From contig JBBRMX010000002.1 in the NCBI GenBank assembly GCA_038230615.1, positions 1 to 43,035 of the forward strand: a stretch of 43,035 bases of DNA, written 5' to 3'. Positions 1 to 43,035 of this stretch are shown here, piece after piece. The stretch is from Thermomicrobiales bacterium (GTDB taxonomy: Bacteria; Chloroflexota; Chloroflexia; Thermomicrobiales; JALYUS01). Under the pieces are notes generated by a model, which did not search any database, was not told where the DNA came from, and saw only the letters and a program-made list of their open reading frames with translations. Numbering within the stretch: the stretch's first letter is position 1; each line of letters starts with the position of its first letter. Both the position numbers and the translations under genes were made by a program.

Positions 1-1
1 A

Positions 2-1162
2 GTGCGAAACTTCATCGCGGACGATTTGTTTGCCAGTATCGGTGGCGACCTTGCTGCCGAGCAGCGTGCGGAGGTAGAGCGGGCGCAGGCACGGGCGGTC
101 GCCGCGCTCGACCGCTGGCACGCCGCGCTTCAGGCACGCACAGCGCACGCAATCGCAGACTTCGCTATCGGTGCAGACGCCTTCGCCGCTATGCTGCGTT
201 GGGACGAGATGGTAACGGCACCGCTGGATACCTTGCTTGCGGTCGGGGAAGGGGACCTGCAACGGAATCTCGCCGCGCTGCACGACATATCGCGGCAGAT
301 TTCCCCCGGTGCGACGGTTGCGGATGTTATTGCCCAGATCGCAGCGGATCACCCCACAGCGGAGACTCTCATCCCGGAAACGCGGGCGATGCTTGACGAT
401 CTGCGGCGTTTCGTGGTTGACCGTGCCATCGTCACCGTGCCGTCCGAGGAGCCGTGCCGTGTGGAGGAGACGCCGCCGTTTCTGCGCTGGGCAACAGCGA
501 TGATGGACAGCCCCGGCCCCCTCGAAACGACCGCGAACGAAGCATTTTACTATATCACGCCCGTAGAACCGGCATGGAGTGCCGAGGAGCAGGAAGAATG
601 GTTGCGGATGTGCAATCGCTCAATGCTCCGCAACATCAGTGTGCATGAAGCATATCCCGGTCATTATGTCCACAGCCTGCATAACCGGCAGGCACCAACT
701 ATCGTCAGCCGCGTCTTTGGAGCATATTCGTTCTGGGAGGCATGGGCGCATTATGCCGAGGAAATGATGCTCGATGCGGGTTTGGCGGCGGGCGATCCCC
801 GCGCCCGTGTGGTGCAACTGCTGGACGCATTACTGCGGGATGTGCGGTTCGTCTGTGCGATCAGGATGCATACGATGGGCATGACAGTCGCGGAAGCCAC
901 GGCGCGATTCGAGCAGGAAGCCTTCCTTGAGCCGTTGCCTGCGCGGATGGAGGCGCGGCGCGGCACCTTCGATCCCGGCTACCTGTGTTACACACTCGGC
1001 AAACTGCAACTGCGGAAGTTGCGGCGCGATGTGGAGCGGGAACGTGGCGCGGATTTCACACTCCGCGCATTCCATGACGAGGTGTTATCGTTTGGTGCGC
1101 CGCCGCTCGCGCTCGTCCGTGCCGCGATGGTGCGAGAGGATGACGGGGAACTCTTGGGGTAG
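2..1162 (+). CDS. DUF885 family protein (putative metallopeptidase-like), 5' partial
   Basis: ORF is open at the window edge. The translation carries HEAYPGHY (HExxPGH-type motif) and the general pattern I associate with DUF885 proteins. Family assignment is from memory, not a search. Confidence 0.75.
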   Translation: MRNFIADDLFASIGGDLAAEQRAEVERAQARAVAALDRWHAALQARTAHAIADFAIGADAFAAMLRWDEMVTAPLDTLLAVGEGDLQRNLAALHDISRQISPGATVADVIAQIAADHPTAETLIPETRAMLDDLRRFVVDRAIVTVPSEEPCRVEETPPFLRWATAMMDSPGPLETTANEAFYYITPVEPAWSAEEQEEWLRMCNRSMLRNISVHEAYPGHYVHSLHNRQAPTIVSRVFGAYSFWEAWAHYAEEMMLDAGLAAGDPRARVVQLLDALLRDVRFVCAIRMHTMGMTVAEATARFEQEAFLEPLPARMEARRGTFDPGYLCYTLGKLQLRKLRRDVERERGADFTLRAFHDEVLSFGAPPLALVRAAMVREDDGELLG

Positions 1163-1214
1163 TCGCTCGTTGTCAGTCGTGCGTGATAGGCAATCGGCAA
1201 GATACGCCGTGCGA

Positions 1215-1936
1215 TTATCCCAGATACGCCTGCCGCACGCGGTCATCACGGGCGAGGTCAGCAGCGGGGCCACTGATCGTGATGATGCCCGCTTCAAGGA
1301 CATACCCACGGTCGGCGGTTTGCAGCGCGAGATTGGCGTTTTGCTCCACGAGCAGGATCGTGACGCCATCGTTGTGCAGGGCGCGGATGACATCGAAGAT
1401 GCCGCGTACGATGATCGGGGCAAGACCGAGGCTCGGTTCATCGAGCAGCAGAAGGCGTGGACGGCTCATCATGGCGCGTGCCATCGCAAGCATCTGCTGC
1501 TCACCGCCGGAGAGTGTCCCCGCCGATTGCGTGCGCCGTTCCGCGAGGCGGGGAAAGAGCGTGTACATTCGCTCGATATCTTGCTCCACTGCGGCACGGT
1601 CGGTGCGGATGTATGCGCCCATCTCCAGATTGTCGCGTACGCTCTGGCGGGTGAGAACGCGCCGCCCCTCCGGGCATTGCGCGATGCCCAACCGCACAAC
1701 CTCATCGGCGCGGCAGTGATTGATCGGCTTGCCGTCGTAGATGATTTGCCCGCTGCGAGGAGCGACGATGCGCGAGATGGCGCGGAGCGTGGTGCTTTTG
1801 CCTGCGCCGTTCGCGCCGATCAGCGAGACGACTTCGCCCTCATAGACCGTAAGATTGATGCTCTGTAGCGCCTGAATACCGCCGTAATTGACGCGCAAGT
1901 CGCGCAGTTCGAGCAGGATGTTGCGGGCTTCCGTGC

Positions 1937-1940
<4 letters not shown>
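1215..1940 (-). CDS. livF: Branched-chain amino acid ABC transporter ATP-binding protein (LivF type)
   Basis: Walker A GANGAGKST, signature LSGGEQQ, Walker B LLLLDEPS. Start moved from ORF-track 2048 to the ATG at 1940 (MSTEARNILLELRDLRVNYGG). This ATG overlaps the livG stop as ATGA (1937-1940). Confidence 0.9.
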
Positions 1941-2724
<784 letters not shown>

Positions 2725-2728
<4 letters not shown>

Positions 2729-3705
2729 CGTACCGCCGCCGGTAGGGGATCGGCGGTAGGTGCGGGTGGGGTGGGCGGTGTACGTCCCCGCAGGCGACCA
2801 ACCAACTCCGGCGTAATCAATCCCTGCGGGAAGAAGATCGTGCCGATCACCAGCAGTAACCCGAAGATGATGAACCGCCCATCTTTGAGAAAGGTCGTAA
2901 CTGGCTTGGGTAGCCCGCCGATATTGCCGACCGCACGCAGCACCTCGGGCAGCATCGTCAGTACCAGCCCGCCGAAGACCGGGCCGAGAAAGGTACGCGA
3001 CCCGCCAATAAGCACGAACGCAAGGAAGGCGATGCTGGCGTCGAATGTCCCTTGCCGCGCATTCCATGTATTCAGCACATGCGCGGAGACCGCCCCGACG
3101 GTTCCCGCCAAGATCGCGCCCATCGTGAAGGCGAGCACTTTATGGTAGGTCGGTTGGATACCCATCGCGTCGGCGGCGAGTTCGTCCTCGCGGATGGCGG
3201 TGAATGCCCGCCCGATGCGGCATCGTTCCAGACGCGCCACGAAGAGCATCGCAATCGCCAGCATCGGCACCGCGAACAGCAGATACGGCAACTGATGCTG
3301 CGAATTGAACGGCTGCGGAATCTTGAAAATGCCGATTGCGCCGCCGGTAATCGTCAGATTGAGCGAGAGCACCCGCAGCACTTCGACGAAGGCAATCGTT
3401 GCCAGCGCGAGGTAAATGCCGCGCAACCGCAGCGCGGGGATGCCGACGATAATCGCAAGGATACCGGAAAGCACCCCCGCTGCAAGCATTTCCAGCACAA
3501 TGTACCCGAAGGCGATCTGCCCGCCCTCATGCGGAAAGACGCGAGTGGAAAGCACCGCCGCCGTGTACCCGCCGAGGGCATAGAAACCGGGGCTTGCCAA
3601 CGACAACTGCCCCGCCATCAGCGGCAAATAGACCGACAAGCCGAGGATTGCGGCGAGCACCATCGAGACGATCACACCGCTGTTCGAGGTGAAAAAATCT
3701 GCCAT
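2725..3705 (-). CDS. livM: Branched-chain amino acid ABC transporter permease (LivM type)
   Basis: Polytopic hydrophobic protein in a liv operon context. It has an unusual roughly 25-aa Pro/Thr-rich C-terminal tail (RGRTPPTPPAPTADPLPAAVR). Confidence 0.88.
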
Positions 3706-3708
3706 CCG

Positions 3709-4653
3709 TTAGACCTTCTGCACTTGCACGCGACCGAGCAACCCCTGCGGACGGATGAGCAATACAATGAACAATAGTGCGAATGCCACCGCATCTTTGA
3801 ATGCGGATTGGTCCGCCGGGACGAATGCCTCTGCCAGCCCCAGCACCAGCCCGCCAACGACTGCGCCGGGGATGTCGCCAAGCCCGCCGAGGACGATCAC
3901 CGCCAGCCCCTTCAAGCCGAACGCGATGCCGAAATATGGCCCCGCAATGCTCACGCTCGATCCGACCAGCGTACCCGCCAGCCCACCGAGGAACCCGCTG
4001 AGGAAGAATGTGAGCCAGATGAAGCGGTCGGTGCTGATACCAAGCAGGCTTGCGGTCGTCGCATCCTCCGCAACCGCACGTAATGCTTTACCAAATTTGG
4101 TAAAATTGATCAGGAAGGTGAGTGCGATCAGGATGACGCCCGCTACGGCGAAAATGAGAATCTGAATCGTGCGGATCGGGATTGGGCTTGCCTCGCTGCC
4201 GAGGTTGACCGCGATAGGCAAGTCGCCCGTGAGCCGCGTCTTGTAGGAGTAGTTTTCCGCCCCCACGAGATACTGGATGAAATTGACGAGCAGCGTCGCC
4301 ACACCGAGGCTCGATACAAGAGCCAAGAGGCGGTCGGAGTTGCGCCGCCGCAAGGGACGAAACGCAAGCCGCTCGATCAGCACGCCGAGTAGACCCGCAA
4401 GGATCGCACCCACAATTGTGGCGACTGCCAGCGGTAGCACAATCGGCAAGTGCGTTTTGGCGAAGATGCCGTTCGCGCCAAAGGTCGCGCCTGTGAGCAT
4501 GTAGGTAAAGTACGCGCCGCAAGTAAAGATCGCGCCGTGAGCAAAGTTGATGATGCCGAGGATCGAGAAGACCAGCGTGTAGCCGAGCGCGAAAATCGCG
4601 TAGACACTGCCGATGGAAAGCCCGTTGACGAAACGCTGCACGAACTCGGTCAC
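3709..4653 (-). CDS. livH: Branched-chain amino acid ABC transporter permease (LivH type)
   Basis: N-terminus TEFVQRFVNGLSIGSVYAIFALGYTLVFSILGIINFAHG is typical of LivH. GTG start at 4653 preceded by AGAGGAAAGG. Confidence 0.9.
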   Translation of the reverse strand: MTEFVQRFVNGLSIGSVYAIFALGYTLVFSILGIINFAHGAIFTCGAYFTYMLTGATFGANGIFAKTHLPIVLPLAVATIVGAILAGLLGVLIERLAFRPLRRRNSDRLLALVSSLGVATLLVNFIQYLVGAENYSYKTRLTGDLPIAVNLGSEASPIPIRTIQILIFAVAGVILIALTFLINFTKFGKALRAVAEDATTASLLGISTDRFIWLTFFLSGFLGGLAGTLVGSSVSIAGPYFGIAFGLKGLAVIVLGGLGDIPGAVVGGLVLGLAEAFVPADQSAFKDAVAFALLFIVLLIRPQGLLGRVQVQKV

Positions 4654-4684
4654 GATGCCTTTCCTCTACGTGGGGAGTAGCGCA

Positions 4685-4768
4685 CAACGAGTAACGATAT
4701 TTCCCCTGCACCTCGCGCGATATCGAAGACCGATGCGAGGTGCGGACCGAACTGCTCGTTACTCGTTG
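4685..4768 (-). promoter_or_regulatory. Nested stem-loop in the livJ-livH intergenic spacer (putative mRNA processing/stability element)
   Basis: Perfect 12-bp inverted repeat CAACGAGTAACG (4685-4696) / CGTTACTCGTTG (4757-4768). It encloses a perfect 9-bp inverted repeat GCACCTCGC (4708-4716) / GCGAGGTGC (4735-4743). Confidence 0.5.
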
Positions 4769-4786
4769 CGGGTTACGCGCCGCTCG

Positions 4787-6136
4787 TTACTTCAAGAATG
4801 TCAATGCGCCCGTCGCGCCGTCCGGGTTCATTTTGACCTGTGCAACGTAGAACTGGCTCTGCACCAATTCCCGGTCCTTATCGAAGGAGATTTCACCGAG
4901 GGGCGTCACATACTTGCCGTCGTGTACTTGCTTATTGAGCGCGACACGCAGATCGTCCAGCGACATGCCACTGATCTTTGCTTTCGTGTCCAGCGTCCGC
5001 AATGCCTCGACATAGACTTGCACTGCTGCGAATGTCTGCGCGGCAAACTGCGGCGGGTTGTCTACATTGAACTGTGCCTTGTAGAGTTGCTTGAAGGCGG
5101 TGTTGACTTCGTTGTCCACGGCAGGGCTGTATGCCTGCGCGATCAACAGACCGTCGCACTGCGCCTTGCAGACGGGGAAAATGTTGGTCGTGTTCAGCCC
5201 GTTGCCGCCGATAATCAGCCCCTTGAAGCCGAGTTCGCGCAGTTGCTTGACGAGGTTGCCGCCGTCCGCCGCGAGACCGGAGATGATGGCGAGATCGGGC
5301 TTGAGACCGAGCGCGTTCGTCGCCTGCGACTGGAAGTCGGTGTCGGTCGTCTGGAACTTCTGCACCGTCACGACTTCGAGATTGAGCGATTTCGCGGTGC
5401 TCTGGAAGGTGTCAGTCTCGGAGACGGAGAAGGCGTCGTTCTGGGCGTAGAAAACCGCCACCTTCTTGATGTTCGGGTTCTGTGCAAGGGCTGCCTTGAT
5501 CGCGTTCGGTGCGACGACCGCAACAGGGGCGGAGGTGCGCGTTACATACTCGCCGATGGCGGGGATGCCCTTCGCGGTATTGGAGGGACCGACAACCGGC
5601 ACTTTCGCCTTGTCCGCGATGGGATCAGCGGCGAATGCCTGCTGTGAGAGGGTGGGACCGACGATACCGACGACCTTATTCTTGCCGATCTGCGCTTGAA
5701 ATGCGTTAATCGCGCCCTGTTCGTCACCGGCGGTGTCTTCGTAGAGCAGTTTGATCGGGCGACCGTTCACGCCACCCTTGCTGTTGAAGTATGCTTCCGC
5801 AATCTTCGCACCGTTGACTTCGTCTTGACCGAGCAATGCAGTATTGCTGGTCTGCGCGACGGAGATACCAATCGGGATAGGATCGCCGGAGAGCGCGACA
5901 GGCGCGGCGGCGGTCGTACCGGCGGGTGCGCTGCCTGCGGCTTTCGTCGGCGCGGCGGCACTCGCAGCGGGCGCAGTCGTTGCTCCCGCTGCAGGTGCGG
6001 TCGTCGCAGCGGCAGGTGCGGTGGTTGCTGCGGTCGTGGTCTTCGCAGGGGCAGTGGTTGCGGCGTCGCCCCCACACGCGGTGAGCGCAAGGGCAAGAAA
6101 CATCAATCCGAGGACGGTACTAGCAACTCTACGCAT
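4787..6136 (-). CDS. livJ: Branched-chain amino acid ABC transporter substrate-binding lipoprotein (LivJ/LivK family)
   Basis: Lipobox LALALTAC-GG, followed by a roughly 60-aa Ala/Thr/Pro tether, then a type I periplasmic-binding-protein-like domain. Start chosen at ATG 6136 (MRRVASTV), preceded by GGAAAGGGAG. Confidence 0.88.
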   Translation of the reverse strand: MRRVASTVLGLMFLALALTACGGDAATTAPAKTTTAATTAPAAATTAPAAGATTAPAASAAAPTKAAGSAPAGTTAAAPVALSGDPIPIGISVAQTSNTALLGQDEVNGAKIAEAYFNSKGGVNGRPIKLLYEDTAGDEQGAINAFQAQIGKNKVVGIVGPTLSQQAFAADPIADKAKVPVVGPSNTAKGIPAIGEYVTRTSAPVAVVAPNAIKAALAQNPNIKKVAVFYAQNDAFSVSETDTFQSTAKSLNLEVVTVQKFQTTDTDFQSQATNALGLKPDLAIISGLAADGGNLVKQLRELGFKGLIIGGNGLNTTNIFPVCKAQCDGLLIAQAYSPAVDNEVNTAFKQLYKAQFNVDNPPQFAAQTFAAVQVYVEALRTLDTKAKISGMSLDDLRVALNKQVHDGKYVTPLGEISFDKDRELVQSQFYVAQVKMNPDGATGALTFLK

Positions 6137-6244
6137 ACATGCTCCCTTTCCATCACCCATCGTCTATAGACCGCAGCACAGCAGAACGCAATGACGCCGC
6201 TGCCGTCACAGTACGCACGATTCCCCTGAGACAAATCGAACGGA

Positions 6245-6273
6245 AATGTACCAGCGCACTCGCGCCGTGTCAA
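6245..6273 (-). promoter_or_regulatory. Putative sigma-70-type promoter of the liv operon
   Basis: On the minus strand: TTGACA (6273-6268), 17 nt, TACATT (6250-6245). This lies about 110 nt upstream of the livJ start. Confidence 0.5.
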
Positions 6274-6301
6274 GCATTACGCATGACGCCTGCACTCAGC
6301 A

Positions 6302-6317
6302 GCAGTGCAATCACTGC
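6302..6317 (-). terminator. Weak hairpin just downstream of the PBP gene stop
   Basis: GCAGTG (6302-6307), 4 nt, CACTGC (6312-6317), 11 nt from the stop at 6328. There is no clear U-tract, so this is weak. Confidence 0.3.
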
Positions 6318-6327
6318 CCTGCGTCTA

Positions 6328-9078
6328 TCACGGTTTGGTGGTCGGCGGTTTCGCGGCAGGCGGGACGTATACAGGTGTTGGCAAGCCGCCTGCCTGTTGC
6401 GGCGGTGGACCTTTAGTTGGCACCGGCGGTGGCGGCGGATTTGGCGCGCTCGCCGGTGTCAACAAATTCGCCCCACTGGGGGGAGCCGCCTGTGTGACGC
6501 GCACCGTGGTGGATACTGCCTCCGGCGTTGTCTCGGCAGTTGTGGACGGAACTGCAGTTGCGACCCGAACGGCGGTCGGCAGGATGTACGCACGGCTGTT
6601 TTTGGGGCGATATTTGGCATCCACCGCCGTATAGTAGGCATTGAGGCGGGTCGCGCCTGCGCCGGTATATTTGCCGTATTCGGTCTTTTTCGTTTCGAGC
6701 GGACCGCCACCGTTGAACCCTTGTTTGAGCAAGTTCGGGTCTTTCGTGAGATCGGACCACGCCTGAATGAGTTCGATCTGTTCGCGCTCGTCGAGTTCGC
6801 CGCAGGCAAGTTTCGGCTCCTTGCCTTTCACAAACAGGTCTTTCGTCCCGCTGTTGGGGTACGTCGGCTTGTGTCCCGTCGTGGTGCAGGAATACCCGTC
6901 TACGACATTCGCGGGCCGCTCGAATTCCTTCGCGGGTAGGTTGCCGTCTGGCCCGACGAGCAATTGCGGGGCTTTCTCGTATCCGTGGATGAGGCGCATG
7001 AATTCGTTCCAGATCGGTGCAGCGGTCTCAACACCGTCCACGTCTTTCATCGGGTGGTTATCGTTGTTGCCGACCCACATACCCACCGCGATCTGGGTGG
7101 AATACCCGACCGTCCAGCCGTCGCGGAAGTCGTTGGTGGTGCCGGTTTTCGCAGCAACGGGGCGGTCACGCAGGATGAGCGGGCTGGATGCCCCGAAGAT
7201 CGGTGTGCGGGCCTTGTTGTCCGTGAGGATGCTCGTCATGAGGTAGGCATTGCCCCGATCCATCACCTGCGGCCCGACGGGGCGCGTCTTACTATTGTCT
7301 ACCGTCTTACCTGTCTTGGGATCGAGGTAGGGTGTGCCATCGCTTTTTTCGATGCGGATGATCGGGCTTGCCTCAACATACATGCCGCCGTTCGCCATCG
7401 TCGCGTAGGCATTCGTCAGTTGCAGCACCGACGCTTCGCCCCCACCGAGGGCAAGCGAGATACCGAGACCGTACCGCTCCGGCTGCCGGAAACTGTCCGC
7501 CAGTCCCATGTCGTGCGCGAAATCAGTGAAGTTTTGCAAACCCTGCACCTTGCCGTATTTGGAGCCATCTTTAGTGTAATTGAACTCCATTGCCTTGAGT
7601 GCGGGCAGGTTCAGAGACTGTTGCAGCGCATCGCGCACCGCGACCGCACCGTTGTGCAGCAGGTTGAAGTTGTTCGGGGTGTAGCCCTTGTCGGTGCCGT
7701 CGTCCCATGTCTGGTGGTAATCGAGGATGGTATACGACGGGTACCATCCCTTTTCCAACGCGAGAGCATACACAATCGGCTTGATCGAACTCCCCGGCTG
7801 GCGCGGGTTTGTGGCGACATTGTATTCGCCCGCCACATTGAACTTGCCGTCCGGCGTCTTGGTTTGGTCGTAGAAGTCGGTGCTCCCGACCATGCAGAGA
7901 ATCTGCCCGCTCCACGGCACAACGGCGACCAGTGCCCCGTTGGAGACATCGTAGCCCGCTTTGCTCTCGCGGGTGACGCCGGACTTGACGACATCTTCCG
8001 CGAGGCGTTGCACATCGAGGTCAATGGTGGTGTAAATCCGTAAACCGCCACGATAGAGCGCGTCCGGCCCGTAGCGGTCCTCGACGTATTGCCGCACATA
8101 GTTCACAAAATGTGGTGCGCCCGACGGGGTGTCTGCTTTGAATTTGCCGTACTTGCTGGGATCGGCGGATTGCGCGTAGGCATCATCCGCCTGTGGCTGG
8201 GTGATATATCCCTGCGCTACCATCTGGCTGAGCACGTACTGCTGCCGGATGCGGGCGCGGGCAAGATTTGCAGGGCTGACGGTCGGGTCATAGCGCGACG
8301 GCAACTGCGGCAACCCCGCGAGGAACGACGATTGCCAGAGTTTGAGGTCCTTCGCATTGACCCCGAAATAGTTTTTCGCCGCTGCTTGAATACCGTACGA
8401 ACGATTGCCGTAGAAAATTGAGTTGAGATAGAACGTCATCAGGTCTTCTTTGCTGTATTTCTGCGAGAGACTGTATGCGATGAAGACCTGCCGCACTTTG
8501 TCCTCGCGGGTCGGCGTTTCGTATCGCTCTGGGAATGCCTGCTTCACCACCTGCATCGTGATGGTGGATGCGCCGGACGAGCCGTAGGATGTGTCAATAA
8601 AGGTGTTGCGGACGGCGCGACCGAGCGCCTGCGGGTCTATGCCGGGGTTCGTCCAGAATGTTTTGTCCTCGGCGGCGACGGTCGCGTTGATAAGATCGGG
8701 TGAGATACCATTGAGCGGCACCTCGAAACGGTTGCCCGCTTTCGGGTCCGCGATCTCCTGTAACAGGTTGCCGTAGCGGTCGTAGATGCGCGAGGTCTCG
8801 AACTGCGGCAGCGTGTTCGGGTTGAATTCCGGCAGATCGTGCGTGAAATAGGCATACGTCCCCGCCGCGCCCCCGACACCCGCCGCCGCAACCGTCACAA
8901 AAAACAGTAACGCCATCCCGATACCGCCAAAGATCGGCACAATTGGGCTAGCGAACCACCACGCCGGGATACCTTTTTTCGTCTTGCCCCGCACCGCGAA
9001 GGGCGGTGCTTTGCGGCGTGCGCGAGTTTCGCCGATGAATGGACGGCGCGTATGGCGTGGGGGTGGGGGAAGTGCCAT
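6328..9078 (-). CDS. Class A penicillin-binding protein (transglycosylase + transpeptidase, PBP1A family) with Pro-rich C-terminal extension
   Basis: GT51 motifs EDKTFWTNPGIDP and GASTITMQ. Transpeptidase motifs SSIK (SxxK), SLN (SxN) and KTGT. Start uncertain: ATG 9078 (MALPPPP) has an AAGGGA RBS; alternatives are ATG 9105 and GTG 9138 (the ORF-track start). Confidence 0.9.
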   Translation of the reverse strand: MALPPPPRHTRRPFIGETRARRKAPPFAVRGKTKKGIPAWWFASPIVPIFGGIGMALLFFVTVAAAGVGGAAGTYAYFTHDLPEFNPNTLPQFETSRIYDRYGNLLQEIADPKAGNRFEVPLNGISPDLINATVAAEDKTFWTNPGIDPQALGRAVRNTFIDTSYGSSGASTITMQVVKQAFPERYETPTREDKVRQVFIAYSLSQKYSKEDLMTFYLNSIFYGNRSYGIQAAAKNYFGVNAKDLKLWQSSFLAGLPQLPSRYDPTVSPANLARARIRQQYVLSQMVAQGYITQPQADDAYAQSADPSKYGKFKADTPSGAPHFVNYVRQYVEDRYGPDALYRGGLRIYTTIDLDVQRLAEDVVKSGVTRESKAGYDVSNGALVAVVPWSGQILCMVGSTDFYDQTKTPDGKFNVAGEYNVATNPRQPGSSIKPIVYALALEKGWYPSYTILDYHQTWDDGTDKGYTPNNFNLLHNGAVAVRDALQQSLNLPALKAMEFNYTKDGSKYGKVQGLQNFTDFAHDMGLADSFRQPERYGLGISLALGGGEASVLQLTNAYATMANGGMYVEASPIIRIEKSDGTPYLDPKTGKTVDNSKTRPVGPQVMDRGNAYLMTSILTDNKARTPIFGASSPLILRDRPVAAKTGTTNDFRDGWTVGYSTQIAVGMWVGNNDNHPMKDVDGVETAAPIWNEFMRLIHGYEKAPQLLVGPDGNLPAKEFERPANVVDGYSCTTTGHKPTYPNSGTKDLFVKGKEPKLACGELDEREQIELIQAWSDLTKDPNLLKQGFNGGGPLETKKTEYGKYTGAGATRLNAYYTAVDAKYRPKNSRAYILPTAVRVATAVPSTTAETTPEAVSTTVRVTQAAPPSGANLLTPASAPNPPPPPVPTKGPPPQQAGGLPTPVYVPPAAKPPTTKP

Positions 9079-9139
9079 CGTCGCCGGTCCCTTTCTGCTC
9101 GACATCACCTGCACCGTGCCGAGTGTACCACATCTCACA

Positions 9140-9168
9140 TTGACCGCATCGGGACGCCCGCGTACACT
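9140..9168 (+). promoter_or_regulatory. Putative sigma-70-type promoter for the family-5 binding-protein gene
   Basis: TTGACC (9140-9145), 17 nt, TACACT (9163-9168). Confidence 0.45.
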
Positions 9169-9208
9169 TTCGTATATGGGTGTTCACATGACAGGAGACC
9201 ACCGACCG

Positions 9209-11125
9209 ATGCGACCCTCCCCGCGCCGCCCCGCATTCCGTTCGCTGCTCCTGTTGCTGCTGCTCAGCGGGTGCGCCTTCGGCGGCGATTCAACCCCGAC
9301 TACGGTACGAACCGGTAGCCCTTCGCCTGCGACCGCCCCGCGTGGCAGTGCAACGGCGTCCGGTACCGCTGCGGCGACGGGGTCTCCAGTTACCACCGTT
9401 GCAAATACCGTAGCGATACCGACCGCTTCGACTACACCCGCTCCGTCCGCGACGCCCGCAAGCACGGTGCGCCCGGTGGTGCCGACCCCCACGCCGCAAC
9501 CCGTCCCAAAGCCGAACCCGAAGGGTGATCAGACCCTGACGATGCCCGGCCCGCAGACCCTACCGGATACGCTCGACCCCGCCCTTATACGCGATAACAG
9601 CACAACGCTGCTCGTGCGGCAGGTGTGGCGCGGATTGGTGCGGCTCGATGATGCGCTCAATGTCGTGCCGGACATCGCCGCGGATTACGCGAAATCCGCC
9701 GACGGGCGGACGATGACCTTCTATCTCCGCTCCTCCGCTCGCTTCCAGGACGGGCGGCAGATCACCGCCGAGGATGTCGCGTTCTCGCTCCGGCGTGCCT
9801 GTGATCCCGCCACCGCACGGGGCGTCACACCGCAGAATCTCCCGGCGGCATCGGGGTTGAACGACATCGTCGGCTGCACGGATCGCCTGAATGGGCGTAC
9901 CGCCGATGTCGCGGGGATCGCGGTACTCGACCCGCTGACACTCACCATCACCCTCGACGCGCCGAAAGCATACTTCCTCCAGAAACTTACCCTCGTGGTT
10001 GCGTCGGTGATTGATCGCAACGATCTCGCACGCGGCGCGGGGTGGTCAACCGCGAAGCCGAACGGCTCCGGCCCGTTCCGTCTCGCAGGGTGGGCGGGGG
10101 ACGCGATCACGCTCACGCGCTGGGAAGGGTTTTACGATCAAGTCGCCACGCTGGAGAAAGTGACGCTACTCGTGGGGGCGCGCGCCGCAAACGCCGCCAA
10201 TCTCTACGACGACAACAAAGTAGACATCGCCTCCGTCGGCTACACCGCCGTTGACCGACTGAATGCCGCCACTGCATCTACACGGGGCCAACTGCGCGTG
10301 ACGCCCCAACTCAGCACCTTCTATATCGGTATCAACACCAAACTCGCGCCGCTCGATGCGTTCAATATCCGCGCCGCGCTTGTCCGTGTGATAGACCGCC
10401 AAAAAATCCAAGCGGCGGCGTACGACGGCAAGGTCGCCCCCGCGAAGGGAATTATTCCCCCCGCAATCCCCGGTGGCGATTGGACGGCAAACTTCCCGAT
10501 CCTCGATGCGAAGACCGCCAAAGAGTTGCTTCCACCCGACAAGGCGAAAGCATTATCGCCGATTGTCTATGGCAGCAGTGGCGGCACGTCGGTCGGCACA
10601 GTCATCAAAACTGCCGCCGAGCGCGATCTAGGGTTGCAAATCTCGGTGGAAGACGAACTACGCTTCGATGACCTCCTCTCCGATCTTGATGCCAGCCAGT
10701 ACGGGCTGTTCGTCTTGGGCTGGATCGCGGATTATCCCGACCCCGAAAACTTTCTCGTGCCGCTTTTCCATACGGGCGCACCTGCGAACCACGGCAACTA
10801 CAGCAGCCCGAAAGTGGACGATCTGCTCGACCGTGCCGCCGTGGAGCAGGATGCCAAGAAGCGTACCGATCTCTACCGCCAAGCGCAGCAGCAGATACTG
10901 GACGATGTGGCGATTATCCCGCTCTATCACCCCACCGATTACACACTCGTGAAGCCGTATGTGAAGGGGCTTTCGATCACCGCAATGGGTATTCTGCGTC
11001 TCGAAACAGTCTGGATTGAGCGCGACACTCCTGCCGCAAGCAGCATCTTCCCTGCGGCGGCACCAACCGCCCGCACGACGCCTGCCCCACTGCCGCCTGC
11101 CCCGACTGCGACCAAGAAACCATGA
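9209..11125 (+). CDS. ABC transporter substrate-binding lipoprotein, family 5 (peptide/nickel/opine type), orphan
   Basis: Start at ATG 9209 with AGGAGA 11 nt upstream. Signal and lipobox are MRPSPRRPAFRSLLLLLLLSGC, followed by a roughly 84-aa Ser/Thr/Pro/Ala tether. The body looks like an SBP_bac_5 domain (GSGPFRL, GWIADYPDPENFL). Confidence 0.85.
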   Translation: MRPSPRRPAFRSLLLLLLLSGCAFGGDSTPTTVRTGSPSPATAPRGSATASGTAAATGSPVTTVANTVAIPTASTTPAPSATPASTVRPVVPTPTPQPVPKPNPKGDQTLTMPGPQTLPDTLDPALIRDNSTTLLVRQVWRGLVRLDDALNVVPDIAADYAKSADGRTMTFYLRSSARFQDGRQITAEDVAFSLRRACDPATARGVTPQNLPAASGLNDIVGCTDRLNGRTADVAGIAVLDPLTLTITLDAPKAYFLQKLTLVVASVIDRNDLARGAGWSTAKPNGSGPFRLAGWAGDAITLTRWEGFYDQVATLEKVTLLVGARAANAANLYDDNKVDIASVGYTAVDRLNAATASTRGQLRVTPQLSTFYIGINTKLAPLDAFNIRAALVRVIDRQKIQAAAYDGKVAPAKGIIPPAIPGGDWTANFPILDAKTAKELLPPDKAKALSPIVYGSSGGTSVGTVIKTAAERDLGLQISVEDELRFDDLLSDLDASQYGLFVLGWIADYPDPENFLVPLFHTGAPANHGNYSSPKVDDLLDRAAVEQDAKKRTDLYRQAQQQILDDVAIIPLYHPTDYTLVKPYVKGLSITAMGILRLETVWIERDTPAASSIFPAAAPTARTTPAPLPPAPTATKKP

Positions 11126-12006
11126 CGACGATGCCCGCCACGCTCATACGTCCGCTGACGCCCGCCGATGTCTCCGATATGCGGCTGCCGTGGAGCAGCC
11201 CCTTCGACCGTCCGTCGCTCGCGGAACATCTGGCAGAGCATCCGCGCCGTGCTTTCTGGGTACCGCACACTGGCGAATATATTGTCGGGGAACCGTGGCG
11301 GCACCGCGAGATCGCCACCGCAATTGTGGACATCGTTGCGCGGGAAAACGGCGCGGCACTCGTCGAGACGCTGCGCGATCCCGCCTTGAGCGTGCCGCAT
11401 GAGCTGCTCGTGCTGACCGATTTCGCGGGGTCGCGCCGCCCGGTCTTCTACCGCGATGTGCGCCTCGCGCTGATGCAGCAGGTGATTTGCTACGAGTTGC
11501 GACGTATCCCGCGTGATGTGCCGGACGGCAGCCTCCGCTTCGAGCGGCTATTACTCGATGATCCGCACGCAGTCGCCACGCTGCTTGTGCTCGATCATGC
11601 CGCCTTTCCGTGGCTCTGGTGGAACACAGTGGAAGAGTTTGCCAATTACGCGGCGGTACCGGGGGTGCGGCTCTATGCCGGCTATGACCACACGGGTACT
11701 GCGGTGTCATATGTTGGCGTGACCCAGTACGATGGGTGGGGGCATCTCGACCGCATCGGGGTAGTACCCGCCTCGCAGGGGGCAGGCTACGGCTACGAAA
11801 CGCTGCGGTTCGCGGTGCAATCGCTGGCGTACGGCGGGGCGCACCGGGTCGGGCTGTCCACGCAGGCGGACAATTTGCGTTCGCAACGGCTCTATCATCG
11901 CTTCGGCTTCTCGCGTACGCACCAGAACGACTATCATATCTACGGCACATGGGCGAATCCCGCCCGCGCCGCAACCGCGTTTATGCCGGGGGGCGGCAAT
12001 CGGTAG
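11122..12006 (+). CDS. GNAT family N-acetyltransferase (two-lobed, about 294 aa)
   Basis: C-terminal GNAT motif A (VVPASQGAGYGYETLRF) and LYHRFGF. The ATG overlaps the upstream stop as ATGA (11122-11125). Confidence 0.75.
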   Translation: MTTMPATLIRPLTPADVSDMRLPWSSPFDRPSLAEHLAEHPRRAFWVPHTGEYIVGEPWRHREIATAIVDIVARENGAALVETLRDPALSVPHELLVLTDFAGSRRPVFYRDVRLALMQQVICYELRRIPRDVPDGSLRFERLLLDDPHAVATLLVLDHAAFPWLWWNTVEEFANYAAVPGVRLYAGYDHTGTAVSYVGVTQYDGWGHLDRIGVVPASQGAGYGYETLRFAVQSLAYGGAHRVGLSTQADNLRSQRLYHRFGFSRTHQNDYHIYGTWANPARAATAFMPGGGNR

Positions 12007-12106
12007 TCGTTCGTCGTCCGTGAAATGTACATGCCTCGGTAGGACCGTACATTGTACTCTTTCACGACAAACGAACCGGCTACGGACGCGACGAAGGAGC
12101 GACTGA

Positions 12107-13228
12107 TTGGGCGGCAACAGTTTCGGCACCGCATTTCGCATCACCACATGGGGCGAATCGCACGGTCGGGCAGTCGGCGTGACTATTGACGGCTGCCCCG
12201 CCGGTTTGCCGGTGGATCAAGAGTATATCCAGTCCGAATTGAACCGCCGCCGTACGGGGCAATCGAGCGTCACGACCCCCCGTGACGAGAAAGATCGCAT
12301 CGAAATCCTCACCGGCACCTTCGAGGGCGTCACGACCGGAATGCCTGTGACGATGCTCGTCTGGAACGAAGATGCGGATTCCAGCAAGTATGAGAAAATC
12401 CGCCATCTCTACCGCCCCGGTCACGCCGATTACACCTACATCGCCAAGTACGGTCTGCGCGACCATCGCGGCGGCGGTCGGTCGAGCGCACGCGAGACCA
12501 TCGGGCGCGTCGCAGCGGGCGCGATTGCAAAATCGCTCTTGGCACGGGAGGGTGTAACGATCCACGGCTACACTGTACAGGTCGGCACAATCCGCGCCAC
12601 TGATTATGACCCGTCGGTGATCGAGCGGAATATTGTGCGGGCGGCAGACCTTGCGGCATCGGAAGAGATGATCGCCGCTATTCACGCGGCGCGGGATGCG
12701 GGCGACAGCCTCGGTAGCGCGGTCGAAGTGCGGGCAGATGGCGTGCCTGCCGGGTTGGGTGAACCCGTCTTCGACAAACTGCACGCCGATATCGCCAAAG
12801 CGATGTTCAGTGTCCCTGCCATCCGTGGCGTCGAACTCGGCGACGGGTTCGATGTAGTCGAGCGGAGCGGCTTCGACAACAATGATCCTTTCGTGATGGA
12901 TACATCTGGCGCGGTGCGGACGACGACGAACCACACTGGCGGTATCCTTGGCGGTATCTCGACAGGGGAACCAATTGTCGTGCGGGTGGCGATCAAGCCG
13001 CCATCGTCTATCCTGCGGGAACAACAGACAATAGACCGCGACGGCAACCCGCGCCCGATCCGTGTGGAAGGGCGGCACGACCCCTGTCTTGCGCCCCGTG
13101 CCGTGCCGGTGTTGGAAGCGATGCTCGCGCTCGTGCTTGCCGATCATCTTCTCCGGCAGCGGCTCGCCCGCGTCGTGTGGGGCGGCGCCACACCCGGCGC
13201 GGGGCGTGACGATGACGATGGTCTATAG
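12107..13228 (+). CDS. aroC: Chorismate synthase
   Basis: N-terminus [31 protein letters not shown], then RPGHADYTY, then GRHDPC. TTG start at 12107 with GAAGGAG upstream. Confidence 0.95.
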
Positions 13229-13291
13229 GTTCCCAGAGATAGATGCAGTCGTCCGGCGACATGAGCGGGCGACGACCCGGCTGCGTTCCCG

Positions 13292-13969
13292 ATGAAGCGA
13301 ACAGTCGCCGGCCCGGTCACGGTGTTGATTGCGGTGCTTGTTGCGCTCGCGGTCTTTCTCAGTGCGTGGGTGGGCTGGCTGCTGGCGGGGCGGATCAATG
13401 TTGCCGTTGGGGTGGCATCCGTCCTCTGCGCCGCGCTGCTACTCAGCGGATTATGGGTGCTGGTGCAGGTCGGGTTGCTTACCGTTACGGTACGGCCACC
13501 GAAGTGGCTCCGGCGGCTGGAAGAGACGACGCCCGTCACGGTGCCGTGGGGCGCGGCGGTGCAGCGGGCGATCAACTTCGGCGCGGAGGAAGCGCGGCAT
13601 TTCCACCAGCCGCGTATCGGCACCGAACATCTGCTTCTCGGTCTGATGCGCGAGGGTGGGGACGCCGCCCGTGCGCTCGTTTCCCTCGATGTGACTATGG
13701 AATCGCTGATTCGGGCGGTAGATTTCCTCTCCGGCATGGGCAAGGCGGAAGCGGTCGCCAAGCCGTCCCTCGATCCTGCTGCCCGCCGCATACTGGACGC
13801 TGCCGCGATTCGCGCCCGCACCGACCGCAACCGGCAGGTCGAGACCGGACATGTGTTGCTGGCGATGCTGGACGACGCGCAATCCAGTGCGGCGGCAATC
13901 CTTGATCAATTTGGCTGCACTGCCGCAACGATCACGGACGCCCTCCATCGCACCCGTGCCCGTCGTTAG
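13292..13969 (+). CDS. Membrane-anchored Clp N-terminal (Clp_N repeat) domain protein
   Basis: Two N-terminal hydrophobic helices, followed by two Clp_N-like repeats (IGTEHLLLGLMREGGDAARAL and ETGHVLLAMLDDAQSSAAAIL). No AAA+ module. Confidence 0.75.
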   Translation: MKRTVAGPVTVLIAVLVALAVFLSAWVGWLLAGRINVAVGVASVLCAALLLSGLWVLVQVGLLTVTVRPPKWLRRLEETTPVTVPWGAAVQRAINFGAEEARHFHQPRIGTEHLLLGLMREGGDAARALVSLDVTMESLIRAVDFLSGMGKAEAVAKPSLDPAARRILDAAAIRARTDRNRQVETGHVLLAMLDDAQSSAAAILDQFGCTAATITDALHRTRARR

Positions 13970-13979
13970 GCAGCATGCA

Positions 13980-14012
13980 AACGGGGGAGCCGCAAATAAT
14001 GGCTCCCCCGTT
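13980..14012. terminator. Bidirectional hairpin terminator between convergent genes
   Basis: Perfect 12-bp stem AACGGGGGAGCC (13980-13991) / GGCTCCCCCGTT (14001-14012) with a 9-nt loop. It lies 11 nt after the plus-strand stop (13969) and 22 nt after the minus-strand stop (14035). U-tracts are only moderate. Confidence 0.7.
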
Positions 14013-14034
14013 GCTTTCGCGTCTCGCCGAAGTG

Positions 14035-14586
14035 CTATGGCTGGGTGCGAACGATGACACCGACCGACCCGGGGCGGTTGCCATCGCTAATACCGGTGCG
14101 CGGTAGGTAGGTCGGGGTTTGCTCGAGCGTGCCGTATGTCGGGATCGGGGGCGCGAGTGCCGCGAAGGAGTCGAGGCAGTTGTAATCGTCCGGCGGACAG
14201 ATCGGGATGCCCTTCGCCTGATTCGCCCGCAGACAGTCGTAATCGCGCTGCGAGCAGATATTGATGCCGTACTGATTGATCGGCACCGGTGTTGCTCCCG
14301 GTATCGTTGTGCCGAGGAGCAGCGACGCATACTGTGTCTGGCAAGTGGTGTTGTTTGTGGGGCAGATCGTCAGCCCGCGCAACTGATAGAACCGGATGCA
14401 TTCCTGATCGTTCACCGCGCAGACATCACTCGCCGTGAGGTTCGTGTTCCGCAGGCAGGCGAGATCGAACGGGTCGCACGTCCCGGTACCGGTTGCCGTC
14501 ACCGAGAGAGTACTTACCAGTGCAATCGTGAGCAGTGTCAATGCTGCCGCAGTCGTTCCCCAGATGCGGATAGATCGTCGCCGCAT
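14035..14586 (-). CDS. Secreted/membrane-anchored cysteine-repeat protein of unknown function (five C-x6-C units)
   Basis: Start at ATG 14586 with a strong AAGGAGGGA RBS. N-terminal hydrophobic signal/anchor (IWGTTAAALTLLTIALVSTL), 10 Cys in a regular pattern, and its own promoter upstream. Confidence 0.7.
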   Translation of the reverse strand: MRRRSIRIWGTTAAALTLLTIALVSTLSVTATGTGTCDPFDLACLRNTNLTASDVCAVNDQECIRFYQLRGLTICPTNNTTCQTQYASLLLGTTIPGATPVPINQYGINICSQRDYDCLRANQAKGIPICPPDDYNCLDSFAALAPPIPTYGTLEQTPTYLPRTGISDGNRPGSVGVIVRTQP

Positions 14587-14644
14587 ATGTCCCTCCTTGT
14601 AGCGTGTCGCCATGCCGCCGATGAACCGGCTGCGCCTACGCGGT

Positions 14645-14674
14645 ATTTTACATAACTTCGTATGTATCGGTCAA
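14645..14674 (-). promoter_or_regulatory. Putative strong sigma-70-type promoter for the Cys-repeat gene
   Basis: On the minus strand: TTGACC (14674-14669), 18 nt, TAAAAT (14650-14645). It sits in a local AT-rich island. Confidence 0.55.
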
Positions 14675-14880
14675 TTCAGGAGTTCAAAGTGCGGCGTGTC
14701 ATCGCTATTGCCCGCAAAAAGCCGCTGTTGCACCGCCCGCACCGCGCCGACGAGCGGGCGCGAAAAGACCGCACTCAGCAGCACGCCGAGCAGTGTGCCG
14801 ATGCAGACCCCCCATGTAAATGCTGCACGCGGGTCAGATGTAGCAGGGGATGCAGACATCAGGCTTCCTCTCTCGCTCAT
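14671..14880 (-). CDS. Small hypothetical single-pass membrane protein (69 aa)
   Basis: The ATG overlaps the rsfS stop as ATGA (14877-14880). One hydrophobic helix (FTWGVCIGTLLGVLLSAVF). GC3 is high over most of its length. I recognise no homology. Confidence 0.4.
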   Translation of the reverse strand: MSERGSLMSASPATSDPRAAFTWGVCIGTLLGVLLSAVFSRPLVGAVRAVQQRLFAGNSDDTPHFELLN

Positions 14881-15248
14881 TGAATAACGAGAATGCGGGG
14901 AGCGTCCGCCCAGAGGCGGTCGAGCTGGTAAAATTCGCGTTCCTGCTTGCTGAATGCATGAACGACAACATCACCGAAATCGAGCAGCACCCAGCCAGAT
15001 TCGGGCGTACCCTCTTGCCGAATAAGGCGCACACCCTCTTTGGCGGCGCGGTCGCTTACATCGCGTACCACGGCGCGGAGCATTCGCTCGTTGTCTGCGC
15101 TGCTGATGACGAAATAATCGGCGAGCGTCGTGATCGCCGCGATATCGAGCACCAGTACATCGTTGGCGAATGCGTCGGACGAGGCCTGCGCGAGTTCCCG
15201 TGCGAGCACTTGCGGCTCCGGTGCGGTGGCATCGGGCAGTGCGGACAT
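14877..15248 (-). CDS. rsfS: Ribosome silencing factor RsfS
   Basis: The core DVLVLDIAAITTLADYFVISSADNERMLRAVVRDV...WVLLDFGDVVVHAF is typical of RsfS/iojap. Start trimmed to ATG 15248 (MSALPDA) with a GGAAGGAG RBS. Confidence 0.9.
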   Translation of the reverse strand: MSALPDATAPEPQVLARELAQASSDAFANDVLVLDIAAITTLADYFVISSADNERMLRAVVRDVSDRAAKEGVRLIRQEGTPESGWVLLDFGDVVVHAFSKQEREFYQLDRLWADAPRILVIQ

Positions 15249-15364
15249 GCAGTCTCCTTCCATACGGCTATTCATGCACTCATCACCATACCGCAGAGCG
15301 GGGCGGGGCGCAACGTGCCTCTCGTATTGCAAGATCGTTGCGACCACTGTATATGCGGCGGGTG

Positions 15365-15393
15365 TTGTCCGATTGTGTGCGGTCTGCTATACT
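15365..15393 (+). promoter_or_regulatory. Putative promoter for tRNA-Ala (and possibly mutL)
   Basis: TTGTCC (15365-15370), 17 nt, TATACT (15388-15393). A leader hairpin GCGGTGG (15399-15405) / CCACCGC (15420-15426) precedes the tRNA. Confidence 0.5.
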
Positions 15394-15430
15394 CCGCTGC
15401 GGTGGAGATGCAGCATGCGCCACCGCGCGT

Positions 15431-15506
<76 letters not shown>

Positions 15507-15538
15507 CGCACCTTTTCCCTTGTGAAAGCACGTACACA

Positions 15539-17347
15539 ATGGCAATACGCATTTTGCCGCCCGAACTTGTCAGCAAGATCGCGGCGGGCGAGGTCGTTGA
15601 ACGCCCCGCATCCGTTGTTAAAGAACTTGTTGAGAATGCGATGGATGCGGGCGCACGCACGATCCGCGTCGAGATGCGGCAGGGCGGGCGCGACCTTCTC
15701 CGTATCACCGACGACGGCATCGGTATGACGCCGGACGATGTACGCCTCGCGGTGGAGCCGCATGCCACGAGCAAAGTCGCCGCGCTCGCGGATTTACAGA
15801 GCATCACGACGCTCGGTTTCCGGGGCGAAGCATTAGCGAGCATTGCAGCGGTGTCGCGTTTCACCCTCCTTTCTCGCCCCATCGGTGCCGATGCCGCCCT
15901 CGAACTGACGCTGGACGGTGGGCGTGTCGTTACCGAGCGACAGCGCGGCGCACCGGAAGGTACGAGCGTCACGGTGCGCGATCTCTTTCAGTATGTCCCC
16001 GCCCGGCTAAAGTTCCTGCGCTCGGTACAGACCGAGACTGCGTTCATCACGCGGGCGGTGCAGGCATACGCGCTCGGCAGACCGGATATTCGCTTCGAAC
16101 TCGTCAACGATAGCCGCACCATCTTCCGTACAGCGGGCGATGCCGATCTGCGTGCGGCGGCGGGGGCGGTCTTCGGTCATGCGGTTGCGGCGGCGATGTT
16201 GCCGCTGCCGGAGATGGATGCGCCGCCGGAATCGCCTGTCGTCGTATCGGGTCTCGTCTCACATCCGACACACGACCGGGGCGACCGGTATCAGATGTTG
16301 CTGTTCGTCAACGGGCGATGGATACAGCACCGCAGCGCGATGTTCGCGTTGGAGGAGGCATATCACAGCCTCCTGATGGTCGGGCGACATCCGAGCGCGA
16401 TTGTGCGTATCGAAGTGCCGCCGCGCATGGTGGATGTCAATGTCCACCCGACCAAGCAGGAAGTACGCTTTGTCCACGAACGCGAGGTTGTGCGGGCAGT
16501 GGGTGCGGCGACACGGGCGGCGGTGCTCGGCACTACGCAGGAATACGCTGTGCCGCTCGTCCCGTTGCCCTCATCGTTCGCGCAGCCCGCTGCACCTCGT
16601 CCCGCATTTGCGCCGTCGCCGTCGCTTTCCCGACCGGCGGCGACATGGTCGTCTCCCATATCGCCCGCCCCCGTCGTGCCGACGCCACCGACACCGGGCA
16701 GTGGGTGGCGTCGGCTTGATCGCCCTGCGGAGCCGCCCCCGCCGTCCACTGCCACCGCATTTCCGTCGGCGGCATCGCTGCGTGTTGTCGGGCAGGTGGC
16801 AAATACCTATATCATCGCGGAGGGGGCATCGGGCATGTACCTGATTGACCAGCACGCCGCGCACGAGCGGGTGATGCTCGAAAAGATGCGGGCGAAACTG
16901 GCGGTAGGCGATGCCGATGTGCAGCCGCTCCTCGCACCGCTCACATTTGCGCCGCCCGCCGGGTTGCAGGAGACCCTAGAGGCGTGTCGCACCGATCTCA
17001 CACGGCTCGGCTTTCTCGTCGAGCCGTTCGGGGAAGGGGCATGGCTCCTGCGCGGCATCCCCGCGACATTCAATGGTCCGCACGCCCGCGACCCGGTGCG
17101 CGTGCTGGAAGAGACACTGGCGGAACTTGCGGCGGGCGGCACAGGCGGCGATGCACGCGAACGGCTCGCGGCACTGCTCGCGTGCCACAATGCGATTCGG
17201 GCGGGGCAGGTGCTCTCCGACACCGAGATGCGTGCCTTAATCCGCGAACTCGAAGCCGTGGAGACGCCGGGGCATTGCGCCCACGGTCGCCCGACCATGC
17301 TCCACATCAGCCAGTACGATCTCGAACGCGAGTTTTCCCGCCGCTGA
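15539..17347 (+). CDS. mutL: DNA mismatch repair endonuclease MutL
   Basis: N-terminus MAIRILPPELVSKIAAGEVVERPASVVKELVENAMDAG (GHKL ATPase). C-terminal endonuclease motif DQHAAHERVMLE and CAHGRPT. The ORF-track extension upstream to 15170 runs through the tRNA and is rejected. Confidence 0.95.
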   Translation: MAIRILPPELVSKIAAGEVVERPASVVKELVENAMDAGARTIRVEMRQGGRDLLRITDDGIGMTPDDVRLAVEPHATSKVAALADLQSITTLGFRGEALASIAAVSRFTLLSRPIGADAALELTLDGGRVVTERQRGAPEGTSVTVRDLFQYVPARLKFLRSVQTETAFITRAVQAYALGRPDIRFELVNDSRTIFRTAGDADLRAAAGAVFGHAVAAAMLPLPEMDAPPESPVVVSGLVSHPTHDRGDRYQMLLFVNGRWIQHRSAMFALEEAYHSLLMVGRHPSAIVRIEVPPRMVDVNVHPTKQEVRFVHEREVVRAVGAATRAAVLGTTQEYAVPLVPLPSSFAQPAAPRPAFAPSPSLSRPAATWSSPISPAPVVPTPPTPGSGWRRLDRPAEPPPPSTATAFPSAASLRVVGQVANTYIIAEGASGMYLIDQHAAHERVMLEKMRAKLAVGDADVQPLLAPLTFAPPAGLQETLEACRTDLTRLGFLVEPFGEGAWLLRGIPATFNGPHARDPVRVLEETLAELAAGGTGGDARERLAALLACHNAIRAGQVLSDTEMRALIRELEAVETPGHCAHGRPTMLHISQYDLEREFSRR

Positions 17348-17387
17348 TCGTCGCCTCCCGGCACACAACGGTGCGGCTTGGGGTAGA

Positions 17388-20300
17388 ATGCCCGTGATGG
17401 AACGCTCGGATGCAGACCTCCATGCGACGCTTGTGACACCGCCGACGGAACAACACCGTGCGGGTGTCGTATCGCGCCGTCTATCCTTCCATTCGGTAGG
17501 GCAAGCGATGCAATCGCCCGCGTTGCTTGTGCCGATTGTGCTGCTCGCACTCATGCTGCGGCTCAACGGGTTGCAGTGGGACGCGGGCTGCGTGCGCGGC
17601 GCGGAACCGACACTCTGCCACCTCCACCCCGACGAGCGCAATATCACCATCGTCATCACAAGCCGCATCCTGCCGGAGTGGCCGCCGCGCTGGGGCGATC
17701 TGCTCGTGCCGGAGCGCAGCCCGCTCAACCCACGTTCCGACGACCCCGCAACAGGTCGCCCGCGTGATTTCGCCTACGGCAGCCTGCCGCTTTTCGTGAC
17801 GAAAGCAATTGCGGGGACGATGCAAGCACTCACCGGCACGCCATGGACGGAATACGACCGCATTGTGCTGGTTGGGCGTGCGCTCTCAGCGGTGCTCGAT
17901 GTTGGGACGTTGCTGCTCGTCTACGCACTGGCACGGCGGTATGCGCGGTGGGCGGGAAATGTCGCTGCTCTCCTCTTTGCGTGCTGCGTCTTGCAGATTC
18001 AACTCGCCCATTTCTTCGCCACCGACACGTGGGTGACATTTTTTGCGACGGCGGCGGTGTGGGCATTCGTCCGGGCGGCGGAGCGGCATCGCGTGCGGGA
18101 TTTTGTGTGTGCCGGTGCGCTGGTCGGGCTGGCGGTGGCGAGCAAAGCATCGGTGGCGTTCTTGGCGTTTCCTGCATTCGCCGCACTCGTCGTCCATGCT
18201 GTTACGCCCGATCCGCGAGCGAACGAGGACGCCGACGAATCACGCCCGCTCGTGCGATTGTTCTCGATGGGGCTGGCGACCGCGTGGGCGGCGGTGCTGG
18301 CGTTTGCCGTCGCGGAGCCATACGCATTGCTCCGGCTCGGCACGTACATGGAAGCCATCGGCACCCAAGCACGGCTCGTGAAGGGCGATCTTGATTACCC
18401 GTACACACGGCAGTATGTCGGCACCGCGCCGTATTATCATCTCAAGAACCTCGTGCTGTGGGGAATGGGACCTGCGCTCGGTCTGCTGGCGTTGGCGGGT
18501 TTGGTGTGGGGCATCGTCCGCGTGGCGAGAACGCGGCGCACGGTAGACTGGGTGCTCTTGGCGTGGGTGGTGCCGTATCTCGCGTATACTGTGCCGCAGT
18601 CGGTGAAGTTCATGCGCTACCTTCAGCCCGTCTACCCTGTGCTGATCGTACTCGGTGTCGCGCTCATCGTGGATGCGACGCGGACGCGGGTTCGCATCGG
18701 GCAAAACTGGCTCTGGATGCCCCGCCCCGTTGCATTCGCGTCGCTGGCACTCGTGGCACTCTGCACCGCGCTCTGGGCGGGGGCATTCTCGACGATCTAC
18801 GAGCAGACGCACAGCCGTGTTGCCGGCAGCGAATGGTTCGAGGCGAACATCCCGGCGGGATCGGTCGTTGCTACCGAAGTATGGGACGATGGCTTTCCGC
18901 AGGCCGTCTCCGCGACACCGAACGCCTACGATTGCGTGCGCCTGAACGCGCAACGCCCGAGTACCTGCTCCGGCTTCGATCTCTACCCCGATGAGGGGAC
19001 GGGCGAGACACGTCTGCGCTACCTCACCACGCTGATGAATCAGGCGGACTACATCGTCATGTCGTCCAACACCGTCTGGGGTTCGATCCCGCACGCACCG
19101 TGGCGGTATCCGGTGACCATCCGCTTTTATGATCTGCTCTTTACCGGGCGGCTCGGCTACACGACGGTCTACGATGGCACTGTCTCGCCGCATCTCGGCG
19201 CGTGGGCGATCAACGATCACGGCGCGGATCAGTCGTTTTCGTACTACGATCACCCGCAGGTGCGCGTCTTCAAGCGGACGCAGCCGCTCACCGCCGCGCA
19301 ATTGCGCCCGCTCTTTGCGGATGTGCTCGCGCAGCCCGCCGTACCGCAACGCGACCCCCCAAAACGCGCCTCGTTGCTCACGCAGGACGTGAACACGCTG
19401 CCGCCCGTGAATGATCGGGCATGGGGGGGGGTATGGGCGCGGAATGGCGGGGTGGCGGTCGGGCTGTATCTACTGCTGTTCGAACTGTTCGGGCTGATCG
19501 GCTGGCCCGTCGCGGCACGAATCTTTCGCCGCTTCCCGGATCGCGGGTGGGGGATGGCGAAGCCGCTCGGCTGGTTGGCGTGCGCGTATGTCGTCTGGCT
19601 CGGCGCAAGCCTGCACATCGTCCCGTTTACATTGCCCGTCGTGGCGGCAGTGGTGGCGGGGGGGATTGTCATCGCGGCGGTGGTTGGGTGGTGGAACCGT
19701 GCGCTGCTATGGGCGCACCTGCGGACAGAGTGGCGCACAATGCTCGGCAGTGAACTAACCGCGCTGGCGGGGTTCGCGCTGTTTCTGCTCTTTCGGTTGC
19801 GGAACCCCGACTTATGGCAGACCTACTGGGGCGGCGAGAAGCCTTTTGAGTTGGCGCAACTGAACGGCATCCTGCGCTCGGCTTCCTTCCCGCCGTACGA
19901 CCCGTGGCTGGCGGGCGGCACGATCAACTACTACTACTATGGCGCGTACCTCCACGCGTTTGTAATGAAACTGACCGGCATCGCGCCGGAGGTGGCGTTC
20001 AATGTGGCGGTACCTGCCACGATGATGCTGGTGTGGGGTGCGGCATTCTCGGTCGGCTCCGCGCTTTGGGTGCTGGTGCGTCGCCGGTCGCCGGAGCGCG
20101 GCAGCGATGCGGTGACGGGCGGCATTTGCGCTGCGATTGCGGTCGCGTTGCTCGGCAACCTCAATGCGGTGGGGCAAGTCGTTGCGCTTCTACGGCGCGG
20201 GGTCGGAGGGCGCGAGATCGGCACGCAGTTCGATTTCTGGCAGAGCACGCGGCTTATCCCCGGTACGATCAACGAGTTTCCATTTTTCAGCGGGCTATGG

Positions 20301-21794
20301 GCGGATTTGCACGCGCATGTCGTCGCGTTGCCTTTCGCGCTCGTCTGCGTGGGTATTGCGCTGGCAATCGCACTGCACTGGCAGCAGCCGCACCCGTTCG
20401 GGCCGCGTGTTCCCGCAAAGGTGCTGCTGCGTGGCGTGCCGTGGGTGAGCGTGGCGGTTGCTGCCCTCGTTGTGGGGGCGTTGTACCCGATCAATGCGTG
20501 GGACTTCCCCACGGCAATTGCCCTCATCGGTATCGGCATCGTGGTCGGATTGCGGCAGGCGGTGGCGCGGTGGCCCGTCGCGGTGCTTGGTGCGGCGGGC
20601 GGCGCACTGGGAATCGCGGCAGCGGGGTATCTACTCTTTTTGCCCTTCCATCGCAACTTCTATGCGGTCTTTGGCTCGTTCGCGGCGGTCACCGTGCCGT
20701 CGCCGCCGGGGGAATTTGGGGTCATCTTCGGGTTCTTTCTCGTCGTGATCGCCTGCGGCATCGCGGCGGCAAGCCCCGTGCGCGGCTGGAATTGGATCGT
20801 CATGCAGGATACATGGGGTGTCGGGGTACTGGTCGGCACGGTGGCACTCTGGCTGGTGTCACTTGTGACGCAACGCTGGGTACTGGTATGTACGGTGCCA
20901 CTGCTCGGTCTCTTGGCACTCTTGTGGCTGCGGAACGAGCGGCAACCGGCACGGCGGATGCTGTTCGGCCTCGGCATCGTTGGGGTCGGGCTGGTCTCAG
21001 TCGTGGAAGTCGTCTTCCTCGCGGACGATCTCATCGGCGGCGATTACGAGCGCATGAACACGGTCTTCAAGTTCCATTTTCAGGCGTGGACCCTGTTCGC
21101 GCTGGCGGCGGTGGGGTTTCTGTCGCTCGTCACCGACCGCTGGCGGCTGATTGACCCGGTCTTCCGGGCGATCTTTGCGGCGTTCGTCGGGATCGGAGTG
21201 CTGGCGTGCCTCGTGTATCCGGTCTTCGGCACACAATCGCGCCTCGCGCAGCGGATGCTGCCGGTACCTGCCGATGCGGGTCTGAACGGCAATGCGTGGA
21301 TGCAGACGGGCGTCGTGCTCGCGGACCAATGGAACAACACGGGGAGCGGCGAACCTATCGCGTTCCGCGATGATCTCGCCTTGATTGACTGGATGAATGC
21401 AAACCTGCGCGGCACGCCAGTAATCGCGGAAGCGGCAATCGGGCCGTACCGTGGCAACGGCTCACGCATTTCGAGCGCGACAGGCTTTCCCGCCGTTATC
21501 GGGTGGGAGCGACACGAGGAGCAGCAGCGCGGCGTGGACGGCTTGCCGGAGCGCAACCGCGATGTACGGGTGATCTACACCGCCACCGATGACGGACAGG
21601 TGCAGACGGTGCTCGACCGATACGCAGTACGCTATATCGTCGTCGGGGAGGTGGAGCGGCGTATTCGTGTCGCCCCAAACCAGACCTACGCATCGGCGGC
21701 GGGCTTGGAAACGCTGCAACGGATGGAGCGCGAAGGGATGCTACGCGTGGCGTGGCAGCAGAACGGGACCATTCTCTACGAGGTGATGCGGTGA
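17388..21794 (+). CDS. Giant polytopic membrane protein: GT-C-like (PMT_2/ArnT-like) N-terminal module fused to one Chlor_Arch_YYY / DUF2298-type module
   Basis: Highly hydrophobic, 1468-aa ORF. The N-terminal part has a loop motif LHPDER after the first helix and a soluble domain with ADYIVMSSNTVWGSIP...YDHPQVRVFKR. The second part carries GGEKPFE...AGGTINYYYYGAY. Start uncertain: ATG 17388 (ORF track) or ATG 17508 (MQSPALLVPIVLL). A TAGAAT -10-like box at 17381-17386 favours the downstream start. Confidence 0.85.
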   Translation: MPVMERSDADLHATLVTPPTEQHRAGVVSRRLSFHSVGQAMQSPALLVPIVLLALMLRLNGLQWDAGCVRGAEPTLCHLHPDERNITIVITSRILPEWPPRWGDLLVPERSPLNPRSDDPATGRPRDFAYGSLPLFVTKAIAGTMQALTGTPWTEYDRIVLVGRALSAVLDVGTLLLVYALARRYARWAGNVAALLFACCVLQIQLAHFFATDTWVTFFATAAVWAFVRAAERHRVRDFVCAGALVGLAVASKASVAFLAFPAFAALVVHAVTPDPRANEDADESRPLVRLFSMGLATAWAAVLAFAVAEPYALLRLGTYMEAIGTQARLVKGDLDYPYTRQYVGTAPYYHLKNLVLWGMGPALGLLALAGLVWGIVRVARTRRTVDWVLLAWVVPYLAYTVPQSVKFMRYLQPVYPVLIVLGVALIVDATRTRVRIGQNWLWMPRPVAFASLALVALCTALWAGAFSTIYEQTHSRVAGSEWFEANIPAGSVVATEVWDDGFPQAVSATPNAYDCVRLNAQRPSTCSGFDLYPDEGTGETRLRYLTTLMNQADYIVMSSNTVWGSIPHAPWRYPVTIRFYDLLFTGRLGYTTVYDGTVSPHLGAWAINDHGADQSFSYYDHPQVRVFKRTQPLTAAQLRPLFADVLAQPAVPQRDPPKRASLLTQDVNTLPPVNDRAWGGVWARNGGVAVGLYLLLFELFGLIGWPVAARIFRRFPDRGWGMAKPLGWLACAYVVWLGASLHIVPFTLPVVAAVVAGGIVIAAVVGWWNRALLWAHLRTEWRTMLGSELTALAGFALFLLFRLRNPDLWQTYWGGEKPFELAQLNGILRSASFPPYDPWLAGGTINYYYYGAYLHAFVMKLTGIAPEVAFNVAVPATMMLVWGAAFSVGSALWVLVRRRSPERGSDAVTGGICAAIAVALLGNLNAVGQVVALLRRGVGGREIGTQFDFWQSTRLIPGTINEFPFFSGLWADLHAHVVALPFALVCVGIALAIALHWQQPHPFGPRVPAKVLLRGVPWVSVAVAALVVGALYPINAWDFPTAIALIGIGIVVGLRQAVARWPVAVLGAAGGALGIAAAGYLLFLPFHRNFYAVFGSFAAVTVPSPPGEFGVIFGFFLVVIACGIAAASPVRGWNWIVMQDTWGVGVLVGTVALWLVSLVTQRWVLVCTVPLLGLLALLWLRNERQPARRMLFGLGIVGVGLVSVVEVVFLADDLIGGDYERMNTVFKFHFQAWTLFALAAVGFLSLVTDRWRLIDPVFRAIFAAFVGIGVLACLVYPVFGTQSRLAQRMLPVPADAGLNGNAWMQTGVVLADQWNNTGSGEPIAFRDDLALIDWMNANLRGTPVIAEAAIGPYRGNGSRISSATGFPAVIGWERHEEQQRGVDGLPERNRDVRVIYTATDDGQVQTVLDRYAVRYIVVGEVERRIRVAPNQTYASAAGLETLQRMEREGMLRVAWQQNGTILYEVMR

Positions 21795-24223
21795 TCGTGG
21801 AGAGTGTCCGGTGGGCGGCGACGTGGGCGGGCGTGCTCGTGCTTCTTTCGGTGGTCGTTTTCCCGCTGGCGTATCGCCTTCTGCCGGGATTGCCGGGGCG
21901 AGGTGTGGCGTTCTGCCCGCCGCTCGGTCTGCTTGTCGTGTCGTATCTATCGTGGCTGGCGGCATCGGTACATCTTGTGCCGTTCGGTGCGCCGTCGCTC
22001 TGGGGCGCGGTGGCAGTCGTTGCGGCATTGTCGGTGTTGTCGGAAGTACAGACGCGCGGCGCGGCGATAGGGTGGTTGCGGCATAATGGGCGGGTCGCGC
22101 TCTGGTTCTTGCTCGTGTTCGCGGCGGCATTTGTGCTGTTCGCGTGGGTGCGCGGCTTCCGCCCCGAAGTACGAGCGACCGAGAAACCGATGGAGATCGG
22201 CTTTCTGGCGAGCACGATGCGTGCTGTCTGGATGCCGCCAACCGATCAATGGTTCGCTGGCGGGACGATCAACTACTACTATTTCGGCTATGTGCAGGCG
22301 GCAGCGATGGCGCATCTCGCCGGGGTAAATGCGGGCATCGCGTTTAATCTGACGAACATCATGCTCTTTGCGATGGCATTCACCGCTGCGTGCGGCATCG
22401 CATACGATCTTCTCGCACGCGGTCGTCGGGAGCGGGGCGCACGGAGCAGGTCGCCGCTCCTCCCATCGCTGGTGGGCGGATTGTTGCTCGTGGTAGCGGG
22501 CAATGCATTCGCGTTGCTGCGGTTGCTGCAAGATCCCGCAACGACGATTGGGCAGTATTTTTACGAGGGTGTCGGCTGGAATAGCACGCGGGTCATCAAG
22601 GATGTCTTCGGACCGACGAACATCTTTCCGCAGATCACCGAATTTCCCGCATTCAGTTTCATTCTCGGTGATAATCACCCGCATGTGCTGGCTTTACCGA
22701 CGGTGCTACTCACAGTGGCGGTCGCATTCGGGTGGTGGTGGAAGCCGCTTGGCGGCTGGCGCGACGGTGTACCGCGCCTCGCATTGACTGCCTTGGTGAT
22801 CGGCGTACTGTACCCGCTTAATGCGTGGGATGTGCCGACCTTTGGGCTGCTCGTGGTGCTGGCGATGCTGCTGCGCCGTCCTGCCCTCTGGCAGCGCACG
22901 CTGGGCGCAGTGGCGGGTGTGGCGGCGGGTGCGTATCTGCTCTTTTTGCCCTTTCATCGCGGGTACATCAGCCCGCTCGGTGGCTCATACGGTGGGGAAC
23001 CTGCTGCGATCGCCCCGCTCACAGCGGTGCCGATACTCGGCAAACTCATCCGCACGATTGGGCTGGTTGTCTGGCCGCATACCGAACTGGGGCAATTTCT
23101 CGTCGTCTTCGTCCTGCCATTTGTGGTGTGCGGATGTCTCGTCGGGCGCGGCATCGCAGGTCGGGGCGTGCCGCTCTCGCCGCAGGCGCGGCAACGGTTA
23201 TTGGTTGCGGGCGTAGTTGTCGCGCTACTCGCCATCATGACGCGCACGCCGATGCTGTTTCCGACCGGGTTGCTCGTCGGTGGCGCAATCGTCGCGCTCG
23301 TGCGTCCGGTAACGCGCCCCAATCGTGCGGCGGTCGCGTCGCCATGGGCAGTGTGGACGGGGACGGATCGCGCTGCTACCGCGCTTGTGCTGCTTGGTGC
23401 GGCATTGCCGGTGTCGTGCGAGTTCGTCTATCTGCGCGATGCCTTCGATAATCGCCTGAACACGATGTTTAAGCTCGATTTCCAGTCGTGGGCGCTCCTG
23501 ATGATTGCAGGGGCATATGGTGTCCTCACACTGCTCAGTACAGTGCAGCGGGCAGCAACGGCGTGGCAGCCCGATCTGCGACGCTTCCGGTTGGCGGCGA
23601 CGGGCGCGGCGGTCGCCGTCTTCGTGGCATTTGCGGTGGCATATCCCCTTCTGACGGCATACGCACGCACCGGGCATTGGGGGCAGACGGGCGAGTTTGG
23701 CGGCCCTCCGGAGGGCTGGCAAGGGCTGGACGGCTATGCCTACGCTATCGCATCGAATCCCGACGAATACGCCGCCCTCCGCTGGCTCGAAGCGAACGCG
23801 GGTACGAACGACGCGATTGTCGAGGGCGTCGGCAATTCCTACGGCGAGACGGGCGGCTGGTTCGATGACCACTATTCCGCGCTCTCCGGCGTGCCGACGG
23901 TGCTTGGGTGGTACTACCATGAAGTGCAATGGCGCGGTGGTGATGACCGCGTGCGCCAGATTACATTACCGGAACGCCGCAACGATGTGAGCCGCCTCTA
24001 CACCACTACCAACATGACCGAGGCACGCGCCCTGCTCCAGAAATATGGCGTACGATGGGTCATTGTGGGGAATGCGGAAAAACTGATGTACGGCGATTGT
24101 CAGGCGATCTCGCAGTGCGATGCGAAGCCCGCGCCGGGGCTGGCGAAATTCCGGCAGATGCTCGTGCCGATGTACGACGCGGGCGGCGTGACGATCTACC
24201 GCGTGCCGCCGGACGGGGGATGA
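21791..24223 (+). CDS. Chlor_Arch_YYY / DUF2298-type polytopic membrane protein (single-module paralogue)
   Basis: Motif-by-motif paralogy with the C-terminal half of the preceding protein (TEKPMEIGF...AGGTINYYYFGY, NHPHVLALP, YPLNAWDVPT, FLPFHRGY, GWYYHEVQWRGG). Proposed GTG start at 21791 overlaps the upstream TGA as GTGA. The ORF-track ATG at 21752 lies inside the upstream gene. Confidence 0.85.
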   Translation: MIVESVRWAATWAGVLVLLSVVVFPLAYRLLPGLPGRGVAFCPPLGLLVVSYLSWLAASVHLVPFGAPSLWGAVAVVAALSVLSEVQTRGAAIGWLRHNGRVALWFLLVFAAAFVLFAWVRGFRPEVRATEKPMEIGFLASTMRAVWMPPTDQWFAGGTINYYYFGYVQAAAMAHLAGVNAGIAFNLTNIMLFAMAFTAACGIAYDLLARGRRERGARSRSPLLPSLVGGLLLVVAGNAFALLRLLQDPATTIGQYFYEGVGWNSTRVIKDVFGPTNIFPQITEFPAFSFILGDNHPHVLALPTVLLTVAVAFGWWWKPLGGWRDGVPRLALTALVIGVLYPLNAWDVPTFGLLVVLAMLLRRPALWQRTLGAVAGVAAGAYLLFLPFHRGYISPLGGSYGGEPAAIAPLTAVPILGKLIRTIGLVVWPHTELGQFLVVFVLPFVVCGCLVGRGIAGRGVPLSPQARQRLLVAGVVVALLAIMTRTPMLFPTGLLVGGAIVALVRPVTRPNRAAVASPWAVWTGTDRAATALVLLGAALPVSCEFVYLRDAFDNRLNTMFKLDFQSWALLMIAGAYGVLTLLSTVQRAATAWQPDLRRFRLAATGAAVAVFVAFAVAYPLLTAYARTGHWGQTGEFGGPPEGWQGLDGYAYAIASNPDEYAALRWLEANAGTNDAIVEGVGNSYGETGGWFDDHYSALSGVPTVLGWYYHEVQWRGGDDRVRQITLPERRNDVSRLYTTTNMTEARALLQKYGVRWVIVGNAEKLMYGDCQAISQCDAKPAPGLAKFRQMLVPMYDAGGVTIYRVPPDGG

Positions 24224-24272
24224 CCCGGAATTCAGCAAACGAGACACAGACAACCTAAAAGGAGAAGCCGCG

Positions 24273-25256
24273 ATGGTCGTGCCGCGCCCCGATGCCCCTG
24301 TGCCCCACCCGGTGCCAGTCGTCTTTTTCGGCAGCCCCGCGTTCGCCGTGCCGACCCTCGACGCACTGGCGGACGATGCACGCTTCGCAGTTCGGCTCGT
24401 CGTCACACAGCCGCCCAAACCAGCAGGGCGCGGCAATCATCTCGTCCGTAGCGCGGTCCATGACGCCGCCGACCGCCACGCCCTGCCCGTCTGGACACCC
24501 GACCGCCTGCGCGGTGTGGAGGCAATCACCCGTCTTGCGGTGGCAGAACCTGCGCTGTTCATCGTCGCGGCATACGGCAAGATTTTGCGCCCGGATACGC
24601 TTGCGGTGCCGTCACACGGCACGCTCAATATTCATGCATCACTGCTGCCCGCATACCGGGGAGCGTCGCCGATCACGGCGGCGATTCTCGATGGCGCGGC
24701 GCAGACGGGCATGACGATCATGCTGCTCGATCCTGGTCTCGACACGGGACCGATGCTCGCACATGTGGCGACAGACATATCGCGCGAGGATACGACCGAG
24801 ACGCTGACGGCGCGGTTGGCGTCGCTCGGCGCACTGCTCCTCGTGGAGACCGCGCAGGCGTGGGTGCGTGGCGAGGTCGTCCCCGTGCCGCAGGATGCTG
24901 CGTATGCCACCGTAACCCGCCTCATCCGCAAAGAAGACGGGCGCATTGACTGGTCGCAGCCCGCCGCCCGCATCGCCCGGATGGAGCGGGCGTATACCCC
25001 ATGGCCCGGTGTGTATACCTTCCTCGGTGGGAAGCGGCTCCTGCTGCGCGACCTTGCCGCGACAGAAGTAGAAGACACCGCCGGTGTACCCGCTGGCACT
25101 GTGGTTGCGGTGAGCGGGGAGTATCTCATTGTGGCGACAGGAACAGGGATGCTCCGCGTCGGAAGTATACAACCGGAAGGCAAGGGGGCGATGCCTGCGA
25201 AATCCTTCGCGGCGGGCAGACCGGGGCTAGCGGGAATGCATTTCGATGATATATAG
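24273..25256 (+). CDS. fmt: Methionyl-tRNA formyltransferase
   Basis: VVFFGSPAFAVPTL, VVTQPPKPAGRG, NIHASLLPAYRGASPI. AAGGAGAA RBS upstream. Confidence 0.95.
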   Translation: MVVPRPDAPVPHPVPVVFFGSPAFAVPTLDALADDARFAVRLVVTQPPKPAGRGNHLVRSAVHDAADRHALPVWTPDRLRGVEAITRLAVAEPALFIVAAYGKILRPDTLAVPSHGTLNIHASLLPAYRGASPITAAILDGAAQTGMTIMLLDPGLDTGPMLAHVATDISREDTTETLTARLASLGALLLVETAQAWVRGEVVPVPQDAAYATVTRLIRKEDGRIDWSQPAARIARMERAYTPWPGVYTFLGGKRLLLRDLAATEVEDTAGVPAGTVVAVSGEYLIVATGTGMLRVGSIQPEGKGAMPAKSFAAGRPGLAGMHFDDI

Positions 25257-25300
25257 TTAGAATTGCTAACGATCTAGCCACGTCCTGACGAAAGAGGGGC

Positions 25301-27079
25301 ATGAGGAGTATGCGAACAATCATGCGGCTGATGGGGCATCTCCGACCGTACAAGCGGCAGGCGATCCTTTCCTACGGAATGCTCATCCTCGGTATCGGGA
25401 TGCAGATTGCAGTACCGCTGCTCATCCAGTACACGATCAACAAAGGCATCAATTCCGGCAACGAAACGGTGCTGGCGATTGCCTGCATCTCGATTGTCGT
25501 CATTGTGCTGTTGCAAGCGACATTCGGCTACACGCGCTCGTATTGGCTCCAGTATCTCGCAGAGCGCGTGGCGTACGATGTGCGAAACGAGATGTATCAG
25601 CATCTCCAGCGGCTCTCGTTCTCGTATTACGACCGGGCGCAAACAGGGCAGTTAATCTCCCGCGCCACGGAAGATGTCAACAACATGCGCCGCTTTTTCC
25701 TGTTCGGGTTGCGGTTGCTTGTCCAGTCTTCCTTGATGCTCATCGGTATCACGATTGTGATGCTCAATCTCAACTGGCGGCTAGCACTGCTCTCGCTCTC
25801 GACGATGCCCATCCTGATCGTGGTGACGGTCTGGTTCGGGGTGAAGATTCGCCCGCTCTTTCTCTCGGTGCAAACCCAGTTTGGCAATGCGATGACGGTG
25901 CTGCAAGAAAACCTCGCGGGTGTGCGCGTCGTGCGGGCGTTCGCGCGGGAGCCGTACGAAATCCGCAAATTTGCGGGGGAAGCAGATGCGGTCTACAACA
26001 AGCAGATGGATGCCGCCCGCAGTTGGACGCTCGTGTTCCCGCTCATGTCGCTGATTGCGGGGCTTGGCACGGCAATTGTTATCGCATACGGCGGTTCGGG
26101 TGTCATTCGCGGTGATCTCCAACTCGGTACTCTGCTCGCGTTCAATCTCTATCTGACGATGCTCGCGGAGCCGGTACGGAATATCGGCTGGGTGGTCAAT
26201 AATGTTGCCCGCGCACAGGCGTCTGCCGAGCGTGTCTACGAGATACTGGACAAGACTCCGGAGATCGTCACGCCGCCGGATGCCTTCAAGCCCACCGTCA
26301 TGGAGGGGCATGTGCGCCTCGAAAATGCCGAATTTGCCTATCCGGACGGCGGGCGGCCCGTGCTGCGCGGCGTGAGTATTGACGCGCGCCCCGGCGGTGT
26401 CGTCGGGCTGATTGGTTCCACAGGTTCGGGAAAATCGAGCCTGATCCAACTACTACCGCGTTTCTACGATGTGACGGGCGGTGGGATTACCGTAGACGGC
26501 GTGGATGTACGCCAGTGGGATTTGCCGACACTGCGAAAGAATGTCGGGCTGGTGCTGCAAGAGACCTTTCTGTTTTCGGTCTCGGTGCGCGAAAACATCG
26601 CCTATGGCAGACCCGATGCGACCGACGCGGAGGTCGAAGCCGCCGCCCGCGCCGCGCAAGCGCACGAATTCATTCTCAATCTGCCGCAGGGCTACGCAAC
26701 GGAACTGGGCGAACGCGGCGTGAATATCTCCGGCGGGCAGAAGCAGCGCATCGCGATTGCCCGTGCCCTCCTGCTCGATCCGCGCATTCTTGTGCTAGAC
26801 GACGCCACGAGTGCCGTAGATATGGAGACCGAGTACGAGATTCAGCAGGCGTTAGATATTCTCATGCAGGGGCGCACGACCTTCATCATCGCGCAACGGT
26901 TGAGCAGCGTGCGCCACGCGGAGCAAATCTGTGTGCTGGACGAAGGCAAGATCGTCGAGCGCGGCACGCATGACGAATTGCTCGCGCAAAATGGCGCGTA
27001 CCGCCGCCTGTTCGATATGCAAGTGCGGGCGCAGGATGCCGCCTTCTTTGTGGATGAGATCACGGCGGACGGGGACTGA
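25301..27079 (+). CDS. ABC exporter, fused permease/ATPase half-transporter carrying the degenerate-site residues
   Basis: Six-helix TMD plus NBD. Walker A GSTGSGKSS and signature ISGGQ. Walker B is LVLDDA, with Asp (26801-26803) in place of the catalytic Glu. The H-loop is IAQRLS, with Gln (26894-26896) in place of His. Confidence 0.9.
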   Translation: MRSMRTIMRLMGHLRPYKRQAILSYGMLILGIGMQIAVPLLIQYTINKGINSGNETVLAIACISIVVIVLLQATFGYTRSYWLQYLAERVAYDVRNEMYQHLQRLSFSYYDRAQTGQLISRATEDVNNMRRFFLFGLRLLVQSSLMLIGITIVMLNLNWRLALLSLSTMPILIVVTVWFGVKIRPLFLSVQTQFGNAMTVLQENLAGVRVVRAFAREPYEIRKFAGEADAVYNKQMDAARSWTLVFPLMSLIAGLGTAIVIAYGGSGVIRGDLQLGTLLAFNLYLTMLAEPVRNIGWVVNNVARAQASAERVYEILDKTPEIVTPPDAFKPTVMEGHVRLENAEFAYPDGGRPVLRGVSIDARPGGVVGLIGSTGSGKSSLIQLLPRFYDVTGGGITVDGVDVRQWDLPTLRKNVGLVLQETFLFSVSVRENIAYGRPDATDAEVEAAARAAQAHEFILNLPQGYATELGERGVNISGGQKQRIAIARALLLDPRILVLDDATSAVDMETEYEIQQALDILMQGRTTFIIAQRLSSVRHAEQICVLDEGKIVERGTHDELLAQNGAYRRLFDMQVRAQDAAFFVDEITADGD

Positions 27080-27190
27080 GCAGTTCGGCAACCGCTCATC
27101 GTGTGTGAAGCGCAGGTATCTTGATCTGCCGTGCATCGTATCCGCTACCACTTTGTAACCACCACGGACATTTCTGGAAGGGTATGCACG

Positions 27191-28996
27191 ATGATGAACT
27201 TTCAAGGCGACCCGGACGATCTGCTCGGCAAGGCGTTCGACAAGAATGTCGCCGTGCGGCTCGCGGGATACCTCAAGCCGTACACCGGGCAATTGCTCAC
27301 CGCGACCGTGACGATGCTATTCGCCACCGTTGGTGATCTCGCGCTGCCGTGGTTGTTCGGTCTGGCGGTGGATAAAGGCATCGGGCAGTCCGATTATCAC
27401 GGGTTGTTCGTCATCGTCGCGCTCTTCGTCGGTGCGCTCGCGGGTACCTTCGTGACGCGCTGGATACAATTCTGGCTGATGGCGAAGTTCGGCAACCGCA
27501 TCATCTACGATCTCCGCGCCGCGCTTTTCGACCATATGCAGGTGATCGGGCTGAAGACATACGACCGCATGGGTGTAGGGCGGATGATGTCGCGCATCCA
27601 GAACGATGTCACGGTGCTGGAAGATTTCCTCACCACGGGGCTGATCGGCGCATTCTCCGATATTCTCGTCCTCATCGGCATCGTCATCGCCATGCTCGTG
27701 CTCAATGTGCAACTCGCCCTGATCTCGTTCACCGTGCTCCCCGTGATGGTGATCGGCATGGCGATCTGGCGGAGGCGGGCAGTGCTGTCCTACCGCGCGA
27801 CGCGCATCACAATGAGCCGCGTGACGGGCAATTTCGCGGAGAATATCAGCGGGTTGCGTGTCGTGCAGTCGTTTGAGCGCGAGGGGCAGAACCAAGAGAA
27901 ATTTCGCCAGATCAACGGCGAAAATCTCGACGCCAATGCATACGCGGCGCGGCTCTCGGCGTTTCTCTGGCCCGGTGTGGATTTGCTCAGCGCAGTCGCG
28001 ACGGCAATTGTGCTCTTCTTCGGCGGTCGGTTGGTGATCCACAACGGCGGGCTGAGTGTCGGCGAGTTGTTCGCCTTTCTCGGTTACGTCACCCGCTTCT
28101 TCGGCCCGATCCGCACGCTGTCCGACCGCTACAACACGTTGCAAGCCTCCACGGTGGCGGGCGAGCGCATCTTCGAGTTGCTCGATCAGCCCGCCGACAT
28201 TCTCGACAAGCCCATCGCGAAACCTCTCCCTCCCGTCGTCGGCGCGATCACGCTCGATCACGTCACGTTCGGCTACGCGACAACGCCCGTGCTGCGCGAC
28301 ATTGATGTGCAGATCGCCCCGGGGCAGACCGTCGCATTCGTCGGGGCAACCGGGGCGGGGAAATCCAGCCTCGTCAATCTCGTGCCGCGCTTCTATGATG
28401 TCTGGGAGGGGAGCGTTTCAATAGACGGGCACGATGTCCGCGATGTGACGCTGGAATCGCTCCGCAGCCAGATCAGCGTTGTGCTGCAAGACCCTTTCCT
28501 GTTTAGCGGTTCCATCGCGGACAATATTCGCTACGGGCGGCTCGACGCCACCGACGACGAGATAGAGGCAGCGGCACGGGCAGTCGGGGCGCATGTCTTC
28601 ATCACGCGGCTGCCGGAGGGGTATCACACCGAAGTGCGCGAGCGCGGCGGTCTCCTCAGTGTCGGGCAACGACAATTGATTGCCTTTGCCCGTGCCGTGC
28701 TTGCGGACCGCCCAATGGTCATTATGGACGAAGCGACCAGCAGCGTGGACACTCAGACCGAGCAGATCATTCAGGAGGCGTTGCGGACAGTGCTGGCGGG
28801 GCGCACCGCGCTCGTCATCGCGCACCGCCTCTCCACGATTGTGAACGCAGACCTGATCGTCGTCCTCGATCACGGGCGAATCATCGAGCGTGGTACGCAC
28901 GCCCAATTGATGACCCTGCGCGGCGCATATTATCGCCTACACAGTATGCAGTTCCGCGCCCAGCATGGCATCGTCGAGGATACTGCCGCAGACTGA
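27191..28996 (+). CDS. ABC exporter, fused permease/ATPase half-transporter (consensus catalytic residues, non-canonical signature)
   Basis: Start trimmed to ATG 27191 (MMNFQGDP) with GGAAGGG upstream. Walker A GATGAGKSS, Walker B VIMDEATS, H-loop IAHRLS. The signature is LSVGQ (28655-28669) rather than LSGGQ. Confidence 0.9.
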   Translation: MMNFQGDPDDLLGKAFDKNVAVRLAGYLKPYTGQLLTATVTMLFATVGDLALPWLFGLAVDKGIGQSDYHGLFVIVALFVGALAGTFVTRWIQFWLMAKFGNRIIYDLRAALFDHMQVIGLKTYDRMGVGRMMSRIQNDVTVLEDFLTTGLIGAFSDILVLIGIVIAMLVLNVQLALISFTVLPVMVIGMAIWRRRAVLSYRATRITMSRVTGNFAENISGLRVVQSFEREGQNQEKFRQINGENLDANAYAARLSAFLWPGVDLLSAVATAIVLFFGGRLVIHNGGLSVGELFAFLGYVTRFFGPIRTLSDRYNTLQASTVAGERIFELLDQPADILDKPIAKPLPPVVGAITLDHVTFGYATTPVLRDIDVQIAPGQTVAFVGATGAGKSSLVNLVPRFYDVWEGSVSIDGHDVRDVTLESLRSQISVVLQDPFLFSGSIADNIRYGRLDATDDEIEAAARAVGAHVFITRLPEGYHTEVRERGGLLSVGQRQLIAFARAVLADRPMVIMDEATSSVDTQTEQIIQEALRTVLAGRTALVIAHRLSTIVNADLIVVLDHGRIIERGTHAQLMTLRGAYYRLHSMQFRAQHGIVEDTAAD

Positions 28997-29034
28997 CCCG
29001 CTCTGCCTGCTCGCCTTCCGCTTGTCCGGTGCAA

Positions 29035-29721
29035 TTACATAACTCGGTGCTGTACTGCCGCGTCGTGCAGTGCCGCGAGATTGTCCGCAACCGGTGCGCG
29101 ATGATTGAAAACTGCAGACCCAACGACCGCGACCGTCGCCCCCGCCTGTGCGACCGGACCAATCGTCTCCGCATTGATACCGCCATCCACCTGAATCGTG
29201 ACTTGCCCCCGGTTGCGATCTCGTAACATCTGCCGCACGCGAGCGATGCGTGCCAACCCACCGGGGATGAACGACTGTCCACCGAAACCGGGGTTGACAG
29301 TCATCAGCAGCACGAGGTCCACGTCGCCAAGAATCTCCTCCAACATCACCAGCGGCGTCGCGGGGTTGAGTGTCACACCGGGGCGTGCGCCCAATGTGCG
29401 GATATGCTGCACGGTGCGATGTAGATGCGGGCAGGTCTCCACATGCACTGTAACCGCGTCCGCGCCCGCTTTGACGAAATCCTCAAGGTAGCGGTCGGGG
29501 TCGGCGATCATCAGATGGCAATCGAGCACTGCATCGTATTCGTCCGCTATCGGGCGCAACGCTGCGACGATGTGCGGTCCGAATGAGATATTCGGCACAA
29601 ACTGCCCGTCCATCACATCCACATGCAGCCAGCGCGTCCCTGCTGCGAATGCCTCGCGCACCTGCTCGCCGAGCCGTGAAATGTCTGCCGCCAGTATAGA
29701 CGGCGCAATTTCGATGCTCAT
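29035..29721 (-). CDS. rpe: Ribulose-phosphate 3-epimerase
   Basis: [37 protein letters not shown]. The ATG overlaps the pgi stop as ATGA (29718-29721). Confidence 0.95.
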
Positions 29722-31358
29722 GCCGTGCCCCCGCGCAATGCGCGGTAGCGACGAATCAACGTATTAGTAGAACTGTCGTGACCGAGCGGAGCATCACCCT
29801 CGCTCAATTCGGGGACAATCCGCTGCGCCAGTGCTTTGCCCAGTTCCACGCCCCACTGATCGAACGAGTTAATATGCCAGATCGTTCCCTGTACGAAGAC
29901 CTTGTGTTCATATAGCGCGACAATCGCACCGAGCGCGAACGGAGTCAGCCGTTCGAGCATCAGCGAATTCGTTGGGCGGTTCCCCTCGAAGACGCGGTGG
30001 GGCGCAAGCCACGGCGGAACGCCTTCCGCGATCACCTGTTCTTCGGTCTTGCCGAACGCGAGAGCCTCGGTCTGCGCGAAATAATTCGCCATCAGCAAAT
30101 CGTGATGATTGCCGACCGGGTTAAGTGTCTGCGCGAAGGCGATGAAGTCGGCGGGGATCAATTTCGTTCCCTGATGGATCAACTGGTAGTAGGCATGTTG
30201 CCCGTTCGTGCCGGGAGTTCCCCACACAATCGGCCCGGTTTGGTAGTCCACCGTGTTCCCGTCGAGATCAACATGCTTGCCGTTGCTCTCCATATCCAAC
30301 TGCTGGAGATACATGCTCAACCGACCGAGGTAGTGGTCGTACGGCAACACCGCCAGTGTCTCCGCCCCAAAAAAATTGTTATACCAGACACCCAACATCC
30401 CCATCAGGACGGGTAGATTCTGCGCGAACGGTGCGGTGCGGAAATGCTCGTCCATCGCGTGGAAGCCCGCCAGCATCGCCCGAAAATGCTCCTGCCCGAC
30501 CGCAATCATCAGCGATAACCCGATTGCGGAATCGTACGAATATCGCCCGCCCACCCAGTCGCGGAACTCGAACATATTCGCGGTGTCAATGCCGAATTTC
30601 TGTACCTCGGCGGCATTCGTCGAGACCGCGACGAAATGCTTCGCCACCGCCGCTTCATCATGCAGCGCACCGAGCGTCCAGCGGCGGGCGGAATGCGCGT
30701 TCGTCAGTGTCTCCAGTGTCGTGAAGGTCTTGGACGCGACGATAAAGAGCGTCTCGGCGGGGTCGAGGTCGCGCACCGCCTCCGCGAAATCGGTGCCGTC
30801 AATATTCGAGACAAACCGGAAGGTCATATCCCGCTGGCTGTAGTGCCGCAATGCCTCGTACGCCATCACGGGGCCGAGGTCGGAGCCACCGATGCCGATG
30901 TTGACGACATTTTTAATGCGTACGCCTGTGTACCCCGTCCATGCCCCGCTACGGACGCGCTCCGAGAATGCGCCCATTTTGTCCAGTACCCCACGGACGA
31001 ACGGCACTTGGTCCTCGCCGTCCGCGATGATCTGCTCACCGGCGGGCGCACGCAGCGCGACATGCAGCACGGCGCGGTCTTCGGTGCGGTTGATGTGATC
31101 GCCCCGGAACATCGCCGCAGTGCGTTCGCGCAGCCCTGATTCCTCCGCAAGATCGAGCAGCAACCGCATCGTCTCATCGGTGACACGATTCTTGGAGTAA
31201 TCGAGGTAGATGCCGACCGCCTCACAGGTCAACCGCTCGCCGCGTTGCGGGTCGTCCGCAAACAGCGTGCGAAGATGGGTGTCGTGCATCACCTCGTAAT
31301 GGGTGGCGAGCGCACGCCACGCGGGGCGCGTCGTGATGGACGAAGTTTGTGCGTGCAT
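29718..31358 (-). CDS. pgi: Glucose-6-phosphate isomerase
   Basis: 546 aa with characteristic PGI blocks ([36 protein letters not shown]). AAGGAGGAT RBS upstream. Confidence 0.95.
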
Positions 31359-31476
31359 CGTTCTCGATCCTCCTTGACGTTTGGTGTCGGCGCATAGCGT
31401 GAATTAGTGCGTGAACGTGATTGATGAGATTGATGAGAGTGTCGGGCGGGAGCGATTGCTGCAACTGCTACAGGTG

Positions 31477-32457
31477 TTACATCATCTCGGTACCGTACCG
31501 TGCCGCACCAAGCAGCGCGATGGGATGTATGATGACATGCACGGGAACCCGCGAGAGCAATTCCGTGAACCGCCCCTTGTCTGCGAAGGCGTGCATAAAT
31601 TGTCCGTCCGAGAGCGCAGGGAGGATGCGCGGCGGGATGCCCCCGGAAAGGTAAACGCCGCTCGTTGCGAAGATTTTCAGCGCGAGGTTGCCCGCCTCCG
31701 CGCCGAGTACCGCGACGAACAGCCGCAAGGCTTCGGTGCACAGCGCGTCGGCGTCGTCCGCGCACGCGGCAGCAACGATAATCGGCGCACGGTCGGTTGC
31801 CCCGGCAAGGTGCGCCGCCAGCGCGGGCGATTCCGGCGCGTACCCGCTACCCCGCACGTAATCGTAAATGTTCGGGATGCCGAGACCGGAGATTACCCGC
31901 TCGTAACTGACGCGCCCGTATCTCCGCATCAGGTAGATCAACATCTCGATTTGCTGCGGTGTATTCGGTGCGAAATCCGCGTGTCCGCCCTCGGAGGCAT
32001 GGGCGCGATACGTACCGCCATCCCATGTGAGATACGCCTCGCCTAGCCCCGTCCCCGGTGCGATCACCGCGATGGGACCGCCCGCCACTGCTTCGCCCGC
32101 ATTCAGCGTGTGCAGATCGTCCGGTGTCGTCAGCGGCACGGCGGCAGCAATCGCTTCGAGGTCGTTGAGCAGGCGCACACCGGACAGGTGCAGCGTCGCC
32201 GCGAGCGTCTCTTCCTCGATCATCCACGGCAGATTGGTAATCTTTGCCCGCCCCGCGACCACCGGCCCCGCGACGCAGAAACTGGCGTGTGTGACCTGTG
32301 CGCCCGTCTCGCGGAGGAAATCGCCGATCACCGCTTCGAGGCTCCCGTACTGCCCGCTCGGAAAGGTTGCGGTGATCGCGGGCGTGTGAATATCCGCGCC
32401 CGGTTCGTAGAGAGCCAGTTGCGTTTTGGTGCCGCCGATGTCACCGGCAAGGAGCAT
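31477..32457 (-). CDS. glk: Glucokinase (Glk family)
   Basis: N-terminus MLLAGDIGGTKTQLAL, about 326 aa. Start trimmed to ATG 32457 with a GAAGGAGGGTGG RBS. Confidence 0.88.
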   Translation of the reverse strand: MLLAGDIGGTKTQLALYEPGADIHTPAITATFPSGQYGSLEAVIGDFLRETGAQVTHASFCVAGPVVAGRAKITNLPWMIEEETLAATLHLSGVRLLNDLEAIAAAVPLTTPDDLHTLNAGEAVAGGPIAVIAPGTGLGEAYLTWDGGTYRAHASEGGHADFAPNTPQQIEMLIYLMRRYGRVSYERVISGLGIPNIYDYVRGSGYAPESPALAAHLAGATDRAPIIVAAACADDADALCTEALRLFVAVLGAEAGNLALKIFATSGVYLSGGIPPRILPALSDGQFMHAFADKGRFTELLSRVPVHVIIHPIALLGAARYGTEMM

Positions 32458-32549
32458 GATCCACCCTCCTTCGTCCCAACCCCATCGCTCGCTGCCCGTC
32501 GCCTTGCCTATCATACTGCCGCACCGCGACGAGCGCGACGACCAAACGG

Positions 32550-32577
32550 TTCACTAGCTTCTCCGTGGCTCTATAAT
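32550..32577 (+). promoter_or_regulatory. Putative sigma-70-type promoter for the PPOX-family gene
   Basis: TTCACT (32550-32555), 16 nt, perfect TATAAT (32572-32577). Confidence 0.5.
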
Positions 32578-32638
32578 GAACGTATGGTTGGCAAAGATAC
32601 AACGGGGCGGTCATAAAGAGATAGAAGGGAGCGTGCAC

Positions 32639-33286
32639 ATGGCGGAAGCATCGGTTCGGCATCTGTTCACCGATCTCATCACGTCAGAGGCGCAACTGCG
32701 CGAGTTGCTTGGAGAACCGGGCGAGGTTGTTGTCCGCAAGCAACTCGCTGCCCTCGATCAACACTGTCGCGCCTTCATCGCTCTCTCGCCCTTTATGCTC
32801 CTCGGTACCGCAAACGGGCGCGGCGAGTGCGATGTCTCGCCGCGTGGCGATGCGCCGGGGTTCGTCCACCTTCTCGATGACCGCACGCTTGTCATCCCCG
32901 ACCGCCCCGGCAACCGGCGCATTGATTCGCTCCGCAACATCGTCGTACACAGCGCGGTCGGACTGCTGTTCATGGTTCCGGGCGTCGAGGAGACCTTGCG
33001 CGTCAACGGGCAGGCGTGCATCGTGCGCGATGCCGATCTCCTGACCCAGCTGGAAGCACACGGGCAAGTCCCAAAGTTGGCAATCGTTGTCACCGTCGAG
33101 GAAGCATTTTTGCAGTGCGCGAAAGCCCTCAAACGCTCGCAGTTATGGACCGCTGCCACATGGCCGGAGCGGAAAGCCCTGCCAACCCTCGCGCAGATGA
33201 TTCACGATCAGGTGCCGATGCCCGGTACCACAGTAGAAGAACTGGAAACGGCATTCGAGGACGGGTATCGCAAGCGTTTGTATTAG
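32639..33286 (+). CDS. Pyridoxamine 5'-phosphate oxidase (PPOX) class FMN-binding family protein
   Basis: CRAFIALSPFMLLGTANGRGECDVSPRGDAPGFVHLLDDRTLVIPDRPGNRRIDSLRN resembles the PPOX-class probable FMN-dependent enzymes of about 210 aa. Start trimmed to ATG 32639 with GAAGGGAG upstream. Confidence 0.75.
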   Translation: MAEASVRHLFTDLITSEAQLRELLGEPGEVVVRKQLAALDQHCRAFIALSPFMLLGTANGRGECDVSPRGDAPGFVHLLDDRTLVIPDRPGNRRIDSLRNIVVHSAVGLLFMVPGVEETLRVNGQACIVRDADLLTQLEAHGQVPKLAIVVTVEEAFLQCAKALKRSQLWTAATWPERKALPTLAQMIHDQVPMPGTTVEELETAFEDGYRKRLY

Positions 33287-33354
33287 CGCATCTGCACCAG
33301 CCTCAGAGCGGGAAAAGCGCACGCCACCGAATGAGACGGAACGGGCACGAAAAC

Positions 33355-33382
33355 GGACGGTGTATTGCTACGCCGCCCGTCC
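33355..33382 (-). terminator. Putative intrinsic terminator of the transketolase-family gene
   Basis: GGACGG (33355-33360) / CCGTCC (33377-33382). On the minus-strand transcript the hairpin is followed by GUUUUCG. Confidence 0.4.
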
Positions 33383-33403
33383 TCCCGACTGTATGTCGCC
33401 CTC

Positions 33404-35785
33404 TTATTCCTGCGCCGCCGCGAGTGCGCCCGCGATGCTGCCGAGCCGCTGCTCGCGCTCTGCGACGAATCGCCGGATGCCCGAAAGCAAAAAGTCCGGC
33501 GAGAGATGCGCTTCCTCGTATACCTCGGCGGGGCTACCGCCAGTGCGCCAGCGGTCATCCCAGTCCGCCGCCATCGCGTACTCGTCCGCCAGTCGGTGCG
33601 TGATCCAGTCGCGCATCAGGCGGCGTGCGCCGTTCGTGATGTACGTCATGTCGAGTTGGTCGGCGGGCGAGATGATTCGCTCCCGGTACTCTTTCGGCTG
33701 CATCTTGAACAACTCCGGGCTGACGACTGCCACGAGTTTGACATTCAGCCCTTCCTCGTCCAGTTTCGGCAGCAACCCCACGGTATACGCCGTGCTCATC
33801 GTCCCCTGTACCAGAATCGTGCCGCCCTTTGGCTGCCCCGGTTTGTAGTCGCGCAGCAGGTACGCTCCCTTCGCCGCATCCCAGTGCGGCGCGATACCGA
33901 GCGCTTCGCGGTCGGGAATCGTAATCGCGGGGCGCGTCAGTTGCATCGCGATGATGTGTGCCCCCGTCGCAAATGCCGCACCAAGCAACACCGGCACCTC
34001 GTTGTACTCCCACGGCACGAGGTTGATAACGCTCCCGTCCGGGAACAACTCCATCACCCCCGGCTCGTAGATGCCGAAGTGCGTGCGCGAGTCCTCCGCC
34101 GTCTCCGGGCCGCTATGCCCTGCGATCCATAGCACCTTGCCGACCTTGAAATCGGTGTCCTGCGCCAGTTGGCTGAATAGCCGCATCGGGCCGTACTTCA
34201 GATACGAGAACGAGCCGTACGTCGAATGCCCCGCGTAAAATCCGTCGAAGGTGTCGTACGGCGTCGGGGAGAAGTTCACGGTCGCAATGCCCGCCGAAAT
34301 CCCGCTATTGGTGAATTCCGTAATCTCTTGCGGCAGCAACACCCCGTCCACATTCTTGTTGCGGTCGTAGCGCCCCCAACCGGGAACGTCGCCGTAGTCC
34401 TGTGCGAACCCGGCGATATTCGTAGATTCCGCGAGGTCAGCGGACATCACCAAAAAGAGCGGACGCCCGTACCACTGCCGGCCCATCGCATTTACCCACG
34501 CGCCCCACTTTGCAAACCCGGCACGGTTCGCGGCACTCGTTCCCGGCTTGACGTACATCTCCTCCGGGTAATTGCGGAAGTCCCAGAACCGCTTGTCTTC
34601 ATACGGGTTCTTGCGCGTGTCGAGTTTAAACGCCGCGATTTCCTCCGGCACCGATTCCCCTAGCGATACCAGCCGGTCTGCGAGGTAATCCACCAGCGCA
34701 TCGTCTGCCGTGATCGTGTCCGCGATCACCTTCAGGTTCGCCTCGAACTGCGCCCGCTGTGCGGTGGGGTCCTTCGGTGCATCCTCTCCGAAGCCGTGCC
34801 ACGTCACGCCGTACTTGTCCGCGAACTCCTGTCGCCCCGCCCAGAAGGGTTCGGAGTTCAATTTGTGCGGCGTGCCGTGGCTTTTGTACCCCGTCACCCC
34901 GTACCCACGCCCCTTGATCGTCTTGAACCACGTCATGTTCGGCTGTTTGCCGGGGTTCGGCGTCTCCAGTGTCTCCAAAAGCGCGTGCGTTACGGCGGCA
35001 TACTCGCTACCCTGCTCCGTGCCGTGCACCCGGAACCCGTACGGCGTGAACCACGTCTCCGGCGTCCCGTTCACCACATCGCTGATGCCGAAACTGTCAA
35101 TCCCGAAATCGTTCCAGTCAATCAGGAAGTGGAGATTGTCCAGCCCCAAACCCCACGCGCTGTTCCGCGTCTCATGGTTCGATCCCGCCGTCAGCCCGCC
35201 CTCGCCGTCCACCGCAAAGACTTTCACGCCCTCAGCGCCTGCCCGCTTCAGAGCCATTGCCTCGCCCGCCGCCGCCGGAGTACCGTGACCCGTCGGGCCG
35301 GTGTTGAATTTGAGAAAGAGCGTCTTCCCTTCCATCTCCGCATGTCCTGCCAGCCCGCCCCGCCGCCGGAAACCGAGCAGATCGTTCCAGAGCAGTTGCC
35401 GTGTTTCTGCCTCCGGCACCGCGTACCGTGCGTCGCCCGTGCGCTCGTATTTCGCTTTCAGGGCGGTATTGTAGGCGGCGAGCATCGCGTATACGAGCGG
35501 CACGGTATGCCCCGCCACCAGCACGAACCGGTCTCCGAACCGCTTCTCCGGGTGCCGGATATCCCACCGCATGAACCCGCCCAGTGTGAGCGCAACCAAC
35601 AGGTGCCGCTTCGAGCGCGATCCGCCGGGATGCCCACTCTGCCGGTAGTTCTCGAACACATCAATGAAGTTGTCTATGCAGTCGCCGATCTTCTCCCAAT
35701 GTGGGAACTGCGCTTCAAGTTCGGCTTGCCGGACGCTCACATCCGTCCCGATGCTGAGAACCACCGTGGTACCTCCTCTTTCCAT
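33404..35785 (-). CDS. Transketolase-family thiamine-diphosphate enzyme, divergent long form (about 790 aa)
   Basis: N-terminal SGHPGGS, a TPP-motif region VDGEGGLTAGSNHE...LIDWNDFGID, and Pyr-domain blocks (SADLAESTN, ITEFTNSGISAG, GHSGPETAEDSRTHFG). An alternative GTG start at 35764 has a better-placed AGAGGAGG RBS. Confidence 0.85.
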   Translation of the reverse strand: MERGGTTVVLSIGTDVSVRQAELEAQFPHWEKIGDCIDNFIDVFENYRQSGHPGGSRSKRHLLVALTLGGFMRWDIRHPEKRFGDRFVLVAGHTVPLVYAMLAAYNTALKAKYERTGDARYAVPEAETRQLLWNDLLGFRRRGGLAGHAEMEGKTLFLKFNTGPTGHGTPAAAGEAMALKRAGAEGVKVFAVDGEGGLTAGSNHETRNSAWGLGLDNLHFLIDWNDFGIDSFGISDVVNGTPETWFTPYGFRVHGTEQGSEYAAVTHALLETLETPNPGKQPNMTWFKTIKGRGYGVTGYKSHGTPHKLNSEPFWAGRQEFADKYGVTWHGFGEDAPKDPTAQRAQFEANLKVIADTITADDALVDYLADRLVSLGESVPEEIAAFKLDTRKNPYEDKRFWDFRNYPEEMYVKPGTSAANRAGFAKWGAWVNAMGRQWYGRPLFLVMSADLAESTNIAGFAQDYGDVPGWGRYDRNKNVDGVLLPQEITEFTNSGISAGIATVNFSPTPYDTFDGFYAGHSTYGSFSYLKYGPMRLFSQLAQDTDFKVGKVLWIAGHSGPETAEDSRTHFGIYEPGVMELFPDGSVINLVPWEYNEVPVLLGAAFATGAHIIAMQLTRPAITIPDREALGIAPHWDAAKGAYLLRDYKPGQPKGGTILVQGTMSTAYTVGLLPKLDEEGLNVKLVAVVSPELFKMQPKEYRERIISPADQLDMTYITNGARRLMRDWITHRLADEYAMAADWDDRWRTGGSPAEVYEEAHLSPDFLLSGIRRFVAEREQRLGSIAGALAAAQE

Positions 35786-35998
35786 GCCGCCCGCCGGTTC
35801 TTTGTACCGGGCAGGTATACAGACGGTCGCATCCCGTCGCAGCCGTCAACCATCGCGCCCCCGTCACCCCTCCACCCGCAACGAGCGGGCAGCGGCGCAC
35901 GGAACACGCGAACGAGACGAAATTGCGACAGCGTGCAAGATAACACATAGTGTACTCGCAAACCCCGGCGCAGGCATACCGCTACCGTGTAGCGGCTG

Positions 35999-37372
35999 TC
36001 ACGGCGCAGTCGGCGGCACACTCGCCAGATGCCGTAGCATCTCCTCGACCTGCGTAATTTTCACGCGCGGTCTGCCCTGTGCCTCCCCCTGTGCGATCTC
36101 GTGCCTGTCCAGCGCGAACCAGTCCTCCAGCGTAATCACGCGTACTCCGCGTGCGTGCAACAATTCCGCGATCGCGTCTGCATCGGTTGCGGCATGTCGG
36201 GGCAATGTGGCAATATCCTCGATGAGCGACCGCACCGTTTCGGCGGAATCCGCTTTGTTTGTCCCGATCAACCCGCTCGGCCCGCGCTTGATCCATCCCG
36301 TCACATATTCTCCCGGCACGACATGGTCGTCTTCCACCACCCGCCCCGCATTGTTCGGCACGGTCCCCGTCCGCGCATCGAACGGCACACCGGGGAGCGG
36401 TGCGCCCCGGTACCCGACCGACCGCAGCACCATCTCCACCGGCAGCGTCTCCCGTTCCCCTGTCCCGACTGCATTTTGTCGCGCATCGAGCCGGTTCCGC
36501 TCGATCACCACGCCCGTGACGCTCTCCTCGCCGCGCACCTCCACGGGCGACACGAGGAAGCGCAGATGCACACGGCGTGGTTTCCCTTCCAACGGTTTCG
36601 CGGCGAACCCCCGCAGTACCTCTAAATTCTTCTGCGCCACATTCTGGCCCGCCAGTGCCGCCTCACTCGCCGCATCCAGCACCAGTTCTTCCGCTCGGAC
36701 GACAATATCTGCATGGCTCAGTTCGCCCAGTTCGCGCAGTTCCTTCGTCGTAAACTTCGCCTGCACCGGGCCGCGCCGCGCCAGCAAATAGACATCCGTC
36801 ACGGCACTGCGCCCCAGGTCTGCCAGCGCGTGATCCGCAATATCGGTCGTTCGCAGTTCATCGGGAGTCTTGGCAAGAATCCGCGTGACATCTATCGCCA
36901 CATTCCCCGCCCCGACCACCGCCACGCCGCGTGCGCGGAGGCCGATATGATCCATCGCGCTGTCGGGATGCCCGTTGTACCACGCGACAAACTCCGTTGC
37001 GGAGAAATTACCCGTGATGTCTTCGCCGGGGATGCCAAGCCTGCGGTCGTGCGACGCCCCGAACGCATAGATAATTGCCCCGTAATACTCGTGCAGTTCC
37101 GCCCGGCTCAAATCCCGCCCGATGGCGACATTGCCGAAAAAGCGCACCCGTGTATCCGCCAGTGTGCGGGCGAAGATGCGCGTCACCGCCTTGATCGTCC
37201 CGTGATCGGGCGCGACGCCGTAGCGTACCAACCCGTACGGCGTCGGCAACCGGTCGAACACATCCACCGCTACCGCCTGTTGCGTCTGGTGCAGCAGCGC
37301 ATCGGCGGCATAAATCCCCGCAGGCCCCGACCCGATAATCGCCACCCGCAAAACCGCACTCTCCGTTGTCAT
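35999..37372 (-). CDS. FprA/adrenodoxin-reductase-type ferredoxin--NADP+ reductase
   Basis: VAIIGSGPAGIYAADAL...VDVFDRLPTPYGLVRYGVAPDH matches the FprA-type pattern. 457 aa after trimming the start to ATG 37372 (MTTESAVLRV). Confidence 0.85.
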   Translation of the reverse strand: MTTESAVLRVAIIGSGPAGIYAADALLHQTQQAVAVDVFDRLPTPYGLVRYGVAPDHGTIKAVTRIFARTLADTRVRFFGNVAIGRDLSRAELHEYYGAIIYAFGASHDRRLGIPGEDITGNFSATEFVAWYNGHPDSAMDHIGLRARGVAVVGAGNVAIDVTRILAKTPDELRTTDIADHALADLGRSAVTDVYLLARRGPVQAKFTTKELRELGELSHADIVVRAEELVLDAASEAALAGQNVAQKNLEVLRGFAAKPLEGKPRRVHLRFLVSPVEVRGEESVTGVVIERNRLDARQNAVGTGERETLPVEMVLRSVGYRGAPLPGVPFDARTGTVPNNAGRVVEDDHVVPGEYVTGWIKRGPSGLIGTNKADSAETVRSLIEDIATLPRHAATDADAIAELLHARGVRVITLEDWFALDRHEIAQGEAQGRPRVKITQVEEMLRHLASVPPTAP

Positions 37373-37437
37373 CCTTCTGCGTACCTTCTCCGTATGTGGC
37401 GTGTCGCCGCGTTCCGGGCGTTCCGGGCGTGCCAGTC

Positions 37438-38511
37438 TTATCCCGGTGTCGCTCCCTGCGTGTTCACGTACACTGCGTACACCGACTGGCTCGCCGCCAT
37501 GAACAGCCGGTTGCGCTTCGGGCCGCCGAAACAGACATTCGCGCACGCCTCCGGCAGGCGAATGCGCCCGATCAATTGGCCCTCCGGCGAGAAGATCAGC
37601 ACCCCGTTGTACCCGATGCCCTCCTCGCCCGCATTGCTGGCGCACCATAGGTTGCCGTGCACATCCGCCCGCATCCCGTCCGGCCCGCACTTCACGCCGT
37701 CTACCATCATATCGGTAAACACCCTGCCGTTCGTCGCTTTGTGCTCCGATGTCACATCGTACACCTTGATGTCGCGGGGACCGGGGCCAGTGTCACACAC
37801 ATACAGTTTCGTGTAATCCGGCGAGAAACACAGCCCGTTCGGGCGCATCAGTTCGTCCGTAATCAGGTCAACCCTGCCGCTCGGATCAACGCGGTAGACC
37901 GAGTTCGGCAACTGCTGCCGCTGCCCGCCGCCCGTCTCCGCGCCTGTCGTTGGGCGCAATGCCCCGCCCTCGTCCGGTTGCCCCTCATAGAGCGACCCCC
38001 CGTACGGTGGGTCCGTAAACCATATGCTGCCGTCCGGGTGCGGCACGACATCATTGGGCGAGTTTAGCCGCTTTCCATCGTATGAATCCGCAATCACGGT
38101 ACATGTGCCGTCGTGTTCCCATCGCACCACGCGGCGCGAGAAATGTTCGCACGAGAGCAATCGCCCCGTGAAATCGAAGGAATTGCCGTTGCTGTTGTTC
38201 GCAGGGCTGCGGAAGACCGAAACGCGCCCGTCGTCCTGCATCCAGCGATACTGCACATTGTTGGGAATATCGCTCCACACCAGATACCGCCCCTGATTGC
38301 TCCAGGCGGGGCCTTCCGCCCACATCGCGCCCGTCCAGAGCCGTTGCAGCGGCGTATTCCCGACGCGCAACGCCGCGAAGGTAGGTTCGATCACCAGCAT
38401 ATCCGGGTCAGGGTAGATCGTTGGCGGTGCATGTTGTCCCCACTGACGCGGCGGGTCGGTTATCGTCGTCGTCGGCATCCGCGAAACACGCGCTTCGTCT
38501 GTCACGAGCAT
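37438..38511 (-). CDS. SMP-30/gluconolactonase/LRE family beta-propeller hydrolase
   Basis: EGPAWSNQGRYLVWSDIPNN, NSPNDVVPHPDGSIWFTDPPYG, PNGLCFSPDYTKLYV, GPDGMRADVHGNLW. Confidence 0.85.
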   Translation of the reverse strand: MLVTDEARVSRMPTTTITDPPRQWGQHAPPTIYPDPDMLVIEPTFAALRVGNTPLQRLWTGAMWAEGPAWSNQGRYLVWSDIPNNVQYRWMQDDGRVSVFRSPANNSNGNSFDFTGRLLSCEHFSRRVVRWEHDGTCTVIADSYDGKRLNSPNDVVPHPDGSIWFTDPPYGGSLYEGQPDEGGALRPTTGAETGGGQRQQLPNSVYRVDPSGRVDLITDELMRPNGLCFSPDYTKLYVCDTGPGPRDIKVYDVTSEHKATNGRVFTDMMVDGVKCGPDGMRADVHGNLWCASNAGEEGIGYNGVLIFSPEGQLIGRIRLPEACANVCFGGPKRNRLFMAASQSVYAVYVNTQGATPG

Positions 38512-38538
38512 TTCCTCCCTTTGCGCGGTCTCCGCGCA

Positions 38539-39831
38539 TCACGCGACCAGTTCGCGCCCCGCGCCGTACGATGCGTAGGCGCGTTCATCCACGATCTCCT
38601 TGAGATGCTGCACCGCCCGCCAGCACTCCGCGTACGATGTATAGAGCGCAATCGGTGCCAGCCGGACAACATTCGGCGGGCGAAAATCGGGGACGACGCC
38701 CCGCGCCTTCAAGGCTTTGCCGATGCGCGACGCCTCCGCATGTTCCACCGCCACATGCCCCCCGCGCCGTGCGTGGTCGCGTGGCGTCCCGATGGTGTAC
38801 TGATACGGCGCGTCGAGCAAACCCATCGCCTCGATCAGCGCAATAAGATAATCCGTGCGCTCCAGCGACGCCGCCCGGATCGCGTCAATCCCTGCCTCCG
38901 CAAACATTGTCAACGAGCCGTGTAGAGGAGCAGTACTGAGCAGCGGCGGTGTGCTGATCTGCCATTTGCCCGCCCCCGCTGCCCCCGCGAAGGTGTGCGA
39001 CATATCGAACTGCGTCGCTTTGTTGCTGCCCCACCAGCCCGCAAGCCCCGGTTCGCGGTCGAAATGCCGCCGGTTCACATACAATCCGGCGGTGCTGCCG
39101 GGGCCGCTGTTCAAATACTTGTACGTACACCAGAAACCGAAATCTACGCCCCACGCATCGAAATGGTGCGGCACCAATCCCACCGAGTGGCAGCCATCTA
39201 TCCCGATCACCGCGCCGCACGCGTGCGCTGCCGCTGTCAGCCGTGCCAAATCCAGCAACTGCCCGCTCCGATAGTAGACGGCGGGCAGGAGCAGCACCGC
39301 CACGTCGTTTGTCAGCGCGGCGATAATGTCGTCTTCCGCGATTGTCCGCCCGTCGCGGCTCGGAACACTCACAAGGTCGTGGGTGGGGTCGCCCCCATGC
39401 AGCCGTATCTGGCTTTCCAGCGCGTACATGTCGGACGGAAAATCGAGCGAGGTCGCGACAATTTTCCGGCGATTCCCCGTCGGGCGATAAAACGTCGCCA
39501 CGAGCGCGTGGAGGTTTACCGTCGTGCTCGCCGTCACAACCACTTCGTCCGCCGCCGCCCCGACGAGCGGGGCCATCAGCGCACCGAGGTCCTCCGCAAG
39601 GCTATACCACGGCGGTTCCGCTTGCATCCACGCATTGATGCCTTGCCGCTTCCACTCGTCCAACACGCGCAACAACGACGCCTCCGCATCGCGGGAGAGC
39701 AGACCGAGCGAGTTGCCGTCCAGATAAATCGTGTCCGCCGGGATGTAAAACCGCTCCCGGAACGGGGCGAGCGGGTCGTCCGCATCGCGGCGGTGCGCCC
39801 CCGCAAGCGTGGTGTCCATGGTAATGCTCAC
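38539..39831 (-). CDS. kynU: Kynureninase (PLP-dependent hydrolase)
   Basis: IYLDGNSLGL and DFGFWCTYKYLNSGPG (PLP-Lys block), about 430 aa. GTG start at 39831 preceded by GGGGGAA; alternative ATG at 39819. Confidence 0.82.
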   Translation of the reverse strand: MSITMDTTLAGAHRRDADDPLAPFRERFYIPADTIYLDGNSLGLLSRDAEASLLRVLDEWKRQGINAWMQAEPPWYSLAEDLGALMAPLVGAAADEVVVTASTTVNLHALVATFYRPTGNRRKIVATSLDFPSDMYALESQIRLHGGDPTHDLVSVPSRDGRTIAEDDIIAALTNDVAVLLLPAVYYRSGQLLDLARLTAAAHACGAVIGIDGCHSVGLVPHHFDAWGVDFGFWCTYKYLNSGPGSTAGLYVNRRHFDREPGLAGWWGSNKATQFDMSHTFAGAAGAGKWQISTPPLLSTAPLHGSLTMFAEAGIDAIRAASLERTDYLIALIEAMGLLDAPYQYTIGTPRDHARRGGHVAVEHAEASRIGKALKARGVVPDFRPPNVVRLAPIALYTSYAECWRAVQHLKEIVDERAYASYGAGRELVA

Positions 39832-40023
39832 GGATTCCCCCTATCGTTGCCGCCCTTGTCGCCTTTGCCGCGTACGTCGTGCGCCGGAGAACCGCCCCGC
39901 ACATATCGCATCGCATCCGCCACTGTTCTCCCGTACGAGGGAAGATACCATAGCACGCGCATCCGTCGGTAGTCGTGCGGGGGCGAAAACCCGTGTGGCG
40001 GCGCAAAACCTGCGGGGCAACCT

Positions 40024-40701
40024 TCAGGGCGCGAGGCGCATTTGGCGGCTCTGCGTGAGGCGAATATGCGCTTCCAGAAGGTGTGCGGCGTGTTCGCCGT
40101 CACCCGCCCGCAACGCGCCGACAATCGCGTCGTGCTGGTCGGTCACGGGCTGATACGTCCCGTTGCGGAAGAACAGAAAGGGCAGTCGCGCCCGCAGCCG
40201 CGTCATCTGCTCGATCAACTCGACGAGGTATCGGTTACCGGTGATAACGGCAATCTCGCGGTGGAAACGGTGATCCACGGTGCTTGCCTGCTCGACATCG
40301 TCCTCGGTTTCGATGGCGGCGGGCGCGGCGGCGAGCATCGTATCGAGGCGATGCCAATCTGCAGCGGTACCACGATGTACGGCAAGCCGAACGATGTTCG
40401 GTTCCCATAACAGGCGTGCCTCCATCTGCTGGTGTACATCGTCGAAACTGATCGGTGTCACGATCATGCCGCGCCGGGGATAGATCGTCACGAGACCTTC
40501 GCTGGCGAGGCGGTGCAATGCTTCGCGGATCGGGGTGCGACCGAGGCAGAGTTGCTGGCTAAGGAGCGATTCATCGAGGACGGCACCGGGCGCGATCCGC
40601 AGTTGGATGATCGCATGGGAGAGCGCAGCATATGCTTGATCTCGCTTCAATGTTGTCGTGTGCGGATCATCTGTGGTGAGCAATCCGCGCAGGTCGGTCA
40701 T
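40024..40701 (-). CDS. GntR-family transcriptional regulator (FadR/FCD subfamily)
   Basis: Winged-HTH LSQQLCLGRTPIREALHRLASEGLVTIYPRRG, then a helical FCD-like C-terminal domain. Start uncertain: ATG 40701 (MTDLRGLL) or ATG 40758 (ORF track). Confidence 0.82.
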   Translation of the reverse strand: MTDLRGLLTTDDPHTTTLKRDQAYAALSHAIIQLRIAPGAVLDESLLSQQLCLGRTPIREALHRLASEGLVTIYPRRGMIVTPISFDDVHQQMEARLLWEPNIVRLAVHRGTAADWHRLDTMLAAAPAAIETEDDVEQASTVDHRFHREIAVITGNRYLVELIEQMTRLRARLPFLFFRNGTYQPVTDQHDAIVGALRAGDGEHAAHLLEAHIRLTQSRQMRLAP

Positions 40702-40751
40702 CGTCACTCGTTCGTTTCCTTCCGCATGCCGGGGATAGTGCGCCGTTTTTC

Positions 40752-40803
40752 TTGACACACATCGTCGTTGGCGTCTAGCATATCAGAGATATATCAGTGA
40801 GAT
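40752..40803 (+). promoter_or_regulatory. Putative promoter plus direct-repeat operator for the peptide ABC operon
   Basis: TTGACA (40752-40757), 18 nt, TAGCAT (40776-40781). ATATCAG is repeated at 40780-40786 and 40791-40797 (11-bp phase) inside an AT-rich island. Confidence 0.45.
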
Positions 40804-40832
40804 GCGTAGTAGCACGATGCGGGAGGCAGAAG

Positions 40833-42644
40833 ATGCGTACACCCATTGCCCCACCGGGACCGGAAGGCGGCGCACAACGTCTGTCGCGGCGGCGGTTTCT
40901 TGCCCTCGCATCTGCGGCGGCGGGCGCGACGATTCTCGCGGCGTGCGGCGGCGAGACTGCGCCAACTGCGACGGTTCTCGCGCAGGCGACGGCGACCCGC
41001 CCCGCGACGCAAGCCCCGCTTGCTGCCGGGAATGCGGCGGGGACAACCCCGACTACCGCTGCGCCCGTTGCTGCCGGCTCCGCTCCGGCGGGTGCGACGG
41101 CAGCAACAGGCGCGGCGTCTACTCCGGTGGGAACGGCGGCAAGCGCGGCTGCCTCCCCAACGATTCAGGCGATGGCGGGGAAGGCGGGGGGCGTAAAGAA
41201 TTACAAGGTCGCGCTGTTGGGCGATCTCACGCAACTCGACCCCGCGCTGATCAACAGCCAAGTAGATTTTCAGGTTGCGGAAGCGATCTACAACTATATC
41301 GGGCGGTACACGTATAACCCGCCGCTCGGCAATGCGATCACGCCGGAACTGGCAGACTGGGAAGTGCTGGACGGCGCGAAGACGTATATTTTTCACATCA
41401 AGAAGGGCGTGAAGTTCCACGGCGGGTATGGCGACCTGACCGCCGACGACATCAAGTACAACTGGGAACGTATCAAGGACCCCAAGACTGCCTCGCCTTA
41501 TCGCACCGATTTTACGGGGGGCGAGATCACGATTGTGGACCCGCTGACGCTCAAGGTGACATTCGACCGCTCGTACCCGTCGTTCATCTCGGCGTCGCTG
41601 GCATTCCGACCCGGATTCGTCATATCCCCGAAGGCATTTATGGAATTGGGCGACCGCTGGAAGACGCACCCCATCGGGACGGGGCCATTCTTGTGGGACA
41701 ATTATCAGGCGGGATCGAGCCTCGTGCTGAAGCGTAACCCGGAGTACTGGGGGGCGAAGCCGAAGGTTGACCAGATCACGTACAAATTCAAGGTGGACGA
41801 CCGCGCTGCGGTGCTTGCCGTGGCGAAGGGCGAGTTGGATGCGTACTACCTCGCCGACCCCGATGTCGCGGCGAGTGTGGCGAAAAACCCCGACCCGAAT
41901 GTGCGTTTTCTCAAGTCGCAGTTCGGGCAATCGCCGATGACGATCTGGTACAACATGAAGAAGAAGCCGCTGGACGATGTGCGCGTGCGGCAGGCACTAC
42001 GCTATGCGATTGACGGCAATGCGATTGCGAAGAATCTGTTCGGGGGGCTTGCGGACCCGATCAACAGTTTTCTGCCGCCGTTTATGTTCGGGTTTTCGGA
42101 CGATGTGACGCGCTTCGACTACAACCCGGATAAGGCGCGGCAACTGCTGAAGGAGGCGAATGTCTCTCCGGATTGGCAGCCGAATATGCTCGGCGTCTCC
42201 ACACTGGTCATCAACCGGCGCATTCTGGAGGCGGTGACTTCGTACTGGACAGACATCGGTGTAAAGGTGAAGACCGAGCTGCTCGATCAGGGGATCATCA
42301 ACCAACGCACGAACGCGGGCGACTACGACATGTACGGTACGTATATTTCGCGCATCGAGCCGGACCAACTGGCAACGCCGTATTGGAGTTCTGGCTCATC
42401 GTCAAACCGCTCGTACTATAGCGGGGCGGACGATCTGATCGTGCGGGCGAAGTCGGAACCCGACCTCGCGCAACGCGCCAAACTGTACCGCGATTTGCAA
42501 GACAAGATTTCGCAGGATTCCCCTGCCGCGTTTGTGGTCGCGGTGTCGGAAAGCCTTGTCGTGAACAAGCGGGTGACGGGGATTACGGGCGCGAGCTGGC
42601 AGGAACGGCACGACTGGTTCAATGTGGATGTTCCGGCGGAATAG
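40833..42644 (+). CDS. ABC transporter substrate-binding lipoprotein, family 5 (peptide/nickel type), Tat signal
   Basis: Start at ATG 40833 with a GGGAGG RBS. Twin-arginine motif SRRRFLAL and lipobox LAAC-GG, followed by a roughly 80-aa Ala/Thr/Pro tether and an SBP_bac_5-like body (GTGPFLW). Confidence 0.9.
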   Translation: MRTPIAPPGPEGGAQRLSRRRFLALASAAAGATILAACGGETAPTATVLAQATATRPATQAPLAAGNAAGTTPTTAAPVAAGSAPAGATAATGAASTPVGTAASAAASPTIQAMAGKAGGVKNYKVALLGDLTQLDPALINSQVDFQVAEAIYNYIGRYTYNPPLGNAITPELADWEVLDGAKTYIFHIKKGVKFHGGYGDLTADDIKYNWERIKDPKTASPYRTDFTGGEITIVDPLTLKVTFDRSYPSFISASLAFRPGFVISPKAFMELGDRWKTHPIGTGPFLWDNYQAGSSLVLKRNPEYWGAKPKVDQITYKFKVDDRAAVLAVAKGELDAYYLADPDVAASVAKNPDPNVRFLKSQFGQSPMTIWYNMKKKPLDDVRVRQALRYAIDGNAIAKNLFGGLADPINSFLPPFMFGFSDDVTRFDYNPDKARQLLKEANVSPDWQPNMLGVSTLVINRRILEAVTSYWTDIGVKVKTELLDQGIINQRTNAGDYDMYGTYISRIEPDQLATPYWSSGSSSNRSYYSGADDLIVRAKSEPDLAQRAKLYRDLQDKISQDSPAAFVVAVSESLVVNKRVTGITGASWQERHDWFNVDVPAE

Positions 42645-42671
42645 GGCGGGGACACGCGAGAGAAGGACGAT

Positions 42672-43035
42672 ATGAACCGGATACTGGGGCGGTTGGGGCA
42701 GGCAGTGCTGACGGTCTTCGGTGCGCTGACGGTAGTCTTTCTGGTGTTGCGGCTGACCCCCGGCGACCCGGTACAGATTATGCTCGGTGACTACGCGACA
42801 CCCGAACTGACCGCCGCCCTGCGGAAACAGTATGGGCTCGATCAGCCGATCCCCGTGCAGTATTTCGTCTTCCTGAAGAACACACTCACTGGCAATTTCG
42901 GGCTGTCGCTCTCGCAGAAGACGAGCGTCGTAACGGTGATTCAGGGGGCGTTGCCGTTTACAGTCGCGCTGGCGGTGGCGGCGATGGCGGTAACGTGCGC
43001 GGTCGGTATTCCGCTCGGCATTATTGCCGCGGTGA
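42672..43035 (+). CDS. ABC transporter permease (DppB/OppB type), 3' partial
   Basis: Not in the ORF track because no stop is reached. ATG 42672 after GAAGGA. Translation MNRILGRLGQAVLTVFGALTVVFLVLRLTPGDPVQIML... is the typical N-terminus of binding-protein-dependent peptide permeases. Confidence 0.85.
   Translation, partial: MNRILGRLGQAVLTVFGALTVVFLVLRLTPGDPVQIMLGDYATPELTAALRKQYGLDQPIPVQYFVFLKNTLTGNFGLSLSQKTSVVTVIQGALPFTVALAVAAMAVTCAVGIPLGIIAAV

Follow-up and report, generated by a model that had tools for sequence, protein, structure and literature searches.

Glycosyltransferases of the GT-C fold make key envelope glycans, such as the arabinan of mycobacteria, modifications of lipid A, and both N- and O-glycoproteins; some of these enzymes are drug targets. 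In AftA (GT85), additional N-terminal transmembrane (TM) helices precede the GT-C core, the catalytic Asp sits on the first long loop, which is formed by two helices, and the C-terminal domain has a shared core (PMC10265970). The clustered GT-C genes for AftA, EmbA, EmbB and EmbC (GT85/GT53), which serve one polymer outside the membrane and whose products include EmbA-EmbB dimers, offer the closest functional analogy to the locus described here. Also pertinent are the GT39 PMTs (Pmt1-Pmt2) together with ArnT (GT83), and the oligosaccharyltransferases AglB, PglB and STT3 (GT66), of which AglB and PglB have 13 TM helices. The envelope chemistry of the Chloroflexota is poorly known.

The window that we analysed, a stretch of 43,035 nucleotides from a Thermomicrobiales bacterium, contains two adjoining genes whose products we compare with these systems. 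ORF1 is the longest ORF of the window, and the GTG start codon of ORF2 lies on its TGA stop codon, in a four-base overlap (GTGA). The genes and their junction are located as follows.

17388..21794, + strand: ORF1, 1468 aa, a GT39/PMT_2-like GT-C module fused to a "fused-type" YYY/DUF2298 module (from the ORF list, translation, Pfam and TIGR03662)
21780..21794, + strand: coupling junction, with Shine-Dalgarno-like GAGGTGA at 21780-21786, the ORF2 GTG at 21791-21793 and the ORF1 TGA at 21792-21794 (direct reading of the sequence)
21791..24223, + strand: ORF2, 810 aa, a standalone-type YYY/DUF2298 protein (profiles, AF2 model and GT-C fold matches)

The longest form of ORF2 spans 21752..24223 (823 aa); the gene-caller product P0001, of 810 aa, begins at GTG 21791 and agrees with the start given here. 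A first-pass annotation had described two very large proteins of 1468 and about 810 aa, which is exact for ORF1 and corresponds to P0001 for ORF2. Both proteins have an A/V/L/I/F/M/W/G content of about 58-61%. A promoter and terminator scan for the operon limits gave counts near the shuffled expectation and found no intergenic terminator.

We observed that both proteins score far over the curated cutoffs of the two YYY profiles: 488.1 bits (ORF1) and 454.7 bits (ORF2) for TIGR03662 (Chlor_Arch_YYY; cutoff 300.25; model positions 6-726 of 727), and 350.9 and 322 bits, respectively, for PF10060 (DUF2298; cutoff 27.8). They are typical full-length members, with no difference from the family. The TIGR03662 match in ORF1 covers residues 692-1466 and defines the second module of that protein.

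19461..21785, + strand: fused-type YYY/DUF2298 module of ORF1, residues 692-1466, including its C-terminal soluble domain (TIGR03662, 488 bits; paralogy with ORF2)

In a BLASTP comparison of the C-terminal half of ORF1 with ORF2, the two were paralogs with 29% identity over 786 aligned positions (E 4e-55), a likeness that is, on these alignment statistics, far beyond chance. Both the assignment to the YYY/DUF2298 family made in the first-pass annotation and its motif-by-motif alignment of the two proteins held, every quoted motif pair being found in the translations. The YYYxG motif, invariant in alignments, reads Y848-Y849-Y850-Y-G in ORF1 and Y162-Y163-Y164-F-G in ORF2.

Catalogues already list the family, but without a function. 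DUF2298 comprises 10,542 clusters at 50% identity, and at least 590 reference species have it in their genomes. Giant relatives consist of an N-terminal module, two YYY copies and TPR repeats at the end, the second architecture noted in the TIGRFAMs description of TIGR03662. Our literature search for an activity or function of DUF2298 found none; the term itself was mentioned incidentally, in two papers, and TIGR03662, PF10060 and Chlor_Arch_YYY received no mention. Matches for "YYY domain" were rejected, as they concern the unrelated Y_Y_Y domain.

Searches for kinship to known enzymes were likewise negative. Phmmer and profile hmmsearch of DUF2298 against PDB sequences returned nothing, or chance matches (E>=0.14) to triosephosphate isomerase; no GT-C family appeared when 48 YYY members were scanned with Pfam at E<=1; and between the YYY and GT39-module alignments hhalign found a trivial overlap only. 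At the level of primary sequence, then, DUF2298 is without a detectable link to any characterised GT-C family.

Predicted structure gave a different picture. The AF2 model of ORF2 (m3c48a5cbbe9b; pLDDT 93.6, pTM 0.95) was compared with the PDB by Foldseek, and all seven matches with E<=1e-3 were GT-C proteins (DPY19, AglB and AftA, at probability 1.00), with ArnT next; non-GT-C membrane proteins had probabilities <0.15. The YYY modules are thus predicted to have the GT-C helix arrangement, with TM-scores of the ORF2 model to solved GT-C structures that are modest (0.29-0.54). The predicted topology is N-out with 16 TM helices, and the charge bias of the loops was 12 K+R and no D+E in 68 inner-loop residues, compared with 12 K+R and 12 D+E in the 172 residues of the short outer loops. 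In this topology, all invariant polar residues of the YYY modules lie at outer helix ends or in outer loops, including those in the following segments of ORF2.

22160..22330, + strand: first long outer loop, residues 124-180, with two helices; candidate catalytic loop (invariant columns, model, topology and AftA analogy)
22553..22684, + strand: second long outer loop, residues 255-298; candidate metal or phosphate site (conserved in both clades, predicted outside)
23426..23473, + strand: outer loop and helix start, residues 546-561, with D550 and R555-x-N557-T558-x-F560-K561 (conservation)
23669..24220, + strand: C-terminal soluble alpha/beta domain, residues 627-810, predicted to be extracytoplasmic (model)

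The first of these, a predicted outer loop of 57 residues with helices at 132-144 and 165-177, holds the invariant residues E131, K132, D152, W154 and Y162-Y163-Y164-x-G. Invariant in the second are R267, E284-F-P-x-F-S and D294-x-H296-x-H298, and in the C-terminal domain E678, G706-W707, H710, R729 and E763. The YYY module of ORF1 keeps E817, D838, Y848-850, R955, E963 and D973-H975-H977, and also N1036-W1038-D1039, R1222-N1224-K1228, E1348 and H1376. Two positions distinguish the fused from the standalone copies: D550 (ORF2 numbering) is specific to the standalone clade, being G in 79% of fused copies, and W714 of ORF2 is Q in every fused-type copy.

By TM-score, the best structural match of the YYY model was AftA (8if8; target TM-score 0.50-0.54). 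Like AftA, the YYY modules are predicted to have extra N-terminal TM helices before the GT-C core, a soluble alpha/beta C-terminal domain, and a first long outer loop that is built of two helices and bears an invariant acidic residue. Yet sequence similarity to AftA and the Emb proteins is not detectable; the extra helices number three in YYY, which starts N-out, and two in AftA; and YYY has motifs of its own (YYYxG, D-x-H-x-H, N-x-W-D and R-x-N-T-x-F-K). Also, YYY is covalently fused to a second GT-C module and belongs to a different phylum.

The fold matches also bear on whether YYY proteins might be oligosaccharyltransferases, which would move a pre-assembled glycan as a whole from a polyprenyl-diphosphate carrier onto surface proteins, in the manner of AglB, PglB and STT3. 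AglB is among the top fold matches of both modelled modules (E 1e-5 for ORF2), the C-terminal domain of ORF2 separately resembled the AglB C-terminal globular domain (3vu0; target TM-score 0.43-0.58), removal of the three extra N-terminal helices leaves 13 TM helices, equal to AglB and PglB, and the TPR repeats of some giant relatives are of a kind that can bind proteins. However, the C-terminal match is statistically not significant (E 0.02-0.16), the AglB TM-scores (0.29-0.30) are the lowest of the GT-C matches, and the STT3 profile (PF02516) was absent from ORF1 and ORF2, and from the 48 members even at E<=1. A regular-expression search of ORF1 and ORF2 likewise found no WWD, W[WYF]D[YWF]G (the WWDYG signature) or DK-type motif, with the exception of an irrelevant DPPK in the linker of ORF1. 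We regard an oligosaccharyltransferase-like action as very improbable. The first-pass annotation had proposed a resemblance to these enzymes, and this stands at the level of the fold only, because the WWDYG signature is absent; its expectations that the predicted folds contain a GT-C core and that the acidic motifs are extracytoplasmic agree with our models, which place the conserved acidic motifs, and the histidine motifs as well, on the predicted outer side.

The N-terminal part of ORF1 is a PMT_2 module, and comprises the following segments.

17517..18803, + strand: transmembrane part of the GT39/PMT_2-like module, residues about 44-472 (AF2 model m75e2d0c04937, Foldseek)
17625..17636, + strand: motif H80-P81-D82-E83, where the first loop helix after TM1 begins; its Asp-Glu pair is a candidate for catalysis (conservation, model)
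18804..19337, + strand: soluble alpha/beta domain of the GT39-like module, residues about 473-650, predicted to be extracytoplasmic (model secondary structure, pLDDT)
19338..19460, + strand: low-confidence linker between the ORF1 modules, residues about 651-691 (pLDDT <50 at residues 655-683)

PF13231 (PMT_2), a family that spans ArnT-like enzymes and many uncharacterised bacterial GT-C enzymes, matched residues 164-270 at 58.4 bits (cutoff 26.1). In the AF2 model (pLDDT 85.5), all 29 PDB matches with E<=1e-3 were of GT-C fold, including AglB (6e-9), STT3, ALG12, ArnT (3e-6), PglB, Pmt4 and EmbA; PIG-U was also among the fold matches. These results accord with the earlier suggestion of a GT-C-like module at this end of ORF1. 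The homologs of the module are annotated GT39. The HPDE motif was conserved at >=90% in 79 homologs and at 100% in 35 fused proteins, and in the model a TM helix at 44-59 is followed by a helix at 81-93. The invariant D82-E83 pair lies at the start of loop 1, the site of the DE motif in PMTs. The module differs from the PMTs and ArnT in its fusion to YYY, in having AglB and STT3, not a PMT, as its top fold matches, and in PF02366, which most homologs match and which is not reported for ORF1 at E<=0.01. We place its soluble domain outside the membrane, as the predicted N-out topology of the following YYY module would require; conversely, the N-out start of YYY fits the fusion because it is preceded by an extracytoplasmic soluble domain.

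A further question is whether YYY is itself a transferase. PIG-U of the GPI transamidase is a model for the other case, in which YYY would have a GT-C-like fold and serve the fused GT39 module as a scaffold, an acceptor-binding subunit or a subunit for handling the lipid carrier. That inactive GT-C-fold proteins exist, with PIG-U among the fold matches noted above, and that our literature search found no activity for any DUF2298 protein are both in line with such a role. But the outward-facing loops contain over 20 invariant polar residues (E, D, H, R, K and N) that both paralog clades have kept through long divergence, a pattern typical of an active site rather than of a scaffold, and YYY genes without an adjacent GT39 gene exist. 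We regard this reading, too, as very improbable.

The arrangement of the genes was examined in related genomes. The best 80 genome loci were all from Chloroflexota MAGs, bar one labelled Binatia. A second YYY gene lay directly upstream in 50 of the 71 informative Chloroflexota loci; in every case in which enough of the upstream gene was visible (41/41) it was a GT39-YYY fusion on the same strand, and in the other nine paired loci the upstream YYY was truncated or frameshifted. The expectation of the first-pass annotation that the two genes would tend to co-occur was thus borne out. In the remaining 21 of 71 loci the standalone-type gene was solitary, and this copy can therefore exist without an adjacent partner; a standalone-type profile had been used to retrieve the loci, and so the standalone type of the solitary copies carries no independent weight. 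In one locus (L043) GT39 and YYY are encoded by separate genes, and in some loci the gap between fusion and standalone gene is as large as 0.4-4.9 kb. A Rosetta-stone link between the two types was considered and rejected, both copies in the roughly 2000-aa triple fusions (L007, L035 and L046) being fused-type.

Best matches fell within the same type for 43/43 fused and 79/81 standalone copies; judged by these matches, fused and standalone copies are two old paralog clades. All putative active-site residues are kept in both clades, and the pairing is kept across several Chloroflexota orders, with the copies diverged to about 29% identity. In view of the recurrence of the pair across the phylum, it is probably a core, though uncharacterised, system of cell-envelope glycosylation.

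Since the three modules are inherited as a unit across the Chloroflexota and each keeps its conserved residues, they most likely carry out successive or complementary steps on one envelope glycoconjugate. We infer both a glycosyltransferase activity of YYY and cooperation among the modules, and put at about 65% the probability of the reading as a whole, which is as follows. The translationally coupled operon core would yield three catalytically competent GT-C-fold modules, namely the GT39/PMT_2-like and fused-type YYY modules of ORF1 and the standalone-type YYY of ORF2. Each would draw on a polyprenyl-phosphate-linked donor in the membrane and pass its sugar to an acceptor at the outer face of the cytoplasmic membrane. 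Catalysis would fall to an invariant acidic residue where the first long outer loop begins, the candidates being D82/E83 in the GT39-like module and, in the YYY modules, E817 or E131, with D838 or D152. The active sites would lie beneath the soluble C-terminal domains, as in AftA, ArnT, PglB and AglB. The glycoconjugate might be a wall polysaccharide or a surface glycoprotein, and the modules may act in a complex comparable to EmbA-EmbB or Pmt1-Pmt2, for which the GTGA overlap and the conserved adjacency give indirect support. The first-pass annotation had suggested a heteromeric glycosyltransferase or glycan polymerase; the pair may be such a heteromer, and may be a polymerase or instead a system for decoration or for protein glycosylation. 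Counting against the reading are the missing sequence link to characterised GT-C families, the modest TM-scores, the solitary standalone-type genes, the housekeeping neighbours, the failure of donor-synthesis genes to recur nearby and the lack of any fusion between a fused-type and a standalone-type copy.

Possibly, the three modules are active but independent, with different acceptors, and their adjacency and fusion are no more than the outcome of an ancient tandem duplication and of co-expression. The solitary standalone-type genes, the separate GT39 gene in L043, the wide gaps in some loci and the failure to find a fusion of fused-type with standalone-type copies would be expected on that account, which we nevertheless think unlikely: the pairing has persisted across several orders despite the divergence of the copies, in the window the start codon of ORF2 shares bases with the stop codon of ORF1, and GT39 and YYY are covalently fused wherever the upstream gene was visible.

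New here are the GT-C fold matches, the outward topology of the motifs, the conserved pairing of fusion and standalone gene, and the two old clades. As the window genes are ordinary family members, their value lies in inference at the level of the family and not in any peculiarity of this locus. Together, the predicted GT-C fold with an outward invariant site, the hard-wiring to GT39 and the two clades give this functionally unassigned domain an enzymatic hypothesis that can be tested at named residues. We suggest, tentatively and with some doubt, a broader extension: YYY/DUF2298 might be an unrecognised, very large GT-C family with the active-site signature E...D...YYY, D-x-H-x-H, N-x-W-D and R-x-N-T-x-F-K, and the Chloroflexota pair might form an obligate heteromeric assembly line, with three active sites, for a phylum-typical envelope glycan or surface glycoprotein. 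If true, such an assembly line would have a direct bearing on what the Chloroflexota envelope is made of, a matter of long debate.

The neighbours of ORF1 and ORF2 in the window are housekeeping genes (aroC, mutL and fmt) and ABC exporters; fmt is a genuine Met-tRNA formyltransferase equivalog and not ArnA-like. A functional tie to the flanking mutL, fmt and two MsbA-like ABC exporters was rejected, synteny being confined to the closest relatives (L001-L004) and absent or rearranged elsewhere. In eight Pfam-annotated neighbourhoods, no gene for donor synthesis (polyprenyl-phosphate glycosyltransferase) or for a flippase recurs. Further PMT_2 genes do recur beside the pair.

The two giant genes of the window lie on the same strand, as follows.

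17388..21794, forward strand: ORF1, 1468 aa, the longest ORF of the window
21752-24223, forward strand: ORF2, longest form in the ORF list and translation

We place the ORF2 start at the GTG codon at 21791 because the publicly called gene product (P0001) has 810 aa. The ORF1/ORF2 junction reads GAG GTG ATG CGG TGA, such that the ORF2 GTG (21791-21793) and the ORF1 TGA (21792-21794) form a four-base overlap, GTGA, of the classic type, and a Shine-Dalgarno-like sequence, GAGGTGA, is located 5-11 nt upstream of the GTG. All motif pairs quoted for these proteins in the first-pass annotation were found in the two translations. Exactly over the two genes, between 18000 and 24000, the AT skew takes strongly negative values (-0.18 to -0.25) while the GC skew is positive. 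The probable cause is coding, since very hydrophobic proteins use T-rich second codon positions, rather than replication.

Both proteins matched the full TIGR03662 model (Chlor_Arch_YYY; ORF1 488 and ORF2 455 bits, cutoff 300.25 bits) and PF10060 (DUF2298; 351 and 322 bits, respectively), and ORF1 residues 164-270 matched PF13231 (PMT_2) at 58 bits versus a cutoff of 26.1. When the C-terminal 818 residues of ORF1 were compared with ORF2, 786 positions aligned, 29% of them identical (E 4e-55). By these scores and this alignment, the first-pass annotation, which had named the families and claimed similarity of ORF2 to the C-terminal half of ORF1, was correct on both counts. The YYY/DUF2298 family runs to 10,542 clusters when grouped at 50% identity (E<=1e-3); TIGR03662 and PF10060 are already catalogued, and ORF1 and ORF2 are typical members.

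At the sequence level DUF2298 is isolated. No sequence relative of ORF1 or ORF2 was found among solved structures in the PDB, and no link of DUF2298 to a GT-C family (the fold class of lipid-carrier-dependent membrane glycosyltransferases) emerged from profile search of PDB sequences, from hhalign comparison of the YYY/DUF2298 and GT39-module alignments, or from a Pfam scan of 48 DUF2298 members at E<=1. An AlphaFold2 model of ORF2, made with an alignment of 74 homologs, was very confident (pLDDT 93.6, pTM 0.95), and its PDB matches at E<=1e-3 were GT-C glycosyltransferases only, namely the C-mannosyltransferase DPY19 (5e-6), the oligosaccharyltransferase AglB (1e-5) and the arabinosyltransferase AftA (2e-5). 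AftA had the highest target TM-score (0.54), ArnT was the next membrane enzyme in the ranking, and unrelated transporters stayed below a probability of 0.15. The soluble C-terminal part of ORF2 gave a separate, weak match (E 0.02-0.16) to the C-terminal globular domain of AglB. A model of the first 700 residues of ORF1 (79 homologs; pLDDT 85.5) bore out the earlier suggestion that this part is GT-C-like, in that 29 of 29 structural matches at E<=1e-3 were GT-C enzymes (AglB, STT3, ALG12, ArnT, ALG9, DPY19, PglB, Pmt4 and EmbA). As a paralog of the modelled ORF2, the YYY half of ORF1 would have the GT-C fold as well, and because that half is a full-length paralog, the pair would comprise three GT-C-fold modules.

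Counted from the model helices, ORF2 has 16 TM helices. With the N terminus outside, there are 12 K+R and 0 D+E among the 68 residues of its short inner loops, and 12 K+R and 12 D+E among the 172 residues of its short outer loops; the inner helix ends carry further arginine clusters. The fusion needs an N-out start because in ORF1 the YYY module comes after the GT39-like module's soluble domain, which is presumably extracytoplasmic. Under this topology all invariant polar residues of ORF2 are predicted to face outward, including the acidic motifs pointed out earlier. These residues, thought of as holding the candidate active site, and the conserved ORF1 motif are listed here.

ORF2 E131, K132, D152 and Y162-164: 57-residue loop with two helices; invariant, predicted outer
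ORF2 R267, E284 and D294-x-H296-x-H298: invariant, predicted outer
ORF2 N344-x-W346-D347: invariant, predicted outer
ORF2 D550 and R555-x-N557-T-x-F-K561: invariant, predicted outer
ORF2 E678, W707, H710, R729 and E763: C-terminal domain; invariant, predicted outer
ORF1 H80-P81-D82-E83: start of the first loop helix past TM1 of the GT39-like module, from conservation and the model

The last of these motifs was 100% conserved in 35 fused proteins. In AftA, additional N-terminal helices precede the GT-C core, the catalytic Asp128 lies on a two-helix first long loop, an Arg binds the carrier phosphate, and the alpha/beta C-terminal domain has a core common to PglB, AglB and ArnT (PMC10265970). 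This layout parallels that predicted for ORF2, in which E131 may be equivalent to a known catalytic Asp. The closest working analogies are the mycobacterial Aft/Emb arabinosyltransferase set for the pair and PMT/ArnT enzymes for the ORF1 N-module. Membership of either protein among the oligosaccharyltransferases was rejected because the WWDYG and DK motifs and an STT3 profile match are absent. A conserved C-terminal motif of ORF2, LLxKYGVxYVxVGxxER (residues about 740-780; window 23990-24130), weakly and locally resembled triosephosphate isomerases over their ILKDYGISWVVLGHSERR segment (E 0.14-1), a likeness that we judged to be chance.

The genome collection contained at least 590 stretches encoding a relative, and we scanned six-frame ORFs of the best 80 with HMMs from two alignments made here. 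These 80 were from Chloroflexota MAGs, bar one labelled Binatia. In 41 of the 80, the GT39-YYY fusion and a standalone YYY gene shared a strand, with the fusion directly upstream, and in 9 further loci the upstream YYY was interrupted by a contig end or frameshifts. Of the 71 informative loci (9 were uninformative), 50 thus have the pair, in Thermomicrobiales, Anaerolineales and other groups. The remaining 21 have a solitary standalone YYY gene, each with 4.5 kb or more of sequence to be seen upstream. The fusion is split over 2-3 reading frames in L001/L002 (5527-10008), L066 (4583-9835) and L038 (3984-9003), which probably reflects frameshifts in the assembly rather than true fission of the gene; several of these MAGs are from the MFD series, and mutL of L001 is fragmented too. 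A Ktedonobacteraceae MAG (L043, 901-5339) has the GT39-like gene as a separate ORF directly upstream of a YYY gene, so that the fusion has unfused counterparts.

Fused copies had a fused copy as best match in other loci in 43 of 43 cases, and standalone copies a standalone copy in 79 of 81. The two kinds of copy are old paralog clades. Essentially all invariant polar residues are kept in both. Among the few positions specific to a clade are W714, replaced by Q in every fused copy (100%), and D550, replaced by G in 79% of them; neither clade has the look of a decayed pseudoenzyme.

The best-supported reading is that the pair forms a coupled trio of active GT-C glycosyltransferase modules, which would take sugars from polyprenyl-phosphate-linked donors and transfer them, on the outer side of the cytoplasmic membrane, to one common envelope acceptor. 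That the modules are independent enzymes, that the YYY modules perform oligosaccharyltransferase-like en bloc transfer, or that they are non-catalytic, is in each case less likely because of the conserved pairing and the invariant polar residues predicted to face outward. Our literature search found no fold class or function assigned to the TIGR03662/PF10060 family. Beyond the catalogue entries, then, stand a predicted GT-C fold with a named set of putatively outward-facing motifs, a phylum-wide fusion-plus-paralog operon, and the division of the family into two clades.

Further PMT_2 genes are often found beside the pair. Three neighbourhoods show the order PMT_2, fusion, YYY, weak PMT_2, in some cases with PMT_2-NHL next, and L088 has a similar run; PMC8756737 lists one more example. 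Extended GT-C gene runs around the pair occur in these Anaerolineae-like genomes.

L084, 4882-18120
L087, 4794-19785
L088, 1-14306
L090, 2478-14581

A PMT_2 gene of ~760 aa lies upstream of the pair, and a downstream protein of ~590 aa matches PMT_2 weakly in three of these loci and has no Pfam match in L088; two loci encode a PMT_2-NHL-repeat protein of 1250-1300 aa. These extended-run genes are absent from the window. In giant relatives of 2400-2744 aa, PMT/PMT_2 occurs together with two copies of DUF2298, in some of them with TPR repeats at the end. Proteins of such make-up in L007, L035 and L046, and P0241, P0245 and P0272, are about 2000-2744 aa; in the three loci both DUF2298 copies are fused-type, and downstream of them there is still a gene of the standalone type.

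In the window the pair is surrounded by housekeeping genes. Upstream are those for chorismate synthase, a Clp_N protein and MutL; downstream come fmt, which is a true Met-tRNA formyltransferase equivalog, and genes for two MsbA-like ABC exporters, with pentose-phosphate and glycolysis genes beyond. A functional link to mutL, fmt or the exporters was rejected, as only the closest relatives (L001-L004) share the order mutL, pair, fmt, ABC, ABC, which we take as inherited synteny. No donor-synthesis gene recurred near the pair in the neighbourhoods examined, and a promoter/terminator scan of the window was uninformative. The adjacent half-transporter exporters (25301-28996, forward strand; 592 and 621 aa), 3' of fmt, reached no equivalog cutoff. 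In the mutL ORF (15170-17347, forward strand), MutL-model matches begin at residue 124-126 of 725, and the ~120 residues before them mean either that the real start is downstream or that the protein is extended at its N terminus. A 196-aa ORF that overlaps the mutL ORF (14850-15440) gave no Pfam match. A 793-aa protein (33404-35785, reverse strand) has weak transketolase-domain matches only (Transketolase_N 2.9e-13; C-terminal domain below the curated cutoff). Finally, a 936-aa class A penicillin-binding protein with transglycosylase and transpeptidase domains (6328-9138, reverse strand) indicates that the organism makes peptidoglycan, which is relevant background for any envelope-glycan hypothesis.
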